Source of the DNA: a virus | Lineage: Duplodnaviria; Caudoviricetes | DNA: 64,000 nucleotides | IMG/VR virus record: IMGVR_UViG_2576861548_000003 | Location: 32,001-96,000 of that record | Reading direction: 5' to 3' (one strand) | Part shown: positions 1 to 64,000 of the stretch, one piece after another | Position numbering within the stretch: position 1 is the stretch's first letter | Layout: each line of letters opens with the position of its first letter | Program-made: the position numbers and the translations under genes | The notes under the pieces: generated by a model | Database searches by the model: none | The model's input: the letters and a program-made list of their open reading frames with translations, nothing else | Told to the model about the DNA's origin: nothing

Positions 1-31
1 ATGGTAATCTACAAAAGAAAATATGGATTAA

Positions 32-526
32 ATGTTGATTATGTTATGTAATATTACTGAATGGATATCAATTGGCGTAGATATCCTTATGGGGGGATTA
101 GTTGCATTTGTTTTAGCTTATACTGTTCCTAAAAAGCTAAACGATGACAGGGCCTTAAAAGATTTTTTTATTGATGAAATGCGAACTCTAAAAAAAGAAT
201 ATAATGATTTCTGTAAGAATATGTGTTTGGGTAAAATAACTTCTTCTGATATAACAGAAACCTTTAAACAAATAAGTATGAGGATTGCAGATGTGGAGAG
301 ATGTGTTAATAGAGAATTGGATATAGATGTATCAATTCAATCTTATGTAACTGATTGCCAAATATTAGTGACTAATTCTGATGAAATTAACGAGATGTTT
401 CGAGATTCTGCCGTAACATTTGTTCGTAATACCAAAAATCAAATATCTTCTAAACAAGATATATTTAATAGAAATATAATGTCTGCTATCGCAAATATAA
501 ATAGAGCAAATAAAAAAACGAAATAA
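32..526 (+). CDS. Hypothetical membrane-anchored protein (AT-rich accessory gene)
   Basis: 164-aa ORF with N-terminal hydrophobic segment; converges on the integrase. Confidence 0.6.
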   Translation: MLIMLCNITEWISIGVDILMGGLVAFVLAYTVPKKLNDDRALKDFFIDEMRTLKKEYNDFCKNMCLGKITSSDITETFKQISMRIADVERCVNRELDIDVSIQSYVTDCQILVTNSDEINEMFRDSAVTFVRNTKNQISSKQDIFNRNIMSAIANINRANKKTK

Positions 527-809
527 TTGTAAACTTTCTAAAGTAGATCATATGTTCTTAAACTCTTGATTGATATAGAGATGATCCTTATGCTTGACTA
601 TGGTATAATAAGAAAATGATTTTTAACAAGAACTATTGTAATGGGCGGATAAGACGGAAGTGCCTTAGTTTTTACGTCGCTTTTATTGTTGATGTGAAAA
701 AATGTGTCGAATACCGATGTAATATGTGCGTTCGCAATCATTATTCTGCCTCATTTTACAACCTAGCGATTAATTGGCTGTATTAGATTAGGGCGATGAT
801 AAAAGGAAT

Positions 810-840
810 AAGCAAGGCGACTTATCCAGTCGCCTTGCTT
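810..840. terminator. Intrinsic terminator downstream of integrase, probably bidirectional
   Basis: 13-bp inverted repeat AAGCAAGGCGACT-tatcc-AGTCGCCTTGCTT between convergent genes. Confidence 0.8.
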
Positions 841-842
841 TG

Positions 843-2084
843 TTATAACATCATCATTTGCATTTGCGCGCGTAAATTTATGTAATCTTTGAATATTGCG
901 GGGTTTTGAACATATTCTACTACCCTTTTTATAGCCGCATCCGCTTGTTGCTGTTTAACCTTTACATACACATTAATGGTGATTCCTGTTTTTATTGAAT
1001 GTCCTAAGCAATATTCTATGACAGGGTAGGGGATACCTATTTCGGCCGCAAACTGAGCGAATGTTTTTCTTGCTGAGTAATAAGTTAAGCTATTCTCAAT
1101 ATGAAGCTCTTTTGCCAGTAACTTCATACACGTATTGATATAGCATTGCAGATTCTTTTGCGTGTAGCTATATCCAAAATCTAACATCCCATTTGGGGTT
1201 ATATATTTGTTGATGATTTGTCTAACTTCGGGAATGATGTTTAATCTTGTTGCTCGATTTTTGCGCTTATGATCTTTGCTTTTTTGTCGCTTGTATTCGA
1301 TGTCATTCTCAGAGAAGTTTATTTGTATAAGATCGGCAAAGTTAATACCACCCAGATAAAAGGATAGCAAAAATAAGTCTTTTGCTAACGATAGTCTTTT
1401 GCTATGTGATACGTCACAATTGATTATTTTTCTAACACTTTCTACGCTTATATCTATTTCCTTTATGTCGGGTGTTGGAAGTTTAGTATAAGCAAATGGA
1501 TGCGCCTCGCATCGAAGTAGCCCATTTTTAATGGCTTCATTTATTCTCGCTTTAATATGACATAGGCGAATTTGGCGTCCTCCATCGCTATAATTATTTG
1601 CTTTCATCCATCTGTCGAAATGCTCTATAGTGATATGATTCATTATAATCATTGGCACATCACCTTCGGCCGCTTCGAACACTTTTAATGTATCTTCGTT
1701 CATTTTCGCATAACTTTCCCGGCCTTCTGACGAAAGCTCTTTTATACGATTGCGCATAAAGTCATTGAAGGTGATTATAGAAGGGACTACGTTTTCTTGT
1801 TGGATAAGTATCATCTTTAATTGAGATGCTGTATAACAGTCGTTATTCTCAATATAGGATAACCTTTCTGTGTATTTTTTCAGTTCAAAGGCTAGTCTTT
1901 TATTCATCATTGTAGCGTCCGTACGGGCGACTACTTTCCCGTTATACCATTCTGAAACATCATTCAACTGATACTCTGTTTTAATATATGCCTTCTGTTT
2001 TTTGGCTGAGATGCGCAACAAGACAGGAAATTTGTTTTCTGTTGTTGGTTTAGCCTTTAGAATAGTAAATGATAATGTTGCCAT
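843..2084 (-). CDS. int: Tyrosine integrase (Bacteroidetes Arm-DNA-bind/SAM-like type)
   Basis: 413 aa; N-terminal arm-binding-like region, GINFADL, YSARKTFA, LGHS and downstream catalytic Tyr. Confidence 0.92.
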   Translation of the reverse strand: MATLSFTILKAKPTTENKFPVLLRISAKKQKAYIKTEYQLNDVSEWYNGKVVARTDATMMNKRLAFELKKYTERLSYIENNDCYTASQLKMILIQQENVVPSIITFNDFMRNRIKELSSEGRESYAKMNEDTLKVFEAAEGDVPMIIMNHITIEHFDRWMKANNYSDGGRQIRLCHIKARINEAIKNGLLRCEAHPFAYTKLPTPDIKEIDISVESVRKIINCDVSHSKRLSLAKDLFLLSFYLGGINFADLIQINFSENDIEYKRQKSKDHKRKNRATRLNIIPEVRQIINKYITPNGMLDFGYSYTQKNLQCYINTCMKLLAKELHIENSLTYYSARKTFAQFAAEIGIPYPVIEYCLGHSIKTGITINVYVKVKQQQADAAIKRVVEYVQNPAIFKDYINLRAQMQMMML

Positions 2085-2222
2085 AAGCTATTGTTTTGTG
2101 ACACCCCATCAGACACCCCTAATGATTCGTGGGTGATTCAGTGGCACTTTTTTTAATAGCTTTGTAAACTGCCTCCTATGGTTAACTCTTTTATATTGAA
2201 TGTTTTATATCTCTTATAAAAG

Positions 2223-2266
2223 AGCCGCTAGCCAGACTTGAACTGGCGACCTACGCGTTACGAATG
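2223..2266 (-). other. 3' half of tRNA-Thr(CGT); probable att core
   Basis: Minus strand reads CATTCGTAACGCGTAGGTCGCCAGTTCAAGTCTGGCTAGCGGCT: anticodon loop TTCGTAA, T-arm, 3' acceptor strand; no D-arm or 5' acceptor strand. Confidence 0.8.
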
Positions 2267-2349
2267 TTTATCCAATTTACGGTCTAACTGATTGTTTAAT
2301 AGTGTATTGGTGCGTGACTAACTGAGGTCGTAGATAAGTTTTTGCACAT

Positions 2350-2619
2350 TTATCCATTCCAGTTGGGGTCAAACATAGGTCCTTTACCAAGTACTATCCA
2401 TTCAACAGAGACCCCGTAATCATTATGTATATAGACTATCCATTCAGGCTTTAACACGCAACGATTGGGGGAGAACTTAACTTGGTTTACGTTCCATCGA
2501 TTTAGGTTATGTTCTCTTGTGAAAGTTTGCAGTCCTCTAATCTTCTTTTGAGCTTTTAACATTGCTATTGCTTCAAAAAAACGATTACTTATAGCTATTC
2601 CTTCTTCTGATATCTTCAT
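2350..2619 (-). CDS. Small HTH-like DNA-binding protein
   Basis: 89 aa; YGVSVEWIVLGKGPMF resembles the XRE C-terminal motif; follows repressor. Confidence 0.65.
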   Translation of the reverse strand: MKISEEGIAISNRFFEAIAMLKAQKKIRGLQTFTREHNLNRWNVNQVKFSPNRCVLKPEWIVYIHNDYGVSVEWIVLGKGPMFDPNWNG

Positions 2620-2628
2620 TTTATTATT

Positions 2629-3147
2629 TTATTTAATATTTGTGCTCTTTATGTCGCTCGTTGAAATATCCGACCCACTTGCATGAGCACATCTGGCAAC
2701 ATTTTCCTGACGGGCAAGAGTTTTTTTATTTTGTTCTTGCATTGATTCTATGGTTCTCTGCTGAGATAATACGGTTTCTGTTAATCTTGATAATTGCTCA
2801 AAGACTTCCCGGCTCATAGAGACTGAGCTACTCTGTAGTTCTAATCTTTGTTCTACAAGTTCATCTAAGATTTGTTCTCTTAATTTTTCTTTATTACTTC
2901 TAGGGACACTTTTTTCAATAATGCCAGCTATAGTATCTCCTTTTATAAACATTGGCACATCGGCTCCATCTAGCCATCCTGGGGTTAAGTGATACTTGCT
3001 TTCTAATAAATATTTGTTTTTATCTGTTAGGGATACATTCCCGATTTCTATCTGTGAATAACTATTTTGCTTCATGCATAGAACTTCTGCAAGTTGCGAT
3101 TGAGTCATTCTTAGATATTTTCTCAGATGTTTTAATCTATTATCCAT
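2629..3147 (-). CDS. CI-like XRE repressor
   Basis: RLKHLRKYLRMTQSQLAEVL..YSQIEIG HTH; divergent from Cro-like gene. Confidence 0.85.
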   Translation of the reverse strand: MDNRLKHLRKYLRMTQSQLAEVLCMKQNSYSQIEIGNVSLTDKNKYLLESKYHLTPGWLDGADVPMFIKGDTIAGIIEKSVPRSNKEKLREQILDELVEQRLELQSSSVSMSREVFEQLSRLTETVLSQQRTIESMQEQNKKTLARQENVARCAHASGSDISTSDIKSTNIK

Positions 3148-3240
3148 ATAAAAATAAGTTAAATATATCTGTTTTATAGTGTATTTATATCTATAATTGA
3201 TATATTTGCAAAGACATTAATATATAACACTACAAAGATA

Positions 3241-3495
3241 ATGAAAGATGCATTAAAAACAAGTAAAATGCTTGCTGAAGGTCGTAAAATGACCCTAAAA
3301 GGCTATTATCAAAGTCTGCCTAGCTCAACCCATCCCAAAACTGAGTTTATCAACGAAATAACAAAAAGGACCGGAGTATCATTTACTGCTGCGAGAAACT
3401 GGGTTATATACGGAATGAAGCCTAATAATCCTAAACATGTTTCTGCCCTTTCGGAAATAACCGGAATTTCTCCTGAAGATTTATGGTCTGAATAA
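3241..3495 (+). CDS. Cro-like HTH regulator
   Basis: 84 aa, TGVSFTAARNW..LSEITGISPEDLW; divergent from CI. Confidence 0.75.
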   Translation: MKDALKTSKMLAEGRKMTLKGYYQSLPSSTHPKTEFINEITKRTGVSFTAARNWVIYGMKPNNPKHVSALSEITGISPEDLWSE

Positions 3496-3507
3496 AACTA
3501 TTGAGCA

Positions 3508-4062
3508 ATGAAAGATTTAGAATTTTACATCTTTGAAGATCAGCTTTGGTGTATGTTTTCTGATGGCACTAACAAACCTGTTACGGACAAAGATACGTCA
3601 TTGGTAAAAAATATACTTGATCGTATACGGGAATGTTATCCGGATGCTTATAAAGCACTGATGGAATGTTATCAAAAAAGTTCTCAAAATATACCATACT
3701 TCCAGTACCTTATGGCTAATCGGTTTTGTAAATGCAATTTTGGAGAACTGGATAATACGACCCGTGATATTGACAAAGGAGGAAAATTTAACTTTGAACG
3801 TGTCAGTTGCCCAATGCGTGGAGAGTGTAAATATGAAGGAGTCATTTGTGATCCTCAATTTGATAGTCGTATATCAGATGCGGAAATGAGAGTTATGCGC
3901 TTAGTATACGAGGGCCTTAGTAATGAAGATATTGCAGATAAACTTTATTTATCTCCACATACAGTTAAAAATCACATCAAGTCAGTTTATCTGAAGCTTG
4001 GTATCCATGAAAAGTCTGAGTTTATTCAATACGTACATAAAAATAACCTTTTCAAAGATTAA
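3508..4062 (+). CDS. LuxR-type HTH regulator with Cys-containing N-terminal region
   Basis: ISDAEMRVMRLVYEGLSNEDIADKLYLSPHTVKNHIKSVYLKLG. Confidence 0.88.
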   Translation: MKDLEFYIFEDQLWCMFSDGTNKPVTDKDTSLVKNILDRIRECYPDAYKALMECYQKSSQNIPYFQYLMANRFCKCNFGELDNTTRDIDKGGKFNFERVSCPMRGECKYEGVICDPQFDSRISDAEMRVMRLVYEGLSNEDIADKLYLSPHTVKNHIKSVYLKLGIHEKSEFIQYVHKNNLFKD

Positions 4063-4067
4063 ATGGT

Positions 4068-4274
4068 ATGATTAGTGAAGAAGTTTTGAAAATTGTACTT
4101 AACAATAAGACGTTTGGGCAACGTGAAGCTGCTGATATAGTTGGTGGTAGAGGACGATTATTCAGATTAGTTGGATCTGGAGTTATACGTGCTGAAAAGA
4201 AACCAGCTGATCGTCAAAACGGAAGATGGTATTGTAATGCTTATGATGTAATTAAAAATGCTACATTGAAGTAA
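4068..4274 (+). CDS. Excisionase-like small DNA-binding protein
   Basis: 68 aa, basic, Xis-like pattern and position. Confidence 0.5.
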   Translation: MISEEVLKIVLNNKTFGQREAADIVGGRGRLFRLVGSGVIRAEKKPADRQNGRWYCNAYDVIKNATLK

Positions 4275-4761
4275 TTGATATTCAAATAGTTATACTAAGT
4301 TAATGACGCAAAAAATACAAGTTTAACGTTTGGATAAAAGTCAAAAACTATATAGTTTTACATCATAAATAATAGATAATCAATAAGTTATGAAAAGAAC
4401 ACCTCTTTTGACTATTTGGGTTTTATCATTTGTTGTAATGATATTACTTGCTAATCCTGAAAAAGTTTTATTCTGGATTGCGTTTGTGATATTTTCTTGG
4501 TCTTCACTATATATTGAGAAACACAAAAAAAGACTTAAGGAAGAAGATGAATAGTAAACGTCCATATATTGTCCAAGATGTAACATTGGTAACATACAGT
4601 GGACGTCGGATTTCCCTCTCTTTAGTAGAGTATAAGATTATAGATGTCCCTGTTAGACTTGTTAAAGAAAAAATACTTGATTCTTTTTCTGCAATGGTTG
4701 ATAAACCTGTAGATGTAGAATTAAAAGTAAGATACATATAAATAAAGCGTACATAAGAGCA

Positions 4762-4941
4762 ATGAAAACGAAAGAAGAATTACTGGCAATGAAGCATGAA
4801 GACTTGGCTTTATTCGCATACAAAATCATGTATGAACAATGCCTTCTTGAAGACAAAGAAAAAGAGAATAAAAAATTAAAAGAAATACTTAATATGATTG
4901 GGGTTACGTATGAAACTTACAAATCAGAATTTAGTGAATGA
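4762..4941 (+). CDS. Small hypothetical protein (not in ORF track)
   Basis: ATG 4762, MKTKEELLAMKHEDLALFAY.., 59 aa, preceded by AAGAGCA start motif. Confidence 0.55.
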   Translation: MKTKEELLAMKHEDLALFAYKIMYEQCLLEDKEKENKKLKEILNMIGVTYETYKSEFSE

Positions 4942-5191
4942 ATTATTGCAATTGGAGGTTGAATTGAAAAAGGTGGAGTCCAGTAATATTGAATATCTAC
5001 CTGAATATGGATATTCACCCAAAGAAGAAATAATCCAACTTATCAAAGAAGATATATCTGATGTTAAAAAAGAAATAGACATAAATCTACAATTAGAAAC
5101 TTCTGGTATTTCATCAGAATATACGGAAAAAAACTTAGAAGAAGAAAGAACTAACCTTTGCTTAATACAGGGGTTGTCGAGATATTGTTAA
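4898..5191 (+). CDS. Hypothetical phage protein
   Basis: ORF in early operon; true start may be downstream. Confidence 0.5.
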   Translation: MGLRMKLTNQNLVNELLQLEVELKKVESSNIEYLPEYGYSPKEEIIQLIKEDISDVKKEIDINLQLETSGISSEYTEKNLEEERTNLCLIQGLSRYC

Positions 5192-5210
5192 ACTTTAAAA
5201 TATTTGAGCG

Positions 5211-5978
5211 ATGGAGGAAAACAAATTGACAAAACAAGAAAATGACACATTATCGATATTTGGTAAAGGAAAGACCATTTATCAGGTTGCGGGTAATGAC
5301 GTAGCATTATCATTTGATATTGTACGTAACTATTTAACGAAAGGTAGCGGGCAAGTATCCGATCAGGATATTGTACAGTTTATTAGTATTTGCAAATTTA
5401 ACCAGCTTAATCCATTCTTGAACGAAGCATTCCTTGTCAAGTTTGGACAACAACCGGCGCAGATGATTGTCAGTAAAGAGGCTTTTTTTAAACGAGCTGA
5501 CGCAAGTGAACAGTACGAAGGTTTCAAGGCTGGTGTCATACTTATCAGAGATAATCAAATTGTAGAGGTGGAAGGATGTTTCTATAATGAAAAAACAGAT
5601 GTTCTTGTTGGAGGATGGTGTGAAGTTTATCGTTCAGACCGTAAATTTCCTATTGTAGCGAAAGTGAATCTTTCCGAATACGACAAAAAGCAATCTATAT
5701 GGAATGAAAAGAAATCCACCATGATTTCCAAGATTGCTAAGGTTCAGGCATTACGTGAAGCTTTTCCTGCTCAACTTGGAGCAATGTATACACAAGAAGA
5801 ACAAGAGGTTAAATTTGCAGAATACGAGGATGTGACTGGGAAAGAATCTAAAGGTAATAAACTTGCGGAAATTGCTGCTAAGGCCGCAGGGGTGGAAGAA
5901 CAACCTAACCCGGAGCAATTAGAAACTCAATCTCAAAATAACGCGAATAATAAACCTGTTCAAAAAACACTGTTATGA
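5211..5978 (+). CDS. bet: Bet/RecT-family ssDNA annealing protein
   Basis: CKFNQLNPFLNEAFLVKF, GGWCEVYRSDR, MISKIAKVQALREAFP. Confidence 0.9.
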   Translation: MEENKLTKQENDTLSIFGKGKTIYQVAGNDVALSFDIVRNYLTKGSGQVSDQDIVQFISICKFNQLNPFLNEAFLVKFGQQPAQMIVSKEAFFKRADASEQYEGFKAGVILIRDNQIVEVEGCFYNEKTDVLVGGWCEVYRSDRKFPIVAKVNLSEYDKKQSIWNEKKSTMISKIAKVQALREAFPAQLGAMYTQEEQEVKFAEYEDVTGKESKGNKLAEIAAKAAGVEEQPNPEQLETQSQNNANNKPVQKTLL

Positions 5979-6907
5979 TGGAAAATGATGGTGAAATATG
6001 GAAAGATATAGTTGGATATGAGGGTAGATACCAAGTGTCCAACTATGGAAGAATTAAATCTCTTGATATTAACTTGCATAAACGTGATGGAAAGATAGAG
6101 TTTAGGAAAGGTAAAATTCTTAAAGCCAGTTTAAGCGCGTTTGGCTATCCTCAGTACTGCTTTAGTTCCAGTTTTGGTAAACGAAAGCTCATGAGGATAC
6201 ATAGAGTTGTAGCAGAAACTTTTATTCCTAATCCTGATAAAAAGCCATTTATTGATCATATAAATCGTATAAAGACAGATAATAATGTTAATAATTTGCG
6301 ATGGTGCACAGGCAAGGAGAATATGAATAACCCATTAACAAGGGAATGGTTGAAAAACTGTAGGCCAAGTTTCCACCATTCAGAAGAAGTTAAGAAAAAG
6401 ATAGGGTTATTAAACAAGGGACGCATATTTAAAGAATCTACAAGAGAAAAACTCCGTATTAGAGGATTTCCAGTAATGCAGTTTACTATAAGTGGTGATT
6501 TTATCATGGAGTATAAAAGTCCTTATTATGCTCAAAGTGAGACAGGGGCATTACGAACCCATATTGTAGCTTGTTGTAATGGAAAAAGGAAAACAGCTGG
6601 TGGGTATAGATGGGTCTATAAAAAAAATTATAAAGGGAAGGATCTACCTAAATTGGCAAATAAAAAGCGCATATACAAAACAGGTTATAAGCAAACAAAA
6701 CAGGCTATAATAAATATGCGTAAATCTAAAGAAAAATACCGTAAAGCGGTATTAGTCTTTTCATTAGACGGTTCGTTTCTGTCTGAATATCCTTCAATTA
6801 TTGAAGCAGGCAATGCAACAGGCACAAATTTCGGCTCAATATGTAATTGTTGTAGGGGTAGAATTGGACAATCAAATGGTTACAGATTTAAATATAAAGA
6901 TATATGA
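5975..6907 (+). CDS. NUMOD4-HNH homing endonuclease with NUMOD1-like repeats
   Basis: EIWKDIVGYEGRYQVSNYGRIKS; HRVVAETF..IDHINRIKTDNNVNNLRW; two CC.G.....GY.(W/F) repeats. Confidence 0.9.
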   Translation: MMENDGEIWKDIVGYEGRYQVSNYGRIKSLDINLHKRDGKIEFRKGKILKASLSAFGYPQYCFSSSFGKRKLMRIHRVVAETFIPNPDKKPFIDHINRIKTDNNVNNLRWCTGKENMNNPLTREWLKNCRPSFHHSEEVKKKIGLLNKGRIFKESTREKLRIRGFPVMQFTISGDFIMEYKSPYYAQSETGALRTHIVACCNGKRKTAGGYRWVYKKNYKGKDLPKLANKKRIYKTGYKQTKQAIINMRKSKEKYRKAVLVFSLDGSFLSEYPSIIEAGNATGTNFGSICNCCRGRIGQSNGYRFKYKDI

Positions 6908-7587
6908 TGAATTACAATTTTGAACAAAGGACCATAGGATGGATGCGTGAGCGTCTCGGAAACATTACTGGTAGCAATGTCGGCTTGCTTATGAAAAGCG
7001 GAAGAAACGACATGTTCAGCGACACTGCCAAGAATTACATTTTCCAAGTTGCGGCAGAACGGGCTATGAATCCAGAAATAGTTAATGATGATATTGCATT
7101 TGCCGAATATTTGTCTACTGTCAATGTAGAAAGCAAAGCAATGAGATTCGGGACAGAGCAAGAATCGAGTGCACGCGATTTGTATTCTAGATTGACTGGA
7201 AGGCATATTGTAGAAGTGGGGTCGTGTAAGCACCCCACTATCCCAAACTTTGCCAGTAGTCCTGACGGGTTCTTTTATGATGAAGAATCTGAAGAATGTG
7301 GATGTATAGAAATAAAATCTCCTTCCCAAAATACTTTCATGAAGTACAAAAGCGAAGTTTATGATAATGAATCGCTTCTTAAAGTAAAGTATGAATACTT
7401 TTATCAGTGTATGGCTCACATGATGTGCTGTAATGCAAGATGGACTGACTTTGTAGCTTATAATCCTTTTCAAATAGATCCTATTCACATTGTTCGTATA
7501 CTACCAGATGAAAAGGTCTTTGCAGAAATGGAGAAACGCATCAAAATGGCAGATGACATTATTAACCAAATAGCGGATATTGAATGA
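6904..7587 (+). CDS. YqaJ/lambda-exonuclease family protein
   Basis: QRTIGWMRERLGNITGS, ASSPDG, IEIKSP, YQCMAHM. Confidence 0.9.
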   Translation: MMNYNFEQRTIGWMRERLGNITGSNVGLLMKSGRNDMFSDTAKNYIFQVAAERAMNPEIVNDDIAFAEYLSTVNVESKAMRFGTEQESSARDLYSRLTGRHIVEVGSCKHPTIPNFASSPDGFFYDEESEECGCIEIKSPSQNTFMKYKSEVYDNESLLKVKYEYFYQCMAHMMCCNARWTDFVAYNPFQIDPIHIVRILPDEKVFAEMEKRIKMADDIINQIADIE

Positions 7588-7796
7588 TGAAATCGGACAT
7601 TATAATTAAACAATTAGATAATGGTTGTTTTGACGTACATGTTGATGACAAAAGTACAGATCAATTATCATTTGATGAAATGCTTGGGGTTGTTGCACAA
7701 TTGACTGTACCCAAAAATAAAAGATGCCTTCAGTGGCTTAAAACTAAGGAACAGCATGAAAGTTTTAGGAATAGAAATTTAAAAATAGAGCAATGA
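7584..7796 (+). CDS. Hypothetical protein
   Basis: 70-aa ORF overlapping neighbours' stop/start. Confidence 0.6.
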   Translation: MMKSDIIIKQLDNGCFDVHVDDKSTDQLSFDEMLGVVAQLTVPKNKRCLQWLKTKEQHESFRNRNLKIEQ

Positions 7797-8713
7797 ACAC
7801 ACAATTAGCAATTCAAGAAAGCGACCTAGAACTGGTCGTGAGTGAAAAGACGTTAGGTAGTCTTACTACCAACGCAAAACAAATCAGAGATATGGTAAAA
7901 GCCGCTTTGCCAATGTATGATATCTCCAATTATACAGATGATAATATCGATCAAGCAAAAAAAGATAAAGCGGCTCTAAACAAAGCGGCCAAAGCTCTCA
8001 ACTCCAAACGTCTTGAAATAGAGAAAGAGTTTATGAAACCTTTCGGGGAGTTCAAGGACGTTGTAACCGAAACCGTAAAACTTATTGGTGAGTGCTCTGC
8101 TAGGATTGACACGGTAGTCAAGCAGAACGAGCAGCAATACAAGGACAAGAAGAAAGCCACTATCAAGACCTACTTTGATGGAATGAACGTAAATCTTGTA
8201 GACTTTAACAAGGTTTTCAGGTCTGAATGGCTCAACAAGTCATCCAGTATGAAATCTGTTTGTTCTGACATTGATGCTATATTTGCTAAGGTAGAGAACG
8301 AACTTTCTACCTTAAAGGGGTTTGGTGAGGATTTCGATGTCCTCCGTACTTATTATATGGATACGCTCAACATCACATCCACCATTCAGTATGCCAACCG
8401 TCTGAAAGAGCAGCGTGAGCGTGCCAAAGCAGCAGAAGAGGCGCGCATCAAGGCAGAGCAGGAAAGAAGGGCTTCCGAAGAAGCCCGTAAAGCTGCTGAA
8501 GTAGAACAAGCCAAATCCCGTCCGATCAATCCGTTTGCCATGGCAGGACAAAAAGCCAACGAACAACCTCCTTTTATTAATCATCCCGAAGTACAACAGC
8601 CTGAGCTGTTAACGAGAGCTTTCAAGGTTACTACTACCCGTGAGAATATCATTGCTTTGGGTGACTTCATGAATGAAAAAGGTATTGATTTTGATAAAAT
8701 AGAATTGCCATGA
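7793..8713 (+). CDS. DUF1351-like coiled-coil phage protein
   Basis: AKKDKAALNK..RLEIEKEFMKPF; usual neighbour of Bet/Exo. Confidence 0.75.
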   Translation: MNTQLAIQESDLELVVSEKTLGSLTTNAKQIRDMVKAALPMYDISNYTDDNIDQAKKDKAALNKAAKALNSKRLEIEKEFMKPFGEFKDVVTETVKLIGECSARIDTVVKQNEQQYKDKKKATIKTYFDGMNVNLVDFNKVFRSEWLNKSSSMKSVCSDIDAIFAKVENELSTLKGFGEDFDVLRTYYMDTLNITSTIQYANRLKEQRERAKAAEEARIKAEQERRASEEARKAAEVEQAKSRPINPFAMAGQKANEQPPFINHPEVQQPELLTRAFKVTTTRENIIALGDFMNEKGIDFDKIELP

Positions 8714-9027
8714 GTGAAGCTGGAAAAGAATACAGACAATTTGTAAAACAGCGAAGAGAAGAACGCTATAGTCAATTTGTAAACTCAACCCTTCCTGCCA
8801 TCAAATCTTTAGGCTATGAAGTTATTCAACGAAATGATTATGGATTCGAATTCATTGTTCCTAAAAAAGGATTTGGCTGGGTTATATTCTACCCCAAGGG
8901 TGATAGGATATTATTGTGCAAACAAAATAAATGGATATATGGTGGTTTCTCTTGGATTCGCAAACATATACTTAAAGGCAATGGAAGTATGCAAAACAGA
9001 TGTACAGACTATTATTCGGCTTCTTGA
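8710..9027 (+). CDS. Hypothetical protein
   Basis: 105-aa ORF, ATGA-coupled. Confidence 0.55.
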   Translation: MSEAGKEYRQFVKQRREERYSQFVNSTLPAIKSLGYEVIQRNDYGFEFIVPKKGFGWVIFYPKGDRILLCKQNKWIYGGFSWIRKHILKGNGSMQNRCTDYYSAS

Positions 9028-9154
9028 TAAGAGTGCAGAGCTAATTGATAAATATTGTAAGAAGCCTTGTGAGTGTGATAAAGCAAGACAATGCAGGAAA
9101 ATTAGTAAGAAACTTAAAAATAAAATTGACAATGAAAACTTTGCAAATCAGTGA
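8981..9154 (+). CDS. Small Cys-containing hypothetical protein
   Basis: Likely start ATG 8981 (MEVCKTDVQ) inside track ORF 8816..9154. Confidence 0.5.
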   Translation: MEVCKTDVQTIIRLLDKSAELIDKYCKKPCECDKARQCRKISKKLKNKIDNENFANQ

Positions 9155-9608
9155 ACAAAAAGCTAGAGAACTCTACAAAAGTGGTTCCAGCGAGTTAAAA
9201 TCTATTTTGGAAGAGTCTTTTGGAAAAGATTTTTTCTCTCAAAAGATAACAGATAGAGTTAAAACCTATGAAGATGCATGTCGCGAATTAAGTACCAGTC
9301 CTCTTGATGAAAATAAGTTGATGAAACTCGGTCTTACTAAACATGATATTGCTTATCAAAAGTTGGTAACCATTATCAAGGCCCTTAACGAAGGTTGGGT
9401 ACCGGATGTATGTGATAGTAGTGTATATAGATGGTACCCGTGGTTCAAGACTAATGGTTCTCCTTCCTCTTTCGCTTTCTGCGATTCGCTTTGCGCTTAT
9501 GTTTATGCGGATGCGGGTAGCGGGTCTCGCCTTTGCTTGAAAAGTAAAGAATTGTCAGAGTATTGTGGTAAACAATTCATTGACCTTTGGAAACAGTTCA
9601 TTATTTAA
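9132..9608 (+). CDS. DGR target protein 1 (contains VR1)
   Basis: Likely start ATG 9132 (MKTLQISE); paralog of next gene; carries VR1. Confidence 0.85.
   Translation: MKTLQISEQKARELYKSGSSELKSILEESFGKDFFSQKITDRVKTYEDACRELSTSPLDENKLMKLGLTKHDIAYQKLVTIIKALNEGWVPDVCDSSVYRWYPWFKTNGSPSSFAFCDSLCAYVYADAGSGSRLCLKSKELSEYCGKQFIDLWKQFII
9459..9535 (+). repeat. DGR variable region VR1
   Basis: Manual alignment to TR: 14 differences at TR adenines plus one C>T. Confidence 0.92.
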
Positions 9609-9623
9609 CTAAATATTATCATC

Positions 9624-10004
9624 ATGAAAAAAGAAAATAAAAAGATTACAGAGTTAGTCAAAACGTTTGAGGATGCCCGTAAGCTGACCGGCAGACCGGA
9701 TGTTCCTGACTTTTCCAATCTTCCCACTGACATGCGCAAACATTTTGAGGCACAGTATAAGATGATTGTAATTGCAGAAGCCCTTAACGAGGGATGGATT
9801 CCTGATTGGGATAATTATAATGAATATAAGTATTATCCTTGGTTTGAAATGTCTCCTTCCTCTTTCGCTTTCGACGGTTCGTTTTACGATTGTGCTTATG
9901 CGTATGCGGGTAGCGGGTCTCGCCTTAAATTTCGGACACGCGAGCTTGCAAATTATGCAGCAGAGCAATTTATTGATATTTGGAAAGATATCCAGATAGG
10001 ATAG
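9624..10004 (+). CDS. DGR target protein 2 (contains VR2)
   Basis: 126 aa; shares VKT.EDA, ALNEGW.PD, YPWF, AGSGSRL, QFID.WK with target 1. Confidence 0.88.
   Translation: MKKENKKITELVKTFEDARKLTGRPDVPDFSNLPTDMRKHFEAQYKMIVIAEALNEGWIPDWDNYNEYKYYPWFEMSPSSFAFDGSFYDCAYAYAGSGSRLKFRTRELANYAAEQFIDIWKDIQIG
9852..9926 (+). repeat. DGR variable region VR2
   Basis: 13 differences from TR over 75 nt, all at TR adenines. Confidence 0.95.
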
Positions 10005-10027
10005 GATATAAAGGTTGCCTGTCCTTG

Positions 10028-10104
10028 TCTCCTTCCTCTTTCGCTTTCAACGATTCGAATTACGATAATGCAAATGCGAATGCAGGTAGCAGGTCTCACC
10101 TATG
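10028..10104 (+). repeat. DGR template repeat (TR)
   Basis: TCTCCTTCCTCTTTCGCTTTCAACGATTCGAATTACGATAATGCAAATGCGAATGCAGGTAGCAGGTCTCACCTATG; AAY-rich, just upstream of RT. Confidence 0.95.
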
Positions 10105-10208
10105 TTACAATAATCCAATGGGCAGGGGCCTCACCTCTTGGTGGAAAATAACAATTCAAACGGTGTCGGTAGGGCTTATCCGAAGACTCTTATTAGAAAC
10201 AAAGGCTT

Positions 10209-11195
10209 ATGAAACGATTTGGAAATTTATACTATCGTATTTGTGACATTGATAACCTTTACCTTGCATATACCAAAGCAAGAAAAGGCAAGGGAAATAC
10301 TTATGGGGTCATTCAATTTGAGAAAGAATTGGATGACAACATAAATACCCTTCATAAGGAACTGTCAGAAGGTAAATACGTTACTTCTGAATATCAAACT
10401 TTTATCATACATGATCCTAAGGAACGTGAAATATACCGGCTCCCTTTCCGTGATCGTGTTGTTCATCATGCGATAATGAATATCCTCGAAGATATATGGA
10501 CTCCGATATTCATTTCACATACTTATTCATGTATTAAGGGCAGAGGTATCCATGGAGTAATGAAACATCTAAAGAAAGATTTGAAAGATATCCAAAATAC
10601 AAAATATTGCCTGAAAATGGATATTCGTAAATACTATCCGTCAATAGATCATTTGATACTTAAGAATATTGTCCGAAAGAAGGTTAAGGACAAACGTCTT
10701 CTTGAGTTACTCGACGGTATTATTGATTCTGCTCCGGGAATACCTATCGGTAATTATCTTTCTCAGTTCTTTGCAAACTTGTATCTATCTTACTTTGACC
10801 ACTGGCTTAAAGAGGAAAGACGTATAAAGTATTATTATAGATATGCTGATGATATGGTAATACTTTCATCAAACAAAGAAGAGCTTCACTCTCTGCTTGG
10901 AGATATAAAATCATATCTGCATAATAAGCTTCATTTAAATTTAAAAGACAATTATCAAATATTCCCGGTTGATAATAGAGGAATTGACTTTGTTGGCTAT
11001 GTTTTCTTTCACACTCATATTTTAATGCGGAAAAGTATCAAGAAAAACTTCTGTAGAAAAGTAGCAGTGTTGAACAAAAAGAAAACTACATCCTGCAACT
11101 GCAAGATAGCACTTTGTTCATGGATGGGATGGGCAAAACATTGTAATTCAAAGCACTTAATTAAAACTGTAATCAAAAATGAAAAGGTTTTCTGA
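10209..11195 (+). CDS. DGR reverse transcriptase
   Basis: LPFRDRVVHHA, GIPIGNYLSQFFANLYL (DGR-type SQ motif), YYRYADD; 328 aa with no maturase/endonuclease extension. Confidence 0.95.
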   Translation: MKRFGNLYYRICDIDNLYLAYTKARKGKGNTYGVIQFEKELDDNINTLHKELSEGKYVTSEYQTFIIHDPKEREIYRLPFRDRVVHHAIMNILEDIWTPIFISHTYSCIKGRGIHGVMKHLKKDLKDIQNTKYCLKMDIRKYYPSIDHLILKNIVRKKVKDKRLLELLDGIIDSAPGIPIGNYLSQFFANLYLSYFDHWLKEERRIKYYYRYADDMVILSSNKEELHSLLGDIKSYLHNKLHLNLKDNYQIFPVDNRGIDFVGYVFFHTHILMRKSIKKNFCRKVAVLNKKKTTSCNCKIALCSWMGWAKHCNSKHLIKTVIKNEKVF

Positions 11196-11496
11196 TTTTG
11201 GAATTGATATTGACGCGGGACGTAATATTTTCCCTGTACAGCAAATATCAATAACCGATATACTCAACTGTGAGATAGAGGTACTTGACTATGAATCTGG
11301 AGTTAAAACTCAACATGGAGATAATCGTTGCGTAGTCAAGATTAGGCATGAAGGAGCTGAATATAAATTCTTTACTAACTCTTCTCCGATAAAAGAGGCA
11401 CTTAGTAAAATTTCCAAAGAAGATTTTCCATTTATAGCTACAGTACGTATCAAGAAAATAGGTACTGGTAATAATAAAATGTATTATTTCACTTAA
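11179..11496 (+). CDS. Hypothetical beta-rich protein coupled to DGR RT
   Basis: 105 aa overlapping RT stop; alternating hydrophobic strand pattern. Confidence 0.7.
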   Translation: MKRFSDFGIDIDAGRNIFPVQQISITDILNCEIEVLDYESGVKTQHGDNRCVVKIRHEGAEYKFFTNSSPIKEALSKISKEDFPFIATVRIKKIGTGNNKMYYFT

Positions 11497-11502
11497 AAGA
11501 TA

Positions 11503-11994
11503 TTGTATATGAAAATTACAATCAATAAACCAACTGAATTTGAGGCTGTCTACCTGAAAGTAGATGCAGGTGTTCGCTATTGGGAGGATGCAATAGTAAA
11601 CGGAATAAGAGACATTGATTTATACGAGAGTAATGGTATAGGCAGCCCTCTTATTCCTTGCGCTGTACAAATAAAAGAAGAACCTGACTATAATATATAT
11701 TCAGACCATTATCGTTGGAGACCTATTATAACGATTGAAACTGGTCGAATAGTCAACTGGATGCAGGGAACAACTGCTAATGTTCACTACAAAGTGTGTG
11801 ATGATTTTATATGTGATATTGTTGATGAAGATGATAGTGCTATTGTTTCTTATGACGGCTATGTACCTAAGATCATGTGTCCGGCAGATAAAGGATATGG
11901 TGACTATATCATTATGAATATTGACGAAAACGGATTTATTCAAGGATGGAATAAGGAACTAATTAAAGAACTTGTAAAACAAGAGGAGGATTAA
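11503..11994 (+). CDS. Hypothetical phage protein
   Basis: 163-aa ORF. Confidence 0.7.
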   Translation: MYMKITINKPTEFEAVYLKVDAGVRYWEDAIVNGIRDIDLYESNGIGSPLIPCAVQIKEEPDYNIYSDHYRWRPIITIETGRIVNWMQGTTANVHYKVCDDFICDIVDEDDSAIVSYDGYVPKIMCPADKGYGDYIIMNIDENGFIQGWNKELIKELVKQEED

Positions 11995-11996
11995 TT

Positions 11997-12614
11997 ATGG
12001 CAATGCATACATGGTTTGAGTGCAAGATCCGTTACGAAAAGGTGATGGATAACGGAATGCAGAAGAAAGTGACGGAACCTTATTTGGTAGATGCACTTAG
12101 TTTTACAGAAGCAGAAGCACGTATTATCGAGGAGATGACTCCATTTATAACAGGAGAATTTACCGTTTCCGACATCAAACGAGCTAACTATAGTGAACTT
12201 TTCCCCAGTGACGAGGAAAGTGCTGACCGCTGGTTTAAGTGCAAACTGATCTTTATCACCCTTGACGAGAAAAGCGGTGCCGAGAAAAAGACTTCTACCC
12301 AAGTGATGGTTCAGGCTGCCGACTTGCGCGACGCAGTGAAGAAACTGGACGAGGGCATGAAAGGAACAATGGCTGATTATCAGATCGGTATGGTATCTGA
12401 AACTTCTATTGTAGACGTATTCCCTTATGAAACTAAAGAAGGAAGTAATACTACAGAAGATAAAGAGGTAGTTCGCTTTATTGATAAGTTCCCTGAAGGG
12501 CAATGTACCGAAACTACAGTAGGTGGAAAACCGGTTATCGTTGATAAGACTGGAGGTAAAACAAAAGTAATCCCTAACAATAAATCAGATACTAATGAAG
12601 GAGATCAACAGTGA
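11997..12614 (+). CDS. DUF4494-like protein
   Basis: WFECKIRYEK..YLVDALSFTEAEARIIEEM. Confidence 0.8.
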   Translation: MAMHTWFECKIRYEKVMDNGMQKKVTEPYLVDALSFTEAEARIIEEMTPFITGEFTVSDIKRANYSELFPSDEESADRWFKCKLIFITLDEKSGAEKKTSTQVMVQAADLRDAVKKLDEGMKGTMADYQIGMVSETSIVDVFPYETKEGSNTTEDKEVVRFIDKFPEGQCTETTVGGKPVIVDKTGGKTKVIPNNKSDTNEGDQQ

Positions 12615-12745
12615 AGAATATTTGCCAGATTGGGCGATAATTGAAGACTAGTTTAAAAACGAGGAACGATGAGTGTTATTTGTTCCTCTCTATGTGATAA
12701 GCTATCTACTACGAATTTACTATAAAGAATAAATAAGTTATAATT

Positions 12746-13546
12746 ATGGCAGAATTTTATAATATGGGAGAACTTATTCCTATCAGAGAAAATAACGGTC
12801 AAAGAGCCGTTAACGCACGTGATTTACATGCTTTCCTAGAAAGTAAGCAACAATTTGCTGACTGGATCAAGAATCGTATTGACAAGTATGATTTCATTGA
12901 AAATCAGGATTATGTAGTTTTTCATAATTCTATGAATAACCCATCTGGCGGTCGCCCCCAAAAAGAATACGCCTTATCCATAAACATGGCGAAAGAACTT
13001 TCCATGATTGAGAATAACGTACGTGGGAAGCAAGCAAGAAAGTATTTCATCAATTGTGAAGAATTTGCCACTCAAAAAATTGTAGAAGAAAAGAAAAGTA
13101 CTAAACGTGAACCATCACTAACAACTAAAGTCCGTGTTGGTCTTGAATGGGTAAAAGGCGTAAGTGAAGTGCTTAATCTAAATGATTCTTCTAAATTATC
13201 TTTAATTAGTAAAGTAGCTGCACCTCTTGGACTTCCGACACCTGATTATACTCCGTCACATGGGATACTTAAATCCGCTACTGAATTGCTCAAAGAAGCG
13301 GGTTTGTCTATCAGCGCACAGGCGTTTAATCAAAGAGCGATTCGGAAAGGTATCTTATGTGATATTAAAAGGAAATCATCAAAAGGTAAAGATAAGCATT
13401 TCAAATCAATAACCGAATCCGGGCTTCTATATGGTGAGAACCAAGTCAACCCTAATAATCCTAAAGAAACGCAGCCGCTTTGGTATAAAGATAAATTCAA
13501 TGAATTATTGATGTTACTTGATTTTAAACTTGTTGAAGCGTTATGA
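12746..13546 (+). CDS. AntA/AntB antirepressor
   Basis: VNARDLHAFLESKQQFADWIKNRI..MAKELSMIENN..ARKYFI. Confidence 0.9.
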   Translation: MAEFYNMGELIPIRENNGQRAVNARDLHAFLESKQQFADWIKNRIDKYDFIENQDYVVFHNSMNNPSGGRPQKEYALSINMAKELSMIENNVRGKQARKYFINCEEFATQKIVEEKKSTKREPSLTTKVRVGLEWVKGVSEVLNLNDSSKLSLISKVAAPLGLPTPDYTPSHGILKSATELLKEAGLSISAQAFNQRAIRKGILCDIKRKSSKGKDKHFKSITESGLLYGENQVNPNNPKETQPLWYKDKFNELLMLLDFKLVEAL

Positions 13547-13950
13547 CATACGAAGAAATGAAATCTAAATATTGTGGAACCAATATTCGCAGGAAGCCAA
13601 AAAGTGAAGAACATAAGATACAGGCGTCTTGTATCCGTTGGTTCCGTCTCCAATACCCCCAACTAAGGAATATACTGTTTGCCGTTCCTAACGCAGCAAG
13701 AAGAAGTGCTAGAAACGGGGCATACATGAAAGAAGAAGGGATGCTTTCGGGAGTTGCAGATCTGATACTTCTTAAAAGTAATCGTTTCTACGGTGCTTTG
13801 TGTATAGAAATGAAAAAGCCTGGTAAATACCAAAGGGTAGTACAAAAAGAATGGCAAAAGGAATGTGAAGCGGCTGGAAATAAATATGTCGTTGTCCGTT
13901 CCCTTGACGAATTTATCAAAGTGGTAACCGATTATTTGAATAACATGTAG
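13543..13950 (+). CDS. VRR-NUC nuclease
   Basis: EHKIQ..FAVPN..GVADL..IEMKK..Q. Confidence 0.88.
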   Translation: MTYEEMKSKYCGTNIRRKPKSEEHKIQASCIRWFRLQYPQLRNILFAVPNAARRSARNGAYMKEEGMLSGVADLILLKSNRFYGALCIEMKKPGKYQRVVQKEWQKECEAAGNKYVVVRSLDEFIKVVTDYLNNM

Positions 13951-13952
13951 TT

Positions 13953-14366
13953 ATGGCTGTTTCGCAAATTATAAAAGATATTCGTTGCCTAAAGAAACTG
14001 ATAAAAAATGCTACTGGATTGAAAGTCTATGAGCAAGAAGCTATTTATCATCATGATTCCTATTGGAGCATTTCTAATGAATATAAAGACAAAAACAGTC
14101 CTCATATCACAGTTACTAGAGGTAGCTATTGGACCTTGGATGATGGGGCAGAATACAAAATATCTATTTATGCTTCCTCTTTATCGATTGGCATACGTAG
14201 AAATTTCAACGCTCCATTATTTCAATCTTATATTGACAGAATAGTTCAGGCATTAGATAGCTGTTTTGGAGAAAAGCAGTGGAATTACTGTAATGAAGAA
14301 TGCATTACTTGGCGTCCAATGTCTCGATTTAGTTTTTATGTGCAGATTCCAAATTTTAAAGATTGA
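13953..14366 (+). CDS. Hypothetical protein
   Basis: 137-aa ORF. Confidence 0.6.
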   Translation: MAVSQIIKDIRCLKKLIKNATGLKVYEQEAIYHHDSYWSISNEYKDKNSPHITVTRGSYWTLDDGAEYKISIYASSLSIGIRRNFNAPLFQSYIDRIVQALDSCFGEKQWNYCNEECITWRPMSRFSFYVQIPNFKD

Positions 14367-14645
14367 GACTTATGAAACCGAATGAATTAGAAGAATGGCA
14401 TAAGCTATCAAAGAGCCTTCTTGCATTTACTAATGATTGCAGTGAGGACATAAAGCCTTATATTCTTGGACAGCTGGAAGCTTTATGCGAGATACTGTCT
14501 GGACAAATTGATTTTGAGAAATAAAACTTGTGTCGATTGGTTCAACTCCTATTATCGGCAAATCGTTCTTTGACATTTTGTTTTCAGCTTTTAATCTGCC
14601 TTATTACTGCATTGGAATAAATAAAGCCAGATATAATGTCTGGCT

Positions 14646-15065
14646 TTATTTATCAATTAGTCCGAACCTTTTTAATTCGGCTTTATTGATTCGAGAGTTA
14701 CTCTTTATCTTATCACAAACAAGGCTAATATCTTCCTCATCCAATGTGCCTAAACTAGTACTTTTAAGAAGTTTGTTCTTCTTTACTATTTTAATTGAAG
14801 AGCAATCTATGTAGCTATCATATGAAAGGAAATCATAACTTTCCCCTTTTATAAGATGTTGCATTGCTCGTACATTAAGTGGCAGATTCATATTAATAAA
14901 GGAGTTAAAGATGACACCACCATAAACGTTTCCATCGTTATCAAAGCCAAGTACTACAAAAAATTTATCACGACTGGTATCTCCGGGTTTGGGTACTACT
15001 CCATTGGCTTTGTTCATCGTAACAAAAAATACATCCCCTATCTTAATTTCCGAAGGTTTCATCAA
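14646..15065 (-). CDS. Putative PemK/MazF-like toxin
   Basis: KIGDVF..DKFFVVLG..DSYIDCSSI..LGTL; overlaps Panacea gene. Confidence 0.6.
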   Translation of the reverse strand: MMKPSEIKIGDVFFVTMNKANGVVPKPGDTSRDKFFVVLGFDNDGNVYGGVIFNSFINMNLPLNVRAMQHLIKGESYDFLSYDSYIDCSSIKIVKKNKLLKSTSLGTLDEEDISLVCDKIKSNSRINKAELKRFGLIDK

Positions 15066-15591
15066 ATGCTATTGAATCATTAATATATTTTACAAGTTCA
15101 TCATTAGCTCCTCCATCAAGGGCAATATCCCCCGGATCAATAACATGATTCCCCTTTTTGTCTCTCGCTTTTTGCCAACAAGTTGTATGAGAAGTTTTTT
15201 CCAACTCCTTAAAACTCATTTTCCCGTATTTGGAAATACATAAATCTAAAGTGTCTTTATCATATTGTGAAAGATAATCCATATTCGGTTCACGTTTAGA
15301 TAATAGATAGTAATCTACAACATGAACATCATCTGTCATTTTTGAAAGAACGCTTTTTTGCCCCCGTATTGTACTATACAAAATTGTTGGTACTGGTCCA
15401 TGGGGAAGAGCACAAAACTTATCTGCTATCATCAGTTGTCCCCAGTCAACCAAGCTGCGTTGATTGGCAAAATATAATATCTTGAACAAATGATAATAGT
15501 CCATACCCCCAGTTTTATTAAGGATATAAAGTACTATTTCTATGATTTTTTGTTGTTCAAATTTTGTCATTTTTTTAGGGTTCTTGGTCAC
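15043..15591 (-). CDS. Panacea (DUF4065/SocA-like) antitoxin
   Basis: LFKILYFA..FCALPHGPVP..ELEKTSH...W. Confidence 0.85.
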   Translation of the reverse strand: MTKNPKKMTKFEQQKIIEIVLYILNKTGGMDYYHLFKILYFANQRSLVDWGQLMIADKFCALPHGPVPTILYSTIRGQKSVLSKMTDDVHVVDYYLLSKREPNMDYLSQYDKDTLDLCISKYGKMSFKELEKTSHTTCWQKARDKKGNHVIDPGDIALDGGANDELVKYINDSIAFDETFGN

Positions 15592-15765
15592 TAATTATAT
15601 AACTGCATATTCAAATATATGCATTTTAATGCAAAGAAACAAACAATAATTCAATAAGCAAACGATTAACGGCTTAATTAACACGTTAATTAACATGTTT
15701 ATAGCTAAAATATCGGTTTATTAGGGAGCTATATAAATAAAGAGATGCATTTCATCCCTTATTTG

Positions 15766-16032
15766 TTAGCCTTTCTCGATTGTTGTTTTGACTACTATCG
15801 GTTGTCCGCAGTGGGGGCAGATGTCAGACTTGGTTTGTTGGGCGACTTCTTCCGGGGACGCGAATAGCTGCCACATGGGGACGTTGAGGGCGGTGGCGAT
15901 TTTTTCAAGTGTAGCAGTTGTCAATGATTCAGCAGCAACCATTTGTCTAACAGCAGATAGGCTTACATTCATTTTATCTGCCAATTCTTGTTGTGTGTAA
16001 TGTTTCTCTTTTAAAAGTTCCTTTATTCTCAT
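15766..16032 (-). CDS. XRE HTH regulator with C-terminal CPHCG zinc ribbon
   Basis: RIKELLKEK..QQELADKM..LEKIATALNVPMWQLF. Confidence 0.88.
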   Translation of the reverse strand: MRIKELLKEKHYTQQELADKMNVSLSAVRQMVAAESLTTATLEKIATALNVPMWQLFASPEEVAQQTKSDICPHCGQPIVVKTTIEKG

Positions 16033-16203
16033 AATTATCTTTTTGATTTCAAAAATACAGATTATTTATGAAGAATACAGTATATACTATATTAATTTAT
16101 GCAAAAGAAATAGTATATTATAGTTGTTTTGTTTGGCGATATACAGTAAATACTGTATCTTTGCATCAAATAAAAGAACTAATAACAATTAACTCCTAAA
16201 TAT

Positions 16204-16515
16204 ATGAAACGCTACAATTTATCAGAGATAATGAAAAACGCTCACAGATCGTATAAGTATTCAGGCAAGCAGCAAGGTAAGACTTTCGGTGAGGTGCTTA
16301 AAGCAACTTGGAAGCTTGCAAAACTTCAAGCTATCTTCACGCAGGAAGCAGTAAAAGCACGAACTGATAAATTTTTGACAGAAAGTAACGAAGCTATAAG
16401 AAGAGCGGCTAAGTCTACTCCTAGCAAAGCATACAATGATTTATCAATTCCTTCGTCGGCATATTACAATCCGAATAGCACCGGTAGATATGGGGCCCAT
16501 TATGTAGGAGATTAA
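16204..16515 (+). CDS. Hypothetical phage protein
   Basis: 103 aa; preceded by Bacteroidetes -7 element TATCTTTG near 16156. Confidence 0.7.
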   Translation: MKRYNLSEIMKNAHRSYKYSGKQQGKTFGEVLKATWKLAKLQAIFTQEAVKARTDKFLTESNEAIRRAAKSTPSKAYNDLSIPSSAYYNPNSTGRYGAHYVGD

Positions 16516-16714
16516 CTAACACTTTAAAATATAAAACAATGAAATACGAAGTTTCTAAGAAAGGTTCAAGCGTAACATTTAAGTTCGAAACATACGAACA
16601 GGCGGCTGATTTCTGCTATATGTATGTCATGTCAATGCACGTGAAAGGTGATAGATTCCCTGAACTTTCAATTAGAGAGATAAGCGAGTAATCAGAACAT
16701 TAAAATTTAGAGCA

Positions 16715-17119
16715 ATGGACAATATTTTGAACTCAACAGTTGAAATGAGCCAAGCAGAACTTATTCTTCAGTTGGCCAAGACGAATGTGGAACAAGAGAA
16801 AAGGCTTAAAACTACAGAGCTAAGATTAAGCGCACTCGAAGAGGAAATAAAAAAGTTGTCTTCAAAGTGCATTGGTAACTATGGGTGCTCCACCATGTCA
16901 TCATATATCCAGAGGTACAAATTACCGATTTATGTGAGTGACATTTCGAAGCTTAGTAATGATGCTGCACGATTATGCAGAAAAAGGGGGTATCCGGTCA
17001 ATAAGGTAAATATTGAACGTTTCGGTGCAATCAATGTTTATCCGGACTTCATTCTTCATGAACTACTGGATGACTATATAAGGACCACACAGCGTCTTAA
17101 TGGAAGTATAATAAGATAA
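16715..17119 (+). CDS. Hypothetical protein, antirepressor C-terminal-like
   Basis: AELILQLAKTNVEQEKRL coiled coil; FGAINVYP. Confidence 0.55.
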   Translation: MDNILNSTVEMSQAELILQLAKTNVEQEKRLKTTELRLSALEEEIKKLSSKCIGNYGCSTMSSYIQRYKLPIYVSDISKLSNDAARLCRKRGYPVNKVNIERFGAINVYPDFILHELLDDYIRTTQRLNGSIIR

Positions 17120-17753
17120 TAATACAAACTATAAAGCAATGATTAAGGTAGAAATAAGCCAATACTTAGCAATGTTAAAGTCATTCACTGAATGCGCTCA
17201 ATACAGAGCGGAGTGTTACCGGTTAAAAGCTGAAAACGAAAAGCTAAGATCTGAACTGTCGGATAGTTTAAAAGATTCTCGGTCTCCCCGTAACAAAATC
17301 GAATACTTCGATTACGGTAGCCGGATAGGAACTAACTAAATATGAAAGTTGTGTTGGGGCTTCGGTCTGACACTTTAAGTTGATGCCAATCGACACAGTG
17401 ACAATCTGAAAAATGGTTGTCACTGTTTTACCGATTTTAGTGGTTCTAAGTGAATCATGTAATTTGAAATAATAACTATTATCCTTAATTATCAATATGA
17501 TATGAAGGTAAAATAGTACATAAAACAATTTTATTAACAACATAAATAATTAGTATTATGAAACAAGAATCAAGCGCAATCAATCCGTATAACGGAATGT
17601 TTGGACAGCAAGGATGGATTTGTCCGAAGTGTGGAAGGGTATATTCACCTTTTACCCAAATGTGTTTGTATTGCAAACCCAATAATACAAATACAATTTC
17701 TAATACAACCGTCAGTGAAGAAAAATTAAGAGAAAACCGTAAAACAGAGTAAT

Positions 17754-18116
17754 ATGAAACAGACATTAGAAGAAGCCGAGAAAGAATATTGCGAAAAGAA
17801 TTATCCGTATTCAGATTTGAATATAAGGTTGCTGGTGGAAAATGCGTTTGAAGCTGGTGCTGAATGGCAATCAAATCAATCACCTTGGATAAGTGTGAAA
17901 GAGAAGGCTGGTTGCGATTCATCGAATGATTGTATTGTAATGGATAGTGATGGTGAGGTATTTAGAGCATGTTTCATCAGAAACAAGTGGCTGAAATATA
18001 ATCGCGGGTATTATGTGATAGACAATGTGACTCACTGGATGCCTATCCCTTCATTCGATGAAATACTGGAAGCTAATAGGGATGTATTAGAACGGATTAA
18101 AGAGAAAGGAGATTAA
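17754..18116 (+). CDS. DUF551-like protein (copy 1)
   Basis: SPWISVKE..VTHWMPIP. Confidence 0.75.
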   Translation: MKQTLEEAEKEYCEKNYPYSDLNIRLLVENAFEAGAEWQSNQSPWISVKEKAGCDSSNDCIVMDSDGEVFRACFIRNKWLKYNRGYYVIDNVTHWMPIPSFDEILEANRDVLERIKEKGD

Positions 18117-18118
18117 AT

Positions 18119-19684
18119 ATGAAAGCAAGAGTAAAATCAACAGGGGTTCTAATAGATGTAATTCCGAAAATAAATACCAATGCGTTACATAGTGGAGATA
18201 ACCTATATGTATGTGATAATATGGTATTCAGAGAGTGTGAACTTGACTTTTTAAATATTGGAAATTCAGCTATTGATTGGGAACAGAGGCGCTACGAATT
18301 GGCGAAAGCTGCTATGCAAGGGATTTTAAGTGACAATACAGAAGTTGGTTACGCTTGTTCGGAAGCAGATTACAAGAAAGGAGAGAAACATACAATACCT
18401 ATAAGCATTGCTCGGTTTGCAATTGCTTGTGCTGATGCTTTAATTAATGAATTAATGAATAAAAATGATAGAAGTATTAAGGAATAAAACTCCTGTCGCT
18501 CGTAAAGAGCATAGATGTGAATTTTGTGGTGAGGTGATACACGTTGGAGAAAAGTATAACAGGCAGTCCAATGTTTATGATGGTCGTATTTATGATTGGG
18601 TAAGTCATTGTGTATGCTCCAAGTTAGCCTATGAACTTGACATGTTTGATGATTGTGATGAAGGTCTTGACGGTGATGGGTTTGTTGACAGATTGAATCA
18701 GTATGTTTATGACAATCATTATGATGATAAAATAGATGATATTGCGAAAGATTGGCAATTACCACGCTACGAACTTGTAAAGAAAGTATTAGATGAATTA
18801 AAAAAGGAGGAATAACCATGACCGAAGAACTTGTAACGCTTGAAATAGCAAAGCTTCTAAAAGAAAAAGGTTTTAATGAATACTGCGAGAATGTTATTGA
18901 TGATAACGGTGTATTGCGCAAAACTTTATACCGAACAAATAACTATTTGCCTAAAGTGTGTTATTCTCGACCTACCCAAACTATTGTGGCTAAATGGTTA
19001 AGAGAGACAAAGAATGTTCATATATGTATTTATAATAATGCTTGCGGCTATGGATATGAAATATCTAAAGCAGATAATGGCACACACATATCTAATGACT
19101 TAAAAGATGGTCCTAACAATGGAGGAGTTTGGGATACATATGAAGAAGCATTGGAAGCAGGTATTAAAGAGGCACTAAGTCTTTTGTCTTAATTATTATT
19201 ACGTGCTTTATTTTGATGAAGAGCTTAAAAAGTTATTTGAAAAATATCTAATTTAATTTAAATCATATATGATAAGAAAGGAGGACTAACTATGGGATTT
19301 ACAACACCCTGTTTTATACGAAAGAATAATTCGGAGCTTAGGAATAAATTAAAAGAGCTTGGTTATTATTGCAATCCGTATTTAGGTTGGAATAATCTAT
19401 ACACTTCCACATACGGACTTGCTTCTGTTTATTCAATGAGCGATGATATAAATGTTATCTCTAAAGAAATGGATATTATTGATTGCGGAACCAATGAGGA
19501 ACTTTTCCTGGCTATAGTAGCATTGAGGGACGATACAGACAAGAACCAGTGGTTTACGGATGGTTACTTATGGTTTAAATGTGGTGATGAAATGTGTGAT
19601 GAAACTATTGAATACTATCTTAATAAATACGGTAGAAAATTTCACAAGGCTACGGTAGAAGAACTTATTAATCATTTCAAATAA
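18119..19684 (+). other. Run of four small hypothetical early genes (18119, 18465, 18818, 19292)
   Basis: Co-oriented 116-130 aa ORFs. Confidence 0.6.
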
Positions 19685-19698
19685 AAGGAAGAAAATTT

Positions 19699-20451
19699 AT
19701 GCCGATAAGCGAAGTATGCAATATAGACCGAATGGATTTCTTAAAGAAATTCCCAGATAACTTCTTTGACTTGTTCATAGATGATCCACCATACGGAATT
19801 GGAGCGGATAATCCTTCGATCAAGCCCAATACTGTAAAACAAAGTAATGGTAATATACTGTATGTTAAACAATCCGTTTATCCGAAATCAGACTGGGATT
19901 CACGAGTTCCCCCTCCAGAATATTTCGATGAAGTAAAAAGGGTTAGCCGAAATCAGATAATATGGGGAGTAAACTACTTTAATTACGACTTTACTGGTGG
20001 ACGCATTGTTTGGGATAAGCTAAATGGTGATACTGACCAATACGATTGTGAAATAGCTTACTGCAGTATGAATGACAGAACCGACCTTATATATTGCATG
20101 TGGCGGGGAATGATTCAGGGAACCTATTGTGGAAAGGATTTATCTAAGGCAATTATCCAGCAAGGAAACAAAAAATTGAATGAAAAGCGGATTCATCCCT
20201 GCCAAAAGCCTGTGATTCTATATGGGTGGTTACTCAATCAATATGCCAACCCCGGTTATAAGATCGGTGATGCTCACATGGGTAGTCAAAGTAGCCGGAT
20301 TGCAGCTTACAAGCTAGGATTCGACTATTGGGGATGTGAAAAAGATAAGTTTCATTTCAAAGAAGGTAATTCTCGTTTCCGCTATGAATGCCACGGAGAA
20401 ATAAAAACAAATAAAGGGATTTTAGTGCAAACAAATCTATTTGACTTATAA
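19699..20451 (+). CDS. Orphan DNA N4-C/N6-A methyltransferase (beta-class order)
   Basis: DPPY motif IV, HPCQKP, DAHMGSQS motif-I variant. Confidence 0.9.
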   Translation: MPISEVCNIDRMDFLKKFPDNFFDLFIDDPPYGIGADNPSIKPNTVKQSNGNILYVKQSVYPKSDWDSRVPPPEYFDEVKRVSRNQIIWGVNYFNYDFTGGRIVWDKLNGDTDQYDCEIAYCSMNDRTDLIYCMWRGMIQGTYCGKDLSKAIIQQGNKKLNEKRIHPCQKPVILYGWLLNQYANPGYKIGDAHMGSQSSRIAAYKLGFDYWGCEKDKFHFKEGNSRFRYECHGEIKTNKGILVQTNLFDL

Positions 20452-21013
20452 TATTAATATAACAATGAAGAAAATTGAATTTTACCCAGGAATCAATCTT
20501 GATAAAGCATATCAAGAATTGCAGGAGAATGCACCATGTTATGGTGAATTTAACGAGAAAACGTTGTATTCTACCGATTCTCTCAATGACGTGTATGTCA
20601 AAGTGACCGGCAAGTCAAAAGTGGAGCATGATGAATATATTCGCAAAATACGCGAAGAGTACGAACGTAAAGAGGCGGAATTTAAGGCTAAGATCCCGAA
20701 ATTAACCGCAGATTACAGAAAACGTGCAAGGGGAATTATTCCGGAAGAACATTTAAAATACTGGGATAAAATAGTTCCTATCAGACTGAATGACTTATAT
20801 CATGGTATGGAACTTGACTGCTGGTTGACGTTTATTGAGATTTTGAATGATACATCAAAGGAAGTGTTGGAAAGATTTGAAAGATGTCGGTTTATCTTCT
20901 GTGAACAAGGTCACAGTGGCATGAGTTCAGGACTTGTCTTTATGGGGTTGAAGCGTTTTCATCCATTAGGGGAAGCGTTAGTATCATATATTAAAGATTC
21001 AATAAAAGCATAG
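20441..21013 (+). CDS. Hypothetical protein
   Basis: 190-aa ORF. Confidence 0.65.
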   Translation: MTYNINITMKKIEFYPGINLDKAYQELQENAPCYGEFNEKTLYSTDSLNDVYVKVTGKSKVEHDEYIRKIREEYERKEAEFKAKIPKLTADYRKRARGIIPEEHLKYWDKIVPIRLNDLYHGMELDCWLTFIEILNDTSKEVLERFERCRFIFCEQGHSGMSSGLVFMGLKRFHPLGEALVSYIKDSIKA

Positions 21014-21020
21014 TATTTGT

Positions 21021-21464
21021 ATGGAAATAAACTGTAAATACTGCCCTAAAAACGATGGTGCAGGGACGTGCAAAATAGATGACTGTCCTCTTCTTCCTAT
21101 TATACAGGAAATAGAAAAAATGCAGTCATTCCTTGAAACAACCGCTAGTGATAACCCAAAAGAACTGATAGAACGTCTTACTGACATAAATGTCTACTTG
21201 GCCCGTTCAGGAAAACTCTTAGCTGATGCAAAAGCATATCAGGATCAAGTGACTGCAAATATATATTCGCAGCACATGGAGTTTATATCGCGGGTTCCGG
21301 CTACTGTTGCAATAAAGTTTGTTGCAGCCCAAAGTGTGACTGCTAATCAGTTGGTTGTATGGCTAGATCGCATAAATCGAACACTTGTTCATGCTGGAGA
21401 TAATATACGTACGCAGATATCCTTTGCAAAGCAGGACATGGCATTGCAAAGAAAGGGATATTGA
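21021..21464 (+). CDS. Hypothetical protein
   Basis: 147-aa ORF with N-terminal Cys cluster. Confidence 0.65.
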   Translation: MEINCKYCPKNDGAGTCKIDDCPLLPIIQEIEKMQSFLETTASDNPKELIERLTDINVYLARSGKLLADAKAYQDQVTANIYSQHMEFISRVPATVAIKFVAAQSVTANQLVVWLDRINRTLVHAGDNIRTQISFAKQDMALQRKGY

Positions 21465-21495
21465 AAAAACGTTAATCACGGAAAAATAACTGATT

Positions 21496-21533
21496 TAAAG
21501 TGATTGTTTTTACGTCACTTTTGTTTAGCTTTA
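21496..21533 (+). promoter_or_regulatory. Palindromic promoter motif, copy 1 of 6
   Basis: TAAAGTGA-N11-TCACTTTT then TAGCTTTA. Confidence 0.65.
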
Positions 21534-21724
21534 CACCGTGAAAATAATGAATCATCTTAGTGGTGTTTGATGACAAAAGGATATTAAATAGGCTTTCTTG
21601 GAGTATATACCCTAAACACCACATCAAGGGTATAGAAACTCGAAAGCCTTCGCTTTTTATAGATGAATACAATAGGCATACATGGCAAATCCATTGGTTA
21701 ATTTCTAAAATACTAGATTTAATT

Positions 21725-22708
21725 ATGTCGAGACCTAATAAGACAGGTTTGAGTTATTTCCCAATGGATGTTGATTTATTCCAAGACATACGAATAAGGA
21801 AACTAATCAAGTATCAGAGTGGCAAGGCTATAACAGTATATGCTCTCCTGCTATGTCTTATCTACCAGCGTGGGTACTACATGAGGTGGGATGAAGAGTT
21901 GCCCTTCATTATATCGGAACAAACCGGGTTTGAAGAGGCGTATATACTGGAGGTCATCAGAAGCTGCATGACACTAGGGTTATTCTCCAAGAAACTGTAT
22001 GATGACGAACAAATCATTACGTCAAAAGGGATTCAAGAGCGATACCTGTATATATGTAAACTGCTCAAAAGAAGAGTGAGCATTACTGAATATTTGCTTA
22101 TTGATGAAGAAAAGGAGCTTGTTACTTCTCAAGAAACCGGGGTTATTTCCGGAAAAACCCCGGTTATTTCCGAAGAAACTGCTTTAAATTCGGTGAAAAT
22201 GCAACAAAAGAAAAGAAAGGAAAAGGAAATAAAAGAAATCTCTCTATTGAGAGATAAAGAAAAGTTTCCCCCTCCCGAGGTTGTAGACAAAACATTAAGC
22301 GAATGCTATGATGAACTATCATGTGACAGAAGTTGGATTGAAATCGTAACGATGAATACACGTAATTCCGGTCATAAGGATTTTACGATAGACATGTTCG
22401 GAATGTATTTAAAACGTTTTTTCGAGAAGCTCCAAAACGAGGGAGAGGTAAGAAAGTCTCCCAAGGATGCAAAATCGCATTTCTCCCGTTGGTTGAATAT
22501 TGAACTGAAAAAGAAAGGCAATTATGAACCAAAACCAATTACCAACAACATCTACGAGCAGAAGCGAATTGATTCTGAGCGGAGAAAATCTAAACTCATG
22601 GCTGAGTTCGCAGAAGCGGACGCAAAATTCCTTGCAGAACAAGAAGCTAAACGAAAAGCAGTTGGCTTTATTGGAGAAATATCCGACACCTTCCCGGATG
22701 GCGGTTGA
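21725..22708 (+). CDS. DUF4373/Lin1244-like replication initiator
   Basis: Likely start ATG 21725: MSRPNKTGLSYFPMDVDLFQDIRIRKL..TSKGIQERY; internal iterons. Confidence 0.85.
   Translation: MSRPNKTGLSYFPMDVDLFQDIRIRKLIKYQSGKAITVYALLLCLIYQRGYYMRWDEELPFIISEQTGFEEAYILEVIRSCMTLGLFSKKLYDDEQIITSKGIQERYLYICKLLKRRVSITEYLLIDEEKELVTSQETGVISGKTPVISEETALNSVKMQQKKRKEKEIKEISLLRDKEKFPPPEVVDKTLSECYDELSCDRSWIEIVTMNTRNSGHKDFTIDMFGMYLKRFFEKLQNEGEVRKSPKDAKSHFSRWLNIELKKKGNYEPKPITNNIYEQKRIDSERRKSKLMAEFAEADAKFLAEQEAKRKAVGFIGEISDTFPDGG
22121..22183. repeat. Three 21-bp iteron-like repeats in initiator gene (probable origin)
   Basis: GTTACTTCTCAAGAAACCGGG / GTTATTTCCGGAAAAACCCCG / GTTATTTCCGAAGAAACTGCT then A-rich tract. 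Confidence 0.7.
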
Positions 22709-23264
22709 TTACAATCCTGACCTGCAAGGGAAACTTGCGAAGTCGAATCTTACACTTGCGGATATTGCAATGAATGACAACATACCTTCGTTGTCCATCA
22801 TCCGCTCCGTGTACGGTGAAGACAATGCACTTAGGTGGATGAAAGTGCAGTTTGACAGCCTAAACGATTATGCGGAGCAAGGGAAGGGTATAGCAGACTC
22901 ACAACTGGATGAACTTTGTATCCTTGTCCTGGGTGAGTATTATTGGATGAATTTAGCTGAAATATGCAACTTCATATCCAGGCTCAAGTTGGGAAAATAT
23001 GGGCCGTTTTATGGAGCCATTGGTCCAATGAAGATTACTTGTTCGCTCCTGGAGTATATCAAAGAGCGACGTATTGACATCGAACGTTATGAACGTGAGC
23101 AATACCGCATTCAGCGACAAAAAGAGATAGAGGAGCGTGGTAATAATAGCATATCATACGCAGAATATCTTGAGCAAGAAAAGAAGCTTGTCGAAAAGGG
23201 TGATAAGGATGCTATTGAAAGAGCTTCGAAGCGTATCGGAAGCACTTGTTTGTCAACAGGTTAA
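22524..23264 (+). CDS. Replication-associated protein (DUF6633-like)
   Basis: Follows initiator; LAEICNFISRLKLGKYGPFYG. Confidence 0.6.
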   Translation: MNQNQLPTTSTSRSELILSGENLNSWLSSQKRTQNSLQNKKLNEKQLALLEKYPTPSRMAVDYNPDLQGKLAKSNLTLADIAMNDNIPSLSIIRSVYGEDNALRWMKVQFDSLNDYAEQGKGIADSQLDELCILVLGEYYWMNLAEICNFISRLKLGKYGPFYGAIGPMKITCSLLEYIKERRIDIERYEREQYRIQRQKEIEERGNNSISYAEYLEQEKKLVEKGDKDAIERASKRIGSTCLSTG

Positions 23265-23636
23265 TTAAAGATAAAGCCTTGTGAATAAAACGAGTAATGT
23301 TTGTTTACAAGTGGAAAAATAAGTAACTTTATACCTGTAAATCAGAAATATATAAAATATAAGAGCAATGAAAACAATTAGAAAATTAACTGAAAGGGAA
23401 GTGGTACTCAACAGGCTCACACAACCTATTCTTATGCCTGTTATTTACTCACTAAATTACAAAGTTAGTAACCAAACAGATGATAATTCAAGGTTATCCA
23501 GTAATTTGTAACGGCATTCATAATGCCGAAAGGCATCTTAAGCCTATGTGCAAACAATGCCTGTTGTATACCAAAGTAAAGCAGCCATCGAGAAGTTCAT
23601 GGCGCATAAGTGGAATTGAAAAATGTATCATAAATC

Positions 23637-24029
23637 ATGTTAGTAGGAACAACAAATCTTAATACGACGCTCAACCTAACCTACGTGTTGACTGACGTCG
23701 TGGAAACGCTTCTCTACGATTTGAGGAGTGAAATGGGAAAACAAGGCTATGAATTGCGTCATGATGCAAAACGCAACTTCAACACTGCGATAGCAGCAAT
23801 TCGTAAATTGAAACTTGATGTTGACAAAACGCAATTATCCACACAGGAAAACTTCGGGAATGACTCCGATTGTCTTCTTGCCTTCATTAAGCTGTTAATA
23901 GATCGCTGCGGTGATGATGACAAGAAGATGTTTGAGTTCTATAATTATATCAAACGGTATCCGTCGCAACTCGGCTTGGAGCTGTCTGATGAAAAGTGTG
24001 TGTTTGCGCATGTTTTTGAGAATAAGTAA
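23637..24029 (+). CDS. Hypothetical phage protein
   Basis: 130-aa ORF. Confidence 0.65.
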   Translation: MLVGTTNLNTTLNLTYVLTDVVETLLYDLRSEMGKQGYELRHDAKRNFNTAIAAIRKLKLDVDKTQLSTQENFGNDSDCLLAFIKLLIDRCGDDDKKMFEFYNYIKRYPSQLGLELSDEKCVFAHVFENK

Positions 24030-24217
24030 CCATTAAAACTTAGTAAAATGGACCCAAGAATACTTCTTCGTTTGGCTGCAATGTTTGTCTTTATTGCTTC
24101 GATTGTGGTTAACTTTCGAGACAGGGACGATTCAACCCTGATGTCCTTTTTATTAAATATTATTGGGTGGTTGATATTGATTTATAGTAAATTATAAACG
24201 TTTAAAACCAATAAGTA

Positions 24218-24526
24218 ATGAACAAAAATATAATCATAAAGAAAGAGAAGCCTATCTGTCAGTTAGATGGGCTTCCGGGAGTAAAAAGACGTAAGGTTGA
24301 TGCGTATAGTATCAATAATACAAGTGACATTGAATCAACCATCGAACTGGGATATGCGTGTACTTCTGCCGGAGATAATGGAGCTATAAATGTTTGGAAG
24401 GATGATGCAGGAATTATTCGCGGTGAATTAATGCGGTACTGTGTAACTGTTGAAAAAAGAACGTTTACCAGCTATGCAGAAGTGGAAAAATGCGTTAGTG
24501 ATTGGCTTGAAAGGATTAACCCATAA
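24218..24526 (+). CDS. Hypothetical protein
   Basis: 102-aa ORF. Confidence 0.6.
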   Translation: MNKNIIIKKEKPICQLDGLPGVKRRKVDAYSINNTSDIESTIELGYACTSAGDNGAINVWKDDAGIIRGELMRYCVTVEKRTFTSYAEVEKCVSDWLERINP

Positions 24527-24537
24527 CCTTTATTGTA

Positions 24538-25071
24538 ATGAACACAGAAAGAACTTTATATGAAATTGAAGTAGCTCTATCTAAAAGTGATGCTTTCAAC
24601 TTTGTACGAAATATCATAGCTTTTAATGTAAATGGTATGAGTGATAGTTTAAGTATCTGGCACGAATGCGATATGCTCGTCTTATCAAAGTCCGGTTATC
24701 TCACAGAGATTGAAATTAAGCGTAGTTGGGCTGATTTTCTTGCTGATTTCAAGAAAAGGCATACTCACGAAGGAAGAGGCATTATCAAGTATTTCTATTA
24801 CTGTGTTCCAGAATGCTTGCTTAAACAAGTTTACGATAAACTGGATGAACTAAAGGCTGACTATACAGGGATAATAACATACGATGAAGATTTAAAAATA
24901 ACACTCCACGGACATCGATGGATTACTCACGATGGAAATTATTCGTATCACTTCACCGAACAACACCCATATCGTAAGTTATTTCTTGAAGAACAGCTAC
25001 AAGTCGCTCGGTTCGGCGCAATGCGAGCAATTAAATTAAAGGAAAAGTTAATTAATAGCCATTTGGCGTAA
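24538..25071 (+). CDS. PD-(D/E)xK nuclease-like protein (MmcB-like)
   Basis: ECDML..EIEIKRSWADFLAD..FYYCVP. Confidence 0.7.
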   Translation: MNTERTLYEIEVALSKSDAFNFVRNIIAFNVNGMSDSLSIWHECDMLVLSKSGYLTEIEIKRSWADFLADFKKRHTHEGRGIIKYFYYCVPECLLKQVYDKLDELKADYTGIITYDEDLKITLHGHRWITHDGNYSYHFTEQHPYRKLFLEEQLQVARFGAMRAIKLKEKLINSHLA

Positions 25072-25258
25072 AACAGTGTAGAAATGATTCAAATTAAGAT
25101 TCGTGAGTTAATTATCTTCATTATAATCATTGCGCTATTTTCCTCTTTATTAATTAATTGTTCTCAGCATTCTTTGATAAAAGCGTTAGAACATTCAATA
25201 GAGCAAAGAGATAGCCTACTGAATGAAAGTTTTAAATTGAAATACTAATAATAAACAA

Positions 25259-26173
25259 ATGAACATTGGATTAATCGACGTGGATGGTCATAACTTCCCT
25301 AACTTTGCTCTTATGCGTACGTCTGCCTACCATAAAGATAGAGGTGATCAAGTAGAATGGGCTGCTCCTTTTAGCAAATACGATAAAGTAATTGCAAGCA
25401 AGATATTTACCTTCACTCCTGATTTTAATTACTTGACTTTGGAAGCTGGCATAATAGAGAAAGGAGGGACTGGCTATAATATAAAAAAACAATTACCATG
25501 TGAAATTGAAAGTAGCAAATCTATGGATTATTCGATCTATCCTCAATACAAGTTTTCAATTCAATTTTTTAGTCGAGGCTGCATCCGTAAATGTCCTTTC
25601 TGCCTTGTCCGTGAAAAAGAGGGGTATATTCATCCAGTGGAACCTGTTGATTTGAACCCTAAAGGAGACTGGGTTGAGGTACTGGACAATAATTTTTTTG
25701 CTAATCCGGAATGGAAAGATTCGGTTGATTATCTTCTCAAAGTGAAACAGCCCGTAAAGCTTCATGGTGTAGATGTTAGAATTATGGATGAAGAGCAGGC
25801 TTATTATCTGAATAAGCTGAAAATGAAACAGAATATTCATATCGCTTGGGATTTACCGCAGATTGATCTAACGGATAGACTAAAAGAAATGATTAAGTAC
25901 GTGAAGCCTTACAAAATAACCTGCTATGTGCTGGTAGGATTCAACTCTACTATTGAGCAGGATTTGTTTCGGCTTAATACACTAAAGAGCTTGGGTATTA
26001 CTCCTTTTGTTCAACCTTATAGGGATTTTGTGAACAAAAGAAAACCTAAGCAATATGAGTTAGATCTTGCGAGGTGGGCGAATAGAATGTGGTTGTTTAA
26101 GTCGCTTGATTTTGCAGACTTTTCACCACTCAAAGGATTTAAGTGTGATTATTATTTAAAGCAATTAGCGTAA
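25259..26173 (+). CDS. Radical SAM protein
   Basis: SRGCIRKCPFC (CxxxCxxC), LDNNF, YVLVGF. Confidence 0.88.
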   Translation: MNIGLIDVDGHNFPNFALMRTSAYHKDRGDQVEWAAPFSKYDKVIASKIFTFTPDFNYLTLEAGIIEKGGTGYNIKKQLPCEIESSKSMDYSIYPQYKFSIQFFSRGCIRKCPFCLVREKEGYIHPVEPVDLNPKGDWVEVLDNNFFANPEWKDSVDYLLKVKQPVKLHGVDVRIMDEEQAYYLNKLKMKQNIHIAWDLPQIDLTDRLKEMIKYVKPYKITCYVLVGFNSTIEQDLFRLNTLKSLGITPFVQPYRDFVNKRKPKQYELDLARWANRMWLFKSLDFADFSPLKGFKCDYYLKQLA

Positions 26174-26186
26174 AACAAAATTAGAA

Positions 26187-26624
26187 ATGAAGATAATAGC
26201 CAAACAAGATTCAGAGGGTGAGATACTGAAACAACAGAACGAACTTCTTCTGGGAGATTATGAAAGAGCGGTTGCATCCGATTGCTTTCAAGGTACGCTT
26301 GAAGAATTTAAAGAATTTCGGGAAGTTGGCTGCTGGGGAATTACCAGCATGAATCGGGACGATTTTTCAGGCTTTTCCCCAATCCCTAATGAGTTAGGAT
26401 GTGGTGTTAACGGCGCTTTAGGTCCTCTGGGTACAAACTCCGGCTCTGCCTTTATTCTTGTTCCCTCGGAGTGCAAGTATTGCAAGGTGCGTTCTTTCCC
26501 TACTCTTGAGCAAGCGGAATGCTTTGTTTCAGAGAATCCCAGAATGACTGATGTCGAAATTATCACAGAATGTGAATTTGTAAAAGCATGGAATGATAGG
26601 TTTTATCCGTTGAACCGATTATAA
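26187..26624 (+). CDS. Hypothetical protein
   Basis: 145-aa ORF. Confidence 0.55.
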   Translation: MKIIAKQDSEGEILKQQNELLLGDYERAVASDCFQGTLEEFKEFREVGCWGITSMNRDDFSGFSPIPNELGCGVNGALGPLGTNSGSAFILVPSECKYCKVRSFPTLEQAECFVSENPRMTDVEIITECEFVKAWNDRFYPLNRL

Positions 26625-27009
26625 ATACTCAAGTAGTTATGATAGAAATATTAGAATTTATCTTTCAGAGTTTCTGGCATTGGATAGGTACCGTAATACT
26701 TATAGCTGCCATTCCTGTGCCATTTGGGAGCACTCGAACCCTGTTACGTATAAAAGGGAAAAGACATGAAAAAAGTAAAACTGATAAGACATGAAGGAAC
26801 CACATACAGGCATTGGGATATGCCATTGCCGCCAATGTCGAATGGATAAGAAGCATTGCAGTTCTAAAAAAAGAAAGTTTGAGAAACGGGCTATAAATAA
26901 GTTCCGTCGGAAACAATTGAAATTAGATGAAATAATAAAATGCAATCGTTTCGGAAAATATTGGGCTTGATTCCATTAGTTCCGATTTAAAAAAAGAAAG
27001 GATATAATT

Positions 27010-27396
27010 ATGAAACAGACAATAGAAGAAGCCGAGAAAGAATATTGCGATAAGAATTATCCGTATTCAGATTTGAATATAAGGTTAATGGTGGAAAATG
27101 CGTTTGAAGCCGGAGCAGACTGGCAGGCAAAACAATCACCGTGGATAAGTGTAGAGAAGCGATTACCGGAAGTTGGTGAACTTGTTCTTTGTAGAATGGT
27201 ATCAAACGGAGCGATAGTAAGTGGATTCCTTGATCCAATTCCGAATTGTCTTCCCAAAGTGGCTACAAGGCCTGATTTTGAATTTGAAGATTACGGTTAT
27301 TATTATTGTGATTTTTGGATGCCTATCCCTTCTTTCGATGAAATACTGGAAGCTAATAGGGATGTACTAGAACGGATTAAAGAGAAAGGAGATTGA
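27010..27396 (+). CDS. DUF551-like protein (copy 2)
   Basis: SPWISVEKRLPE..WMPIP; ends near-identical to 17754..18116. Confidence 0.75.
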   Translation: MKQTIEEAEKEYCDKNYPYSDLNIRLMVENAFEAGADWQAKQSPWISVEKRLPEVGELVLCRMVSNGAIVSGFLDPIPNCLPKVATRPDFEFEDYGYYYCDFWMPIPSFDEILEANRDVLERIKEKGD

Positions 27397-27812
27397 TAAT
27401 GACAGCAAAAGAATTAAGTAAGTTAATCACTACTGGCAGAAAACTGAAAAAGTTTATTAAAGAAACTCTCCCTAAAATCAGAGAAGAGTATCAAAGACAT
27501 GGCAATAATGGAATAGATAAGCATACAGATGGATTTGGCAGAAGGGAGAGTATTCAGAGTATGAATATAAGTAATCTTTGTTATTCTTCTTTTTCTGGCA
27601 GTTGTGGAAGTGGAGATACATATTCGGATATAGCAAATATGGATACTGATTTGATGAAGGAATACTTTATCAGATATCTGAATGGGCATAAGGATGAAAT
27701 AATGGAGGGAGTAGCAGATTTAATGATAAATGATGCAAAATCAAATCAAGAAAATGCTATTAAGGAAATAGACGAATATAAAAATTCACTGCTAAAACTA
27801 TTGGAGGAATAA
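27393..27812 (+). CDS. Hypothetical protein
   Basis: 139-aa ORF. Confidence 0.6.
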   Translation: MIMTAKELSKLITTGRKLKKFIKETLPKIREEYQRHGNNGIDKHTDGFGRRESIQSMNISNLCYSSFSGSCGSGDTYSDIANMDTDLMKEYFIRYLNGHKDEIMEGVADLMINDAKSNQENAIKEIDEYKNSLLKLLEE

Positions 27813-27814
27813 TC

Positions 27815-27994
27815 ATGAAGATAACACTTCATGGGCATAGATATGTCACTCATGATGGAAATTATTCATATCATTTTGTTGAGCAACACCCATATCGTAA
27901 GTTGTTTCTTGAAGAACAGCTTCAAGTGGCTCGTTTCGGTGCAATGCGAGCAATAAAATTAAAGGAAAAGTTAATTAATAGCCATTTGGCGTAA
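27815..27994 (+). pseudogene. Duplicated 3' third of the MmcB-like gene
   Basis: MKITLHGHRYVTHDGNYSYHF..INSHLA matches the C-terminus of 24538..25071. Confidence 0.75.
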
Positions 27995-28007
27995 AACTGA
28001 TAAAATA

Positions 28008-28568
28008 ATGAATTTAAACGAACTTCGTGACAAAGCCTATAGAATAGCTTGTGACCATGGCTTTCATGATAAGGAATTAAGTAATGAACATTGCTTAATG
28101 TTAGTGATCACAGAGCTTTCCGAAGCTGTAGAAGCGGACCGAAAAGGTAGATTAGGAAAAAATTGTAAACGTCGTTTTGAAATGGAATACAATCGTTATC
28201 CTGCATTAGTAGAGGAAGAAAAACGATTTAAGTGCTCGTTTGAAAATAATGTAAAAGATTCACTTCCCGATGAACTTGCCGATGCTGCTATACGACTGTT
28301 AGACCTATGCGGGCTACGTAACATTGAGTTAGAAAATGATTGTCTGGATGATGAAGTGCTTGAAGAATATTCGCGTATATTCATTAACAAAACATTCACA
28401 GAGTCCATTTTCAATATTACTAAAAATCTTATTGATAGAGATATATCCTACTCTCTTATTAAGATTTTTGGGCTTGCTAAGCATCTCGATATTGATTTGC
28501 TCTGGCATATTGAGCAGAAACAAAGATATAATGAATTAAGACCTGTGTTGAACGGAAAAAGATATTAA
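28008..28568 (+). CDS. MazG-like NTP pyrophosphohydrolase
   Basis: LMLVITELSEAVEADRKG..DELADAAIRLLD..KQRYNELR. Confidence 0.8.
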   Translation: MNLNELRDKAYRIACDHGFHDKELSNEHCLMLVITELSEAVEADRKGRLGKNCKRRFEMEYNRYPALVEEEKRFKCSFENNVKDSLPDELADAAIRLLDLCGLRNIELENDCLDDEVLEEYSRIFINKTFTESIFNITKNLIDRDISYSLIKIFGLAKHLDIDLLWHIEQKQRYNELRPVLNGKRY

Positions 28569-28570
28569 TC

Positions 28571-28972
28571 ATGAACAGAGAAATAATATTCAGAGGGAAA
28601 AGCACAAATAATGGTAAATGGGTGTATGCAAAATTACATGGGTTTGGCATGGACTTATTTAATGAGTGTGTACAGGAGAATACTGTTGGGCAGTTCACCG
28701 GCTTGCATGACAAGAACGGAAAAGAAATATACGAAGGTGATATTGTTGAACGAATAGTTACAAATGGATACGGTTTTGGTTTTATAGGTGAAGTGGGCTT
28801 TGATAATGGAGTTTTTGGTATAAAACATAAGACTTATAAAGGTTACATTGTATCCAGTTTTGTATATTCTTCGGATTGGAATGATGGTCATGCGCACGGA
28901 ACTGTTTTATATGAATATGAACTAAAAGGAAATATCTACGATAATCCAGAGTTAATCAAGGAGGAATTATGA
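28571..28972 (+). CDS. YopX-family protein (copy 1)
   Basis: REIIFRGK..VGQFTGLHDKNGKEIYEGDIV..GNIYDNPEL. Confidence 0.9.
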   Translation: MNREIIFRGKSTNNGKWVYAKLHGFGMDLFNECVQENTVGQFTGLHDKNGKEIYEGDIVERIVTNGYGFGFIGEVGFDNGVFGIKHKTYKGYIVSSFVYSSDWNDGHAHGTVLYEYELKGNIYDNPELIKEEL

Positions 28973-29613
28973 AAAAGATACTTTTTAATGATAAATTTGG
29001 ACTTACACAGGCTGTTCTTGACGGTCGGAAGACGATGACGAGAAGGGCAATAACTTGTCCGAGAACCTTTAGAGGTGAATGGGTTGCAGGATTCAATGTG
29101 CATATCCAGCAATCTGACAGGAAAATAGTTGATTATCCTTGTATGTACGATGCAGACGAAAGGGAATTTGATGGGGGCCAAATACTTCCAAAATACAAAG
29201 TAGGCGAAGTGGTTGCTATTGCGCAATGCTATATGGATATTGACCAGTTTCACCGAAATGGTAAAAATGCAGCTTATTTAGAACTGTTACCTGGACTGAA
29301 ATTATATCCAGGATGGGGTAACAAAATGTTTGTTAGATCTGATCTAATGCTACATCATATCCGTATTACTGATATCAAAGTCGAGCGCCTAAAGGGTATA
29401 TCTGATACAGATTGCTTACGTGAGGGAATAGTGAAGGGGCAATGCGGCTCAAAAGAAACACATTTCTTGGATGCTTATTATCTGCCTGTTTCCTACCAAC
29501 CATATTGTACTCCGCAAGAAGCTTTTTCCGTATTAATAGACAAAATTTCTGGTAGAGGTACATGGGAGTCTAATCCCTACGTATGGGTATATGAGTTTGA
29601 ATTGGTTGATTAA
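28969..29613 (+). CDS. ASCH/PUA-like phage protein
   Basis: AVLDGRKTMTRR..IRITDIKVERL..WESNPYVWVYEF. Confidence 0.7.
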   Translation: MKKILFNDKFGLTQAVLDGRKTMTRRAITCPRTFRGEWVAGFNVHIQQSDRKIVDYPCMYDADEREFDGGQILPKYKVGEVVAIAQCYMDIDQFHRNGKNAAYLELLPGLKLYPGWGNKMFVRSDLMLHHIRITDIKVERLKGISDTDCLREGIVKGQCGSKETHFLDAYYLPVSYQPYCTPQEAFSVLIDKISGRGTWESNPYVWVYEFELVD

Positions 29614-29671
29614 TTGCTTGTTATTTAGTAAGTTAAACAAAGTTTAAGTAAAAGTTTTTAGATTGTTTTAT

Positions 29672-29753
29672 TTTGGTTAACTCGTTGATAATGACTATCT
29701 TTACAATACTAAAAGAAACCAATAATACTAATCATTAAAAGACAAGAGCAATG
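29672..29753 (+). promoter_or_regulatory. 82-bp promoter/leader cassette, copy A
   Basis: 75/82 identical to 41418..41499 by manual count; contains TATCTTTAC. Confidence 0.75.
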
Positions 29754-30401
29754 AATACTTACCACAAATTCTGTCCAAATGTATTTTTAGCAAAGTGCGA
29801 AGAAAAGCACGAAAGAGGTGAAGAAATTCTAGTTACCACTAGGTATGGCAAAGAAAACGAAAGCATAGTTTTCAATCTAATTTTTGAGAAAGACGGTTTT
29901 TACTATTACTCCATCGTACGTGCTGACGGTTTTAACGTTCAGGAATGGGCTAAGCAAAGAGCGGAACGCAGACGTGAATGGGTTATATCGGCAGAACGTA
30001 AAAGTAAAGAGTACTTTGACAGGTCTAATAAAGATAGAGATTTTCTTTCACTTGGTGAACCTATCAAGATTGGTCACCATAGTGAAAAACGTCATAGAAA
30101 AGCAATAGAGGATGCTTGGAATAATACCGAAAAAGCTGTTGCATTCAGCGATAAGGCTTTAGAGCATGAAAGCAAAGCCGAATATTGGGACAAGCGCGCT
30201 AATACAATCAATTTGTCTATGCCGGAAAGCATTGACTTCTACGAACACAAGTTGGAACAAGCGAAAGAATACCATGAAGGTGTAAAGTCTGGCAAATATC
30301 CGCGTGAACATGCTTATACTCTTACTTATTCCAAGAAAGCAGTTAATGAAGCACAAAAGAATTACGAACTGGCTAAAAAGTTGTGGGGAGACGAACTATG
30401 A
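29751..30401 (+). CDS. DUF3560-like protein
   Basis: GEPIKIGHHSEKRHRK. Confidence 0.8.
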   Translation: MNTYHKFCPNVFLAKCEEKHERGEEILVTTRYGKENESIVFNLIFEKDGFYYYSIVRADGFNVQEWAKQRAERRREWVISAERKSKEYFDRSNKDRDFLSLGEPIKIGHHSEKRHRKAIEDAWNNTEKAVAFSDKALEHESKAEYWDKRANTINLSMPESIDFYEHKLEQAKEYHEGVKSGKYPREHAYTLTYSKKAVNEAQKNYELAKKLWGDEL

Positions 30402-30579
30402 ATATATCACTATTAAGTCTTACTGACAAACAGGAATATGCCGTAAGGAATATCCTGCAATCATTAGATAATGCAAAAGTTTTCTGCTCGTATCTTGATA
30501 AGAATGATTTGAGAAAAGAGCTGGAGGATATGATTGAACGATTCATTAAACAAACCGAAAAGAAAATCAATGAAAATTT

Positions 30580-33039
30580 TTGAATATGGTACAGTTGATA
30601 TTAGAAAATAGACTTATAGGTAATTCGGGCTGGATTGTTGAGTATTTCGATGTGCAAGGTTCAAAGTACATCAATACCGTAAAGATAAGAGGAGACAAGG
30701 ATTACCAAATAGGAGATATATTCAACGCAATAGAGTATGGACATGATGGACTAAGTAGCTACCAACGCAAACACGGCATTGAGTATGACGGAATAAGTTT
30801 CCAATCCTCCATTGAAAAAGCAGAGGTTGAAATACTCTTGAATTTTCATTTGATAGACGAACTCAAAAAACGCTTCAAACCATGTTTCGTTTACCAAGAA
30901 GAATGGATGAACGAAGATGACTACGATGAAGCTGTTCGTGATAAAGCAAAGGAAATTTATGTTGATATTATAACTAATCTTTCTGAGGAATTGCATAAGG
31001 ACTTTGAAGAGATAGATGAATCGGTGTCAGTCAATGAATACGATGATATTATATGTAGTTTTAGTAGTCAAATCATAAATTATACAGCATGAAAACGAAA
31101 GTAACTAAAGATGGTTTTATATGGCTTGTTGTACCAAGTGACGACGCAATGGAAATGTGGAAATCAAAGACAGCCGAATTGTATATACTCCACAATGATG
31201 ACAGCGAAACAATGGTTGAAACCGATTTACAAGTGCAACGTGCCACATTCAGCGGAGAGCAGATTGGCATCGAAGTAGGATTCATCAAAGACTTGCTTCC
31301 TGTTTGCCCCAAATGTGGCAAAAGGCTTGTTCCAAGTGACAATCCTGAATATGTTTGGCAGTGTTATGAATGCGATGAGGATTTTTATTCATTTGAAGTG
31401 TGTAATGGAGACCAAAACCAATAAAGCGATTTCACTACTCCAGTGCGGTGATTTTAAAGCCGCACTGACTATTTTCTCCACTTTTCGCATTGGATTTACC
31501 AAAGAAGAGCAAAGAACCTTGAAAATAGCAAGCGAAAGCCTTTCTGGTAATTCCTCGTTCTATCGTCAACTTGGAATTGATACCGACAAAGCGATAGAAA
31601 AAAGTAAGTCTATTATTACATCGAAGTACTTGAAAATGAAATAGTTAAACAAAGTTTAAGTTATGTATGTTTGTGGTTTAAACTATTGGTAATCAATATA
31701 TTATTTGTATCTTTACATATCAAAAATAACAAAATACGTAATCGCGGAGACGCTTACAAAATAATCAATGAGAGCAATGAAAAAGATAGAACAAATGACA
31801 TCCGAACTTAACCGAGTATTGCATTCTAACACCTACCAATTCGAGATTGACACCGAAGATTTTGTTTTCGGTTTCAAGGAAACAATAAGAACGAGGACTA
31901 AGGATTTGGCAATGGCTATTAAGCTTGAACAAAAGGTAACAAGGGACTGCGGACGTTTCCTGTCCGACACCGTTAGAATCGTATCTGTAAGAATTTACAA
32001 AAACGGTGATTTGAGAAAAGAAATTCATGCTGAAGAAATAACAGCATCATATAATGGATAAAATATAGAGCAATGAAAACATTGAAAAAATTAACAAGCA
32101 AAGAAAGCTTTGCCATCCTTAGAGAAATCGAAAGCAAGAAATGTCCTAATGGCGTTAAGTATTCAGAGTGGAGAGAGGAAAGAGATAGACTACAGACGGA
32201 AGCCATCAGAAATTTAGTTCCCGAAGTCGGGCTAGGTTGTACCGTATGTTACTATTCTGACAGGCGAGCAGCTACTGTAACCAAAGTTATTTCTCCATGC
32301 AAGATTGAGGTTACATTTAATCAAACGGAATGTATCGACTACTATGCTGGTGATTATAAGATTTTACCAGAACTTGAAGGTGGACCAAAGGTGTTCACTA
32401 AAAGGAGAAATGGCCGTTGGGTGGCAGATGGGCAAGCGTACAAGGACGGTGTTTTGCTTATGCTTCATTATCAAAGTCATTATATTGATCCACGTTTTTA
32501 GCATTAAAAGCAATGAAAGCAAATAAAATAATGTTCCTATACTATCCTTGTATAGTAATTGTATGTGAATCAATGGAAACCCCTAATTCCAAAGACCCGG
32601 AAACAAACGATCTGAGGGAATATGCTAGAATAGTTAGATTTTCATATGAAACAAAATTTTTCCCTTATTTTGAATTTATCCCTGCTGGTTCAATTGAATG
32701 GACTAAGCATGCAGATATGCTTAGCAAAGAACAAAGAGACAGCATAGAAAAACGTTCCCAACAATTGCGGGAAGAGGATAAAGAGCGGATTGATTATTTC
32801 AACAAACTAAAAGAAGCAAGTATAAAATCACATAACCAACATAATAATAAGCAATGAAAACAACTGTAAAAGTGTATTTAAGAGATGAACAAGGTAATGA
32901 AGACTACTTCATTACTCCTATTAACTTATCAGAGCAAGAAGCTCACAAGTACTATCTCGGTAACATCTTCAATATGGGGTGCGAAACAGATCACATGATG
33001 AAATGCTACAAAGTTGAGACAATAAAATCATCAAATTAG
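30580..33039 (+). other. Cluster of small hypothetical genes (30580, 31089, ~31404, ~31777, 32073, 32513, 32854)
   Basis: Co-oriented small ORFs, several with (AG)AGCAATG starts. Confidence 0.6.
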
Positions 33040-33053
33040 ATAAATTTATGACT

Positions 33054-33090
33054 AAAAGTGATTGTTTTTACTTCATATTTTGTATTTTTA
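33054..33090 (+). promoter_or_regulatory. Palindromic promoter motif, copy 2 (degenerate)
   Basis: AAAAGTGA-N11-TCATATTT-N2-TATTTTTA. Confidence 0.55.
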
Positions 33091-33108
33091 CACCATAAAA
33101 TTAAAGCA

Positions 33109-33519
33109 ATGAGGATTTACACAAGTTATTTCGGGAATTACAGAAAACTAGCAGCTGCAAACGTAAAAATGATATGTGTTGCGCTAGGGAAGCCAAGATT
33201 TTATAATGCACCTCAGATCATAGAGGTGGCACCAAGAAGATACATGTTGGATGATAAATGGACTTATGAAGAGTACACGAATATGTATTTGAATGATGTC
33301 CTTGCAAAAGTCAATCCGCAAGAATTGATTCAAACTATCCAGCGACTCAGTGAAGACAAAGACGTCGCTCTCTGCTGTTACGAAAAACCGGGTGATTTCT
33401 GCCATCGTCATATTTTGGCAAAATGGCTTACCGAAAAGACTGGCATTGAAATAACAGAGTTCGGAGTAGTTGAAAGGAAAGAACCTAAATACGAACAAGC
33501 AAGTTTGTTTGAGATATGA
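33109..33519 (+). CDS. DUF488-like protein
   Basis: Likely start ATG 33109 MRIYTSYF; ALCCYEKPGDFCHRHILAKWL. Confidence 0.8.
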   Translation: MRIYTSYFGNYRKLAAANVKMICVALGKPRFYNAPQIIEVAPRRYMLDDKWTYEEYTNMYLNDVLAKVNPQELIQTIQRLSEDKDVALCCYEKPGDFCHRHILAKWLTEKTGIEITEFGVVERKEPKYEQASLFEI

Positions 33520-33917
33520 ACAGAGAAATAATATTCAGAGGGAAAAGCACAAATAATGGTAAATGGGTGTATGCAAAATTACATGGGTTTGGCATGGACT
33601 TATTTAATGAGTGTGTACAGGAGAATACTGTTGGGCAGTTCACCGGCTTGCATGACAAGAACGGAAAAGAAATATATGAAGGTGACATTGTTGAACAAAT
33701 AGTTACAAATGGATACGGTTATGGTTTTATAGGTGAAGTAAGTTTTGATAACGGAGTTTTTGGTATAAAACATAAGACTTATAAAGGTTACATTGTATCT
33801 AGTTTTGTATATTCCTCAGATTGGAATGATGGTCATGCGCACGGAACCGTTTTATATGAATATGAATTAAAAGGAAATATCTACGATAACCCAGAATTAT
33901 TAACCAACTATCAATAG
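33516..33917 (+). CDS. YopX-family protein (copy 2)
   Basis: Near-identical to 28571..28972. Confidence 0.9.
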   Translation: MNREIIFRGKSTNNGKWVYAKLHGFGMDLFNECVQENTVGQFTGLHDKNGKEIYEGDIVEQIVTNGYGYGFIGEVSFDNGVFGIKHKTYKGYIVSSFVYSSDWNDGHAHGTVLYEYELKGNIYDNPELLTNYQ

Positions 33918-33977
33918 CGTTTGATAGAATGCTGTCAGATTTGCCAAGCAAGCGGTGGTTTGACAGCATAGTTAAAA

Positions 33978-34050
33978 GGGAATTTAGCAAAGATGGTCTA
34001 TGCGTCGGACTAAAAATCCGAAGAACAAGGTTCGAATCCTTGAGTTCCCA
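33978..34050 (+). tRNA. tRNA-Phe-like with AAA anticodon
   Basis: GGGAATT/AGTTCCC-A acceptor, TCGGA-CTAAAAA-TCCGA anticodon arm, CAAGG-TTCGAAT-CCTTG T-arm. Confidence 0.8.
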
Positions 34051-34275
34051 CAGTCTTGTATCAATGAACGCACCACTCTATCCGAATTGAAGACGGGCGT
34101 CGGGTCTGTCTGAAGATAGGAAAGCCGATAGAGTAGCAGATAGAAAGGGGAAGGGTAAATCCGAAATAAGTCCCAGAGAGTATCTATCAAGGTGGATTCC
34201 CACAAAATCATGTGGCAGTTGACGGTGACGACATGGCGGTTCATAATGTTGGCAGCTTGGAATAGACAAGCATTT

Positions 34276-34345
34276 GCGGAAATAGCTCATCGGTAGAGCG
34301 TTGGCATTCCAGCCAAAGAGTGGGGTTCGATTCCCTGTTTCCGCT
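34276..34345 (+). tRNA. Atypical tRNA-Gly(TCC)-like
   Basis: GCGGAAA/TTTCCGC-T acceptor; GCTC/GAGC D-stem; TTGGC-ATTCCA-GCCAA 6-nt loop; TGGGG-TTCGATT-CCCTG. Confidence 0.8.
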
Positions 34346-34464
34346 CTAATGCCGTTAAACTCGGCTCGTTGATTGAGGTTGTGTAAAGTAAGCGACAAGG
34401 TTCGATTCCTTGCATTTAGTTGGTACTGCAAACAATCTGACAGCGTGGAAAGACACGCAAATTT

Positions 34465-34620
34465 GGTAGTATGGCGGAATTGGTAGACGCTGACAACTCT
34501 TAGTAGACTTGGTTACGATGTTATGAAAACTGGGCATCATTGTAAAACGAACCAATCCAGTGTTACACGGAAGATGTAGAAGATTGCCAAGCATTGCAGG
34601 TTCGAGTTCTGCTGCTACCT
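34465..34620 (+). ncRNA. tRNA-like RNA with ~100-nt structured segment in place of anticodon/variable arms
   Basis: GGTAGTA/TGCTACC-T acceptor, Leu-like D-arm GGCGGAATTGGTAGACGC, T-arm GCAGG-TTCGAGT-TCTGC. Confidence 0.65.
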
Positions 34621-34775
34621 CAACCCTTATAGTAGCGATAAGCAAAAGCAAGAACATTAAAGCTTGTACAGTTTACGGGGTGATGGAAATTGCCATCTGA
34701 CACGACTGAAAGAAGCCGAATAAATTGCATAGGTGTTCTTGCAAATAGCTTGAAGAATAGTTAGATTTGTGTTAA

Positions 34776-34801
34776 GCCTGCCGGGAATACGCCCGGTAGG
34801 C
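34776..34801 (+). terminator. GC-rich hairpin at end of tRNA cluster
   Basis: GCCTGCCGGG-aatacg-CCCGGTAGGC; short U tract. Confidence 0.5.
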
Positions 34802-34844
34802 ATTTAGTGCAAAATGTATATGAAGTTATATACAACTTAAATAT

Positions 34845-35744
34845 ATGAACGATAAAGGACTAATAAGAGCATGTGAAAACTCCGGCTGTGGTTGGAAGTG
34901 TTGTTCGTTCGGATCAGACGGACATATTGTAATTTTGCCCCATGAATTTGACGGGCATGAAAAAGAAATCTCCCATTTACAGATTATAGACGATGATTAC
35001 TTTGGCGGTAAAAAGGTAAAATGTATCGCTAAAGATTGCAAATCATGTGACAATGGTTACAAGCCTATTATGTGTCGTACTTATCCTTTGTGGGTAAAAT
35101 CAGTGAAAAAAAGTTTTGTGTTTCGTAGTGGTAAGTGTCCGCTAAATAATGAACAACTTGCTAAACATAAGGAGTTTGTATTAGACATTTTCAACAATTA
35201 CAGAAAAGTGCTGTTGCCTGAAAATGATATAGACACATTCCTTTCAAAAGCATGGATTGACCGTTACGAACCGCTGTTCCCAATAAAGAAGGAAAGCACA
35301 GAGTACAAGATGCAGGTCAAATCTTTATCTATGTCTGATATATCAGATATTGAAAAGATGGAGCAGACGCTTCTTCGCAATCCAGATATGTGTTTCGCAT
35401 CAGAGCCGGAAGACATAGCCAAATGCTTGGAATCAGGTTGCAGTTATGGGTTATTCGTAAATGACAAACTGGCTGCCTATTCTCTTGCATACTTCACAGA
35501 ATACGGTACTGCCTATGTGGATAAATGCTTTGTTCATTCTGATTACAGAGGGAATGGATTCCAATACGTACTTCTCAATTCTAATATTGCTAAATTAATA
35601 TCTAATGGGGTCCAGGAAATCTATGCCATGGTCTCACCGAAAAATGAAGCAAGTATCAAGAGTTTCATTAATGCAGGATTTTCTTTTAAACGAGATAGCA
35701 AATACAAAGAGATTGAACGTTTAATCTTAAAGTGGGAACTATGA
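34845..35744 (+). CDS. YkgJ-like Cys-cluster domain fused to GNAT acetyltransferase
   Basis: CENSGCGWKCC..C..C..C..KPIMCRTYP; GNAT motif A VHSDYRGNGFQ and NEASIKSF..AGF. Confidence 0.8.
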   Translation: MNDKGLIRACENSGCGWKCCSFGSDGHIVILPHEFDGHEKEISHLQIIDDDYFGGKKVKCIAKDCKSCDNGYKPIMCRTYPLWVKSVKKSFVFRSGKCPLNNEQLAKHKEFVLDIFNNYRKVLLPENDIDTFLSKAWIDRYEPLFPIKKESTEYKMQVKSLSMSDISDIEKMEQTLLRNPDMCFASEPEDIAKCLESGCSYGLFVNDKLAAYSLAYFTEYGTAYVDKCFVHSDYRGNGFQYVLLNSNIAKLISNGVQEIYAMVSPKNEASIKSFINAGFSFKRDSKYKEIERLILKWEL

Positions 35745-36619
35745 AAGTTGTTGTCTATACCAAGAATATAATAGAGAACATTGAAAAGGCGCAAAGCTTT
35801 ATTAATGTTCCTATCTCGTTAATGTTCAAAGATTTCTACGAGGATATTTATGGACATATCGCGGATAAAATAAACAATAAGATTTTTGGGCTTCATTTAA
35901 AAGATAGTATATGTTATTCTATTGGCAAAGCGACAAAAGATAATAGTGGTGCCGTGGTGACATCATTTACTGATGTTTGGCAATATCTTAATATCAATGG
36001 TATCGCATGTCAAGGAATACATAATTTCTACATTCCGATTAATGCTTGTGATGATAGAGAAGGTTTAAGTTGTTATGAAGCAAGTAAGTTGGCCAATGAA
36101 ATAAGAATGATTTCAAGCTCCCATATATATGGCTTGATTACTTCTGGATGTCTGAATGAAAACCATCCCTCGGAAAAAGAATTGTACCGTATTTGGAAAA
36201 GCCTACGCGATAATATTGAATCTATTAGTTTGGGTGGTAGCTTTTGGCTTGGACAAGAAACTAAGATCCCAGAATTCACAAGCGATGTTCGTATTGGTGA
36301 ATATATGCTGTTTGGCACAATCCCATATTGTGATTATGAGGTGAGAAAAGGTCTTAATGGCATAGAAATCGAAACAAGGGTTATAGGTATTTACCCAGAA
36401 CGTAATCAATTGATTTTGGATTGTGGCTATTCAATGGTAGACTTAGATAAGTGTCAAATTAGTGATTGTACCAATTTGAAGTTTGTAGATAGTTCTAGTG
36501 AATACTCAATTATGGAGTGTGACCATGTCTCAGATTATTGCATTGGTGATGTGGTTACGTTTGTTCCCAATTATAAATCATTAGTCAAGTTGAGATATGC
36601 AGAACATGAATATAGATAA
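35741..36619 (+). CDS. PLP-dependent racemase, ornithine racemase/YhfX-like (fold III)
   Basis: LMFKD (candidate PLP Lys), DDREGL, ISLGGS, VRIGEYMLFG, LILDCGYSMVD, IGDVVTF..Y. Confidence 0.78.
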   Translation: MKVVVYTKNIIENIEKAQSFINVPISLMFKDFYEDIYGHIADKINNKIFGLHLKDSICYSIGKATKDNSGAVVTSFTDVWQYLNINGIACQGIHNFYIPINACDDREGLSCYEASKLANEIRMISSSHIYGLITSGCLNENHPSEKELYRIWKSLRDNIESISLGGSFWLGQETKIPEFTSDVRIGEYMLFGTIPYCDYEVRKGLNGIEIETRVIGIYPERNQLILDCGYSMVDLDKCQISDCTNLKFVDSSSEYSIMECDHVSDYCIGDVVTFVPNYKSLVKLRYAEHEYR

Positions 36620-38684
36620 ACCTTGGATTGATTATATATCCAATCGTACATTTGGCATGGAACTGGAGTTTGCCGATGGTGACAAACAACGCATCCCGCT
36701 TCCATCCGGTTACAAGTGGACGGACAACAAGTTGACCATGATGAACAATTCGGATGGTTCGGCAGTTACGCATCACGGCCAGTTCGGTGGTGAGATAAAC
36801 ACCCGTCCATACCATTACTGCGCTGAAGACCTTCAGGAGTTGAAAGACTTCATTCATACCATGAAAGATGCGGGAAGCTATCTTATGTGGAATGAAGGCT
36901 TTGATGCGCATCTGTACATCAAGGATATGGACCTGGATGTTATCAAGCGTATGTTTGTCCTCTCTTATTATACTGCATATCCAATCAAACGGATATTTGA
37001 TATTGCGGAGTGGTGGGAAACAAAATATCTCGTACCAAGCCCTCCTTGGGATGTAGTGAAGCGTGTATTGGAAGCAGATACTATTGAGAATCTACTGAAA
37101 GTTTTTAGCAATGGTTCAGATCGAGGACACATCCGGTACTGGCTTAATTTATGTTCTATTGAAAAGATAGGAACGGCAGAATTTAGGATCTTCAATAGCT
37201 CCTGGGATTTCGATAAAATACTGGAAACAATCAAATTCATGTATTCGTTTGTGGAGTACGCCTACCTGCATGAAGATATGGAAGAGTATAAGCAACTCAC
37301 CACAATTGATAGGTGCCTTGAAGTGTTCAATATAGACTATTCTAAGGTTCCCCAAAGACATAAACCGTTACTTTGGGCAGCAGAACACTCGGATAATGTT
37401 ACAATAGTAGGCTCCATGTTTAAGAAATCCAACCGTATGCTTTCCTTTATCAAGAAAGAGGCTTCCAAATTCGATGTAGCCCATGTGGTAAACTCGTATT
37501 ATATGGATATAGAGCAAATACTTACCAACCGTGAGATTAAGGTGTATACAAAGGAGTATTTTATCTACATGATGTATAAGGCAATCAAGGGAGAGATAAA
37601 AGAACTGCGCTTTAATGAAGAATATGAGTTTCTAAGTATTAAATCTGAAAATCCTGCTGAAATTATTGCCACTATTCACCTTTTTAATGCCATCAAAAAG
37701 CATAAGAATTCACAGGATATTTATCACAAATCGCTTTATGACGATTTTATGGCAAAGTTAGAGCATTACCATAAGAAGTATACGGAACGTTATCAAAAGC
37801 TAGTAGATAACCTTAAAAGTAAGTCTATTGAAGTGCTTTATTGTGCTGATATATCGGATGCGATTCTTAACTGTAAAGAGGATGATATACTAATCTATCA
37901 GAATGAATTTCATTCCGGAATGAAAGCTACGAGTAACGCATTGCAACGTTTCTTATTGGATGATTTTGGATCTCAAGAAAGAACTAAAACGAAATATGCA
38001 GAAATAGATGAAGAACAAGTTAATTACATGGCTCTCTCGCAGCATGGATTTATGGGCAGAAGAGAGGTATTCAAAGACCAACGCACATATATTTGGTCTA
38101 ATGTGGTAGAAAGCGGAGATAGTAGCTTTAACAAGCGAACTATCGTTCCTTTAAAATATAAACGGCTTCCGGATGATTATATGCTTACGGATAAAAGCAA
38201 ACTCCGGTTTGTACGTGCTTCTATGGCAGAGATTGATTATCTGCGTATGATTTACTTGAAAAAGGGTATTCTCCTCGGTTCTGCACCATTCTGTTACTTA
38301 TGGTTCTTGGATGATTATGTGTTTGGGGCTTGTATGTTTGATTTCCTGAAGGTAAGCAAATACGGCATGGATGCAGTTTGGATGAAGTCGGATTTCGTGA
38401 TAGACCATCCATTGCCCAAATTGAGTAGATTGCTAATTATGGGTGTACTTTCGTCAGAGTTCAAAGATGAATTGGACATAAGATATAAACATGAATGTGG
38501 AGTGATTGCTACTTCTGTATTTACCGATAAACCGGTAAGTATGAAGTATCGGGGAGTGTTTAAACTGCATGAACGCTGTGTTGGTAAACTCCATTACATA
38601 CAAGATGCAGGCATTCGTGGCAACTTAGATGATATTTTAAAAGATTTTGTGAAAAAATACGGTGATGAGCCGAGAAAGGAATAA
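36597..38684 (+). CDS. Amidoligase (COOH-NH2 ligase) domain fused to a putative DNA-modification region (MTase-like plus Mom/GNAT-like)
   Basis: N-term RTFGMELEF, DGS, GEINT, RYWLNL, GTAEFRIF; C-term SDFVI..KLSRLL..TSVFTDKPVSMKYRG. Confidence 0.72.
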   Translation: MQNMNIDKPWIDYISNRTFGMELEFADGDKQRIPLPSGYKWTDNKLTMMNNSDGSAVTHHGQFGGEINTRPYHYCAEDLQELKDFIHTMKDAGSYLMWNEGFDAHLYIKDMDLDVIKRMFVLSYYTAYPIKRIFDIAEWWETKYLVPSPPWDVVKRVLEADTIENLLKVFSNGSDRGHIRYWLNLCSIEKIGTAEFRIFNSSWDFDKILETIKFMYSFVEYAYLHEDMEEYKQLTTIDRCLEVFNIDYSKVPQRHKPLLWAAEHSDNVTIVGSMFKKSNRMLSFIKKEASKFDVAHVVNSYYMDIEQILTNREIKVYTKEYFIYMMYKAIKGEIKELRFNEEYEFLSIKSENPAEIIATIHLFNAIKKHKNSQDIYHKSLYDDFMAKLEHYHKKYTERYQKLVDNLKSKSIEVLYCADISDAILNCKEDDILIYQNEFHSGMKATSNALQRFLLDDFGSQERTKTKYAEIDEEQVNYMALSQHGFMGRREVFKDQRTYIWSNVVESGDSSFNKRTIVPLKYKRLPDDYMLTDKSKLRFVRASMAEIDYLRMIYLKKGILLGSAPFCYLWFLDDYVFGACMFDFLKVSKYGMDAVWMKSDFVIDHPLPKLSRLLIMGVLSSEFKDELDIRYKHECGVIATSVFTDKPVSMKYRGVFKLHERCVGKLHYIQDAGIRGNLDDILKDFVKKYGDEPRKE

Positions 38685-38687
38685 TAT

Positions 38688-39389
38688 ATGGGAAAATTCA
38701 AGATAGCGGAAGTGCAATTATCTGACATTAAACTGGTCAAGAAAAATGCGCATTTCATGCAGCAGGACACGTTTAATGCCTTAGTGAATAACATTCGTAG
38801 AGACGGTCAATTATCGTCTGTACCATTCTGTGTAAAGCATTCGGATGGCTCTTATACGGTGGTGAGTGGTAATCACCGAACACAAGCGGCAAAAATGGCT
38901 GGGCTTACTTCCATCCATGTTATGTACATAGATGAAGAGGAGACTACAAACGATTGGTTGCTGGCAACACAATTGTCACATAACAGTATAGTTGGGCAAG
39001 ACGATGCGGAGATTTTGAAGCAATTGCTTGATGAAATAACAGATGTCGCACTGAAAGAATATGCGCATATCAGTAATGAAGTTCTGGAAAGTGTGAAGGA
39101 CATTAACTATACGGTTGAAATGCCGAATAATGAAATCGTCCCGGTAACTCTTATGTTTGTTGATACGCAGAAAACCGCATTCGATAAGTTGATGGAAACA
39201 TTGGATTGCTATTCTGAAAAAGAACTTGGCAATCTTACTTTGGTAGATATGGATACAATGCACCGGTTGAATGAAGTATCGGCTAAAGTACAAGCCAAGT
39301 ATAAAATCAAGGCCCAGGCTTTGAGTATTTGCAAAATGTTGGAAATTGTAAATAATGTATTGGAGGGTAATGCGGATGGAGAAAGATAG
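38688..39389 (+). CDS. ParB/Srx-like protein
   Basis: NAHFM..LVNNIRRDG..VVSGNHRTQAAKMAG; directly upstream of terminase. Confidence 0.88.
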   Translation: MGKFKIAEVQLSDIKLVKKNAHFMQQDTFNALVNNIRRDGQLSSVPFCVKHSDGSYTVVSGNHRTQAAKMAGLTSIHVMYIDEEETTNDWLLATQLSHNSIVGQDDAEILKQLLDEITDVALKEYAHISNEVLESVKDINYTVEMPNNEIVPVTLMFVDTQKTAFDKLMETLDCYSEKELGNLTLVDMDTMHRLNEVSAKVQAKYKIKAQALSICKMLEIVNNVLEGNADGER

Positions 39390-39747
39390 AAAATACAGGT
39401 TGAATACAAGGCAAAAGAAAACATTGTTTCTAAAAGCCCTTGATGCAAGACTTCTTAATGTGACGAAAGCATGCGAGGCCGCAAGTATATGTCGTTCTCT
39501 TGCTTATAAATGGAGAGAAAATGACCCCGAGTTTAAAGCGAAATGGGAAGAGGTTGAAGAAGCGTTCAAAGACAAAATAGAAACGTGTATGTTCACAAAA
39601 GCTATTACGGAACAGGACAATACTATGCTTATTTGGCTAAGTAAAACTAAGCTTCGTGATAGAGGCTACGTAGAAAAGATTGAACAGGATTTGAACGTGA
39701 ACCCGTTTGAAAAACTTATGCAGGAATTGCCAGATGATGAAGAATGA
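39376..39747 (+). CDS. terS: Terminase small subunit
   Basis: NVTKACEAASICRSLAYKW HTH, KLRDRGYVEK; precedes TerL; start uncertain (39355 or 39376). Confidence 0.8.
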   Translation: MEKDRKYRLNTRQKKTLFLKALDARLLNVTKACEAASICRSLAYKWRENDPEFKAKWEEVEEAFKDKIETCMFTKAITEQDNTMLIWLSKTKLRDRGYVEKIEQDLNVNPFEKLMQELPDDEE

Positions 39748-41258
39748 CAATAGCAGATGAAAAATCTTTGCGGAAAATCAAATCATGGACAGAAGACTGG
39801 AATAGGTTTGTGCGTGATGCTCTTAAAGCTCGTTTGGATAAGGAGCAACAGGATATTATTTCATCTGTGCAGTACAATCCTATGACAGCTGTTGCATCGG
39901 GAACAGCTCGTGGTAAGGACTTCGTGGCGGCCTGTGCATCTTTGTGTTTCATGTATCTTACTCCTCGTTGGAAAGATGGGAAGTTGACTAAAAACACTAA
40001 AATTGCTATGACAGCGCCTACCGCTCGTCAAGTACAAAATATTATGATTCCGGAAATCTCACGTTTATACAGGAATGCAGGTTTCCTTCCGGGAAGATTG
40101 TTGTCGTCAGGTATAAAGACTGATTACGAAGAGTGGTTCCTGACGGGGTTTAAGGCGGGTGATGATAACACCGAAGCATGGTCCGGTTTTCACGCTGTAA
40201 ATACGATGTTTGTTGTTACCGAAGCTTCTGGTATTTCTGAATCAACGTATAACGCCATTGAAGGTAACTTACAAGGTAATTCTCGTTTGCTTATCGTGTT
40301 TAATCCGAATGTTACTACCGGTTATGCCGCACGCGCTATGAAGTCGGAGCGTTTTGCAAAATTTCGTTTGGATTCTCTTAATGCGGAGAATGTGGTATCT
40401 AAGAAAGCTGTAATTCCAGGACAGGTAAACTACGAGTGGGTTAAGGATAAAGTTGAGAATTGGTGTTCTCTGTTACAGAAAGCAGATTTCAATGAGGGAG
40501 AGGGAGATTTTACATGGGAAGGTAAGTTATATCGTCCAAATGATCTTTTCCGTGTCAAGGTCAGAGGTATGTTCCCTAAAGTTTCCGAGGATGTACTTAT
40601 ACCTTATGAATGGATAGAAATAGCAAACAGAAATTGGCAGGAATTACAGGCAAGCGGCTTCATTCCATCCAAATCGTGCAAGTTAGGTGTTGACGTGGCT
40701 GGTATGGGACGCGACAATAGTGTACTTTGTCCTCGATATGGTAACTATGTGGCGCAATTTGAAGTACATCAATCCGCTGGTCGAGCAGACCATATGCATG
40801 TAGTCGGTATGGCGATACCCTATTTGAAGAAGAGGGGAGCTAAAGCATTTATTGATACGATAGGAGAGGGGGCAGGTGTTTATTCCCGCTTGTTAGAAGA
40901 AGAATTTACAAATGCTTTTTCATGTAAATATTCAGAAGGTGCGGATGGATTGCATGATATTACCGGAGAATATGAATTTGCCAATATGCGCGCATATTTG
41001 TATTGGGCTTTGCGCGACTGGCTCAATCCTAAAAATGGATTTGGTGCAGCTTTACCTCCATGTGACCAGTTAATGGAAGAAGCGACTGAAACTAAATGGA
41101 AGTTTCTCAGTAATGGAAAGATTATCATTGAGGCTAAAGAAGACATAAAAAAACGTATCAAGCGTTCTCCTGACTATATGGATGCATTAGCGAATACATT
41201 TTATCCTAGGGATTACAGCTTTATTAGCGATGAAGAGCTGCTCAAAGATTTTTTGTAG
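39744..41258 (+). CDS. terL: Terminase large subunit
   Basis: ASGTARGKD Walker A, VVTEASG Walker B variant, LGVDVAGMGRD, RSPDYMDAL. Confidence 0.93.
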   Translation: MTIADEKSLRKIKSWTEDWNRFVRDALKARLDKEQQDIISSVQYNPMTAVASGTARGKDFVAACASLCFMYLTPRWKDGKLTKNTKIAMTAPTARQVQNIMIPEISRLYRNAGFLPGRLLSSGIKTDYEEWFLTGFKAGDDNTEAWSGFHAVNTMFVVTEASGISESTYNAIEGNLQGNSRLLIVFNPNVTTGYAARAMKSERFAKFRLDSLNAENVVSKKAVIPGQVNYEWVKDKVENWCSLLQKADFNEGEGDFTWEGKLYRPNDLFRVKVRGMFPKVSEDVLIPYEWIEIANRNWQELQASGFIPSKSCKLGVDVAGMGRDNSVLCPRYGNYVAQFEVHQSAGRADHMHVVGMAIPYLKKRGAKAFIDTIGEGAGVYSRLLEEEFTNAFSCKYSEGADGLHDITGEYEFANMRAYLYWALRDWLNPKNGFGAALPPCDQLMEEATETKWKFLSNGKIIIEAKEDIKKRIKRSPDYMDALANTFYPRDYSFISDEELLKDFL

Positions 41259-41286
41259 TTGTGTTTCTTTTAGTACCTTTGTAACC

Positions 41287-41354
41287 GAAAACACTTCTTT
41301 TGTGTTTTCATTGCTCTTATGTGCACTGGCTTGTGAAAGTCGGTGCCATTTTTG
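41287..41354 (+). ncRNA. Putative trans-acting sRNA antisense to phage start-codon regions
   Basis: -7 element TACCTTTG 41274-41281; hairpin-seed-terminator layout; 19-nt complement to 4751..4769. Confidence 0.55.
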
Positions 41355-41417
41355 TTCTATGTCAAAAGTTAAATCTTTGATTTAGAGAGGTTTGTTGTAA
41401 AAATAAAAGTGCAAATG

Positions 41418-41499
41418 TTTGGATAACTCGTTGATAATTATTATCTTTACAATACAAAAAGAAACCAATAATACTAACAATTAAAAGACAAGGGCAATG
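41418..41499 (+). promoter_or_regulatory. 82-bp promoter/leader cassette, copy B
   Basis: Repeat of 29672..29753. Confidence 0.75.
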
Positions 41500-42286
41500 A
41501 AAGCAACAACAATCCAACAGAGAATAATAGAAAAGTTCATCATGTCAGAGTTTGTACAAGGTAACTTAGATACAAAAGAACAGGTTAGCTGTATGCTTAT
41601 CCTAATTCAAAAGAAGCTGAATATGTCAGTAGAGCAAGCAAGTGACTTTATGAGAAAATCAATTGGTATTAACGCTTAATACACACGATTATGAAAGTAT
41701 ATGATATAAATGGCAATGTAGTAGCAGAAGGCTATTTAGTTCCCAATCCCAATTTCATTCCTAAAGGTGAATACAAAGAAACTGAACTGGATTATCAAAA
41801 GAAGCAAGCTGATATGTTGATAACTTCAATTGATGGCAGTTTCTATGAAATCAGTTTGCCTAAAAATGCTACACTTCGCCAGAAGATAAGCAAAGATATA
41901 AAAGGATATGGCAGAAACGTAAGAAGGTATAATGAAGATATAATTCATGTAACAGAAAAAGTCCTAAAGATTTTGCAAACTAAATATACTATAATGTGTG
42001 ACTTTTAAAAATAGATATGACACAAGATCGACTTGATATATTTGAAAAAGTACTCCTTCTTTATGGAGAATACGTCTTACTCAATCTTTATTCTTCTGCT
42101 AAAGTTATGGAAAGGTACGAAGATTGTGCCATTATGCGAGATTTGATGAAAAGGCACAATATTGATGAACGTAATGAAATCCAGGATTGGCAAGCTGAAT
42201 TATGGCGTTGTGGATATTCTGGTGAAATTGCTGGCATTAACTTTCCATATTATATGCATGAAGCTGTAAAAATGGTAGGTTATTAG
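41497..42286 (+). other. Three small accessory genes between terL and portal (41497, 41691, 42017)
   Basis: 60, 105 and 89 aa ORFs behind their own promoter cassette. Confidence 0.65.
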
Positions 42287-42311
42287 ATAAATATTATTAT
42301 TTTTTTTGTTT

Positions 42312-42348
42312 AAAAGTGGCATAGTGAATGTCACTTTTGTTATATTTG
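42312..42348 (+). promoter_or_regulatory. Palindromic promoter motif, copy 3 (portal)
   Basis: AAAAGTGG-N11-TCACTTTT-N2-TATATTTG. Confidence 0.75.
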
Positions 42349-42471
42349 CACCATAGCATCTGATGCTAACGTATCCTTTCACGTTCTCGGGTATACGTAT
42401 TGTTTTATCCGGTCCCTTTTGGAAGGTATTTATTGTTGTTCAACTAATTACCGTATGAAGATGTACGGAAC

Positions 42472-43878
42472 ATGCCCATGGATGAAATAACCGCTATATT
42501 AGACAGTACCCGACCTGTTGATAATATTATCAACGACTTAAAAGAGAAATCAGTCTGTGTCCCCTCATGGGATAAACTTATCAAAGACTATGAACCAACG
42601 ATGCACGACATAGTTACTGATACTGTTACTCGTCAAAACAAGGTAAGGTCTGACGGTACGGTAGAGCAAGCTTCACGTATCTATGTTGGTCTTGAAAAGC
42701 TTCTAACGAAGCGAATAACAGAGTTCATGTATTCTATTCCGGTAAAACGTATATATCACAATATAGAGGGTAATCCTACCAGACAACAAATAGCAAAAGC
42801 GATCGAAGCAATATACAAGTATGCTCGTATTGATAGTGAGAATATTAAGCGAGGTAATGCTTACTTTGCATCATGTGAAGTGTTCACTATTTGGTACACA
42901 GTTGAGAGCCCCAATACTCTATATGGTTTTACAAGTAGATATAAACTAAAATGTAAGACCTACTCACCAATGGACGGTGTTAAGCTATATCCTTTACTTG
43001 ATGAACTTGGTGATATGATCGCAATGTCTTTTGAATACACAAAAAAGGTCAAAAATGAACAAATTACTTTTTTTGAGACATATACAGCAAACATGCATTA
43101 TAAGTGGAAACAGGAGGGTAGCGGATGGGAATTAGTCAAATCAGAACCGGTTGCTATTCTAAAAATACCAGGAGTCTACGCCTATTGTTCGGTACCTATT
43201 TATCACGGGCTTTCCTATATCAGAAAAGAAATAGAATATACCCTTTCACGCAATAGCGATGTAATCGCGTATAATTCCGCTCCTATACTAAAAATAGCTG
43301 GTGGGATAAAGGGTAGTGAGAATAAAGGAGAAAGTCGTAGAGTTTATCGCGTAGAACAAAATGGGGATGTAGCCTATGTTTCGTGGGCACAATCTATCGA
43401 GGCATTAAAATACCATGTTGACACTTTAGTCAAATTGTTTTGGTCACAATCACAAATGCCAGATATCTCTTTTGAAAACATGAAATCTCTCGGTAATATC
43501 GGATTTGATGCAAGGCAGACTTTACTTACTGACGCTCATTTAAAGGTTGGAGACGAAAGCGGAGCGTGGATAGAAGCATTTGAACGCGAATGTAGTGTAA
43601 TTAAGGCCTTCTTGAAAATGATGAATGTTACGTGGAAAGGTGAAGTAGATAATGTTGAAGTTGAGCATGTTATTACTCCGTTTATCCAAAATGATGAAAA
43701 GTCAGAAATAGAGAAGTGGGTTACAGCCAGTGGGGGGAAAGCGGTTGTCAGTCAATTAGAGGCCATCAAGAACTTGGGCATTTCTACCGATCCGCAAGAG
43801 ACTCTCTCTCAAATTCAAAAAGAAGATGAAACTGCTTCTAGAATCAGAGTGAGCAACATATTTGAACAATCAGAATAA
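42472..43878 (+). CDS. Portal protein (SPP1 gp6-like)
   Basis: 468 aa; position between terL and MuF; SQMPDISFENM. Confidence 0.85.
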   Translation: MPMDEITAILDSTRPVDNIINDLKEKSVCVPSWDKLIKDYEPTMHDIVTDTVTRQNKVRSDGTVEQASRIYVGLEKLLTKRITEFMYSIPVKRIYHNIEGNPTRQQIAKAIEAIYKYARIDSENIKRGNAYFASCEVFTIWYTVESPNTLYGFTSRYKLKCKTYSPMDGVKLYPLLDELGDMIAMSFEYTKKVKNEQITFFETYTANMHYKWKQEGSGWELVKSEPVAILKIPGVYAYCSVPIYHGLSYIRKEIEYTLSRNSDVIAYNSAPILKIAGGIKGSENKGESRRVYRVEQNGDVAYVSWAQSIEALKYHVDTLVKLFWSQSQMPDISFENMKSLGNIGFDARQTLLTDAHLKVGDESGAWIEAFERECSVIKAFLKMMNVTWKGEVDNVEVEHVITPFIQNDEKSEIEKWVTASGGKAVVSQLEAIKNLGISTDPQETLSQIQKEDETASRIRVSNIFEQSE

Positions 43879-43898
43879 TAATCTAAAATATAAATATT

Positions 43899-44183
43899 AT
43901 GGCAAAAACGGATACTCTAGAATTTAATAAAGAAAAACAGGGATATTCCTGCGAATTTACCTCTGTTGGGAAATGTGTGATACAGATAGACAGAGAGAAA
44001 AGTGGCACACTTAGTATATACGCAAAGTTGGAAGGAATGGATTATACGCTATTGTATCAATACCCATCTGTTTCATTCAATGATAATATAATTTTTGAGC
44101 TTGATGTACAAAAAGGACTTTCTATCAAGATACTAAGTTCGGTAGGTGTCATGAGTGCAAAGATGACTTATGAAGATTTATAG
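43899..44183 (+). CDS. Hypothetical protein
   Basis: 94-aa ORF. Confidence 0.6.
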   Translation: MAKTDTLEFNKEKQGYSCEFTSVGKCVIQIDREKSGTLSIYAKLEGMDYTLLYQYPSVSFNDNIIFELDVQKGLSIKILSSVGVMSAKMTYEDL

Positions 44184-44257
44184 ATTGTCTGCCAAGTTGT
44201 AGAAAAGGTAAAGACAACATAGGAAATGTTTACGCTGCTGGCTTAAAACTTAAAATC

Positions 44258-44626
44258 ATGAAGACAAAAATATCAAACTGGCTTATTAGATTAGCAGAAA
44301 AAATCAATCCACAAGAAAGATTGAGCAGTATTGAACGAGTTGATAACTACGAAGCAAAGAAGCTTGGTATCTGCCTTGCCAGAACTAAAAAAGAAATCAA
44401 GGATTACCGGAAAAAGAAGAAACTTGATGAAGGGTGGTCCAATCGTAAAGCCGATGAAATGCTTATCAGAGAACTTAAGAACGAAGTGCGCCAGTCAATC
44501 AACAACTCTATCAACCAAAGAGGGTTGGTTGAATACTCCGTTGAAAAGGTTGGTGACGAACTTCATGTTACCGGTGAAATCAAAGTCTATATCAAAAAAG
44601 AATCACATGAAAGTTCCAATAGATGA
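44258..44626 (+). CDS. Hypothetical protein
   Basis: 122-aa ORF. Confidence 0.6.
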   Translation: MKTKISNWLIRLAEKINPQERLSSIERVDNYEAKKLGICLARTKKEIKDYRKKKKLDEGWSNRKADEMLIRELKNEVRQSINNSINQRGLVEYSVEKVGDELHVTGEIKVYIKKESHESSNR

Positions 44627-44969
44627 AATGACGTTTGCCGAAAGCGAATATCATAGAGGTAACAAAATATGGAATGCCCAAACGTTATACGATTTTGCTA
44701 AGGCAAAAGAGTATCCAGTTATGGATATGCCACTTTGGTGCATTGATTTGACTACTGAAGCATTTGAATGCAGCCAACTTCATAGTTTCATATTCCAATG
44801 CAAGCGGGTTCGTAACTGTTCGCTTGATTATCCTATCATATTAGATGAAGTTGGCCAAATTGCTGATGGCTATCATCGTTTATGCAAAGCTATATTAGAG
44901 GGTAAGGAGACAATTAAAGCTATTCGGTTATTGGAAATGCCGGCACCTGATAGGATTGAGGAGGAATAA
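44607..44969 (+). CDS. Small ParB-like protein
   Basis: Likely start ATG 44607; LDYPIIL..IADGYHRLCKA. Confidence 0.75.
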   Translation: MKVPIDEMTFAESEYHRGNKIWNAQTLYDFAKAKEYPVMDMPLWCIDLTTEAFECSQLHSFIFQCKRVRNCSLDYPIILDEVGQIADGYHRLCKAILEGKETIKAIRLLEMPAPDRIEEE

Positions 44970-45353
44970 TATGAAGAAGCATACAAGAATTATTACGGTA
45001 GAATATGTTGTACGAGATTGCCCTATCTGCGGTAAAGTTATAGTGAAGCATCATTTGTATCCAGAAATTGATAAAAAGCAAGAAAAACTGCGTAGATGGC
45101 AAAGGAGGTAATGATTCAGTCTAAATATCATTGTCGAGATTGTGTACACAGCTACGATTGGCATGAGAAAAATAGTAAAGGTGAATTGTTTATGTGCCGA
45201 TGTCGGTTATCTAAATGGACTAAATTTTTGAATCGTAATATATGTGATAAGTTTAAGGAGAAAGAATTGATTCTTAAAAATATGCCATGATTATTAGTCT
45301 AACCCCCGTGATTTTTCTGACAACTTAGAACGTAATATTAAAAATAGGACAAT

Positions 45354-46970
45354 ATGGCAAAACCTAAAATTCCAAATCAGAAAAAGAAGTATCAAGAACT
45401 TAACAGTCGGATAAATAGGTATGTCGTTCTTGTTGAGCAGATATACGACACACTGAATTTGGACGCCGCCAAAGCTGTTTCACGTACGGAATATTCCTCT
45501 GATAGCAATAAACCGTTTAAATGGTCCGATTACCCTCAAACTAAAAAACAAATTGACGACATACAAAGGCATTTCGTAGAAGATATAAACGCAATTATCT
45601 ATCGTGGTACGACCGAAGAATGGAAAAATAGTAATGAAGCACAGGATTTGATAGCAAACAGAGTATTAAAAGCATATAACGCACAAGTTGATAGAGAGAA
45701 ATATAAAGTTTTGTATCAAGTAAATTCTGATGCTCTGAAAGCATTTCAAAACCGGAAGGATAAAGGATTCAATATATCGGCAAAACTCTGGCAGCAATCT
45801 ATGATCTACAAAGAGGAATTGGAGGCTGCGATCTCATGCGCTATTCAAAAAGGAACCAGCGCTGTTACGTTGAGTAAGCAAATATCTCAATACTTACTTG
45901 ATTTTCCATCACTGCAAAAAGATTATAAAGACAGATACGGAAGTGCTGAACATATACAAGATTGTGAATACAGATCTATCCGCCTAGCCCGTTCGGAGAT
46001 AAACATGGCTTATCGAACATCCGAAAATGAACGTTGGAAGCAAATGGATTTCGTAGTAGGATATGAAATTAAATTAAGTTCCTCTCATCACAACCGTATG
46101 CCACATGGAGATATTTGTGATACACTTGCCGGAAAATATCCTAAAGATTTCAGATGGACAGGATGGCACCCGAACGACTTATGTTATAAAGTCCCTATCC
46201 TCAAAACAGAAGAAGAATTCTGGGAATGGGATGGACTGAGCGATGTTTCTACAGAAAGTATTAATGAAGTAAAGGATGTTCCTGACGAATTTAAAAAATG
46301 GGTACTTGACAACCAACAAAAGATTGAGAAAGCGCGGGAAAGAAACACCTTACCTTATTTTTTGAGAGATAACAAATCAATTGTTCAGAATATAAATACT
46401 GAAAATTCAGCTAAAGAGCTTGTTAATCGTGCTTCTTTAGTTGGGAAGGAGGTACAAAGTTTAGCAGAATCCATCGCTAAAAATAATAAAGGATTTGTAA
46501 CTCCAATCAATTACAAAAGCATTTCATCAATAACAAGAAAAGCGACAACGGAGGGTATAACTCCATACGATATAAAAGACGCAGTTAGGACGACAATCAT
46601 AGTTCCCAAATCACAAATAGATCAAGTCTTGAACGAACTATCTGAAAACGATTCGTTTGTGCGACTGAAAAGACAAAAGCCGGAATCATTTATGGGATAT
46701 AGTGGCAATATAGTTAATATTCAAACATCTAACGGATTAATTGCTGAGATTCAAGTTAATACAGACCGTATGATTTATGCCAAAGAAAAACCGGAAGACG
46801 CAAAACGAATTCTTGGAGAAAAACGTTGGAAGGATATACAAAATCAAACAGGTATGAAGGGGGGGCTGGGGCATAAATATTATGAAGAATGGCGAGTATT
46901 AGACAAAGCTGATAAAAAGGCGCAAAAAATAGTTGAAAAATCAATCGAATATTATAGTCATTTCCAATAA
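45354..46970 (+). CDS. MuF minor head protein with C-terminal RelA/SpoT-type nucleotidyltransferase toxin (Apk2-like)
   Basis: RLARSEINMAY, CD.LAGKYPK, WHPNDLC (MuF); DAVRTTII, GYSG, AEIQVNT, GH..YE (synthetase). Confidence 0.85.
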   Translation: MAKPKIPNQKKKYQELNSRINRYVVLVEQIYDTLNLDAAKAVSRTEYSSDSNKPFKWSDYPQTKKQIDDIQRHFVEDINAIIYRGTTEEWKNSNEAQDLIANRVLKAYNAQVDREKYKVLYQVNSDALKAFQNRKDKGFNISAKLWQQSMIYKEELEAAISCAIQKGTSAVTLSKQISQYLLDFPSLQKDYKDRYGSAEHIQDCEYRSIRLARSEINMAYRTSENERWKQMDFVVGYEIKLSSSHHNRMPHGDICDTLAGKYPKDFRWTGWHPNDLCYKVPILKTEEEFWEWDGLSDVSTESINEVKDVPDEFKKWVLDNQQKIEKARERNTLPYFLRDNKSIVQNINTENSAKELVNRASLVGKEVQSLAESIAKNNKGFVTPINYKSISSITRKATTEGITPYDIKDAVRTTIIVPKSQIDQVLNELSENDSFVRLKRQKPESFMGYSGNIVNIQTSNGLIAEIQVNTDRMIYAKEKPEDAKRILGEKRWKDIQNQTGMKGGLGHKYYEEWRVLDKADKKAQKIVEKSIEYYSHFQ

Positions 46971-46994
46971 AAATCACTATCTTTACATATAAAA

Positions 46995-47222
46995 ATGAAC
47001 CAGAAGGAATTATATAATAAATTACAGTCAGGCGAAACGGTTTATTTACTTGACGATTTTGAAGAAGCTGTTATCCGTTTATATTTCGATAACGGCCAAA
47101 CAAAATCATATATAAAACATCATGGACGTAATGAAATAGAAATTCCGCAATCCGATGATACAGTGTGTGATATAATTCTTGGAGGAAAAGAGATTTCAAA
47201 ATCAGAATATGACAAATACTAG
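46995..47222 (+). CDS. Small putative immunity protein (IapK-like by position)
   Basis: 75 aa between toxin and hydrolase. Confidence 0.55.
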   Translation: MNQKELYNKLQSGETVYLLDDFEEAVIRLYFDNGQTKSYIKHHGRNEIEIPQSDDTVCDIILGGKEISKSEYDKY

Positions 47223-47640
47223 TACTTTATTAGAAAAAGCTCTTCAAATAGCAACTGATGCGCATCTTTATCAAGTTGACAAAGCTGGGGTACCTTATAT
47301 TTTCCATCCTATCCGTGTCTCAAACAGATGTTCTACTGATGACGAAAGGATTGTTGCTTTGCTGCACGATACAATAGAAGATACCGAAGTTACCGCTGAA
47401 TATTTACTTATGGAAGGGTTTCCTCGTAATATAGTAGATGCTATACTTTCTGTCACTCGCAACGAGGATGAAAACTATGAAGATTTCATAAAACGCTCTA
47501 GGCTTAATCCTATAGGAAGACAAGTAAAACTACATGATTTAGAAGACAACATGGATATAACACGTTTGAATGAACTTACAGAAAAGGATCTTTACAGATT
47601 GAACAAATACATAAAAGCATATAAATATCTTAAAGAATAA
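47208..47640 (+). CDS. HD-domain small alarmone hydrolase (Aph1/Mesh1-like)
   Basis: AHLYQVDKAGVPYIFHP, ALLHDTIEDT, VKLHDLEDN. Confidence 0.88.
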
Positions 47641-47667
47641 TCGCTGATGTACAATTACATTCAGTTT

Positions 47668-47702
47668 CACGGCACGAAGTACAAGATTACTCTCGTGCCG
47701 TG
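47668..47702 (+). terminator. Hairpin after toxin cassette
   Basis: CACGGCACGA..TCGTGCCGTG inverted repeat. Confidence 0.6.
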
Positions 47703-47726
47703 CGTTTATTATGATAGTTTAACATT

Positions 47727-47763
47727 AAAAGTGGCGTTGTTTATGTCACTTTTGCTACTTTTG
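47727..47763 (+). promoter_or_regulatory. Palindromic promoter motif, copy 4 (scaffold/capsid)
   Basis: AAAAGTGG-N11-TCACTTTT-N2-TACTTTTG. Confidence 0.75.
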
Positions 47764-47932
47764 TATCAGAAGCGTATGAAGATGTACGCCACAGAACTTG
47801 TCGTGTTGTGATTTGCTTCAATTTAGCACGATTGAACGAAACTCATTGCTCTAATGTTTAGTAAAGTTCTAAGCGAATAGTCTGCTGGCATACGTGCTAC
47901 GCAGACTATTTTTGTAATTAAAACATTGTACA

Positions 47933-48652
47933 ATGGACAGAAAACAACAAGTATTGTTGAGATTGAAACCGAAAGTGAAGGCATTCGGGTTCAATTCAAG
48001 GGAATTAAAGGGTATTGCTGCCAAGATTGCCGATAACCTTACTTCCGCAGATGATGCCTCAGATGAAGACGTAAATGCAGAAATTGACAAAGAGATTGAC
48101 TCCGCATTACGTTACTTGCCTTTCGGCCAGTCACAAGCCAATCGCTTGCTTGATGAATGGAAGAAAAATCACCCTGAAACAGATGACGACGACAACGATG
48201 ACGATGATGACGACGACGGAGCTTCGGATAATCAAAGACGTCAAGCTGGTTCAAACACCAAAAATCCCAAAAACAAAGGAAAGAATGATGATGCTCCGGA
48301 ATGGGCTAAAGGTTTGGTTCAGACAGTACAAACACTGAATGACGAAATCGCAGCATTGAAAGGTGAAAAAGTTACCACTACACGTAGAGAGAAACTTGAA
48401 ACCCTTTTAAAAGATGCTGGTACATTCGGAACTCGCACATTGAAATCCTTCAATAAAATGAAGTTTGAAAATGATGAAGAGTTTGAAGAATTCTATTCCG
48501 AAGTTGAGGAAGATTTAAAATCTTACAACCAAGAACGTGCCGACGCAGGACTATCTAGTTTGGGGAATCCTCCAGGTGCAGGAAGTAAGAAACAAGAAAA
48601 AAATGAAGTATTAACCGATGAAGAGGTTATAGCAATTGCTAAAGGCCTTTAA
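47933..48652 (+). CDS. Capsid scaffolding protein
   Basis: Acidic poly-Asp linker, helical, upstream of capsid genes. Confidence 0.7.
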   Translation: MDRKQQVLLRLKPKVKAFGFNSRELKGIAAKIADNLTSADDASDEDVNAEIDKEIDSALRYLPFGQSQANRLLDEWKKNHPETDDDDNDDDDDDDGASDNQRRQAGSNTKNPKNKGKNDDAPEWAKGLVQTVQTLNDEIAALKGEKVTTTRREKLETLLKDAGTFGTRTLKSFNKMKFENDEEFEEFYSEVEEDLKSYNQERADAGLSSLGNPPGAGSKKQEKNEVLTDEEVIAIAKGL

Positions 48653-48669
48653 TCAAAAGTAAAATTAAA

Positions 48670-49071
48670 ATGGGCGCAAAAGCTGATTTAGTAAACGAAC
48701 AGGAGACGATTTTAACCGGAATGGATTCGATTGTTATTCGTAACTATTTGGGCGGAATTATGAATGGGCGGACATTAGACATGACTGGATTTAAGCAGTC
48801 TGTAATTAAAGCCGGTCATATTGTTATCCGCGATACAGAGAACGATACCTATAAGCCAATGCCTGTTAACTCAGCAGGCACAGCTTACGAATCATTGCCA
48901 TCTAATCATGAATACGTTGGTGTTGTTGTTTGTTCAAAACCTGCCGACAAGCCATTCGTTGGTATTATGTATGCTGGTGAAGTAAATGATGTGGCGAGTC
49001 CTTATCCTATTGACAGCATTAAGGCTGCATTAAAAACGGCATTGCCGCAATTGGCTTTTTTACACGATTAA
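48670..49071 (+). CDS. Head decoration protein
   Basis: 133 aa between scaffold and MCP. Confidence 0.65.
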   Translation: MGAKADLVNEQETILTGMDSIVIRNYLGGIMNGRTLDMTGFKQSVIKAGHIVIRDTENDTYKPMPVNSAGTAYESLPSNHEYVGVVVCSKPADKPFVGIMYAGEVNDVASPYPIDSIKAALKTALPQLAFLHD

Positions 49072-49085
49072 AAAGGAGGTGAAAG

Positions 49086-50423
49086 ATGAATGAATCATTA
49101 TTTATTGAATTTGTAAAAAAAATATGGCCCAAATTGAGCCTATATGTGAAAGAAAAGATCAATGGAACAAATAAGAATTTGACCTATCTTCACAAAACTA
49201 TGCTTACCAGAGTATATTCTCCTGATCAAAAATGGGAAGGTACTTCTGCTAACACTACTTATGTAGCAGCGGATATGGTAGCTATGGATTCTCCTTTGTC
49301 TCCCAAGAAACGTGACTCTATTGCACGTTCTAGTGGTGAATTGCCTAAAGTTGGTATTAAAAAGATTCTGAGAGAAACTCAGATCAACGCTATTAATATC
49401 ATGAAAGCACATTTGTCTAATGCCACTACAGAGGAAGCGCAAAAATCTCTCAAAAACAGAATCTTTTCTCGATTAACTGATGACGGAACCGCATGTTCTG
49501 TTGGTATTGATGAAAGGAATGAAGCTAATTTCCTTACTGGGCTGTCTGATGGGGTTATTATTGTTGAAGGTGATGATGATAAAAATTCCGGTCTCGGACT
49601 TCGTGTAAATTATGGTTATTTGCCAGAACATAGTTTTGGTGTTGTTACTACCGGAGAAGTAACAGGTGATGATATTGAAAGAGTTATAGGTAAAGCCAAC
49701 GATGACGGGAATAGCATTTCTGTTATCATGTTAGCGTTGTCTACCTATAACAAAATGCGTCAATCTCAATGGGCTAAGGAATTGGTGGCAAGTTATCGAG
49801 GGCAAACCTTTGATAATGAAACAAAGTTGCCTGTTCCCACTTCTACGTTGTTTGATGAAGCATTTTCTGATCAATATAATGGCATTTCATTCTTTAAGAT
49901 TGATCGTTCTGTCACTTATGAAAAGAATGGTAAAAGAGTTTCTTATAAGCCGTGGAACGCAAATAAACTTATATTCCTTCCTTCTGCTGACAATGTAGGT
50001 TCTTTTGTATGGGGAACTTTGGCTGAATCTACTAACCCTGTCAAGGGAGTAGAATATACCATTGTTGATGAATATAAGCTGATTAGCCGTTACTCCAAAA
50101 CAGACCCGTTGCAGGAATTTACGAATGGGCAGGCTCTTTGTTTGCCGGTTATTGAGAATGTAGACCAGATTTATTCATTGGATATTCTGGAAGCTCAAAC
50201 AGTAGATACAACGAAAGAATCTGAGGATTCTACTGATGTAAAGATTACGATTTGGGGAGTAACTTACAAGAAGCCAGAATTTGTGACAGAATACAATAAA
50301 ATCGCTGGTAAAAACTTGACTTCCACCGTTTCCGATGATAAACTTATCGCGGCAGTCAACAGATTGAGTGATGCAGACGAAGCATCGTTGAAAAAAGCGG
50401 TTGAATCCCATAAAACAACATAA
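49086..50423 (+). CDS. Major capsid protein
   Basis: 445 aa; AADMVAMDSPLSPKKR..GELPKVG; synteny. Confidence 0.82.
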   Translation: MNESLFIEFVKKIWPKLSLYVKEKINGTNKNLTYLHKTMLTRVYSPDQKWEGTSANTTYVAADMVAMDSPLSPKKRDSIARSSGELPKVGIKKILRETQINAINIMKAHLSNATTEEAQKSLKNRIFSRLTDDGTACSVGIDERNEANFLTGLSDGVIIVEGDDDKNSGLGLRVNYGYLPEHSFGVVTTGEVTGDDIERVIGKANDDGNSISVIMLALSTYNKMRQSQWAKELVASYRGQTFDNETKLPVPTSTLFDEAFSDQYNGISFFKIDRSVTYEKNGKRVSYKPWNANKLIFLPSADNVGSFVWGTLAESTNPVKGVEYTIVDEYKLISRYSKTDPLQEFTNGQALCLPVIENVDQIYSLDILEAQTVDTTKESEDSTDVKITIWGVTYKKPEFVTEYNKIAGKNLTSTVSDDKLIAAVNRLSDADEASLKKAVESHKTT

Positions 50424-50426
50424 TCC

Positions 50427-50765
50427 ATGAAGACAATTCAGCAAGCCCTTATAGACGAAATACATTACCCGATTCCAGCTGGTTTTGTAGAGAATGTTAT
50501 GATTAAACGTAATCTCAAAGTTGATGAAGAGTTTGATTATGACGTTTCTCGTTCCAACGAATATCAGGGGGCATTAGCTGATTGTCTTTGGTCTTTAGTT
50601 CAGTCTATCAATTTTTCTGAAGCAGATAAGTCTTTTGGAGCTTTATCTGATAAAGACAAAGAGCGAATTTTGTTACGTGTCAACTCTATCTACAATACTA
50701 TTGGTGAGCCTTCGGTAGAACTGGAGGCAAAGCCGATGGTATATGTAGGTGATTGCTTGTTGTAG
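50427..50765 (+). CDS. Head-tail adaptor
   Basis: Size and position after MCP. Confidence 0.6.
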   Translation: MKTIQQALIDEIHYPIPAGFVENVMIKRNLKVDEEFDYDVSRSNEYQGALADCLWSLVQSINFSEADKSFGALSDKDKERILLRVNSIYNTIGEPSVELEAKPMVYVGDCLL

Positions 50766-50766
50766 A

Positions 50767-51093
50767 ATGGCAGTATTGAATAGAAAACCCCACCGTTTGT
50801 CATATCTTGTATCCGGTTCTGGATATGATGATGAAAACGGCGATTATCATCCCGGTTCCTCTGAATGGAAAGGCGTGATACCTTGTGATGCCGTACCTGC
50901 TGGAAAAGCGGAACAAAGAGAGTTTGAGGATGGTGTTGTAAGAAGCTATTCATACACGGTTTATCTTCCAAGTGATTGTCGTACGTTTACTATTGGAGAC
51001 AGGGTTAAGATTGATCTTATCGGAGAAATTGAAAGAGAATTTGAAGTGAAAGGTTTTCATCGTTACCAGCTTCAGTGTAAAATTTGGGTTTAG
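50767..51093 (+). CDS. Head closure protein
   Basis: Position; GYDDENGDY; likely start ATG 50767. Confidence 0.6.
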   Translation: MAVLNRKPHRLSYLVSGSGYDDENGDYHPGSSEWKGVIPCDAVPAGKAEQREFEDGVVRSYSYTVYLPSDCRTFTIGDRVKIDLIGEIEREFEVKGFHRYQLQCKIWV

Positions 51094-51096
51094 GAT

Positions 51097-51558
51097 ATGG
51101 GTATAAGAATGGCTACCAAACTTGATGAAATTCATAATACACTTATGAGGGAGGCACAACGGGTTGAAAGGCTAACAATACGCGCTTTGTCGTATCTTGG
51201 AGAACAATGTGTTATCAGGGTACGTGATAGAGGTGGTGATAAAAGTTGGTATGATCAGTCTGGTAATTTGCGTAGTTCAGTTGGCTATGTAATAGCCCGT
51301 AATGGCAGTATTATCCAATACTCGGACTTTAATCAGGTGAAGCAGGGTTCACAAGGTGTAAAAGTCGGTAAAGACCTGGCAGAAGAACTGGCTAGAAGAT
51401 ATTCCAATGACTATGTTCTTGTTATTGTTGCCGGAATGAATTATGCTGAATATGTAGAAGCGATGGATAACAAGGATGTATTAGCATCAACGGAGCTATG
51501 GGCTATAGAACAGGTCCCTAAGATGCTTGAAAAACTGAAAAAACAGATTGCTAGATGA
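51097..51558 (+). CDS. Neck/tail completion protein (HK97 gp10-like)
   Basis: DQSGNLRSSVGY..AGMNYAEYVE. Confidence 0.72.
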   Translation: MGIRMATKLDEIHNTLMREAQRVERLTIRALSYLGEQCVIRVRDRGGDKSWYDQSGNLRSSVGYVIARNGSIIQYSDFNQVKQGSQGVKVGKDLAEELARRYSNDYVLVIVAGMNYAEYVEAMDNKDVLASTELWAIEQVPKMLEKLKKQIAR

Positions 51559-51977
51559 AATCGGACATTGAAATACAGAAGTTTGTCTATCACAAGATTA
51601 AAGGTACAGCTCTTGAACAAAATGTTACTGGAAAATTGAGTGATAGAGGTAGACCTAACAAATCAGACAAGGAAGATATTGTCATATCAGTACTTGCTAA
51701 TGAGGGGTGCGGTCAAATTCAACGGGCTTATGTGAATATCAATGTTTACGTTAGTGACCAATGGAATGAAGATACGAAACAATGGGAACGAAATACAGTC
51801 CGTGTAGGCAAATTATGCGAATTATGTAAGTTCCTTTTCTCCATACGAGAGGAAGAGTATCATACGGTACCTAAGCAATGTTCTCAGAAAACCATTCCAA
51901 CAGGAGTGACCTTTGAAGATGGACATACCGAACATTTCATTAATAACAAACTGTATATTGAGATAAATAACGAATAA
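51555..51977 (+). CDS. Tail terminator protein
   Basis: Position before tail tube gene. Confidence 0.6.
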   Translation: MKSDIEIQKFVYHKIKGTALEQNVTGKLSDRGRPNKSDKEDIVISVLANEGCGQIQRAYVNINVYVSDQWNEDTKQWERNTVRVGKLCELCKFLFSIREEEYHTVPKQCSQKTIPTGVTFEDGHTEHFINNKLYIEINNE

Positions 51978-52006
51978 TTATTAACTATATTAAATGATAT
52001 AGAATT

Positions 52007-52555
52007 ATGGCAGTAATCGGGTGGGGGAAACCACGTATATTTATTAAAGATTTGGATGCAAGTTCTCCAAAGTGGGAAGAGCTTCCGACTCCTGTAGAGG
52101 ATTCTACACAATTGACAACAACCAAAGGAGATAAACAGGAAGCCAAGATTGAAGGTGGGGAAAACGAAGACGTAAAGTATGGCAAAAATACTTATGCTCT
52201 TGCTCTCAACATTCGTGCCGCAAAGGGACGCAAAAGACCTATTAGTGATAGTGATGGTGTAGTTGCTCACAATTACGCTATTGCGTTACAGCCGGAGGAT
52301 CCGGAAGTTCAGGGTTTCTGTATGGAAAAGACTACTGTTTCTGTTGAAGATACATTTACTACGGCAGATGGTGGTGTTTGGGCGTATATGTTTGATGCAT
52401 TAAAACCTGGTGCCGACAAAAAGCAAATTCAATGGGGTAAAATTATTGTAACTCCGAACACTGGTACACCAACTAAAATTGAATGTGATCCAGAAGATGA
52501 ATCCGGAGATGGGGATAAGTTTGAAGTAGCTCCTAATCCTGGTATAGGAGGTTAA
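52007..52555 (+). CDS. Major tail tube protein
   Basis: 182 aa; position; TPVEDSTQLTTTKGD. Confidence 0.72.
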   Translation: MAVIGWGKPRIFIKDLDASSPKWEELPTPVEDSTQLTTTKGDKQEAKIEGGENEDVKYGKNTYALALNIRAAKGRKRPISDSDGVVAHNYAIALQPEDPEVQGFCMEKTTVSVEDTFTTADGGVWAYMFDALKPGADKKQIQWGKIIVTPNTGTPTKIECDPEDESGDGDKFEVAPNPGIGG

Positions 52556-52603
52556 GTTTTGATAGGTAATGCCGAGCGTGGGGGCGTAGTACCCACGTGT
52601 TTT

Positions 52604-52674
52604 GCGGAGATGGTGTAATGGTTGCATATATATCATCCAGATATCAGGTTACGGTTCAAGTCCGTATCTCCGCT
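52604..52674 (+). tRNA. Second atypical tRNA-Gly(TCC)-like gene, in tail operon
   Basis: GCGGAGA/TCTCCGC-T acceptor; TACGG-TTCAAGT-CCGTA T-arm; loop CATCCAG with A at position 33. Confidence 0.72.
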
Positions 52675-52748
52675 CTGTTTTTTGAGAATCTGATTTGTTG
52701 TTCATAATTTAATGTCGGTTGTCTGTGAAGATAGCCGATAAAAAATAA

Positions 52749-53468
52749 TTGATGATGAAAGAAACTATAAAAGATATAGACGCGGATATTGCTGATATAA
52801 TAATGAGCGTTCCGAGAGGATTTAAAGTGGGTAAAAGAAAGTTCTATCTTTATCCTATTACTCTTGGTAAAACATATCTTATTTCACGCCTTATGTCTTC
52901 CTTGAATATAAATCTAAAAATAGTACACGCTAATCCATACATGGAGGCTTTAAGGCTATGCCAAGACAAGAAAAATATTGTATGCCGTATATTATCCTAT
53001 CACACAATTAATAAGAAAAAAGATTTGTTTGATAATGATGTGATTCAGGAAAGATGTGATTTTTTTATTAAAGAACTTGATAATGAAAGTTTGGCACAAC
53101 TGCTTGTGATGGTCCTTTCCGAAGGGGATATATCTCAATTTACTAAGCATTTAGGCATTGACAAAGAAAAAGAGTGGCAAGAAAAGGCGATGAAGGCTAA
53201 AAGAGACAATAATTCTTTCGTTTTCGGTGGAAAAAGTATATACGGTACACTAATAAGTTCTGCTTGTGAACGTTATGGCTGGACTTTTGAATATGTTGTA
53301 TGGGGAATAAGCTATGCCAATCTGCAACTACTTCTTGCCGATTCTATAACGTCTATCTATTTGTCTGACGAAGAACGTAAGCGAGTTAATATACCTAAAG
53401 ACCGCAACGTGATAAATGCTGATGATCCGGCAAATATGGCAAGGATTAAGGCAATGAAATGGGATTGA
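52749..53468 (+). CDS. Tail assembly chaperone
   Basis: Position between tail tube and tape measure genes. Confidence 0.6.
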   Translation: MMMKETIKDIDADIADIIMSVPRGFKVGKRKFYLYPITLGKTYLISRLMSSLNINLKIVHANPYMEALRLCQDKKNIVCRILSYHTINKKKDLFDNDVIQERCDFFIKELDNESLAQLLVMVLSEGDISQFTKHLGIDKEKEWQEKAMKAKRDNNSFVFGGKSIYGTLISSACERYGWTFEYVVWGISYANLQLLLADSITSIYLSDEERKRVNIPKDRNVINADDPANMARIKAMKWD

Positions 53469-53495
53469 TTCAACATAAATGTATGCAATAACTGG

Positions 53496-53558
53496 GTTTC
53501 TTCGGAAATAACCCCAGTTTCTTCCGAAATAACCCCAGTTTCTTCGAAAATAATACGG
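53496..53558. repeat. Three 21-bp repeats, inverted copies of initiator-gene iterons
   Basis: GTTTCTTCGGAAATAACCCCA period; 18-nt exact reverse complement of 22162..22179. Confidence 0.8.
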
Positions 53559-54089
53559 TATTATTCCGTGATTAATCACTGATTATTCCGTGATCACTAC
53601 GTCAACACTACGTGATTTTTAAAATATATTAATTCTTATCTGTTTTATATTGAATATAGATAAAAATATCTATATTTGCATCTGTAACAAGTACGAGATG
53701 TTACCAGACATTGATTCAGTATTCTCCTGTACGGAGTTTATATATGAATAGCCTCGTAGTAGCTCGTACCTATTACGGGGCTTTCTATTTAAAGCCAGTT
53801 ATACAATCGGTTCTATCAGTGCCAACCGTTCCGAACTTTGACAGCGGAGAGATAAAATGGCTCTTATGTTTTGCACTATATGTCTTTTATTGGAAAGTCC
53901 TGCTCTGTTCCTATCACCTAACAACAGGCGCCCAAGCGTTGTATTACGATAACCAATAAGGGATGAATCAAAGATATTGGAGAAGTATTGAGTGTTAAAG
54001 CAACAAAATGGATAATTGAAGTTTAATAAAGTCCATCCACCTCCTAATAATTATCTTGGGAGAAAGGGTGAGGTATAAAATTAGTCAAC

Positions 54090-54575
54090 ATGGAAGAGAT
54101 ATATTCGTTTGAAGAAATTGCAGATTATATCAATAAGCGTAATTTAGCCGTATCTCCTGAGTACGTTGTTAGTTATTGGACAAAGAAAAAATGGATAACT
54201 AAGAAAGGGACTCCTGTAAAAACATTAGCTGCTGTTGTTGATGTTGCTAATAGCATATTTCTCACTAAAAAGAGAAGAGAGAAAGGAGAGCCAACTTCTA
54301 ATTTAAAATCTCTTCGGAAAATGAAGAGAGAAAAAGAAAAATTAGAATATACTAAATTTACCACTTATAATAACCAACTTCAAGATGATAGATGGATAGC
54401 GTTTAGAAACTTTGTTCTTACAGCAAGAGGGAAACGTTGTGAAAAATGTGGGAGTGACAAACATATTAAAATACATCATCCATATTATATTAAAGGAAGA
54501 GCTGCATGGGAATACAACTGCTTAGATGTTATCGTATTATGTAGTTGTTGTCATGAAAAAGAGCATCACATTTAA
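54090..54575 (+). CDS. HNH endonuclease with N-terminal phage Rep C-terminal-like domain
   Basis: CEKCG..IHH..LCSCCHEKEH; N-term SFEEIADY..PEYVVSYW...KW. Confidence 0.72.
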   Translation: MEEIYSFEEIADYINKRNLAVSPEYVVSYWTKKKWITKKGTPVKTLAAVVDVANSIFLTKKRREKGEPTSNLKSLRKMKREKEKLEYTKFTTYNNQLQDDRWIAFRNFVLTARGKRCEKCGSDKHIKIHHPYYIKGRAAWEYNCLDVIVLCSCCHEKEHHI

Positions 54576-54604
54576 AAGAACAATATAACTTTAAATTATA
54601 GTTT

Positions 54605-54694
54605 ATGAATGAACTTGTTTTCAAAGGTCAGAATGACCAAGTTTTAACAAGCAGCCTATTCAGTCTAAAAGTAAAGGGCAATAAATCACGATAG
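54605..54694 (+). pseudogene. Truncated Rha-family regulator remnant
   Basis: MNELVFKGQNDQVLTSSL resembles Rha N-termini, then runs into a terminator and stops. Confidence 0.55.
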
Positions 54695-54720
54695 GCTTTG
54701 TGTAACCATCGTGATTTATT
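54680..54720. terminator. Bidirectional terminator
   Basis: AATAAATCACGAT..ATCGTGATTTATT between convergent genes. Confidence 0.7.
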
Positions 54721-54751
54721 GGTAGTAAAATAGAACATATATAGCATCTAA

Positions 54752-55624
54752 TTAGGAAACTATTTCTCCAGTATCCTTATTTAATATCAGATGGTATTTC
54801 TTTTTTTCTCCTACTTTGGTAGTGGCTTCAATGTCTAATATTACGTTATCTTTATCTAATGAATATATGGATTGGTTAACTCTTATCTCTTCATCGGTGA
54901 TGGGTACCTGCCAAATTAGATATTCATCATATATATACATTGAAAGGTCGACACACATAACCATATTGTCATAGATATATACCATATTACTGTAAGATAT
55001 AGGCAAGTAATTATTTCTTTCAATTTCTTTAATCCATCCTTCGGTACCTGTAGCATTATTCCCAATTGTCTGCTTTAAATCACTATCCAATACTCCAATT
55101 TCGTAACCTCCTGTTCTTGTGGTTATATAAATGGCAACATATTCTCCATACCAATCTGCTATTGCTTCTGGATAGAAGACAGTTTCTTCAAAGCCATTAT
55201 TATGTTCTTTATCAAAATATTCTTTTTTAAGGACCTTACCATCTTTTATTTTCAAGATGAATTTATGTGGGTGATTAGCCATATTTGCGTATAAGCTAAC
55301 CAATATATAGAAATAGTCGTCTTTTTTTAAGGCACTTTGAAGAAAACACCCGTTGACTATATATTCTCTTTTATCTCCGAACCCAAGATCATGAGTGTAA
55401 TTCTCTGCTTTATCTTTGATAGTAAATACCTTGTTCCCTGATTCATCAATAGCCTCTATATAGTAATCTCCTTCAAAGATATAGGCTTGTAGTTTTAAAT
55501 CATCTACTAAGATAGCACTGTCTATTTTATATTGGGGCTGATCTGGTTCATTAACAAGATTGTCGTTTGAACTACAACTTGTAAATATAATTATTGCTAT
55601 TATAAAGAATAAATTTTTTCTCAT
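54752..55624 (-). CDS. Lipoprotein moron
   Basis: MRKNLFFIIAIIIFTSC lipobox; opposite strand to tail genes. Confidence 0.8.
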   Translation of the reverse strand: MRKNLFFIIAIIIFTSCSSNDNLVNEPDQPQYKIDSAILVDDLKLQAYIFEGDYYIEAIDESGNKVFTIKDKAENYTHDLGFGDKREYIVNGCFLQSALKKDDYFYILVSLYANMANHPHKFILKIKDGKVLKKEYFDKEHNNGFEETVFYPEAIADWYGEYVAIYITTRTGGYEIGVLDSDLKQTIGNNATGTEGWIKEIERNNYLPISYSNMVYIYDNMVMCVDLSMYIYDEYLIWQVPITDEEIRVNQSIYSLDKDNVILDIEATTKVGEKKKYHLILNKDTGEIVS

Positions 55625-55637
55625 AAGTTGTCTGTTG

Positions 55638-56762
55638 TTATTCCCTTATTGCCATTTTAAGTGATTCTTCTAGTTTTCCTGCATATTTAAATATATCGTC
55701 TATACTGTCAATCTGAAGCCATTCGCAACTCTTGTAGTTATCTAATGGTATTCCTATCTGCTTCTTTCTTGCGCCAATAGAGATACGGCATATCCAAAAC
55801 CACTGGCTGTTATCAAGGTTCACGACGAAGTAGCTCTTGTAGTCTCTATAGGTTATACGTGTTACATCCACGCTTTTTCTTAAAATACTTCTTACGATAT
55901 TGTAAGCATCCAATTCTTCTTGCGTCGTTACAACACCGGATTCTTTGTCCATATATACAACTCCGTCCGGGAGTTTCTCTTCTGTATTTTCTGTGGAAGT
56001 ATTTATGGATGTATTGTCTGACATCTGGAGTGGATCAGATGTCTGCTCACCATTCTTTATGGCTGTGTTTAGCCTATCTGAAATGATGTCATTGATAATT
56101 GATGAGATGGATTTCTTTACAAGTGGAGTGAACATATCTATAACCTTGGATGTGATTTGCCCGGAAGTATATGCTTGGCGGGCGAAGAATCGTACAAATT
56201 CAGGTGTTGGCGATGAAAACTCGTTGTTTAGTATAGACTTTATCTCCGTTGTATATTTAAGTTCATTTGCCGTACTTAGAACATCCTCTTCGTTGTAATA
56301 TGATTTATGAAACTTTTTTAGCTGTTCTATATCCGCATCTGATAACTCAAGCATATCCACAATAAGAAACGGCTTTTCATCCATGATGTTGATTTTCTCC
56401 AAGTCTGTATAAAAGCGGTATTCTATCCCATTGGTAAGTACTCCAAATCGTGCTTTTGATGCAACAAAATACTTCTGTAGTTGCGTGTCATGCAAGTTTA
56501 AGTCCTGTTTGCAGTGTTTGCATTCTATGAGTATTATTGGGCTTTCGTCCTTCATTATGGCGTAGTCAATCTTTTCTCCCTTTTTCTTTATAAGGTCGCA
56601 ATCAAGTTCTGGAATGACTTCAAAAGGATTAAATACATCGTAGCCTAAAGCAGCGATCATAGGCATAATAAATGCTGTTTTCGTAGCCTCTTCTGTAGCT
56701 ATACTATCCTTTTGCTTTTGGATACGTTCTGCAAGTTGTAAGATTTGATCTTTAAAGTCCAT
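55638..56762 (-). CDS. HsdR_N-domain (type I restriction N-terminal) nuclease-like moron
   Basis: TEEATKTAFIMP..LGYDVFNP..KIDYAI..IECK..QLQKYF..LTNGIEYRFY; no helicase domain; likely start 56762. Confidence 0.85.
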   Translation of the reverse strand: MDFKDQILQLAERIQKQKDSIATEEATKTAFIMPMIAALGYDVFNPFEVIPELDCDLIKKKGEKIDYAIMKDESPIILIECKHCKQDLNLHDTQLQKYFVASKARFGVLTNGIEYRFYTDLEKINIMDEKPFLIVDMLELSDADIEQLKKFHKSYYNEEDVLSTANELKYTTEIKSILNNEFSSPTPEFVRFFARQAYTSGQITSKVIDMFTPLVKKSISSIINDIISDRLNTAIKNGEQTSDPLQMSDNTSINTSTENTEEKLPDGVVYMDKESGVVTTQEELDAYNIVRSILRKSVDVTRITYRDYKSYFVVNLDNSQWFWICRISIGARKKQIGIPLDNYKSCEWLQIDSIDDIFKYAGKLEESLKMAIRE

Positions 56763-56864
56763 GCTTTTATTGTTGTATAATAATATATGCACAAATATAT
56801 TTTATATAACAATATAAACAAAATTAAAGATAAAAAAATAATCTATTAAATATGTTTTTGCTAT

Positions 56865-56901
56865 GTATGTGGCATTTAATACGTCACTTTTATTATCTTT
56901 G
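56865..56901 (+). promoter_or_regulatory. Palindromic promoter motif, copy 5 (tape measure)
   Basis: GTATGTGG-N11-TCACTTTT-N2-TATCTTTG. Confidence 0.7.
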
Positions 56902-56947
56902 CAATGCCGTGTGATGTTGCACGGAACTATTTCTATCGAAAAGACTT

Positions 56948-59900
56948 ATGGCTGGATTACACTTCGACATAACCGGTGACAACTCCAACTTTATACGTAA
57001 ACTTCATGAGTGTGAAAATGGAGTAAAAAACACATCCCGACAAATAGAACAAAGTGGGTTAGGTATAGAAGATTTATTTAACCGTATGACTAAAGCTGCT
57101 GCCGCATTCGGAGTTGGTTTCACTGCGAAAGAATTAATTTCAAATATAGCACATGTTCGCGGCGAGTTTCAACAATTGGAAGTTGCATTTAAGACAATGC
57201 TTGGTAGCGAAGATAAAGCTAATGCTCTTATGCAACAGTTGGTCAAAACAGCTGCTACTACACCATTTGATTTGCAAGGAGTTGCAAATGGAGCCAAACA
57301 GCTTCTTGCTTACGGAGAAAACGTTGAGAATGTCAATGATGATTTGATACGTCTTGGGAATATAGCAGCAGGTCTTTCTCAGCCGCTTGGTGATATTGTG
57401 TATTTGTACGGTACTACCATGACGCAAGGACGGTTATACACGGCGGATTTAAACCAATTTACTGGCCGTGGTATCCCTATGATTCGCGAATTAGCAAAAG
57501 TATTTGGTGTCGCTGAAGGGAAAGTAAAAGGTTTGGTTGAAGCAGGGAGGGTTGGTTTTCCTGAAGTGCAGAAAGTTATCCAGAATCTTACAAATGAAGG
57601 TGGAATGTTTTTCAACTTGATGCAGGAACAATCTAAAACGATTGCTGGTCAGATTTCAAATATTGAAGATGCAATTGCTACTATGTTCAATGAAATTGGT
57701 AAAGCCAATGAAGGTATTATCAATGATGCTTTGTCTGGGGTTTCTTATCTGGTTGAAAACTACGAAAAGGTAGGAGCTCTTTTATTAGAAATAGTAGGAA
57801 CTTATGGAGTATACCGTACAGCCCTTATGGCTACGACTGCATTGCAGGCTTTGCAAGCTTCCGGTATAACTGCTTTAACGGCGAAAGAAGCTATTCATTA
57901 TGGGTGGTTAGTGCTTACGAAGAAAGCTCAAGATGCCTTAAATTTATCCATGCTTAAAAATCCTTATATATTGGTTGCTGCATCTATTGCAGGATTGGTT
58001 TATGGTATATATAAATTTGCTACAGCAGAAAGTGATACGGAACAAGCAATTCGTAAAACGAACGATGCACTTGAGGCACAAAATAATCATTATGAAGAGT
58101 TGAAAAATAAGGCAAGTCAACTCTCTAATATTTTAAGTGATGAATCTAAATCTATAGAAGAGCGTTTCATTGCATATCGTAAACTTCAGCGTTTAATGCC
58201 AGAAGTTTTTAAAGATATGGATTGGGAAGCAGCTAAACGGAAAACAAATGCTGAGCTTACAAAACTTGAGAATGATGAACTTTTAAGACAGCAACGTATT
58301 GGGCTAAAAACAAAGGTTGTAATGTCTCAACAAAAAATACAGGGGCTAAGGAGTAGCTTAATAAAAACTCAAAATGCTGGTGGGTATACTGGGGCATTAA
58401 AGGAAGATTTAGCTGCTGCTGAAAAAGAATTGGAAATATATCAAGAGGCCCTTAAGGCTTTTGAGGAAGCCAAAGAAGAATCGAAAAAAGCTAAAAATGC
58501 TCCAACTGTACAAGACAAAGAATATTGGGAGAATCAAAAAAAAGAAGCTGAAAATGCCTTAGAATCTATTGCATCTTCTCAAAAGAGATTGTTGGACGCT
58601 GGTAACTTTAAAGGTATAGATACTGCTGTTGTAAAGAGTTACAAGGATAATGTTAAAAAGCTAAAGGAGGCTGAAAAAGAACTGAAGGTTTATGACACCT
58701 CTTCCAAACAGGAATCTGCTGCTGAAAAACTTCGCAAACAGCAAGAAGGCATTCGTTCCCAGAATGATAAGATCTCTGAAATAGAACGCAAACAGGCAAT
58801 CCAGCGTAAAAGGCAGGCTGAAGATATGGAAATGGAAATCTCACAGTCTGAGATCAATGCCATGGCTGATGGATCTGAGAAAAAACGTATGCAGAGGGAA
58901 TTGGATAACCGGAAAGAGATCCAATCACTGGAAAGGCAAAAAGAAGATATGATCCAGGCTGTAATTCAAGCTGAGAAAGAGATTTTTGATGCTCAGGAAG
59001 AGTTGAAGGTTAAAGAGAATAACAAATATCAGAAAAAGACTTTTGATTCTTCTAAGGTGGATACAGAGAAGATTAGCTCTATCTGGGATACCATTATAGG
59101 GAACACGTCTAGAAAGCAACTTGATGATAAAATACGCGAACAAGAGGCGTCTTGGAACGAATATCTTATCAAGTTTGGCAACTATCAACAGAAAAGGCTG
59201 GCCATTATTGAGAAATATGATAGGGCCATAAAGGAGGCCGAAACGGCGGGGGATGTAGCTATCTTGATGAAAGAGAAAGCTAATGCGCTTGATGATTTTG
59301 ACAACTCCGTAAAGAATAGTACAACCTTAATGGGGCAGCTCTTTGCTGATGCTTCCCAAAAGAGTGTGAACGAGATTCAGTCCATCATTGCAAAAGCCGA
59401 ATTATTGATGCAATACCTTGGTGCCGTTAAGGATGAACAGGGAAATGCTCAAATCGGTGGAAAGACAGTTTCAAAGAAGGATATTTTAGGTCTTGGGATA
59501 AGTGACAATACCCTTCAAAATTTAGAACTTTCAACCGAGCAAACAGAGGCACTAAGAAATGCTATTGGTCGTTTAAAAGAGGAATTGGGAGCAAAGAGTC
59601 CTTTTGCGCTTTTCAAAAAGCAAGTAAAAGAAGCGGCAGGTGAAATAGCGAAAGGAGGTCAGGAAAATATTGCTCGAGGGATTGCAGGGATCGGAAGTGC
59701 TATTGTTCAATTTACTCCTGCTATATCTCAGTTTGGTCAGGATCTTGGTACAATATTTGGCAACGACGATCTTGGTAATAAAATAGCTGGTATTTCTGAT
59801 GCGTTAGGTGGAGTTGGCCAAACAGCCATGGGAGTTGGCCAGATAATGTCTGGTGATATTGTAGGTGGTGCTATGAGTGCTGTTTCCGGTATTTCATCAG

Positions 59901-61030
59901 TTGTAAAGGCCTTGGATGGTTTGTTTGGTGCTGATTATTCCCGATACAATGAAATGAAGTCACAATATGAAGCTCTTAATTCTGTGTGGGATGAACTTAT
60001 CAATAAGAAGAAAGAGTATATTGATATGTCTTATGGGGATGAAGCGTATAAAGTTGGGAAAGAGGCCGAAAGCCTGATAAAGCAACAAACCCAAAGATAT
60101 TATGAACTTCTGAATGAATTAAGAAAAAGTGGGTCCAGTATCGGGTCAAGTTCTTTAGGCAAACGAATAGAAAAAAGACTTAATAAAGAAGATTGGGCCA
60201 GAATATCCAGTGCTGTTGGTGAATCTGTAACAAATGCAGAAACTTTATTAAATCTTTCAGCAGAACAGCTAGAAGAAGTGCTTGCCGACCCTAAGCTAGT
60301 CTCTGTCCTCAATACTGTCAACGAAGACTTTATAAAGTATATACAAGATATTGTGAATGGTTCCGAAAAATTAGAGGATATACAGAATCAAGTCAAAGAA
60401 CAGCTTACTCAAGTATCGTTTGATAGCGTGTTTGACAGTTTTGTAGACACTTTGATGAATATGGATAGTTCGGCTAAGGATTTCGCTGATGATTTCACTT
60501 CTTATATGCAAAAAGCTATCCTTTCTACTATGTTAGGAAAGACATATGAAAAACGGTTGCAAGAATGGTATGATGCGTTTGCTTCGGCTAATGAAGATAA
60601 AGGCGGTATCTCTAGTGATGAATATAAGAATCTGCAAGAACAGTGGAATAGCATTGTTAATGATGCCATTAAGGAACGTAATGAATTAAAGGATTTGCTT
60701 GGTTGGAGTTCCGATACTTCCGTTTCGCAAGATTCTACAAAACGAGGGTTTGAAGGAATGTCCCAGGATACAGCAGAAGAACTGAACGGACGTTTCACGG
60801 CTTTGCAGATGGCAGGGGAAGAGATTAAGAATCAAATGATAAATGTTGTTGTTGGAGTTAACTCTTTAATTTCAATCTCAACAGAAGGGAATGTTACCTT
60901 GAGTAATATCCTTAGCCAACACGTAATTACAAATGGCTATTTAGAAGATATTGTGAAACACACAAAGCTGATGCTTGGTTTTGGAGATAAATTTGATAAG
61001 ATGATTACTGTTTTTAATGATAGACTATAA
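56948..61030 (+). CDS. Tape measure protein
   Basis: 1360 aa helical; AATTPFDL..AKQLLAYG..DLNQFTGRGIP. Confidence 0.93.
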   Translation: MAGLHFDITGDNSNFIRKLHECENGVKNTSRQIEQSGLGIEDLFNRMTKAAAAFGVGFTAKELISNIAHVRGEFQQLEVAFKTMLGSEDKANALMQQLVKTAATTPFDLQGVANGAKQLLAYGENVENVNDDLIRLGNIAAGLSQPLGDIVYLYGTTMTQGRLYTADLNQFTGRGIPMIRELAKVFGVAEGKVKGLVEAGRVGFPEVQKVIQNLTNEGGMFFNLMQEQSKTIAGQISNIEDAIATMFNEIGKANEGIINDALSGVSYLVENYEKVGALLLEIVGTYGVYRTALMATTALQALQASGITALTAKEAIHYGWLVLTKKAQDALNLSMLKNPYILVAASIAGLVYGIYKFATAESDTEQAIRKTNDALEAQNNHYEELKNKASQLSNILSDESKSIEERFIAYRKLQRLMPEVFKDMDWEAAKRKTNAELTKLENDELLRQQRIGLKTKVVMSQQKIQGLRSSLIKTQNAGGYTGALKEDLAAAEKELEIYQEALKAFEEAKEESKKAKNAPTVQDKEYWENQKKEAENALESIASSQKRLLDAGNFKGIDTAVVKSYKDNVKKLKEAEKELKVYDTSSKQESAAEKLRKQQEGIRSQNDKISEIERKQAIQRKRQAEDMEMEISQSEINAMADGSEKKRMQRELDNRKEIQSLERQKEDMIQAVIQAEKEIFDAQEELKVKENNKYQKKTFDSSKVDTEKISSIWDTIIGNTSRKQLDDKIREQEASWNEYLIKFGNYQQKRLAIIEKYDRAIKEAETAGDVAILMKEKANALDDFDNSVKNSTTLMGQLFADASQKSVNEIQSIIAKAELLMQYLGAVKDEQGNAQIGGKTVSKKDILGLGISDNTLQNLELSTEQTEALRNAIGRLKEELGAKSPFALFKKQVKEAAGEIAKGGQENIARGIAGIGSAIVQFTPAISQFGQDLGTIFGNDDLGNKIAGISDALGGVGQTAMGVGQIMSGDIVGGAMSAVSGISSVVKALDGLFGADYSRYNEMKSQYEALNSVWDELINKKKEYIDMSYGDEAYKVGKEAESLIKQQTQRYYELLNELRKSGSSIGSSSLGKRIEKRLNKEDWARISSAVGESVTNAETLLNLSAEQLEEVLADPKLVSVLNTVNEDFIKYIQDIVNGSEKLEDIQNQVKEQLTQVSFDSVFDSFVDTLMNMDSSAKDFADDFTSYMQKAILSTMLGKTYEKRLQEWYDAFASANEDKGGISSDEYKNLQEQWNSIVNDAIKERNELKDLLGWSSDTSVSQDSTKRGFEGMSQDTAEELNGRFTALQMAGEEIKNQMINVVVGVNSLISISTEGNVTLSNILSQHVITNGYLEDIVKHTKLMLGFGDKFDKMITVFNDRL

Positions 61031-61031
61031 T

Positions 61032-61454
61032 ATGGCAGCGGGAGAACTTTATATAAATAATAAAGACGCTTATACTACATGGGGTATAAGTATGGATACT
61101 TCTTCTTTATCATCATTGATGACGCCACCTCCAATGAAAGATTTTATAGAAAACAAATCTCGTTTGGAGCACGGCAAGAGGGTCATAACATCAAATCCTA
61201 AAATTGATGAACGGAATATTACATTGACATTTAATCTTACAGCTAAAAATGAAGAGCAATTTTTTTCACGGTACAACTCTTTTTGTGAAGAACTTGCTAC
61301 TGGGGTATTGCATATCAAAAGCAAATATCAACCCAGTATTGTATATAAAACTATTTATTTGTCATGTAATCAGTTCACACAGTTTATGAGAGGAATCGCT
61401 AAATTTTCGTTGAAATTAGTAGAACCTAATCCGACAGATAGGGCTATAACATAA
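61032..61454 (+). CDS. Distal tail protein
   Basis: Follows tape measure; LYINNKDAYTTWG; likely start 61032. Confidence 0.65.
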   Translation: MAAGELYINNKDAYTTWGISMDTSSLSSLMTPPPMKDFIENKSRLEHGKRVITSNPKIDERNITLTFNLTAKNEEQFFSRYNSFCEELATGVLHIKSKYQPSIVYKTIYLSCNQFTQFMRGIAKFSLKLVEPNPTDRAIT

Positions 61455-61463
61455 TTTTAATTA

Positions 61464-61500
61464 TAAAGTGATTGTTTCAATGTCACTTTTGTTATATTTG
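61464..61500 (+). promoter_or_regulatory. Palindromic promoter motif, copy 6 (tail hub)
   Basis: TAAAGTGA-N11-TCACTTTT-N2-TATATTTG. Confidence 0.75.
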
Positions 61501-61541
61501 CATTCAATAAAAGCATTGTGTGAAGGCGCACAAAAACCAAT

Positions 61542-64000
61542 ATGATTAGCATTAAAGACATAACTGGCAAAATACGTTTCTCTTTCGTAGAGAATACCGG
61601 TTCTGTATACCGTAAGACTTTGATGAAAGAAGATTATATTCTTCTTCATTTCAGCGTCTACCAACCGGTTCTTTTTGAGAAGGGAGATTATTGTGAAACA
61701 GAATTTGGACGATTTGAAATTGTTGATCTTGTATTCCCGAAGTACAACACTTCAACAGGAGGCTATGATTATGAACTCCGGCTTGACGCGGAATACTATA
61801 AGTGGAAGAATAAGATCTTGTTCTATGATCGTCAAGGTGGTAACCGCGAAGCTTCATGGAATCTTACCCGTACTCCGGATGCACATCTATCGATAGTGGT
61901 CTCTAACTTAAAATCTTTAGGTTACACATACAACTCAGGAGTAGAATATACTTTTTCTATTGACAGCACAGTAGAGAAGTCTGCTAAGTTGATCCAGTAC
62001 GATAATACGAATATCATTGATGCTTTGACCAAAATAGCGGAAACATGGGACGCTGAATGGTGGATCGTTGATAATGTGATTCATTTGGGCAGATGTGAAT
62101 ATAACACAGCGGTAGATTTTGAACTGAATGGGCTTGTTTCCGAAATGTCTCGTTCTGAAAGCAACGATAATTATGCTACCCGTGTTTACGCTTTCGGTTC
62201 TACCCGCAATCTTCCTACTAATTATCGTCCGGATATAACCGGTGTTGTGGTCGACGGAGTAGTCCAAAGAAGATTGATGCTTCCCGAGGGTACTCCTTAT
62301 GTTGACGCTTTTCCGGATATGTCTACGGAAGAAGCTGTTGAAGAAGTCGTTGTATTTGAGGACGTGTACCCCAAACGTATAGGTACCATGTCAGACGTGA
62401 CCACTAAGGAATACACAGACAAGATTGAGAATGAAGATGGTACCACAACGGAAGTCAAATGGAATGCCTACCGTTTCAGGGATTCCGGCATAACTTTTTC
62501 AAAAGAGTATATTATCCCCGGTCAGGAGTTAAGAATTGTATTTCAGTCAGGTCCTTTAAACGGTATGGACTTCGCTGTTACCTTTAATCCGGGTGCTGCG
62601 GATGAAAAGAACAGTGACGGATCATGGAACTCCGCTGCCCAGTTATGGGAGATCGTAAGGAATGAAGATTACGGCCGCGAACTTCCGTCTGCCCCGTTAA
62701 TCCCTGAGAATGGGAACACTTATGTCTTGTATGGATATGATACAAAATTTGTTTCTGTGTCCATGATTCCTGATGCCGAAAAGGAATTGCTTGAAAAGAC
62801 AAAAAGCTACGTAGAGAAGAGTAAAATAGACCCATCTGTATATACATGCGTCATGGACCCGATAAAAGTGGGTGGATTTAATGGAGGACGCGTTATTGAT
62901 TTGGAGATAGGGGACCGTGTCAATATTATCAATCCGGCTTATGCAATAAAGAGCCGGCAATCTCGTATATATGGCTTTGAAAAGGCACTGGATAAGAAGT
63001 ATGAAGTTACTTATACGGTGGGACAATCGACTAAATATTCTCGTATCGGAGAGATTGAAAGTAAAGTCGAAGCGTTGACATATAAAGGGGAGGCTTTTAC
63101 TGGTTCCGGTACCGGAAGTGTTTACATTGTCGGGCGATACGATAAAACGAGGCTTACTGACCGTAATGCTTTATCTTCCCTTCGGTCTTTGGAAACATTT
63201 TTTCGGAAAGACCAAGAGGATGTTACCTTCTACAAACAGGCCTTTCGTAAAGGTATAGAAATCGGTTGGAATGAATCCGAAGGAAAGCCTACTGCTTCTC
63301 TATATGAGGATGGCATATTAAACGCTGCCGCAGCTATACTGAAGGAATACATCTCTTCGCCTAAGTTTATTCCGGGATTCACCGGAGAAGGCTTTAAAAT
63401 ATATAAAGACGAGTATGGCAACTGGCATATAGAATGCGACATTCTAGATGTGAGGAAAGTTATGAATGTATTTGAGTTGCTTATACAGAAAATACGTTCA
63501 ATAAATGGTGCTCTTGTAATAAGCCAAGCGAACGGGAAAGTCAGTGCAGTTACTGAGACTCCTGATTTGCAATCTTGGATTCTTGAATTTGAGGATGAAG
63601 ATGAAACATTCCAGGCGCACGACTTAGTGAGGTGTCAAGTATTTGATAGAAGAATAATCCAGTCACCGGCTTTTGATTTCACAAAATTTACAGCCTATTT
63701 ATATGATGGTTCAGCCATAGATGATAGCGTAAGGATAACGAACACAAGCATTGAGTTTAGCATGAATAATTCAGCAAATTCAGGCTTTCAGTTATATTTA
63801 CGTCCTGCTGGTCATAGCGAACAAACTCCAATTACTACTAAAGAATGTATTTTAGAAGTATCAGGTCTATATGATGGCATGATGGCTATATGGAATGCAC
63901 TTGATAAAGAAGAAATTGGAATGGAAGGTGTTGGAGGCTTTTTAGTAAATGGCGAAAATACAATTAGAGCTATTACAGAAGCTGATAATGCGTATAACCT
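61542..64000 (+). CDS. Large tail hub/tip protein, truncated by window end (not in ORF track)
   Basis: ATG 61542 MISIKDITGKIRF..LMKEDYILLHF; same frame is open at window end; position after distal tail gene. Confidence 0.8.
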   Translation, partial: MISIKDITGKIRFSFVENTGSVYRKTLMKEDYILLHFSVYQPVLFEKGDYCETEFGRFEIVDLVFPKYNTSTGGYDYELRLDAEYYKWKNKILFYDRQGGNREASWNLTRTPDAHLSIVVSNLKSLGYTYNSGVEYTFSIDSTVEKSAKLIQYDNTNIIDALTKIAETWDAEWWIVDNVIHLGRCEYNTAVDFELNGLVSEMSRSESNDNYATRVYAFGSTRNLPTNYRPDITGVVVDGVVQRRLMLPEGTPYVDAFPDMSTEEAVEEVVVFEDVYPKRIGTMSDVTTKEYTDKIENEDGTTTEVKWNAYRFRDSGITFSKEYIIPGQELRIVFQSGPLNGMDFAVTFNPGAADEKNSDGSWNSAAQLWEIVRNEDYGRELPSAPLIPENGNTYVLYGYDTKFVSVSMIPDAEKELLEKTKSYVEKSKIDPSVYTCVMDPIKVGGFNGGRVIDLEIGDRVNIINPAYAIKSRQSRIYGFEKALDKKYEVTYTVGQSTKYSRIGEIESKVEALTYKGEAFTGSGTGSVYIVGRYDKTRLTDRNALSSLRSLETFFRKDQEDVTFYKQAFRKGIEIGWNESEGKPTASLYEDGILNAAAAILKEYISSPKFIPGFTGEGFKIYKDEYGNWHIECDILDVRKVMNVFELLIQKIRSINGALVISQANGKVSAVTETPDLQSWILEFEDEDETFQAHDLVRCQVFDRRIIQSPAFDFTKFTAYLYDGSAIDDSVRITNTSIEFSMNNSANSGFQLYLRPAGHSEQTPITTKECILEVSGLYDGMMAIWNALDKEEIGMEGVGGFLVNGENTIRAITEADNAYN

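Follow-up and report, generated by a model that had tools for sequence, protein, structure and literature searches.

What is the role of phage DGR targets which are not structural proteins? This question, raised in 2021, is posed in its cleanest form by the cassette described here, which has no tail target and serves only two very small soluble proteins. The window, by which we mean the whole stretch of DNA analyzed, covers 64,000 nt of a virus (IMGVR_UViG_2576861548_000003:32001-96000), and the whole provirus record has 109,908 bases. The host setting is that of a prophage of a gut bacterium. The cassette is made of two target genes, a template repeat (TR), a structured spacer RNA, a reverse transcriptase (RT) and a candidate accessory protein, p105, in this order. 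All these features are found on the + strand, as are both VRs, the 3' ends of the repeats and the DUF4494 gene mentioned below.

The TR (10028-10102) is a non-coding sequence of 75 nt with 19 adenines, which begins 24 nt 3' of the stop of target 2. VR1 (9459..9533) corresponds to residues 110-134 of target 1, a protein of 158 aa, and VR2 (9852..9926) to residues 77-101 of target 2, which has 126 aa. An extended comparison shows that the similarity ends at both edges of the 75-mer. VR2 differs from TR in 13 positions, all of them TR adenines (13/13); VR1 has 15 differences, 14 at TR adenines plus a C10071>T change (window position 9502), and its substitutions are unlike those in VR2. When differences are placed randomly over the 75 positions, the hypergeometric probability of such an adenine bias is 2.1e-10 for VR2 and 2.9e-10 for VR1. 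Position 9502 is a C in 4/4 compared runs, like TR: the T is private to the present record. The original prediction had proposed these repeats, their counts and their differing substitutions, and we have reproduced all of them to the base. Read in the VR frame, TR is SPSSFAFNDSNYDNANANAGSRSHL, which includes five AAY codons. Eight codons can change in each target, which gives about 4.9e7 calculated protein variants for each one.

The 3' end of the repeats is different from the rest. Both VRs end in GCGGGTAGCGGGTCTCGCCTT (9513-9533 and 9906-9926), the TR equivalent (10082..10102) being GCAGGTAGCAGGTCTCACCTA. Four fixed differences separate TR from the VRs in these last 21 nt, three A>G and one A>T, identical in VR1 and VR2. 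Among relatives, these G, G, G and T are fixed and the upstream adenine sites are variable: residue R133 is invariant in the homologues and G131 nearly so, and no variation is listed for the IMH-like positions across 4 runs. The equivalent of A10088 is variable in 3/13 target 2 sequences, so the IMH boundary is not sharp. Judging from these comparisons, the 3' 21-mer behaves as an IMH/IMH*-like pair, as had been predicted. Since TR and VRs differ fixedly there, transfer of information is one-way, from TR to VR. As about 25 codons remain 3' of each VR, the IMH-like part belongs to the coding sequence. We have found no GC-rich inverted repeat or hairpin 3' of the VRs: only AT-rich 6-nt palindromes are present downstream of either.

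Near-identical phages allow us to see the variation directly. An independent contig (run X4) can be compared with the window over 8700-11500 (2,801 bases), and the two differ by just 11 substitutions, every one of them within VR1. Another run (X7) has 24 differences: 11 in VR1, 11 in VR2 and two in the RT gene. With the exception of 9502, all the variable VR positions listed for the run contigs are equivalent to TR adenines. The same pattern is found in close homologues, where hypervariability is limited to codons which contain TR adenines. We have aligned target 1 with 104 of the 120 listed hits, omitting 16 which are not 158 aa long. In these 105 sequences the hypervariable columns are 117, 118, 120-123, 125 and 127, with entropies of 1.35-3.64 bits, against a mean column entropy of 0.27 outside the VR. 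The residues found agree with A-to-N changes: D/G/V/A at GAT, Y/C/F/S at TAC and 12-14 kinds at AAY codons. For target 2, 13 distinct relatives show 17 variable columns inside VR2, 15 of them at TR-adenine places. The freely varying adenines are those from 10049 to 10080. The adenine-specific variation expected in both VRs is thus present across relatives and contigs, and the VRs are not invariant.

The arrangement is also conserved. In 61/64 related cassettes we find a TR-VR pair, with the TR placed after the last target and before the RT; 56 of these 61 have two VRs, three have three and two have one. Altogether, 1,659/1,683 differences in related cassettes fall on TR adenines, with a scoring which favoured adenine mismatches. 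From these sequence data, it is nearly certain that the DGR is genuine and active in nature. The contrary explanation, that there is no functioning system and that we are looking at chance similarity, paralogue conservation or the remnant of a dead DGR, has nothing in its favour but the absence of Avd (see below) and the lack of a GC-rich hairpin downstream of the VRs. It is extremely improbable and is refuted by the present data: it has to face adenine-only differences (p about 2e-10 for each VR), near-identical phages which differ only in the VRs, residue spectra as expected from A-to-N changes, an intact RT frame and a cassette kept in 61/64 loci.

No additional VR is found within the window nor in the whole 109,908-base provirus record. 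This includes the structural module of the window (42-64 kb), with the portal gene at 42472 and the tape measure gene at 56948. With VRs confined to the two small genes, the DGR has no tail gene among its targets: the proposal that this DGR diversifies two small tandem paralogues instead of a tail gene, which included a check for further VRs, has held. We have also considered whether the small protein might be an archive, a backup of a tail VR, as suggested by common substitutions in the crAss-like cr60_1; we have rejected this idea because there is no tail VR here. In Versailles the two VRs, compared by eye, are mostly independent.

The RT gene (10209..11195) starts 106 nt after TR and has an intact frame. 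Its product has 328 aa, with the motifs YADD and IGNYLSQ, and it matches RVT_1 at 4.9e-17 and phrog_1423 at 1.8e-131. The pattern I/LGxxxSQ is a mark of DGR RTs. Scores with the models for group II, retron and DRT enzymes are under their curated cut-offs. The closest phage DNA corresponds to RTs from crAss-like phages, at 67-71% when the match is long and reaching 77% over a stretch of 126 nt.

The spacer between TR and RT (10127..10202) is predicted to be a structured RNA. It has a hairpin (10131-10135/10140-10144) and a helix (10162-10166/10186-10190) around a small hairpin (10172-10181), which is larger in some relatives. It matches the Rfam RT-17 model (RF03020) over its full length (1-95 of 95) with 33.4 bits and an E value of 6.3e-4, under the gathering score of 40.4. 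This motif was reportedly associated with reverse transcriptase genes in its original description. Compensatory changes are found in 8/11 predicted pairs, and 95.5% of the cells are paired, against 83.3% in shuffled alignments. The covariation score is 0.477 against 0.230 when shuffled, a value reached in 0/500 shuffles; slid controls do not go above 0.152.

A search for Avd (PF05635) gave 0 matches at E<=1 across the 109,908-base record, and control genomes did match. A candidate accessory gene is found next to the RT: p105 (11179..11496), whose first 17 nt overlap the end of the RT gene, adjoins the RT in 61/67 RT-bearing loci. It has 452 homologues, all of them about 105 aa long and all unnamed. 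The predicted structure (AF2 pLDDT 87.8) is an OB-like barrel with a beta1-beta2-beta3-alpha-beta4-beta5 order (E32-44, E47-57, E60-66, H69-77, E85-94, E99-104). The best structural matches are OB folds, all of them weak: a RuvBL2 domain (Z 5.8), the PRD1 SSB P12 (Z 5.5) and Rim1 (Z 5.2), the next one having a Z of 5.0; the best E value with Foldseek is 0.11. It is a candidate factor for a mode of mutagenic retrohoming which does without Avd.

The two target genes correspond to a long form (target 1, 9132..9608, 158 aa) and a short form (target 2, 9624..10004, 126 aa), which match phrog_11581 at 9.6e-36 and 1.6e-24. They are 47% identical (E 3e-35), target 2 lacking the first ~35 residues. A similar pair, with ~157 and ~126 aa, is present in most related loci. 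The family is abundant: at E<=1e-3 we count 2,208 homologues, and grouping at 50% identity gives 2,856 clusters. Target 1 has no Pfam family, and NCBIfam and PADLOC give no matches for the targets, p105, p163 or the DUF4494 protein. The absence of signal or TM segments which had been predicted for the 158 and 126 aa targets agrees with our own Kyte-Doolittle calculation, made without a dedicated predictor: the maximum 19-residue mean is 0.68 for target 1 and 0.40 for target 2, with no membrane span and no signal-like N-terminus. None of 20 longer relatives has a Pfam domain above the cut-off, and we have detected no fusion to other domains among them. A second search for long forms gave a single longer match, of 345 aa. 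Natural tandem fusions of ~275-305 aa, with two matched stretches, are found.

The structure of target 1 is predicted with high confidence (AF2 pLDDT 92.8): a helical N-terminal part, a beta-hairpin, the variable loop and two C-terminal helices. It has no clear counterpart among solved structures. The best PDB match with Foldseek has an E value of 0.75, none being found at E<=0.001; the best VIA-align Z against 48,161 chains is 3.4 and the best E value in a PDB sequence-profile search is 0.21. No C-type lectin DGR protein appears in the Foldseek and VIA-align lists, which does not by itself indicate a different fold, and the targets may contain a reduced or half lectin module. The structure prediction which had been suggested has thus given a confident model, and the minimal CLec fold which it might have revealed was not matched: no solved fold was found. 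In BFVD the model only finds uncharacterised phage proteins, and in the ESM Atlas only "hypothetical protein" clusters. The family consensus, SGFxF...VGSRLCFKS, can be aligned by eye, unscored, with the CLec3 VR class, whose VR peptides, in the published examples consulted, end in ...AGFG...VGSRLCFIP.

The location of the cassette is the main indication about function. The upstream neighbours code for RecT (5211-5978), an HNH protein (5975-6907), YqaJ (6904-7587) and DUF1351 (7793-8713). Downstream we find an acidic ORF of 161 aa (11509-11994), a DUF4494 protein (11997..12614, 205 aa, pI 4.75, Pfam DUF4494 at 2.8e-63) and AntA (12746-13546). These neighbours bear out the predicted location, between recombination and antirepressor genes and far from the tail module. 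The target genes have the same orientation as the recombination genes, in a rightward early operon. A DUF4494 match is found within 6 kb of the target in 58/80 loci, often directly upstream of target 1; this frequent neighbour may lie outside the system, and our literature search found no paper on DUF4494, alone or alongside DGRs. In 10 divergent loci, the neighbours include RecT, SSB, PD-(D/E)XK nucleases, FtsK/HerA, SNF2 helicase, primase, methylases, cI-like repressors and antirepressors. Two loci have the cassette within a Mu-like early region. In phages Versailles and LoVEphage, the target homologue is found among recombination or methylase genes. In every context examined, the cassette lies among replication, recombination or regulatory genes.

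Our preferred reading is that this is an active, Avd-less DGR of the Bacteroidota "Lineage 3 / CLec3-VR" kind, dedicated to two early paralogues which act as binders in conflicts; we consider that this reading, as a whole, has about the same chance of being right as wrong. The repeats and the population data show that adenine-specific errors arise when TR is copied, and that the copy takes the place of the VR in either target. By analogy with BPP-1, the RT would reverse-transcribe a TR-spacer transcript shaped by the RT-17-like structure. The OB-like p105 may replace Avd as a nucleic-acid-binding helper, as suggested by its position and by a weak fold match (Z <= 5.8). The targets would be cytoplasmic binders expressed early, whose variable loop would recognize a partner, itself variable, in conflicts of the phage with its host or with other phages: perhaps a component of host defence, to be neutralised, or a component of a rival phage, to be excluded. 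Taken by itself, the functional part, intracellular variable binders in phage conflict, is a little less probable than its negation. The anti-defence or host-takeover role put forward in the original prediction was deduced from gene position alone.

A different possibility is that the two targets are adhesins which bind receptors or glycans, either associated with the virion, docking on the tail, or released by lysis to act extracellularly. In that case the DGR would serve, as in BPP-1, to adjust host range or adherence. The VR motif belongs to the CLec3 class, known from phage and pilus adhesins. In cr60_1 a single TR serves both a small homologue, gp86, and an annotated tail protein (Mtd/sulfatase-like), and the TR of Versailles and LoVEphage, which adjoins the RT, likewise has a second VR to serve beside that gene. 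Besides, 5/120 family members match phrog_5302, a "tail protein", and the Versailles homologue was deposited under the same name; these labels are nevertheless automatic and may reflect only the common VR module. We regard adhesins as rather unlikely: the placement is early, with replication and recombination genes, in all the contexts examined, in lambdoid-like and Mu-like backbones alike, the targets have no signal peptide, no fusion to a fibre or baseplate domain is found, and the structural module has no VR.

The targets might also be exclusion factors, expressed by the prophage, which bind incoming competitor phages, with a DGR that tracks these competitors. Such factors would be one instance of the conflict reading, set apart by a predicted expression in lysogeny instead of early lytic growth. 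The DGR phages surveyed in Benler 2018 (PMC6199706) were all temperate, and DGR cassettes are found near repressor and antirepressor genes. The region is also included in contigs from gut RNA libraries (runs X8 and X17); this is compatible with exclusion and no proof of it, as contigs cannot prove transcription, strand or timing. On the other hand, the genes belong to the rightward early operon and do not form a divergent moron beside the repressor or the integrase, and we consider this alternative improbable.

Within the preferred reading of early conflict binders, the long and short targets may or may not act together. They might form a two-chain binder, an antibody-like intracellular heterodimer with a composite site made of two independently diversified loops. 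A temperate phage would then adapt its counter-defence or its exclusion to variable proteins of the host or of rival phages, by means of a DGR reserved for this pair and helped by an OB-fold protein of its own. This idea is favoured by the recurrent pairing of long and short forms, the natural tandem fusions and the absence of a tail target, and we consider it a long shot all the same.

The system appears tractable, since cultured hosts seem to be available. The region, with differences only in the VRs, is found in small DNA runs under organism labels which look like those of isolate genomes, so the element seems to be present in cultured strains. A target of 126 aa with a confidently predicted fold and no solved match could also be a minimal scaffold for binding loops which tolerate a DGR.

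The original prediction set this locus against characterised phage DGRs, which vary tail proteins. This is correct for BPP-1, but the contrast was overstated: a target which is not structural had already been reported by Benler et al. 2021, the same layout is listed by Wu et al. 2018, and homologues of the window targets are remote second targets in the Bacteroides phages Versailles and LoVEphage. Novelty is limited: the layout is real and widespread, and similar targets are on record. Like BPP-1 (mtd-avd-TR-brt), as far as its published description was consulted, the window has a TR followed by a spacer and then by the RT, adenine-specific changes in a VR close to where the target gene ends, a TR which contains AAY codons, and fixed 3' differences of the IMH/IMH* type. 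The BPP-1 target is a receptor-binding protein of the tail fibre with a full C-type lectin fold; our target model has no C-type lectin match. BPP-1 requires Avd, and its VR is followed by a GC-rich hairpin; in the window we have found neither, and there is no tail target.

The absence of Avd is not exceptional: it is missing from 26% of DGRs according to the sections cited of Wu et al. 2018 (PMC5758913). Bacteroides Lineage 3a DGRs, as partly described by Wu et al. 2018, lack Avd, have VRs which end in "...GSRLCF" and have a small gene overlapping the RT stop, as in the window. Their targets, in the same excerpts, are giant multi-domain CotH/CLec3 proteins of ~2,000 aa, and the Hankyphage target has 2,225 aa in those of Benler 2018. 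The CH1 accessory protein of Wu et al. 2018 has 160-169 aa and a pI of 4.7, p105 having 105 aa and a pI of 7.8; the two have been compared by description only. We have considered p105 and the acidic ORF of 161 aa (11509-11994) as possible counterparts of CH1. A closer case is Galbibacter sp. ck-I2-15 (Wu et al. 2018, PMC5758913, Table S1, row 120), which has the same TG-TG-TR-RT layout, with no accessory gene called. Its targets have 471 and 372 nt, its TR 69 nt and its RT 978 nt, and it is placed in Lineage 3. The VR class is CLec3/f4, and the GC-rich stem-loop after the VRs is given as "no, no", as in the window. Pedobacter arcticus (row 121) resembles it. The passages about the Galbibacter row give no phage context, location among non-structural genes, gene of the p105 type or population data.

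The phages closest to the window in this respect are those with small targets in non-structural locations. In the pages cited of Benler et al. 2021 (PMC8008677), a phage DGR diversifies a target which is not structural and is encoded with defence-related genes. Homology between the Versailles protein and the window family extends over the full length (hhalign 99.7%, E 3.6e-26), and with tblastn a window target is 29-32% identical to the LoVEphage and Versailles proteins, again along its whole length. These homologues are also small, have no signal peptide and are diversified by a DGR: compared with the TR beside a distant RT, their VRs differ only at adenines (14/14 over 107 nt in Versailles, 19/19 over 113 nt in LoVEphage). 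The LoVEphage RT is split over three frames, as is the Quimbyvirus RT in the text available from Benler et al. 2021. By way of LoVEphage, the Quimbyvirus target is probably homologous to the window family. The small target of the Quimbyvirus type has ~193 aa and lies 14-46 kb from the RT, and one TR serves both this protein and another target, adjacent to the RT. Compared with the Versailles type, the window targets are shorter (158 and 126 aa), they lack a segment of ~30 residues before the VR and they are duplicated in tandem. Unlike the Quimbyvirus/LoVEphage type, they adjoin the TR and the RT, and they are the sole targets of their DGR.

The template repeat (TR) lies at 10028-10102 and contains 19 adenines. 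It is matched by two variable repeats: VR1 (9459-9533), in the 158 amino acid target 1 (9132-9608, + strand), and VR2 (9852-9926), in its 126 amino acid paralogue, target 2 (9624-10004, +). VR2 differs from the TR at 13 positions, 13/13 at TR adenines, and VR1 at 15, of which 14 are adenines and the remaining one is C10071>T (position 9502 in VR1). The two sets of substitutions are unlike each other, and both VRs have a common 21-mer at the 3' end. All these details agree with the original prediction. Under random placement, the hypergeometric probability is 2.1e-10 for VR2 and 2.9e-10 for VR1; the TR/VR likeness stops at either edge of the 75-mer. The C10071>T change is private to the provirus record, contigs from all four public runs (4/4) have C at this place. 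A scan for further VRs, suggested along with that prediction and carried out ignoring TR adenines, finds none in the window or in the whole 109,908-base IMG/VR provirus record, from which the window takes bases 32001-96000.

Adenines 10049-10080 vary freely in the alignments of both targets. The common 21-mer has four mismatches to the TR, each at an adenine. At the equivalents of 10084, 10091 and 10098 there is a fixed G, and at that of 10102 a fixed T; the equivalent of 10088 is variable in three of 13 target 2 sequences. Judged from the alignments, this pattern of fixed bases is an asymmetry like that of IMH and IMH*, the 3' ends of VR and TR. Eight codons are changeable, giving a computed 4.86e7 protein variants per target.

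The diversity-generating retroelement (DGR) cassette is real, active and widespread. We have compared contigs of four public sequencing runs (X4, X7, X8 and X17) over window positions 8700-11500. X4 presents 11 differences in 2,801 bases, every one (11/11) inside VR1: VRs are not invariant, they vary between otherwise near-identical copies. X7 has 24 differences (11 in VR1, 11 in VR2 and two in the RT gene) and X8 has 23; the 18 X8 differences among those listed are all within VRs. X17 is more diverged than the other three. Among the VR differences listed for the four runs, all but 9502 are equivalents of TR adenines. X8 (as one 9,712-base contig) and X17 are gut RNA libraries from two studies, and their contigs span the cassette at 8700-11500. 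Such coverage is compatible with transcription of the cassette, without proving it.

Protein alignments give the same picture. For target 1 we have aligned the window protein with 104 close homologues out of 120 listed, excluding 16 which are not 158 amino acids long. The only hypervariable columns are 117, 118, 120-123, 125 and 127 (1.35-3.64 bits, the mean outside the VR is 0.27). Their residues match A-to-N changes: D/G/V/A at GAT, Y/C/F/S at TAC, and 12-14 kinds at AAY. Fifteen close loci supply 13 distinct target 2 sequences, in which 17 columns within VR2 are variable, 15/17 at TR-adenine places; 19 columns have at least three letters, 15 of them at these same places in VR2.

The reverse transcriptase (RT, 10209-11195, +) contains an RVT_1 domain and is a match to phrog_1423. 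Its scores do not reach the curated thresholds for group II, retron and DRT models, and its closest phage DNA is that of RTs of crAss-like phages. No match to the family of Avd, the usual DGR accessory protein, is found across the whole provirus record, nor is a GC-rich hairpin found downstream of the VRs. The 106 nt spacer between TR and RT aligns to the whole Rfam RT-17 model with 33.4 bits (E 6.3e-4), less than its gathering score of 40.4. In 32 cassettes, compensatory changes appear at 8/11 predicted pairs; 95.5% of cells are paired, against 83.3% in shuffles, and covariation scores 0.477, where shuffles give 0.230 and 0/500 of them attain the observed value (slid controls ≤0.152). On this comparative evidence, the spacer contains a conserved predicted RNA structure.

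A 105 amino acid ORF, p105 (11179-11496, +), overlaps the RT stop. Its homologues, an unnamed family of 452 members of about 105 amino acids, adjoin the RT in 61 of 67 RT-bearing loci (80 IMG/VR loci examined). In its model (pLDDT 87.8) strands and helix follow one another as in an OB fold, and the top structural matches are OB-fold single-strand binders, although weak (Z 5.8-5.0, Foldseek best E 0.11). Since the case consists of RT adjacency and an OB-like model with weak matches, we label p105 only as a candidate nucleic-acid-binding helper. It is followed by an acidic 161 amino acid ORF (11509-11994, +, pI 4.38), found only in close relatives and in two related loci, L078 and L079. In size and charge it is reminiscent of CH1, an accessory protein described in Wu 2018.

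The target 1 model is confident (pLDDT 92.8, pTM 0.86). Helices up to residue 85 are followed by a beta-hairpin (100-107, 114-122), which precedes the variable loop and two C-terminal helices. No solved structure matches it (Foldseek best E 0.75, VIA-align best Z 3.4, PDB profile best E 0.21), and its BFVD matches are only uncharacterised phage proteins, crAss-like among them. The family VR motif, SGFxF...VGSRLCFKS, resembles the CLec3 VR class (...AGFG...VGSRLCFIP) of Wu 2018 (PMC5758913). A homologue in the Bacteroides phage Versailles has about 30 additional residues ahead of the VR, which complete a CLec3-like motif. The window targets are read here as a putative reduced lectin-type variable module within a helical scaffold.

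At 90% clustering, target 1 has 2,208 homologues, and at 50% identity its family forms 2,856 clusters. Nearly all are 150-165 amino acids long, some of 275-305 have two copies. Known domains above the cut-off are found in 0/20 longer relatives, and a search restricted to longer proteins gives one match. We have scanned 64 cassettes, the window and 63 loci with an RT match of more than 250 amino acids. A TR-VR pair is present in 61: 56 have two VRs, three have three and two have one. Differences fall at TR adenines in 1,659 of 1,683 cases, a share inflated because the scoring penalised non-adenine mismatches more. The usual layout is a long gene (about 157 amino acids) followed by a short one (about 126), and 58 of 80 loci have a DUF4494 gene at most 6 kb away.

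The window is a Bacteroidota-type prophage, coding for an integrase with Phage_int_SAM_5 and Arm-DNA-bind_5 domains and for a cI-like repressor. The rightward early genes are a LuxR-type regulator, RecT, HNH, YqaJ, DUF1351, the cassette, DUF4494, AntA and VRR-NUC; structural genes begin at about 39 kb. The HNH/NUMOD4 homing-endonuclease gene (5975-6907, +) separates RecT from the YqaJ exonuclease and has the look of a mobile insertion, since RecT directly abuts YqaJ in one relative (L003) and another (L004) has the insert. A SocA/Panacea-domain protein (182 amino acids) and an overlapping 139 amino acid partner (14646-15591, -) could together form a toxin-antitoxin system. Two YopX-domain paralogues of 133 amino acids each (28571-28972 and 33516-33917, +) are 5 kb apart. 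The genes at 34845-39389 (+), a GNAT acetyltransferase, a D-serine-dehydratase-like protein, a 695 amino acid amidoligase/DAM-like/phage-GNAT fusion and a ParB_N protein, may form a DNA-modification module. In the tail module, two genes are inserted directly upstream of the tape measure gene (54752-56792, -); one has HSDR_N domains, and the insertion resembles a moron or is of a defence type.

Ten divergent loci show the cassette in similar company (RecT, SSB, nucleases, helicases, primase, methylases, repressors and antirepressors), and two of the ten have it within a Mu-like early region. We have counted for an intracellular role that the cassette is in early modules in all contexts examined, across unrelated phage backbones, that the targets are small, without fusions and without any hydrophobic segment, and that the DGR serves these two targets alone. 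Our tentative reading is that they are variable cytoplasmic binders in phage-host or phage-phage conflict. The VR module is of adhesin type, common to tail-side targets, and two "tail protein" labels, both automatic, occur among the homologues; on these grounds the targets might be virion or extracellular adhesins, which we consider unlikely. It is quite improbable that they are exclusion factors expressed in the lysogen. The cassette is moderately interesting as a clean model, apparently present in cultured strains, for asking what purpose non-structural DGR targets serve.

According to Benler 2021 (PMC8008677), which stressed that previously known phage DGR targets were structural, Quimbyviridae DGRs act on two genes, one on the tail side and one that is non-structural and located among methylases. 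Homologues of the window targets are found in three phages. Versailles has one of 193 amino acids, surrounded by SbcC, RecT and NinB genes, whose VR (107 nt) matches a TR beside an RT 44 kb away, with 14/14 differences at adenines. In LoVEphage, another Bacteroides phage, a 194 amino acid homologue is located among methylases, and its VR (113 nt) has 19/19 differences at adenines of a TR beside a three-frame RT. In the crAss-like cr60_1 (NC_055891.1; L084:4207-4269, L085:2991-3232), the VR in the 135 amino acid homologue gp86 is remote and matches the TR that also serves an Mtd-like tail protein 46 kb away: 63 nt, 16 differences, 14 at adenines (score 36.8 against 15.2 ± 1.3, maximum 19.8 in 60 shuffles). 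The two cr60_1 VRs have many identical A-to-N substitutions and one common non-adenine change, so they look copied, by VR-to-VR conversion or in one event, not independently mutated. The Hankyphage target, a 2,225 amino acid protein (Benler 2018, PMC6199706), and those of Bacuni phages, which are pilin-tip-like, differ from this family. The very layout of the window is found in the Galbibacter row of the table of Wu 2018: TG-TG-TR-RT, targets of 471 and 372 nt, Lineage 3, CLec3/f4, no hairpin. It stands there as a table entry, without discussion in the accessible text. The window cassette is an addition to a known kind of DGR, not a new kind.

Follow-up and report, generated by a model that had tools for sequence, protein, structure and literature searches.

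Genomic context of the element

The window, that is the entire stretch of 64,000 bases analysed here, comprises bases 32001-96000 of a 109,908-base IMG/VR provirus record. Its gene content is that of a siphophage-like gut phage: a replication module and small early genes are followed by a non-coding stretch (33917-34844), a DNA-modification module and then the genes for the small and large terminase, portal, capsid and tape measure. Judged by sequence, the host is probably Bacteroides (for the integrase-like protein see Table 1), and window proteins were also found on a 5.7-Mb contig. The phage database searched contained no close relative of the region studied, and close relatives of the 695-aa protein of the modification module were absent from species-representative bacterial genomes.

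Within the non-coding stretch lies the gene for a tRNA-Gly-like RNA (the element). As the first-pass annotation had stated, it adjoins the modification operon, whose first gene begins 3' of a leader.

Table 1. Features discussed in the text, with their positions in the window
Feature	Position	Strand	Remarks
Integrase-like protein	843-2084	-	clusters with NCBI-named Bacteroides hominis and B. fragilis proteins
Sigma-70-like promoter match	34219-34247	+	TTGACG, 17 nt, CATAAT; ends 29 nt before the tRNA-like gene
tRNA-Gly-like RNA gene (the element)	34276-34345	+	70-nt cloverleaf; Rfam tRNA 53 bits; family model R1 77.1 bits
Leader, from the tRNA cassettes to the first module gene	34619-34844	+	in all relatives; far less conserved than the tRNA-like gene
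299-aa protein, C-terminal Acetyltransf_1 (acetyl-CoA type GNAT)	34845-35744	+	accessory, type A; not in types B and C
295-aa protein, weak D-ser_dehydrat match	35732-36619	+	24.6 bits (cut-off 22); accessory, type A
695-aa fusion protein	36597-38684	+	Amidoligase_2 (62-218), DAM-like-phage1 (292-426), GNAT-phage-like (534-662)
233-aa ParB_N-like protein	38688-39389	+	such a gene follows the DAM-like/GNAT gene in all three cassette types
Second tRNA-Gly-like gene	52604-52675	+	GCG...CGC-U; family model 58.8 bits; below the Rfam gathering score

A tRNA-Gly-like RNA with a six-nucleotide anticodon loop

The acceptor stem of the element (34276-34282/34338-34344) consists of seven Watson-Crick pairs, the first three being G1-C72, C2-G71 and G3-C70, and the D arm (34285-34299), whose loop contains GG, is normal. 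The anticodon stem (34301-34305/34312-34316, UUGGC/GCCAA) closes a loop of six nucleotides, AUUCCA (34306-34311), in which UCC is retained. A variable region of 4 nt leads into the T stem (34321-34325/34333-34337), whose top two pairs are U.G and G.U, and the T loop reads UUCGAUU. The discriminator base is U (U73, 34345), and CCA is not encoded. Direct reading bore out what had been claimed of the three acceptor pairs, U73, the retained TCC and the two wobble pairs that open the T stem. Together with C35 and C36, these acceptor pairs and U73 make up the bacterial glycine identity set, the positions that bacterial GlyRS reads, and the element has all of them.

With the Rfam model RF00005 the element scored 53 bits (gathering score 29, E 1.5e-8) with one loop position missing, and ARAGORN labelled 34276-34346 as 'tRNA-??? 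(tc)'. Its cloverleaf places it among the tRNAs, and the 7-nt loop with U33 and purine 37 that marks an elongator tRNA-Gly is absent. The minimum free energy fold is the cloverleaf (z -3.49), and none of 200 shuffled sequences was equally stable. The odd loop had first been described as 6 nt, or as 8 nt on a 4-bp stem. It is real, and since the C-G pair that closes it has a probability of 0.945 (ViennaRNA), the 6-nt form is favoured. Energetically the closed C-G pair is preferred, but two variants (L142 type) have C.A and others U.G in its place, so that an 8-nt loop may form.

Four RNA-library runs of a single study yielded contigs that cover 33770-39500 without an inserted or deleted letter; being assembled contigs, they show that the sequence is present in RNA libraries and do not speak to transcription, to the RNA ends or to CCA addition. 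The region contains seven sites that fit the promoter consensus against 3.0 expected. The match upstream of the element is of little weight, as the promoters of Bacteroides, the probable host, differ from this sigma-70-like consensus.

The odd loop is conserved among relatives

Relatives were collected as 49 loci via the first module gene and as 50 more via an exact 30-base pattern of the element, some of these on the same contigs. The loop had 6 nt in all 99 related loci (97 AUUCCA and 2 GUUCCA, within 15 sequence variants of the element), and a 7-nt loop was found in none of the 99. An assembly or sequencing error in the loop was ruled out by this constancy and by the indel-free independent contigs. 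Pairwise diversity amounted to 0.029 in the element versus 0.132 in the adjoining leader, about 4.6 times lower (54 haplotypes from 154 gut-clade loci), and 17 of 72 columns of the element were variable compared to 137 of 236 for the adjoining 226-base leader.

The loop also persists at greater distance. In L127, which stems from another sample and encodes an enzyme 65% identical to the gut type-B enzyme described below, a Gly-like element lies 103 nt upstream of the enzyme gene; AUUCCA is again closed by C-G, and the D, anticodon and T stems differ. The loop of L295, AUUCCAU on a similar stem (CGGC/GCCG), equals the window loop plus position 38. Since AUUCCA is kept on divergent stems and the L295 loop resembles it, we regard the odd loop as a maintained character. 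The first-pass annotation had asked whether relatives would show random decay or a conserved odd loop; the loop is conserved and, by sequence comparison, the element is under purifying selection. Random decay was ruled out by the low diversity of the element together with the covariation of its stems (see below).

The same RNA accompanies different enzyme cassettes

The non-coding stretch is a mosaic of cassettes. Genes for tRNA-Phe (32 of 49 loci), tRNA-Ser (3 of 49) and tRNA-Cys come and go, and the Gly-like gene was present in 49 of the 49 loci with a module of the window type. Degenerate tRNA-like fragments at 34346-34420 and 34464-34620 vary in presence among loci. The joints between cassettes fall exactly at tRNA 3' ends, e.g. 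34346 joined to 34619, and in loci that lack the two extra cassettes the leader follows directly on the Gly-like gene, at its 3' end.

Joints and downstream fragments of this kind, together with degraded copies beside some mom genes (see below), are what would be expected if the element were a pseudogene in decay, a hitch-hiker or the scar of a recombination or integration event at a cassette boundary. We consider this hardly probable, as the diversity of the element is 4.6 times below that of the flanking leader, compensatory changes maintain all four stems and the odd loop is retained at 65% protein identity.

Three types of enzyme cassette were found. Type A, that of the window, comprises an acetyl-CoA type GNAT, a PLP-like protein, the Amidoligase_2/DAM-like/GNAT-phage-like fusion and a ParB-like protein. 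Type B consists of a 433-aa DAM-like-phage1/GNAT-phage-like protein without amidoligase, followed by a ParB-like protein. Type C encodes an octopine-dehydrogenase-like protein, an Amidoligase_2/DAM-like-phage2/GNAT-phage-like fusion, a 240-aa protein and an ATP-grasp ligase. In the window fusion PF22559 was matched with 90.8 bits and PF22555 with 22.4 bits, below its cut-off of 27; relatives (L101 and L102) pass both cut-offs, so that PF22555/PF22556 and PF22559 do occur in one protein. Among PHROGs, the window fusion matched phrog_7858 (E 2e-36) and phrog_2443. The first module gene of the window is missing in 30 of the 50 pattern-derived loci, where homology ends at the start of that gene, and a homologue of the C-terminal two-thirds of the 695-aa protein was found in all 18 tested records that lack it. 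A ParB_N-like gene followed the enzyme gene in 37 of 62 distant representatives (E up to 0.01; five of them reach the Pfam cut-off).

As the same RNA gene recurs with types A, B and C, its constant partner is the Dam-like/GNAT-phage-like protein. The accessory enzymes vary by cassette and all act on amino or carboxyl groups, which suggests a further elaboration of the glycyl group. Their chemistry, and the fusion of Amidoligase_2 to the enzyme in types A and C, would also suit an aminoacyl or acyl carrier outside the GlyRS-glycine route, loaded for example by the fused amidoligase or with another residue. This is highly unlikely in our view: type B has retained the same RNA without an amidoligase, and the invariant C35, C36, U73 and first three acceptor pairs are those that GlyRS reads.

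Gly-like elements are linked to a large phage enzyme family

An exhaustive HMMER search with the type-B protein yielded 756 clusters (representatives at 50% identity, E up to 0.001). Since the full family alignment was too diverse, a further 227 viral loci were fetched with sub-alignments of three clades. Each scan contributed at most its best 80 loci by similarity, so the fractions given here are not a census.

Outside the gut clade, the great majority of tRNA genes that ARAGORN detected near the enzyme gene were for Gly. For L195-L341, it called Gly genes with the anticodons UCC (15), CCC (9) and ACC (6), four genes as '???', and Met (4), Arg (2), Phe (1) and Gln (1) genes. The Gly genes were mostly located 15-400 nt upstream of the enzyme gene on the same strand. 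ARAGORN alone undercounts (13 of 66 clusters at 70% identity), and a covariance model built on 38 family sequences was run on the 133 of the 227 viral loci without an ARAGORN Gly call. It added about 40 elements which start with GCG and end with CGC-U-CCA, many with 5-6-nt NNCCA loops and shrunken D arms. The model derives from the family itself and its calibration is rough: matches below about 30 bits were taken as Gly-like on the basis of GCG...CGC-U(CCA) ends and CC-containing hairpins, and two matches below 20 bits (L200, L247) as well as seven Arg, Gln and Met tRNAs were dropped from the recount.

Among the matches listed, 194 viral loci had an upstream sequence of 1 kb or more; 116 of them carried a Gly-like element within 1 kb upstream, and none of these 194 had only a non-Gly tRNA in that range. 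Counted as enzyme clusters, again among the matches listed, the element was present in 20 of 34 when the cut was made at 50% identity, in 26 of 61 for 70% and in 40 of 94 for 90%. Similar results were obtained with named bacterial genomes (one per species, best 80 loci), where 53 of 77 eligible loci had an element upstream of the enzyme gene, on its strand and no more than 1 kb away (mostly 3-240 nt); ARAGORN called Gly 42 times, '???' twice and Arg twice in these best 80. The loci belong to Streptomyces, Micromonospora, Oscillospiraceae, Selenomonadaceae, Planctomycetota, Chloroflexota and others. CCA is encoded in most of the distant copies. Common descent as the sole cause of the synteny was ruled out by the 20 of 34 clusters, the 53 of 77 genome loci from several phyla and the co-diverged RNAs. 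About 40% of the lineages at 50% identity, and more at finer clustering, have no Gly-like element within 1 kb. Hence the RNA is not a strict requirement of the family, and Mu likewise does without one.

On these sequence comparisons, the window element exemplifies a broad linkage of tRNA-Gly-derived RNAs to a large phage Dam-like/GNAT family. Our full-text searches found no description of this linkage in the literature.

Glycine identity positions are kept and decoding positions drift

In the alignment of 38 sequences, G1, C2, C35, C36, G53, C61, G71, C72 and U73 were invariant, and the G3-C70 pair was present in 37. The cloverleaf was 95.5% paired in these sequences versus 65.1% in shuffles and 37-52% in slid controls, and 17 of the 21 pairs showed compensatory change on both sides.

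These invariants bear on a cis-acting role, in which the element would be a part of the module transcript that serves as a processing or stability signal (RNase P/Z, mRNA 5' end) or as a translational regulator, with no aminoacylation involved. Its position, without exception on the strand of the gene and a short way upstream of it (3-240 nt in the majority of genome loci), is in keeping with such a role, as are the lack of a convincing terminator between element and first gene in the window and the one RNA-library contig that covers both element and operon. Processing, however, needs the tRNA shape only, yet the positions held invariant are the glycine identity set including U73; moreover, no other tRNA type substitutes (no locus with only a non-Gly tRNA within 1 kb), and the CCA encoded in most of the distant copies also speaks against it. 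We rate the cis-acting role as unlikely.

Outside the gut clade (29 sequences), C35-C36 was found in all 29, U33 in 25, a purine at position 37 in 22 and G38 in 21, in 19 of them paired with C32; only five loops were canonical. The first anticodon base was U in 17, C in 7 and A in 5 of these sequences, and the D loop carried GG in 15 of the 29. In the genome set, the 39 seven-nucleotide loops had U33 in 27, purine 37 in 33, G38 in 29 and C35-C36 in 39 cases, and the standard loop UUUCCAA occurred in one of 41 sequences. By comparison, 11 non-Gly tRNAs from the same loci had U33 in 10, purine 37 in 11 and G38 in none. Since the fixed positions are those read by GlyRS and the drifting ones those of the U-turn and of codon reading, we take this pattern as the signature to be expected of an RNA that has to be glycylated and is under no need to decode.

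A working decoding tRNA, be it a Gly isoacceptor suited to the codon usage of the phage or one that shifts the frame by means of an 8-nt loop, would explain the retained UCC and the normal-looking D and T loops. The 8-nt loop could form if the C-G pair opens, and the variants with C.A or U.G in its place speak for this. Given the high probability of that pair, the absence of 7-nt loops among the relatives and the family-wide breach of U33, purine 37 and the 32/38 rule, with A34 common, decoding is very improbable.

Relation to Mom

The passages on Mom in Silva et al. (Nat Commun 2026, PMC13219725) describe the transfer of glycine from Gly-tRNAGly onto N6 of adenine in double-stranded DNA and a subsequent rearrangement of the adduct to a carbamoylmethyl form. 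By the same account, all three E. coli tRNAGly isoacceptors serve Mom, with recognition probably centred on the acceptor end. The earlier remark that Mom uses Gly-tRNA as donor for adenine modification agrees with these passages. The main text of PMC13219725 contains no passage on tRNA genes beside mom homologues, a statement whose scope does not include the supplements.

Membership of the window enzyme in the Mom family was ruled out. The Mom profile PF25680 had no match in the 109,908-base record, BLASTP of the window GNAT-phage-like protein against Mom gave nothing, the enzyme-family profile did not match the Mom entry 8bv8 in the PDB, and hhalign of the two family alignments returned a probability of 1.2% (E 0.043). 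The expected co-occurrence with Mom-like genes turned out differently from what the first-pass annotation had in mind: it is strong with a PF22559 GNAT fused to a Dam-like domain, and it does not involve Mom itself. In a SMKYRG motif of the enzyme family, Ser and Arg are invariant and may be counterparts of the catalytic Arg/Ser pair of Mom. As no sequence kinship to Mom was detected, the proposed use of aminoacyl-tRNA by the GNAT-phage-like domain draws on analogy and linkage; by this analogy the window enzyme may work like Mom. Both are phage enzymes of the GNAT superfamily tied to DNA adenine. Unlike Mom (PF25680, 8bv8), the window enzyme belongs to another Pfam family, is fused to Dam-like and amidoligase domains and has a ParB-like gene next to it. 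Furthermore, Mom accepts any host isoacceptor and Mu carries no tRNA, whereas the family of the window enzyme usually brings its own aberrant tRNA-Gly-like gene.

In the Mom family, where the co-substrate is experimentally known, the same type of neighbour appears, though rarely and sometimes in decay. In three of the best 80 Mom-family loci a canonical tRNA-Gly(UCC) precedes mom by 122-204 nt, and in two high-GC loci mini Gly-like elements follow a short way downstream; the only other tRNA in the best 80 is one for Ala. In three related Mom-family loci (L387, L392 and L393) the adjoining tRNA-Gly copies are degraded, so that adjacency alone is no proof of need. In the protein atlas, a lead at rank 6 (score 0.88) had Mom on 21% of its cluster members.

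Comparison with staphylococcal and ordinary phage tRNAs

Passages of PMC7826273 describe staphylococcal non-proteogenic tRNAGly whose binding to EF-Tu and to the ribosome is poor. Proteogenic Gly-tRNA is sequestered by EF-Tu, which thereby inhibits FmhB, and the non-proteogenic species escape; according to the same passages, S. aureus and S. epidermidis are the only species in which non-ribosomal tRNAs have been detected to date (PMC7826273). On this point, the non-ribosomal use of tRNA-Gly by staphylococci, the earlier annotation was right. The escape from EF-Tu offers a reason why a phage would keep a private carrier.

By analogy, the staphylococcal tRNAGly(UCC), which are donors for FmhB, FemA and FemB, and the phage elements would share charging by GlyRS, poor performance in translation and delivery to a GNAT-fold transferase. 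The UGC start of the staphylococcal T loop, instead of UUC, recurs in a part of the phage family, in 3 of 29 non-gut and 11 of 41 genome-set sequences. The staphylococcal genes are chromosomal, lineage-restricted (PMC7826273) and serve peptidoglycan synthesis, with defects in the D and T arms, whereas the phage elements are phage-borne, have their defect mainly in the anticodon loop and presumably serve DNA as acceptor. The window element itself lacks the staphylococcal hallmarks (a UGC or UGU T loop, altered D and T arms): with the T loop UUCGAUU and GG in the D loop, its elbow bears no non-translational mark.

Like ordinary phage tRNAs, the element belongs to a small cluster of tRNA genes, placed between the early and the late genes, and shows changes in the anticodon loop. 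Ordinary phage tRNAs, however, stay competent for decoding, whereas the element has a 6-nt loop and is linked to an enzyme gene, not to codon usage; its relatives have 5-6-nt loops, bases other than U at position 33, and a pyrimidine at 37 or a C32-G38 pair. For some phage tRNAs, mutations of the loop have been proposed to give escape from anticodon nucleases, and in the present family, too, variation is concentrated in the anticodon loop. The existence of GNAT toxins specific for tRNAGly, mentioned in passages of PMC13219725, would likewise suit a conflict over tRNAs, in which the element would draw off host anticodon nucleases or GNAT toxins that act on Gly-tRNA, or would replace their target as a resistant substitute; alternatively, the RNA itself (e.g. 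the conserved A37 of NNCCA) could be the substrate of the Dam-like/GNAT protein. Yet a substitute would need a working 7-nt loop with U33, and many copies have 5-6-nt loops or no D arm, while a decoy need not adjoin one enzyme family across phages of Actinomycetota, Bacillota, Bacteroidota, Planctomycetota and others. The Dam-like domain and the ParB-like gene next to the terminase genes also point to DNA. We regard such a conflict as quite unlikely.

A candidate glycyl carrier for DNA modification

Gly-tRNA look-alikes beside one enzyme family in many unrelated phages suggest that their glycine serves to decorate DNA, not protein. The structure of the element, its conservation, the linkage to the enzyme family in many lineages and the pattern of kept and lost positions were seen directly; from these we infer that the element is charged, is kept out of translation and acts as donor, and likewise the target base and the final chemistry. 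The reading that fits best is that the element serves, outside translation, as the dedicated glycyl carrier of a tRNA-dependent modification of adenine in phage DNA, similar to that by Mom. We assign it a probability of roughly two in three; the donor role proposed in the first-pass annotation is supported in this form, through conservation and family linkage, on comparative grounds. For the wider claim, we see somewhat better than even odds that a widespread class of phage-encoded non-translational tRNA-Gly derivatives, ranging from near-normal cloverleaves to forms with small D arms and 5-6-nt NNCCA hairpins, provides the dedicated aminoacyl carriers of the Dam-like/GNAT DNA-modifying family with its 756 clusters at 50% identity.

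In such a pathway, the element would be transcribed and processed in the manner of a tRNA and receive its CCA from a host enzyme. Host GlyRS would charge it with glycine via G1-C72, C2-G71, G3-C70, U73, C35 and C36, and the malformed anticodon loop, possibly with the wobble-rich T stem, would bar it from the ribosome and perhaps from EF-Tu. The GNAT-phage-like domain of the adjoining Dam-like fusion would then take the glycyl ester and acylate a DNA base, most likely N6 of an adenine presented by the Dam-like domain, as for Mom. The family consensus has FPPTY in place of the Dam motif DPPY, and GCSGNF as its first motif, which would fit adenine binding without ordinary methyl transfer. Finally, the accessory enzymes (amidoligase, acetyl-CoA GNAT and PLP-like protein, or opine-dehydrogenase-like protein and ATP-grasp ligase) would elaborate the glycyl group. 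A 2026 PNAS paper is said to describe ParB-dependent phage thymidine dioxygenases, which makes a partner role plausible for the ParB_N-like neighbour as well. Points against the carrier reading are that a 6-nt loop could impair the recognition of C35 and C36 by GlyRS, and that the elbow of the window element, with its normal D and T loops, looks like that of a translational tRNA.

If the carrier reading is true, it would provide both the co-substrate, glycyl-tRNA, and the reaction type for a very large enzyme family known by domain name only, and tRNA-dependent DNA hypermodification would reach many phage lineages beyond the single case of Mom. Phages of Bacteroidota, Bacillota, Actinomycetota, Planctomycetota and others would build glycine-derived adducts on DNA adenine, sometimes extended further, with an RNA co-substrate that the phage supplies and usually with a ParB-like partner. 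After staphylococci, this would be the second known case of tRNAs reserved for non-ribosomal use, and the first virus with a carrier RNA encoded beside its enzyme. It would also offer a natural set of RNAs that can be charged by GlyRS and are orthogonal to translation. The question can be tested with a construct of two genes, the RNA of about 70 nt and the 433-aa type-B enzyme. Annotators should be aware that many prophage genes called 'tRNA-Gly' or 'tRNA pseudogene' are probably non-translational.

A second tRNA-Gly-like gene

The window harbours a second tRNA-Gly-like gene (Table 1), 18 kb away in the structural module. Its location away from the modification module is a further point against the carrier reading. 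The loop has 7 nt, CAUCCAG, with A33 instead of U33 and a possible C32-G38 pair, and the gene was conserved in all ten pattern matches, in two variants. The same loop CAUCCAG is found in the Gly-like gene of L120, which lies 291 nt upstream of the DAM-like/GNAT gene of that locus.

tRNA variants, fragments and cassette joints

The tRNA-Phe of the window carries the anticodon AAA; a single change, G34 to A, separates it from the GAA tRNA-Phe that is commonest among the relatives. This GAA form was present in 30 of the 32 loci that combine a tRNA-Phe with a modification module of the window type (GNAT, PLP-like, amidoligase/DAM-like/GNAT fusion, ParB-like), and the GAA anticodon is also found in the tRNA-Phe of type-B relatives, whose module consists of a 433-aa DAM-like/GNAT gene followed by a ParB-like gene. 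At one locus of the gut clade (L145), tRNA-Cys(GCA) occurs as a variant with C33 in place of U33.

Two degenerate tRNA-like fragments follow the tRNA-Gly-like gene with the 6-nt anticodon loop. The second has a D arm of the Leu type, a good T arm and a good acceptor stem, with about 90 nt inserted in the anticodon region, and is 86% identical to the unannotated faecal phage record MT835900. Neither fragment matched an Rfam family, even at E 10, and neither folded better than its shuffles. Many relatives show the joint 34346/34619, at which the Gly-like gene, at its 3' end, runs straight into position 34619, where the last tRNA-like fragment has its own 3' end. Judging from these joints, tRNA cassettes seem to be gained and lost through recombination at tRNA 3' ends. 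Outside the window, in G000:C1, a tRNA-Glu on the minus strand is normal, and another tRNA-like sequence combines an enlarged anticodon arm with acceptor, D and T arms that are all good.

Some loci of the true Mom family (PF25680) have one of three elements beside mom: a tRNA-Gly(UCC), a degraded version of this tRNA, or a mini Gly-like element. These loci are L391, L394, L395, L387, L392, L393, L418 and L419; the degraded copies are those of L387, L392 and L393.

Neighbouring genes

Of 62 representative loci (L115–L341), 37 have a ParB_N-like gene of 230–330 aa after the Dam-like/GNAT gene, most of these matches being under Pfam's cut-off. The ParB_N-like protein may be a required partner of the Dam-like/GNAT enzyme. 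The radical-SAM, pyrophosphatase and DUF488 proteins might have a role in nucleotide or DNA modification. Two genes inserted within the tail module on the opposite (minus) strand, one of them with an HSDR_N domain (type I restriction; phrog_4225, endonuclease), look like a moron. Residues 208–355 of the head-morphogenesis protein match a PHROG labelled Bxa ADP-ribosyl transferase, which is a label only.

Features in the window and, where marked G000:C1, outside it
Feature	Position	Strand	Remark
tRNA-like sequence	G000:C1:5536-5613		ARAGORN, intron mode
tRNA-Glu	G000:C1:8431-8500		
Radical-SAM protein	25259-26173		phrog_9298; early genes
Pyrophosphatase	28008-28568		phrog_9236; early genes
DUF488 protein	33058-33519		early genes
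tRNA-Phe	33978-34051	+	ARAGORN
tRNA-like fragment	34346-34420	+	
tRNA-like fragment	34464-34620	+	
ParB_N-like gene	38688-39389	+	directly after Dam-like/GNAT gene
Head-morphogenesis protein	45354-46970	+	
Tail-module insert	54752-55624	opposite	
Tail-module insert	55638-56792	opposite

Follow-up and report, generated by a model that had tools for sequence, protein, structure and literature searches.

A packaging-linked phage operon with its own tRNA-Gly-like gene and a putative role in decorating DNA with amino acids

Several systems are known in which amino acids are attached to DNA or transferred from tRNA outside translation. Mom of bacteriophage Mu (Pfam PF25680; PDB 8bv8) is a phage GNAT-fold enzyme that acts after replication and transfers glycine from Gly-tRNAGly to N6 of deoxyadenosine in double-stranded DNA (Silva et al. 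2026, PMC13219725). Mom is a 241-aa single-domain dimer with a helix-turn-helix (HTH)-like insert for DNA binding, and phage Mu is not known to carry a tRNA of its own. In the CmoA/CmoX/CmoY pathway for 5-carboxymethylcytosine-glycine, an ATP-dependent amide ligase builds an amino-acid amide on a DNA base, and ParBc-domain genes are frequent neighbours (PMC12783734). CmoY is an asparagine-synthetase-type, AMP-forming ligase, its handle is installed by a C5-cytosine methyltransferase homologue using Cx-SAM, and neither a tRNA nor a GNAT is involved. Thymidine hypermodification clusters (5-HMUDK and aGPT-Pplase2 with PLP, rSAM, FAD and acetyltransferase enzymes; PMC8989533) tailor an amino acid appended to DNA in a combinatorial manner. 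This tailoring includes a PLP enzyme and a GNAT acetyltransferase that caps an unmasked amine, and amidoligases are noted there as uncharacterized neighbours. That route requires 5-hmdU made before replication. FemXAB peptidyl transferases also use a GNAT fold and aminoacyl-tRNA outside translation, and are served by dedicated tRNA-Gly species that are poor in decoding. Their acceptor is a peptidoglycan precursor, and they have two GNAT domains and no DNA-type domain. FemX is also mentioned in the Mom study (PMC13219725).

A further group consists of phage proteins with DAM-like-phage (PF22555/PF22556) and GNAT-phage-like (PF22559) domains and a ParB-like neighbour (phrog_7858 and phrog_7405), such as gp28/gp29 of Gordonia phage Sting. 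The locus described here, from a gut provirus, carries the same two domains and the same ParB partner, but in a form fused to an amidoligase. The locus lies in a 64,000-nt window, positions 32,001 to 96,000 of IMG/VR record IMGVR_UViG_2576861548_000003, and all coordinates below refer to this window. A literature search found no experimental work on either the fused or the unfused form.

Gene order and the predicted domains of the fusion protein

A preliminary description from sequence alone had reported four overlapping or abutting genes between a tRNA cluster and terS, coding for a Cys-cluster/GNAT protein, an ornithine-racemase-like PLP enzyme, a 695-aa amidoligase fusion and a ParB-like protein. 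This gene arrangement was confirmed. The four plus-strand ORFs are gene 1 (34845-35744, 299 aa), gene 2 (35732-36619, 295 aa), gene 3 (36597-38684, 695 aa) and gene 4 (38688-39389, 233 aa), followed by terS (39355-39747; phrog_4044) and terL (39744-41258; phrog_2). Successive genes overlap by 13, 23, 35 and 4 nt or, between genes 3 and 4, are 3 nt apart. terS and terL both overlap the preceding gene and therefore lie in the same transcription unit; the first terminator-like hairpin appears only after terL, at 41323-41346. Two tRNA genes are located upstream, at 33978-34051 and 34276-34346. The genes are not chance ORFs, as the same gene order is kept in loci whose fusion protein is only 30-48% identical.

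Gene 3 codes for three predicted domains, and the AlphaFold2 (AF2) model of the protein has a pLDDT of 92.1. The first domain (36597-37346) is an Amidoligase_2 carboxylate-amine ligase of the glutamine synthetase/gamma-glutamylcysteine ligase (GCL) fold (PF12224, 32.4 bits, cut-off 22). By VIA structure comparison, residues 1-251 match 1tt4_A (Z 10.9, rmsd 3.4, 205 aligned), glutamine synthetases (Z 10.4-10.9) and GCL 2gwc (Z 10.4). In 13 diverse members, the R, T, G, E and E of RTFGxExE, the G and E of GGEINTRP, H, Y and D, S, G and R, and the T, E and R of TxEFR are invariant. The domain is intact by profile, fold and conserved residues, although ATP- and metal-binding roles of these residues are inferred from the superfamily.

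The second domain (37416-38108, residues 274-504) is shaped like a Dam methyltransferase, with matches to E. coli Dam (2ore_D; Z 11.4, rmsd 5.0, 181 aligned), T4 Dam (Z 10.2) and DpnM (Z 10.0). However, the DPPY motif and the Gly-rich SAM loop are absent. The motif positions, which were assigned by eye, read VNSYYMDIEQ, VYTKEY and YQNEF, with VNSYYMDIEQ in place of the Gly-rich loop and YQNEF in place of DPPY both here and in the fused relatives. The unfused proteins retain GCSGNF, SNDVSLYS and F-x-PTY-x-GGYE motifs that are lost here. Alignment of the family to E. coli Dam with hhalign was not significant (probability 0.3%). The score for PF22555 was 22.4 bits, below the cut-off of 27, while phrog_7858 covered residues 267-690 (E 2e-36) and relatives carry PF22556 or PF22555 in precomputed tables.

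The third domain (38184-38615) is the most conserved part of the protein and matches PF22559 GNAT-phage-like at 90.8 bits (cut-off 27; E 1.1e-25), or at 94.4 bits in a six-frame search of the record. G577, S648, K650, Y651, R652, G653 and Y667 are invariant in 65 sequences, in which the SDF and KPVSMKYRG motifs are invariant or nearly so; KPVSMKYRG is shared with the unfused proteins. Mom was the top VIA match to residues 530-673 (8bv8_A; Z 11.3, rmsd 3.2, 137 aligned), but is tied, within 1 Z, with other GNATs (Z up to 10.7). In a Foldseek search, Mom ranked eighth (E 1.3e-3), behind Naa60. The domain is not a member of the Mom family by sequence. A Pfam scan of gene 3 listed no PF25680, and hhalign of a 25-sequence family alignment against Mu Mom gave a probability of 0.07%, whereas Mu Mom itself scores 253 bits on PF25680. 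PF25680 was also not matched in the whole record, although the control for that search was uninformative. The invariant residues S648, K650, Y651, R652 and D599 are only candidate counterparts of the essential Mom residues R111, S124, D149 and R151. The preliminary description had proposed by eye that the C-terminal ~430 aa of gene 3 resemble ParB-linked phage methyltransferase-like and Mom-like proteins. Fold comparison had been named beforehand as a test of this proposal, and the proposal held.

The fold does not choose between a tRNA donor and a CoA donor. One alternative, which is possible but less likely, is that the module modifies DNA without tRNA. In this view, the GNAT domain would use an acyl-CoA, for example one carrying a free carboxylate, or would act on a base other than adenine. 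The amidoligase would then couple an amino acid to that handle, as CmoY does on 5-carboxymethylcytosine, and the neighbouring tRNA-Gly genes would be ordinary or decaying phage tRNAs. The tie with ordinary CoA-dependent GNATs and the Cmo precedent, with its ParBc neighbours, are consistent with this view, and the motif after beta5 (PVSMKYRGVF) looks like the classical GNAT acetyl-CoA motif A..lY.k.GF.

Gene 4 codes for a protein of the ParB/Srx fold (NTP-binding type; PF02195 ParB_N, 26.7 bits, cut-off 26.3; phrog_7405, E 2.8e-57), in which NTP binding itself is inferred. Profile searches matched Noc (7.7e-6), ParB and sulfiredoxin, and the SG[NH]HR motif (Box II GxxR) is invariant in 24 orthologues.

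Conserved partners, tRNA-Gly genes and the inferred DNA modification

The core of the module, a Dam-like/GNAT protein with a ParB-like protein and often a DUF488 protein, recurs in hundreds of viral contigs. The 99%-identical cluster alone has 872 member sequences, and 473 IMG/VR stretches encode relatives. ParB is present in 25 of 25 fused clusters and is adjacent in 78 of 80 unfused loci, and terS is present in 24 of 25 fused clusters. Relatives are fused to a REase_MTES_1575/DUF559 nuclease-like domain, and one ORF joins the GNAT-like part to ParB. In Gordonia phage Sting, the homologue is annotated as a DNA methyltransferase and sits beside a ParB-like gene. These features, with the Dam fold of the scaffold and the run of the operon into terS/terL, point to DNA as the target.

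The position immediately upstream of terS, and the many roles of ParB-fold proteins as NTP switches (PMC12704722), leave room for an explanation without covalent DNA chemistry. The ParB-like protein and the Dam-like fusion could act in pac-site recognition, partition or regulation of packaging, or could modify a protein such as terminase. This is considered very unlikely, because catalytic-type residues are strictly conserved in both the ligase and the GNAT domain, small-molecule enzymes turn over combinatorially around the core, and the unfused module in phage Sting is not beside a terminase.

Amino-acid-handling partners accompany only the amidoligase-fused form, in 25 of 25 fused clusters against 0 of 80 unfused loci. 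These partners include the racemase-family PLP enzyme, GNATs, opine dehydrogenase, a Ddl-like ligase and an AlaDH-like enzyme. A PLP enzyme and a Ddl-like ligase co-occur in two cases (L091 and L097), and a classical GNAT is fused directly to the N-terminus of a relative. The loci are not phylogenetically independent.

A racemase, a Ddl-like ligase and a tRNA-Gly-using GNAT are also the logic of peptidoglycan synthesis. The enzymes could therefore make a cell-wall, small-molecule or peptide product, for example by a Fem-like, tRNA-dependent change to peptidoglycan precursors using D-amino acids, with the Dam-like domain as only a structural relic. The alanine-racemase-family enzyme, the Ddl-like ATP-grasp ligases, the opine dehydrogenases and the tRNA-Gly link are consistent with this view. 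Fem transferases are GNAT-fold enzymes that use Gly-tRNA, and phage amidoligases have been predicted to modify the cell surface (PMC11318856, citing Iyer 2009). Such a product, which the preliminary description had named as its alternative, appears unlikely. The minimal conserved unit is the Dam-fold/GNAT protein with ParB and none of the amino-acid enzymes, there are nuclease-domain and ParB fusions, and the operon is coupled to terS/terL. No membrane or export signals were noticed, though without a dedicated search.

The tRNA gene at 34276-34346 (+) is tRNA-Gly-like (ARAGORN; Rfam tRNA model, 53 bits) and has a 6-nt anticodon loop (ATTCCA). It keeps G1-C72, C2-G71, G3-C70 and U73, and its T stem has two G-U pairs. 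GlyRS identity positions are kept in all 17 module-linked copies that were aligned. Of 221 tRNAs in 157 fused loci, 152 are Gly or Gly-like, and 11 of the 22 clusters with at least 3 kb of upstream sequence carry one within 3 kb. In the separately fetched unfused set, only 14 of 80 loci have any tRNA, and 9 of those 14 are tRNA-Gly. All 9 are upstream on the gene's strand, and three lie 21, 28 and 55 nt from the match. Among unique Gly-like sequences, 28 of 55 have a 6-nt loop or lack U33, against 6 of 28 for other isotypes. Defective anticodon loops with retained GlyRS identity elements point to selection for charging rather than decoding, which, together with the Gly tRNAs of the unfused set, argues against the tRNA-independent alternative. 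On the other hand, 66 of 80 unfused loci and about half of the fused clusters have no nearby tRNA-Gly. Within the fused lineage the tRNA could be inherited synteny, because terL is closely related among many of those loci, and tRNA-Gly(UCC) is a common phage tRNA.

The explanation considered best, although only about as likely as not, is a late, packaging-coupled module that covalently hypermodifies the phage's own DNA. What sequence and structure prediction establish is the joining in one protein of an intact amide ligase, a catalytically degenerate Dam-fold domain and a highly conserved GNAT domain, its constant association with a ParB-fold protein and usual association with a DUF488 protein, the linkage to tRNA-Gly genes that are often unfit for decoding, and the restriction of amino-acid-handling enzymes to the amidoligase-bearing form. 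The mechanism, including the use of Gly-tRNAGly, the target base, the direction of the amide, the order of steps and whether racemization occurs at all, is inferred, in the absence of any observed adduct or modified base. The Dam-like domain, helped by the ParB-like protein, would bind DNA and flip a base, most likely adenine because the scaffold is Dam-like. The GNAT domain would transfer glycine from Gly-tRNAGly onto the base, as Mom does, and the donor may be the phage's own tRNA at 34276-34346, charged by the host GlyRS. The amidoligase would then use ATP to make an amide between this adduct and an amino acid, which the PLP enzyme would supply or epimerize (D-form); the CmoX/CmoY system is a precedent for an ATP-dependent amide ligase that acts on a DNA base. 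The gene 1 GNAT would acetylate the remaining free amine, whereas in other phages this cap would be replaced by opine-type reductive alkylation (opine dehydrogenase or an AlaDH-family enzyme) or by a further Ddl-like ligation. The product would shield packaged DNA from host nucleases. A pre-replicative pyrimidine route, as in the thymidine clusters, is not indicated, as no PF00303 match (thymidylate-synthase-like gene) was found in the 109,908-base record.

The interpretation in the preliminary description, that a base is aminoacylated, extended with a racemized (D-)amino acid and acetylated, is partly supported. Its logic fits the present findings, including the tRNA-Gly link, which it had not used. 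Compared with Mom, a Dam-fold domain and a separate ParB-fold protein take the place of the HTH-like insert, and an amide ligase, of the glutamine-synthetase-like Amidoligase_2 type rather than the CmoY type, and tailoring enzymes are added. A broader reading, which remains doubtful, is that phages of several unrelated lineages keep private, non-decoding tRNA-Gly genes to feed a GNAT enzyme that starts a short chain on adenine in DNA. In this phage the chain would be extended by the ATP-dependent ligase with a D-amino acid from the PLP enzyme and N-acetylated, to give a peptide-like hypermodification built by tRNA-dependent and ATP-dependent amide synthesis, and different phages would swap the capping chemistry (acetyl, opine-type alkyl or a further D-amino acid).

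If the DNA modification reading holds, Mom-type tRNA-dependent DNA modification is not a one-off of phage Mu, but one branch of a much larger and more elaborate toolkit that is abundant in gut phages. It would give a function to PF22555, PF22556 and PF22559, for which none was found in print, as well as to phage Amidoligase_2 genes and to phage tRNAs with broken anticodon loops. It would also add new enzymes that write amino-acid or peptide groups on DNA, which are of interest for restriction evasion, phage therapy host range and DNA labelling. The combinatorial partner sets predict a family of related but distinct adducts.

The putative tailoring enzymes and the DUF488 protein

Gene 2 (35732-36619) codes, as judged from sequence, for a fold-type III PLP enzyme of the alanine racemase family, for which racemase is the likeliest, though inferred, activity. 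It matches PF14031 (24.6 bits, cut-off 22), and all 30 of 30 Atlas feature hits are Ala_racemase_N clusters (top score 0.94), although PF01168 itself was not reported by hmmscan. K33, the putative PLP lysine (in SLMFKDF), R109-E110-G111, C140, S166/G168/G169/S170 and R187 are invariant in 12 orthologues, and a profile search matched 3llx, 'amino acid aldolase or racemase' (E 0.036). The more specific assignment as an ornithine racemase is not supported at family level. NF040742 gave only 26.4 bits against a cut-off of 480, covering only the C-terminal 62 residues, and only membership of the alanine racemase fold family is supported.

Gene 1 codes for a Cys-rich N-terminal domain (about 34845-35294), with 9 Cys in its first 98 residues, fused to a classical GNAT N-acetyltransferase (about 35322-35741; PF00583, 31.5 bits, cut-off 20.7), the proposed amine-capping enzyme. 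In the AF2 model the GNAT part has a pLDDT of about 90, and its top Foldseek hits are PaiA (5.2e-9), Naa50 (8.8e-9) and RimI; it thus resembles N-alpha-acetyltransferases. For residues 1-150, the pLDDT is 33-65 and the fold is not resolved. A Pfam scan of this part gave no hit at E up to 0.1, and the CxxCxxCC/YkgJ-type metal-binding family (PF03692) appeared at Atlas rank 8 (score 0.86), with the family on 18% of cluster members. In relatives, the two halves of gene 1 are separate ORFs, or only one is present.

At the 5' edge of the module, a conserved companion gene (33058-33519, +) codes for a 153-aa DUF488-N3a protein, a match to PF22751 (40.9 bits, cut-off 27) and PF04343. A homologue is present in 23 of 25 fused clusters and in 42 of 80 unfused loci.

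Gene organization and predicted domain composition

The region holds four plus-strand genes at 34845-35744 (gene 1), 35732-36619 (gene 2), 36597-38684 (gene 3) and 38688-39389 (gene 4), followed by terS (39355-39747) and terL (39744-41258). The preliminary description of four overlapping or abutting genes between the tRNA genes and terS is thus confirmed. Neighbouring genes overlap by 13, 23, 35 and 4 nt, or are 3 nt apart, and the first terminator-like hairpin comes after terL, at 41323-41346; the six genes therefore read as one late unit. A scan for sigma-70 promoters was not above the shuffled sequences (29 found against a mean of 23.8) and was not used. Two tRNA genes lie just upstream of the module. 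The window covers bases 32001-96000 of a 109,908-base record that is classed as a provirus.

Gene 1 encodes a protein with 9 cysteines in its first 98 residues and a classical GNAT domain (PF00583). In the AF2 model only the GNAT half is confident, and its best Foldseek matches, which concern that half only, are polyamine, N-alpha-peptide and amino-acid N-acetyltransferases, namely PaiA (5.2e-9), Naa50 (8.8e-9) and RimI. The model is of low confidence in residues 1-150, and for this Cys-rich half PF03692 is only a weak lead. Gene 2 encodes a short fold-type III PLP enzyme, by family matches. PF14031 is above its cut-off, all 30 Atlas hits are Ala_racemase_N clusters, and K33 and a phosphate-loop-like SxGGS are invariant in 12 orthologues. 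The preliminary description had likened it to ornithine racemase, but by the standard of NCBIfam it is not one (26.4 bits against a cut-off of 480).

Gene 3 was modelled with a 65-sequence alignment (pLDDT 92.1, pTM 0.77), and the model has three domains. Residues 1-250 align to the YbdK-type ligase (1tt4), glutamine synthetases and glutamate-cysteine ligase (Z 10.4-10.9), and this ligase domain keeps the invariant acidic, His and Arg pattern of its superfamily. Residues 274-504 align to E. coli Dam, T4 Dam and DpnM (Z 10.0-11.4). This Dam-like domain has no DPPY and no Gly-rich loop, and reads YQNEF and VNSYYMDIEQ where unfused relatives read F-x-PTY and GCSGNF. Residues 530-673 align to GNATs. 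Phage Mu Mom (8bv8_A) is first at Z 11.3 (rmsd 3.2, 137 aligned), but the next GNATs reach Z 10.7, so this is a tie. Because the fold does not discriminate, an acyl-CoA donor rather than a tRNA donor for this domain remains quite possible. The GNAT domain is the most conserved part of the protein, with G577, S648, K650, Y651, R652, G653 and Y667 invariant in 65 sequences. A purely architectural role of the module in packaging does not fit the conserved catalytic residues.

Gene 4 encodes a ParB/Srx-fold protein with an invariant SG[NH]HR motif. Searches of the proteins of genes 1, 2 and 3 against PDB sequences with phmmer gave nothing significant. Membership of the Mom family was rejected by sequence comparison, and a relationship of gene 3 to Dam was not significant by sequence. 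A search of the record with the Mom profile PF25680 found nothing, but it is uninformative because its control gave no match either.

Distribution and gene neighbourhoods

A word-indexed search found 82 clusters of relatives at 90% identity, and the 99%-identical cluster holds 872 member sequences. An exhaustive search found 480 representatives at 50% identity with E up to 1e-3, of which 41 had E up to 1e-30. In IMG/VR, 473 of 482 pattern matches encode relatives. Many of the hits are proteins of 430-460 aa that lack the ligase domain, and these are carried by Gordonia and Mycobacterium phages. In Gordonia phage Sting, the gene is annotated as a DNA methyltransferase and is followed by a 'ParB-like nuclease domain' gene. 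Other architectures include a classical GNAT fused in front of the ligase (relative P0101), a C-terminal REase_MTES_1575/DUF559 domain (P0169) and an HNH insert (P0150). In P0230, one ORF joins the GNAT-like part to ParB, although this is weak evidence because it is a single cluster on a 4.5-kb contig.

Loci with a full-length fusion (over 600 aa) were grouped by 80% single linkage. Of 157 loci, 4 without such a fusion were left out, and the remaining 153 formed 25 clusters. ParB was present in 25 of 25 clusters, terS in 24 of 25 and DUF488 in 23 of 25. The DUF488-N3a gene of the window lies at 33058-33519 and has no PDB relative by sequence. The other partners were variable: the PLP enzyme in 12 clusters, GNATs of two types in 8 and 5 clusters, the Cys-rich domain in 6, an opine dehydrogenase (PF02317) in 6, a Ddl-like ATP-grasp ligase (PF07478; sub-threshold for the NCBIfam Ddl models) in 9 and an AlaDH/PNT-family enzyme in 4. 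Two further clusters, represented by loci L086 and L087, carry only a divergent 236-aa PLP-like form. Every cluster has at least one such partner. An alignment showed that the gene 1 hits in the IMG/VR loci L054, L063 and L065 are the GNAT half rather than the Cys-rich half. In L091 and L097, also IMG/VR loci, a racemase-family PLP enzyme lies upstream of the fusion and a Ddl-like ATP-grasp ligase lies downstream of ParB, a pairing that is typical of D-amino-acid use.

In 80 loci of the unfused family, ParB is present in 78 and DUF488 in 42, but none of the ligase, PLP, Cys-GNAT, opine DH, Ddl-like or AlaDH-like queries hit any of them (0 of 80). The amino-acid enzymes therefore belong with the ligase domain, not with the core. 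A cell-wall or small-molecule product would fit the set of racemase, Ddl-like ligase and tRNA-Gly, but it fails to explain the Dam fold, the ParB partner, the nuclease fusions and the partner-free core.

Linkage to tRNA-Gly genes

The use of Gly-tRNAGly by Mom (PMC13219725) led to a test of the tRNA link. In the fused loci, 152 of 221 tRNAs in 157 loci are Gly or Gly-like. By cluster, 11 of the 22 with enough upstream sequence have one within 3 kb on the same strand; 3 of the 25 clusters had under 3 kb upstream and were left out. The count becomes 12 of 22 if an ARAGORN tRNA-Gly call in locus L123, rejected by the acceptor-end filter, is included. In the separately fetched and environmentally diverse unfused set, only 14 of 80 loci have any tRNA, and 9 of those 14 are tRNA-Gly. 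This is 8 distinct sequences among 13. Loci L216 and L217 of this set carry the same tRNA sequence. All 9 are upstream on the gene's strand, at 21, 28, 55, 294 and 801 nt and 3.6-4.3 kb from the match. These counts are not phylogenetically corrected, and within the fused lineage much of the signal may be shared ancestry.

The 17 aligned copies all keep G1, C2, G3 and the U73 end, and keep C35-C36, while position 34 varies among T, A and C. Of 55 unique Gly-like sequences, 22 have a 6-nt anticodon loop and 6 lack U33. In comparison, 6 of 28 unique tRNAs of other isotypes are odd. The window's copy at 34276 has the loop ATTCCA and two G-U pairs in the T stem. A second tRNA-Gly(TCC)-like gene, at 52604-52675 inside the tail region, has A instead of U at position 33 and an AT-only anticodon stem with a mismatch, and may be a second non-decoding glycine carrier. 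The gene at 33978-34051 was called as tRNA-Phe with anticodon AAA, whereas locus L002, whose fusion protein is 100% identical, has GAA. Two tRNA-like pieces that ARAGORN and Rfam did not call lie at 34393-34415 and 34469-34620. One is a lone T-arm-like hairpin (GGTTCGATTCC), and the other has a Leu-type D-arm and a T-arm and acceptor end, separated by about 100 nt.

Inferred mechanism, known systems and other phage genes

Mom is a GNAT that transfers glycine from Gly-tRNAGly to N6 of dA in dsDNA, after which the adduct rearranges on the base (PMC13219725). CmoY is an ATP-dependent ligase that amidates 5-carboxymethylcytosine in DNA with glycine, and ParBc genes are common neighbours there (PMC12783734). 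Thymidine hypermodification clusters tailor appended amino acids with PLP enzymes and an acetyltransferase, and amidoligases are listed as uncharacterized neighbours (PMC8989533). ParB-fold proteins bind CTP, ATP or GTP, and in phages they are often fused to methyltransferases (PMC12704722). In literature searches on phage amidoligases (also as COOH-NH2 ligases or Amidoligase_2) with ParB, on DNA hypermodification, aGPT-Pplase and Mom, and on DUF488, no paper described this architecture or its chemistry, although the founding paper on amidoligases (Iyer et al., 2009; PMC3268129) and Iyer et al. (2013), both outside these searches, may discuss such fusions. COOH-NH2 ligases with ParB in bacteriophages returned no paper, and the three Pfam domains returned only phage genome papers citing PF12224; these searches did not extend to supplementary data, where the similarity network and homologue lists of the Mom paper and the neighbourhood tables of the CmoX and thymidine papers could bear on novelty. 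A search for nanopore DNA runs holding 34845-41258, in which modified bases might appear as systematic miscalls, listed none.

In the proposed mechanism, the unfused core of a Dam-fold domain, a GNAT domain and ParB should make the primary adduct. The Dam-like domain, which has lost its methyltransferase motifs, is read as the part that would bind DNA and flip the base in place of the HTH-like insert of Mom, which makes adenine the likeliest target. The GNAT domain would transfer glycine from Gly-tRNAGly, and the ligase domain would then form an amide with ATP. Every variable partner is taken to act on a primary amine or an alpha-amino acid, by N-acetylation, reductive alkylation with a keto acid, racemization or D-amino-acid ligation. 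The simplest common denominator is therefore an adduct that carries a free amine, which is extended and then capped. In this window, that would mean a PLP-supplied (probably D-) amino acid and an acetyl cap. While the genes, their predicted domains and their neighbourhoods rest on sequence and structure prediction, all of these activities are inferred, and either direction of the amide, other orders of the steps, and a free or a DNA-bound substrate of the PLP enzyme remain possible. The preliminary description had likened the C-terminal ~430 aa of gene 3 to ParB-linked methyltransferase-like and Mom-like phage proteins, and this structural guess is borne out. Its interpretation, in which a base is aminoacylated, extended with a racemized amino acid and acetylated, is only partly supported; the pathway is reasonable but hypothetical.

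The record has no thymidylate-synthase-like gene, the only gene of the 5-hmdU route that was sought, which argues against a route through 5-hydroxymethyl pyrimidines. A separate N6_N4 DNA methyltransferase (PF01555, E 2.4e-10) is encoded at 19699-20451, and the phage therefore also has an ordinary methylase. A reverse transcriptase (RVT_1, E 4.9e-17) at 10209-11195 in the early region could belong to a diversity-generating or retron-like element. At 5211-6907, a RecT recombinase is followed by an HNH/NUMOD homing-endonuclease-like gene, and a related NUMOD/HNH module is fused in front of an 83%-identical ParB in the relative P0229.

Follow-up and report, generated by a model that had tools for sequence, protein, structure and literature searches.

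The DNA analysed here, in the following called the window, comprises 64,000 nucleotides and spans positions 32001-96000 of a virus record that is 109,908 bases long and has been assigned to the proviruses. The source looks like a temperate Bacteroidales phage. Two minus-strand genes, one for an integrase (843-2084) and one for a repressor-like HTH protein (2629-3147), lie opposite a long array of rightward genes, and TAnnTTTG boxes are found in the window. Weak DNA matches to the window were obtained with Bacteroides fragilis phages, and relatives of its terL gene occur in assemblies of Bacteroides, Parabacteroides, Prevotella, Paludibacter and Dysgonomonas. Upstream of the integrase (window coordinates -32000 to about 800) a second phage-like gene set is located, and a second integrase-sized ORF is found at the far end of the record (76658-77908), so that the record may comprise two adjacent prophages. 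Three tRNA-like genes were reported by ARAGORN at 33978-34051 (Phe, anticodon AAA), 34276-34346 (irregular anticodon loop) and 52604-52675 (Gly, TCC), of which Rfam accepts only those at 33978-34051 and 34276-34346.

The gap between terL and the next ORF harbours a small element, the parts of which are compiled in Table 1. The initial annotation had described a -7 box, two hairpins with an open segment between them and a T tract at this site, and all of these parts were found again at the same positions. The box belongs to the Bacteroidetes -7 consensus TAnnTTTG as quoted in PMC7366714. The possible -33 element has to be regarded as weak, since its TTTG is not kept in a divergent lineage (L269). 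The 3' arm of the first hairpin (H1), GUGUUUUC, doubles as part of the antisense stretch, the remainder of which (41310-41322) is unpaired in the predicted fold; the CAU at 41309-41311 faces the AUG of the predicted targets. The second hairpin has a G+C-rich stem and, on the presumed transcribed strand, a T run behind it, as is characteristic for intrinsic terminators. From this arrangement a plus-strand RNA of about 68 nt is predicted (about 41287-41354), with a putative 5' end at the foot of H1, as would result from transcription starting a few bases past the -7 box. The predicted folding energy is -26.7 kcal/mol (z -6.0) for the plus strand and -16.0 kcal/mol (z -2.5) for the minus strand, and a T run 3' of the hairpin is present on the plus strand only. 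Neither strand contains a conserved ORF at the element, while the -7 box and the terminator are kept in sequence.

Table 1. Parts of the terL region and predicted target starts in the window; bp values are contiguous duplex lengths in register (CAU facing AUG) with G-U pairs allowed
Feature	Position	Strand	Remarks
terL	39744-41258	+	238-nt gap to next ORF, RNA element inside the gap
Possible -33 element, TTTG	41252..41255	+	18 nt upstream of the -7 box; last terL codons, directly before the stop
-7 box, TACCTTTG	41274..41281	+	TAnnTTTG type (Bacteroidetes), presumed promoter
5' hairpin H1, GAAAACAC/GTGTTTTC	41287..41309	+	predicted fold: 8-bp stem, 7-nt loop
Antisense stretch (seed), UGUUUUCAUUGCUCUUAUGU	41303..41322	+	from complementarity and predicted fold
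Intrinsic terminator	41323..41356	+	hairpin 41323-41346, 10-bp stem, GUGA tetraloop, then CAUUUUUGUU
60-aa ORF	41497-41679	+	downstream border of the terL gap
Predicted best target, 59-aa ORF (ATG 4762)	4749..4770	+	exact 19 nt (4751-4769); 22 bp with G-U
Predicted target, 47-aa ORF (ATG 23368)	23357..23376	+	exact 18 nt (23359-23376); 20 bp with G-U
Predicted target, 142-aa ORF (ATG 32073)	32067..32082	+	exact 15 nt (32067-32081); 16 bp
Predicted target, ATG 31777, in-frame second ATG of a 97-aa ORF	31768..31783	+	exact 13 nt (31771-31783); 16 bp
Predicted target, 60-aa ORF just downstream of the RNA gene (ATG 41497)	41490..41505	+	16 bp, two G-U
Predicted target, 61-aa ORF (ATG 32854)	32850..32862	+	13 nt
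Predicted target, 114-aa ORF (ATG 32513)	32509..32521	+	13 bp, one G-U
Predicted target, DUF3560 protein, 216 aa (ATG 29751)	29744..29755	+	12 nt
Weaker predicted target, 184-aa regulator-like protein, phrog_10300 (ATG 3508)	3503..3514	+	exact 11 nt (3503-3513); 12 bp
Weaker predicted target, DUF1351 protein, 306 aa (ATG 7793)	7787..7797	+	11 nt
Weaker predicted target, 134-aa ORF (ATG 16715)	16709..16719	+	11 bp

Conservation and covariation of the element

A search of viral contigs with terL yielded 261 relatives, the best 80 of which were kept (terL 84-100% identical). Each of the 80 kept loci has the element within 140 nt after the terL stop codon, and 33 different sequences of it are represented. 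The seed UUUUCAUUGCUCUUAUGU deviates only in L064, where a single C is changed to U, which would still pair with the target G as G-U; the other kept loci share it unchanged. The model-aligned set A3 comprises 29 clear homologues, which have the core UUUCAUUGCUC in common apart from L064, and 26 of them have the form UUUUCAUUGCUCU. The -7 box of the homologues reads TA[C/T/A]CTTTG (TACCTTTG, TATCTTTG or TAACTTTG) and thus varies only at a degenerate 'n' position. Its six fixed positions never change, while the spacer of 4-5 nt to the hairpin varies freely. In two loci with another upstream context (L125, L160) the similarity starts at the -7 box.

More distant versions were found by a hairpin search and a covariance model. 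The element is also located directly behind terL genes of 68-81% identity (records G001, G002, G007, G008 and G009). A one-base deletion in the seed tail was observed in L197, L211 and G001/G002. In G008 and G009 both hairpins have wholly different stems around UUUCAUUGCUCUUAG, H1 being a different 9-bp stem, and the seed reads UUUCAUUGCUCU. Among 17 genome loci with terL of at most 76% identity, the covariance model found no element except for a degenerate copy (L285) without -7 box and without the first hairpin.

The pairing of both stems was evaluated in A3 (31 rows, 30 distinct), in which 98.9% of the cells are paired compared to 44-53% in slid controls, a count that is favoured by the fitting of this alignment to the model structure. 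Seven of the 18 pairs are changed on both sides, and none of 500 shuffles reached the observed covariation score. H1 shows compensatory changes (AC/GU to UG/CA) as well as G-U variants among the homologues. Conserved U-G and G-U pairs, present in 22 and 29 of 30 rows of A3, would be A-C mismatches if the minus strand were transcribed. Since A3 leans towards the structure, the terminator helix was recounted on the plain, unfitted MAFFT alignment A2, where 98.8% of the cells are paired versus 33-45% in slid controls and three pairs are changed on both sides. The plus-strand RNA gene proposed in the initial annotation is therefore backed by the conserved -7 box, the hairpin covariation, the G-U pairs that are possible on the plus strand only and the invariant exposed seed.

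Some further observations concern the second hairpin. In L069 (4517-4599) the terminator stem-loop is flipped as a whole and reads as its reverse complement, with unchanged flanks. The hairpin core GGCUU-GUGA-AAGUC(GG), which contains a GNRA tetraloop, recurs in terminator-like form and with varied outer stems in many unrelated viral contigs (L194-L251), including records of 250-400 kb. Because this core is common in unrelated contexts, a match to the GGCUU-GUGA-AAGUC hairpin alone was not taken as evidence for homology. For this reason L212 (35.2 bits) and L208 (33.3 bits), whose scores derive mostly from the shared terminator hairpin, were rejected as members. L214, a candidate picked by eye from the hairpin search, was discarded as well; the covariance model did not recognize it. 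In records G003 and G004 no start of a gene of at least 40 codons matched the complement of the seed of L212 or L214.

The start-codon tag and its predicted targets

The complement of the seed recurs as a short tag at gene starts of the same phage. Eight exact reverse-complement matches had been listed for the window in the initial annotation, and all of them are present (19, 18, 15, 13, 13, 12, 11 and 11 nt). When the 20-mer was searched with up to three mismatches, three matches were obtained in the window versus 0.02 expected, and none of 100 shuffles reached three. For AGAGCAATG nine matches were counted versus 0.61 expected (0 of 100 shuffles reached nine), and each of the seven copies on the plus strand terminates with the start codon ATG of an ORF that is 47-306 codons long. 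Altogether, 11 in-register targets with duplexes of 11-22 bp are predicted in the window for the accessible seed (Table 1), a pattern expected of a trans-encoded sRNA. Some internal ATGs with G-U-rich pairings (31149, 8981 and 22839) were not counted as targets.

The ORF with the longest duplex (ATG 4762) belongs to the early rightward operon, just ahead of RecT, and the 16-mer of its start also heads homologous 59-aa ORFs in other phages. The ORF starting at 23368 is located behind a promoter-like gap. For the ORF starting at 32073, orthologues in G001 and G005 have kept GAGCAATG although codons 2-3 differ, and the DUF3560 homologue in G005 (213 aa) has a 16-nt match. Named target proteins in the comparison with PHROGs and Pfam are RecT (weak match), DUF1351, DUF3560 and the regulator-like protein; the small target proteins, which form the majority, had no family in either PHROGs or Pfam.

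The tag is distributed unevenly over the record. RGCAATG stands at the start codon of 11 of 75 ORFs in the left arm and of one of 48 in the right arm (terS onward), the latter being the gene right behind the RNA, and at 0 of 54 starts in the adjoining phage-like gene set upstream of the integrase (Fisher tests, p 0.027 and 0.0026). A comparison of tag frequencies between phage and host, as had been suggested, gave 15 occurrences of the 11-mer AGAGCAATGAA in five Bacteroidales genomes (17.5 Mb) and 7 in the 64-kb window. Judged by this distribution, the start tag is not a host translation signal and, judged by its occurrence in related phages (see below), it is specific to phages carrying the RNA.

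The ten best duplex energies all belong to tagged starts; these energies ignore the cost of opening the H1 3' arm, which is needed for full pairing. The background is noisy, with 53 of 3000 random windows at or below -18 kcal/mol, and at a threshold of -15 a reversed seed gave 12 starts and shuffled seeds 12.7 on average. Since the energy method is loose, contiguous pairing in register was preferred for the definition of targets.

Records that contain the RNA have 3-10 ORF starts matching over at least 12 nt, and the records without RNA, G003 and G004, have none of this length. In G008, 10-11 starts read TA(A)GAGCAATG. Five further records were chosen for the presence of a tagged gene; the RNA was found in three of them, and one of those without RNA is only 40% complete. 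The other one, G010, is 97% complete; its terminase is a different one, and it has only one tagged gene and lacks the RNA. In the fetched loci at least 122 occurrences of the 16-mer were counted among the matches listed. Of the matches listed, at least 54 lie in the RNA gene by pattern (at least 55 with L118, in which one hairpin base is changed), at least 53 at the ATG of ORFs of at least 40 codons from about ten unrelated protein families, and at least 15 (at least 14 without L118) have short ORFs. In one lineage (L125, L157 and L177) a perfect 16-mer tag is located about 300 nt from the RNA gene in opposite sense, followed by a 5-codon frame that could be a leader peptide or a decayed target.

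Joint changes of seed and target in relatives had been named as a further check, and such changes are present, although not universally. The RNA of G001 lacks one nucleotide of the seed and differs in a hairpin arm, and the start of the 59-aa gene of this record, a homologue of the 41497 gene, matches its own RNA perfectly over 23 nt versus at most 16 nt for the RNAs of other records. G008 and G009 have AUGAAAC instead of AUGAAAAC, in the RNA as well as in the best target. However, the best target of G008 fits the RNA of G005 better (18 nt) than its own (15 nt). A matrix of own versus foreign seeds is clear for G001 only, because the seeds elsewhere are too alike. The covariation between seed and target thus rests on few lineages, most seeds being near-identical, and part of the joint change could stem from gene conversion involving a gene start and the RNA gene. 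The start at 41497 reads AAGGGCAATG in the window and AAGAGCAATG (AAGAGCAATGAAAG) in 11 related loci, a change that is compatible with G-U pairing.

An additional copy of CATTGCTCTAA had been noted near 47844 in the leader of the scaffold gene. The copy does exist (47844-47852, minus strand) and is followed by a hairpin and a T run; its assignment to the same system found no support. The covariance model recognized no homologue of the element there (10.7 bits, E 4.9), and no equivalent copy was found in records G001, G002 and G005. We treated it as a chance occurrence, since one extra minus-strand 9-mer is within the range of chance.

Proposed function and competing explanations

Taken together, we consider it likely that the element encodes a trans-acting antisense sRNA that would block the start regions of an early or accessory regulon and repress its translation. 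It is read as a trans-acting repressor because its geometry is that of sRNAs blocking initiation: 13 exposed nucleotides and an A-U-rich hairpin arm would together span the mRNA positions -11 to +8. The analysis shows the sequence, the covarying structure, the strand, the conservation, the tag distribution and the joint change of RNA and target; transcription, timing and, from the geometry alone, repression are inferred. The RNA would be transcribed from its own host-type -7 box, to which read-through from terL may add. It would begin with the weak A-U-rich hairpin, expose AUUGCUCUUAUGU and end at the GNRA-capped intrinsic terminator. The exposed stretch and the H1 3' arm would then pair with the tag ACAUAAGAGCAAUGAAAAC, which reaches from -11 to +8 relative to the AUG. 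About a dozen genes of this phage carry it, all of them non-structural (early or accessory). Pairing over the start codon should bar the 30S subunit, and mRNA decay would probably follow too, so that translation of the whole tagged set would fall together. All tagged genes would in this way probably be turned down by one RNA.

The timing could be that of lysogeny and immunity, or that of a late shut-off of early genes. Expression in the lysogen would fit, because the promoter is a plain host-type box without the palindrome of the late promoters; the location behind terL equally allows a late accumulation of the RNA. The late promoters at 42341, 47756, 56894 and 61493 have a palindrome upstream, whereas the promoter of the RNA gene has none. 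This palindrome, ending GTCACTTTT(G/A), is fused to a TAnnTTTG box at 42311-42348, 47726-47763, 56865-56901 and 61464-61500. The units precede the portal, scaffold/capsid, tape-measure-sized and tail genes, and they look like a class of late promoters or operators.

Only tentatively, and with rather low confidence, may tag and silencer be regarded as a clade-wide RNA immunity, by which the RNA of a prophage would quiet its own tagged genes and those of superinfecting relatives. The resident prophage would make the RNA from the plain host-type promoter while its late genes are off. The early and accessory genes of superinfecting relatives would be shut down because they share the start tag. Tags would hop between unrelated genes, and escape would be achieved by changing RNA and tag together, as in G001.

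Several other explanations have to be weighed against a trans-acting repressor. The element could be only the 3' end of the late terL transcript with protective or terminating hairpins, its seed being a passive inverted copy of a gene-boundary linker that serves recombination among these mosaic phages, with no regulation in trans. Such a view is in line with the constant attachment of the element to terL, with the GGCUU-GUGA-AAGUC hairpin being a common terminator in many unrelated phage contigs, with the degenerate copy L285 that has neither -7 box nor first hairpin, and with a tag that, like recombination linkers, is located at gene boundaries and hops among unrelated genes. A passive copy, however, would not stay invariant while the flanking stems are exchanged by compensatory changes, nor would it retain a -7 box whose fixed positions never change, and the only changes seen are compatible with G-U pairing or mirrored in the target. 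Moreover, linkers need neither a fixed ATG register nor the strict orientation bias observed here (seven plus-strand start copies in the window, 10-11 in G008). We therefore regard this explanation as improbable.

The dispersed copies of the shared 15-20 bp within one phage could also suggest a DNA site for a phage or host DNA-binding protein, comparable to the operator-like 'stoperators', with the copy behind terL as one more site. The phage encodes regulators, and another repeated operator-like palindrome exists at its late promoters. But the sites are asymmetric, in fixed register with the ATG and in one orientation at genes, and the tolerated changes obey the wobble rules of RNA. The only copy in the opposite orientation forms part of an RNA fold that covaries, contains G-U pairs possible on the plus strand only and has a terminator of its own. 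A DNA site needs none of these, and this possibility appears very unlikely to us. Finally, a mini-ORF on the minus strand might be translated, with the antisense stretch as its beginning and with the start tag of the other genes, an objection already raised in the initial annotation. On the minus strand the tag is indeed followed by an open frame of 13 codons (13 aa in the window). In relatives, however, the frame comprises 13, 41, 8, 23, 12 or 25 codons, and 35, 5 and 3 codons in G001, G002 and G008. With lengths from 3 to 41 codons the frame is not conserved, the peptides are unrelated, and loop indels of 2 nt shift the frame. The neighbouring genes all run in plus direction. On the minus strand the stems contain mismatches and a T run is missing. 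All this leaves translation of such a peptide scarcely conceivable.

Relation to known systems and transcript data

Regulation of phage genes by small RNAs has precedents among temperate coliphages. The c4 antisense RNA of P1/P7 and the CI RNA of P4 are small immunity RNAs that act in trans on repeated complementary sites in the early transcripts of their own phage and also serve to control lytic genes. Both have about two target sites, located in a single operon; they arise by processing of a longer transcript and work via translational coupling or termination. In contrast, the element described here would address about a dozen dispersed gene starts and has the form of a stand-alone unit of promoter and terminator. 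The Rfam family of C4 antisense RNA (RF01695) was not among the matches at E up to 10 in the region 41200-41420. Joint translational shut-down of many early genes is also known from the RegA protein of phage T4, which binds the start regions of many early mRNAs via a loose motif. Unlike RegA, the factor here would be an RNA using Watson-Crick pairing.

A known system in the same phylum is GibS of Bacteroides thetaiotaomicron, described in the sections of PMC7366714 considered here as a trans-encoded sRNA with a conserved single-stranded seed that lies over the start codons of several mRNAs and represses them. Like GibS, the element would be an intergenic RNA with a conserved seed predicted to pair across several start codons in the same Hfq-lacking phylum (PMC7366714). 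GibS, however, which forms an Rfam family of 142 positions (RF04182), is a host-chromosomal RNA with metabolic targets according to the same source, whereas the RNA predicted here has about 68 nt, is phage-encoded and would target the phage's own genes via a shared tag. The GibS model RF04182 scored 15 bits with the element (gathering score 115) and covered the terminator hairpin only, which indicates no homology.

For the tag itself, the start-associated sequences (SAS) of Cluster K mycobacteriophages are the nearest parallel in the literature, with a likeness that is functional only. As described in parts of PMC3203893, these short and asymmetric repeats mark the start codons of numerous non-structural genes from different families; they share one orientation, hardly occur in the host and are conserved across subclusters. 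The tag is likewise a short asymmetric start-codon repeat in one orientation that is rare in the host. The SAS (GGGATAGGAGCCC) is located 3-7 bp upstream of the start and includes a Shine-Dalgarno core (PMC3203893), whereas the tag includes the ATG and has no Shine-Dalgarno sequence. A partner RNA is not described in the considered parts of PMC3203893, while a candidate partner RNA is proposed here. Several Cluster K genomes carry exactly one SAS on the complementary strand (PMC3203893). By analogy, this lone site might lie in an antisense RNA gene.

Apart from tRNAs, Rfam gave no match at the gathering score in the window, and for the element only chance-level matches at E up to 10 were obtained. 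A full-text literature search yielded no description of a phage RNA that silences a start-tagged regulon. A phage RNA in gut Bacteroidales controlling a dispersed regulon of its own genes via start codons is thus undescribed as far as this search shows. If the proposed function is true, it would give a simple answer to the question why some phages put one short sequence on the starts of many unrelated non-structural genes. It would also name a candidate binding partner for the kind of start tag whose partner was left open in the considered parts of PMC3203893, and it would represent a regulon of start-codon pairing in a phylum without Hfq and mostly without Shine-Dalgarno sequences. The element family is widespread in samples from gut, rumen and wastewater, with 261 relatives of terL among viral contigs and holders in 10 studies, so that it could, in that case, matter for prophage stability and cross-immunity in the gut virome.

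Regarding transcription, 20 holders were listed from sequencing runs of 10 studies, all stored as contigs. In the four RNA runs no assembled contig extends over 41287-41356, whereby standard libraries lose RNAs of 68 nt and contigs show neither strand nor ends. In a gut metatranscriptome (X9) a contig of 910 nt (41364-42273, depth 30) starts 8 nt past the T run and covers exactly the three small ORFs behind the RNA gene. In the same data set the coverage of terL is confined to the first 184 nt (depth 2.4) and that of the portal gene to 42371-42647 (depth 6). These data give a weak hint that the block 41364-42273 is expressed apart from the late genes. A contig from X11 covers 41471-42114.
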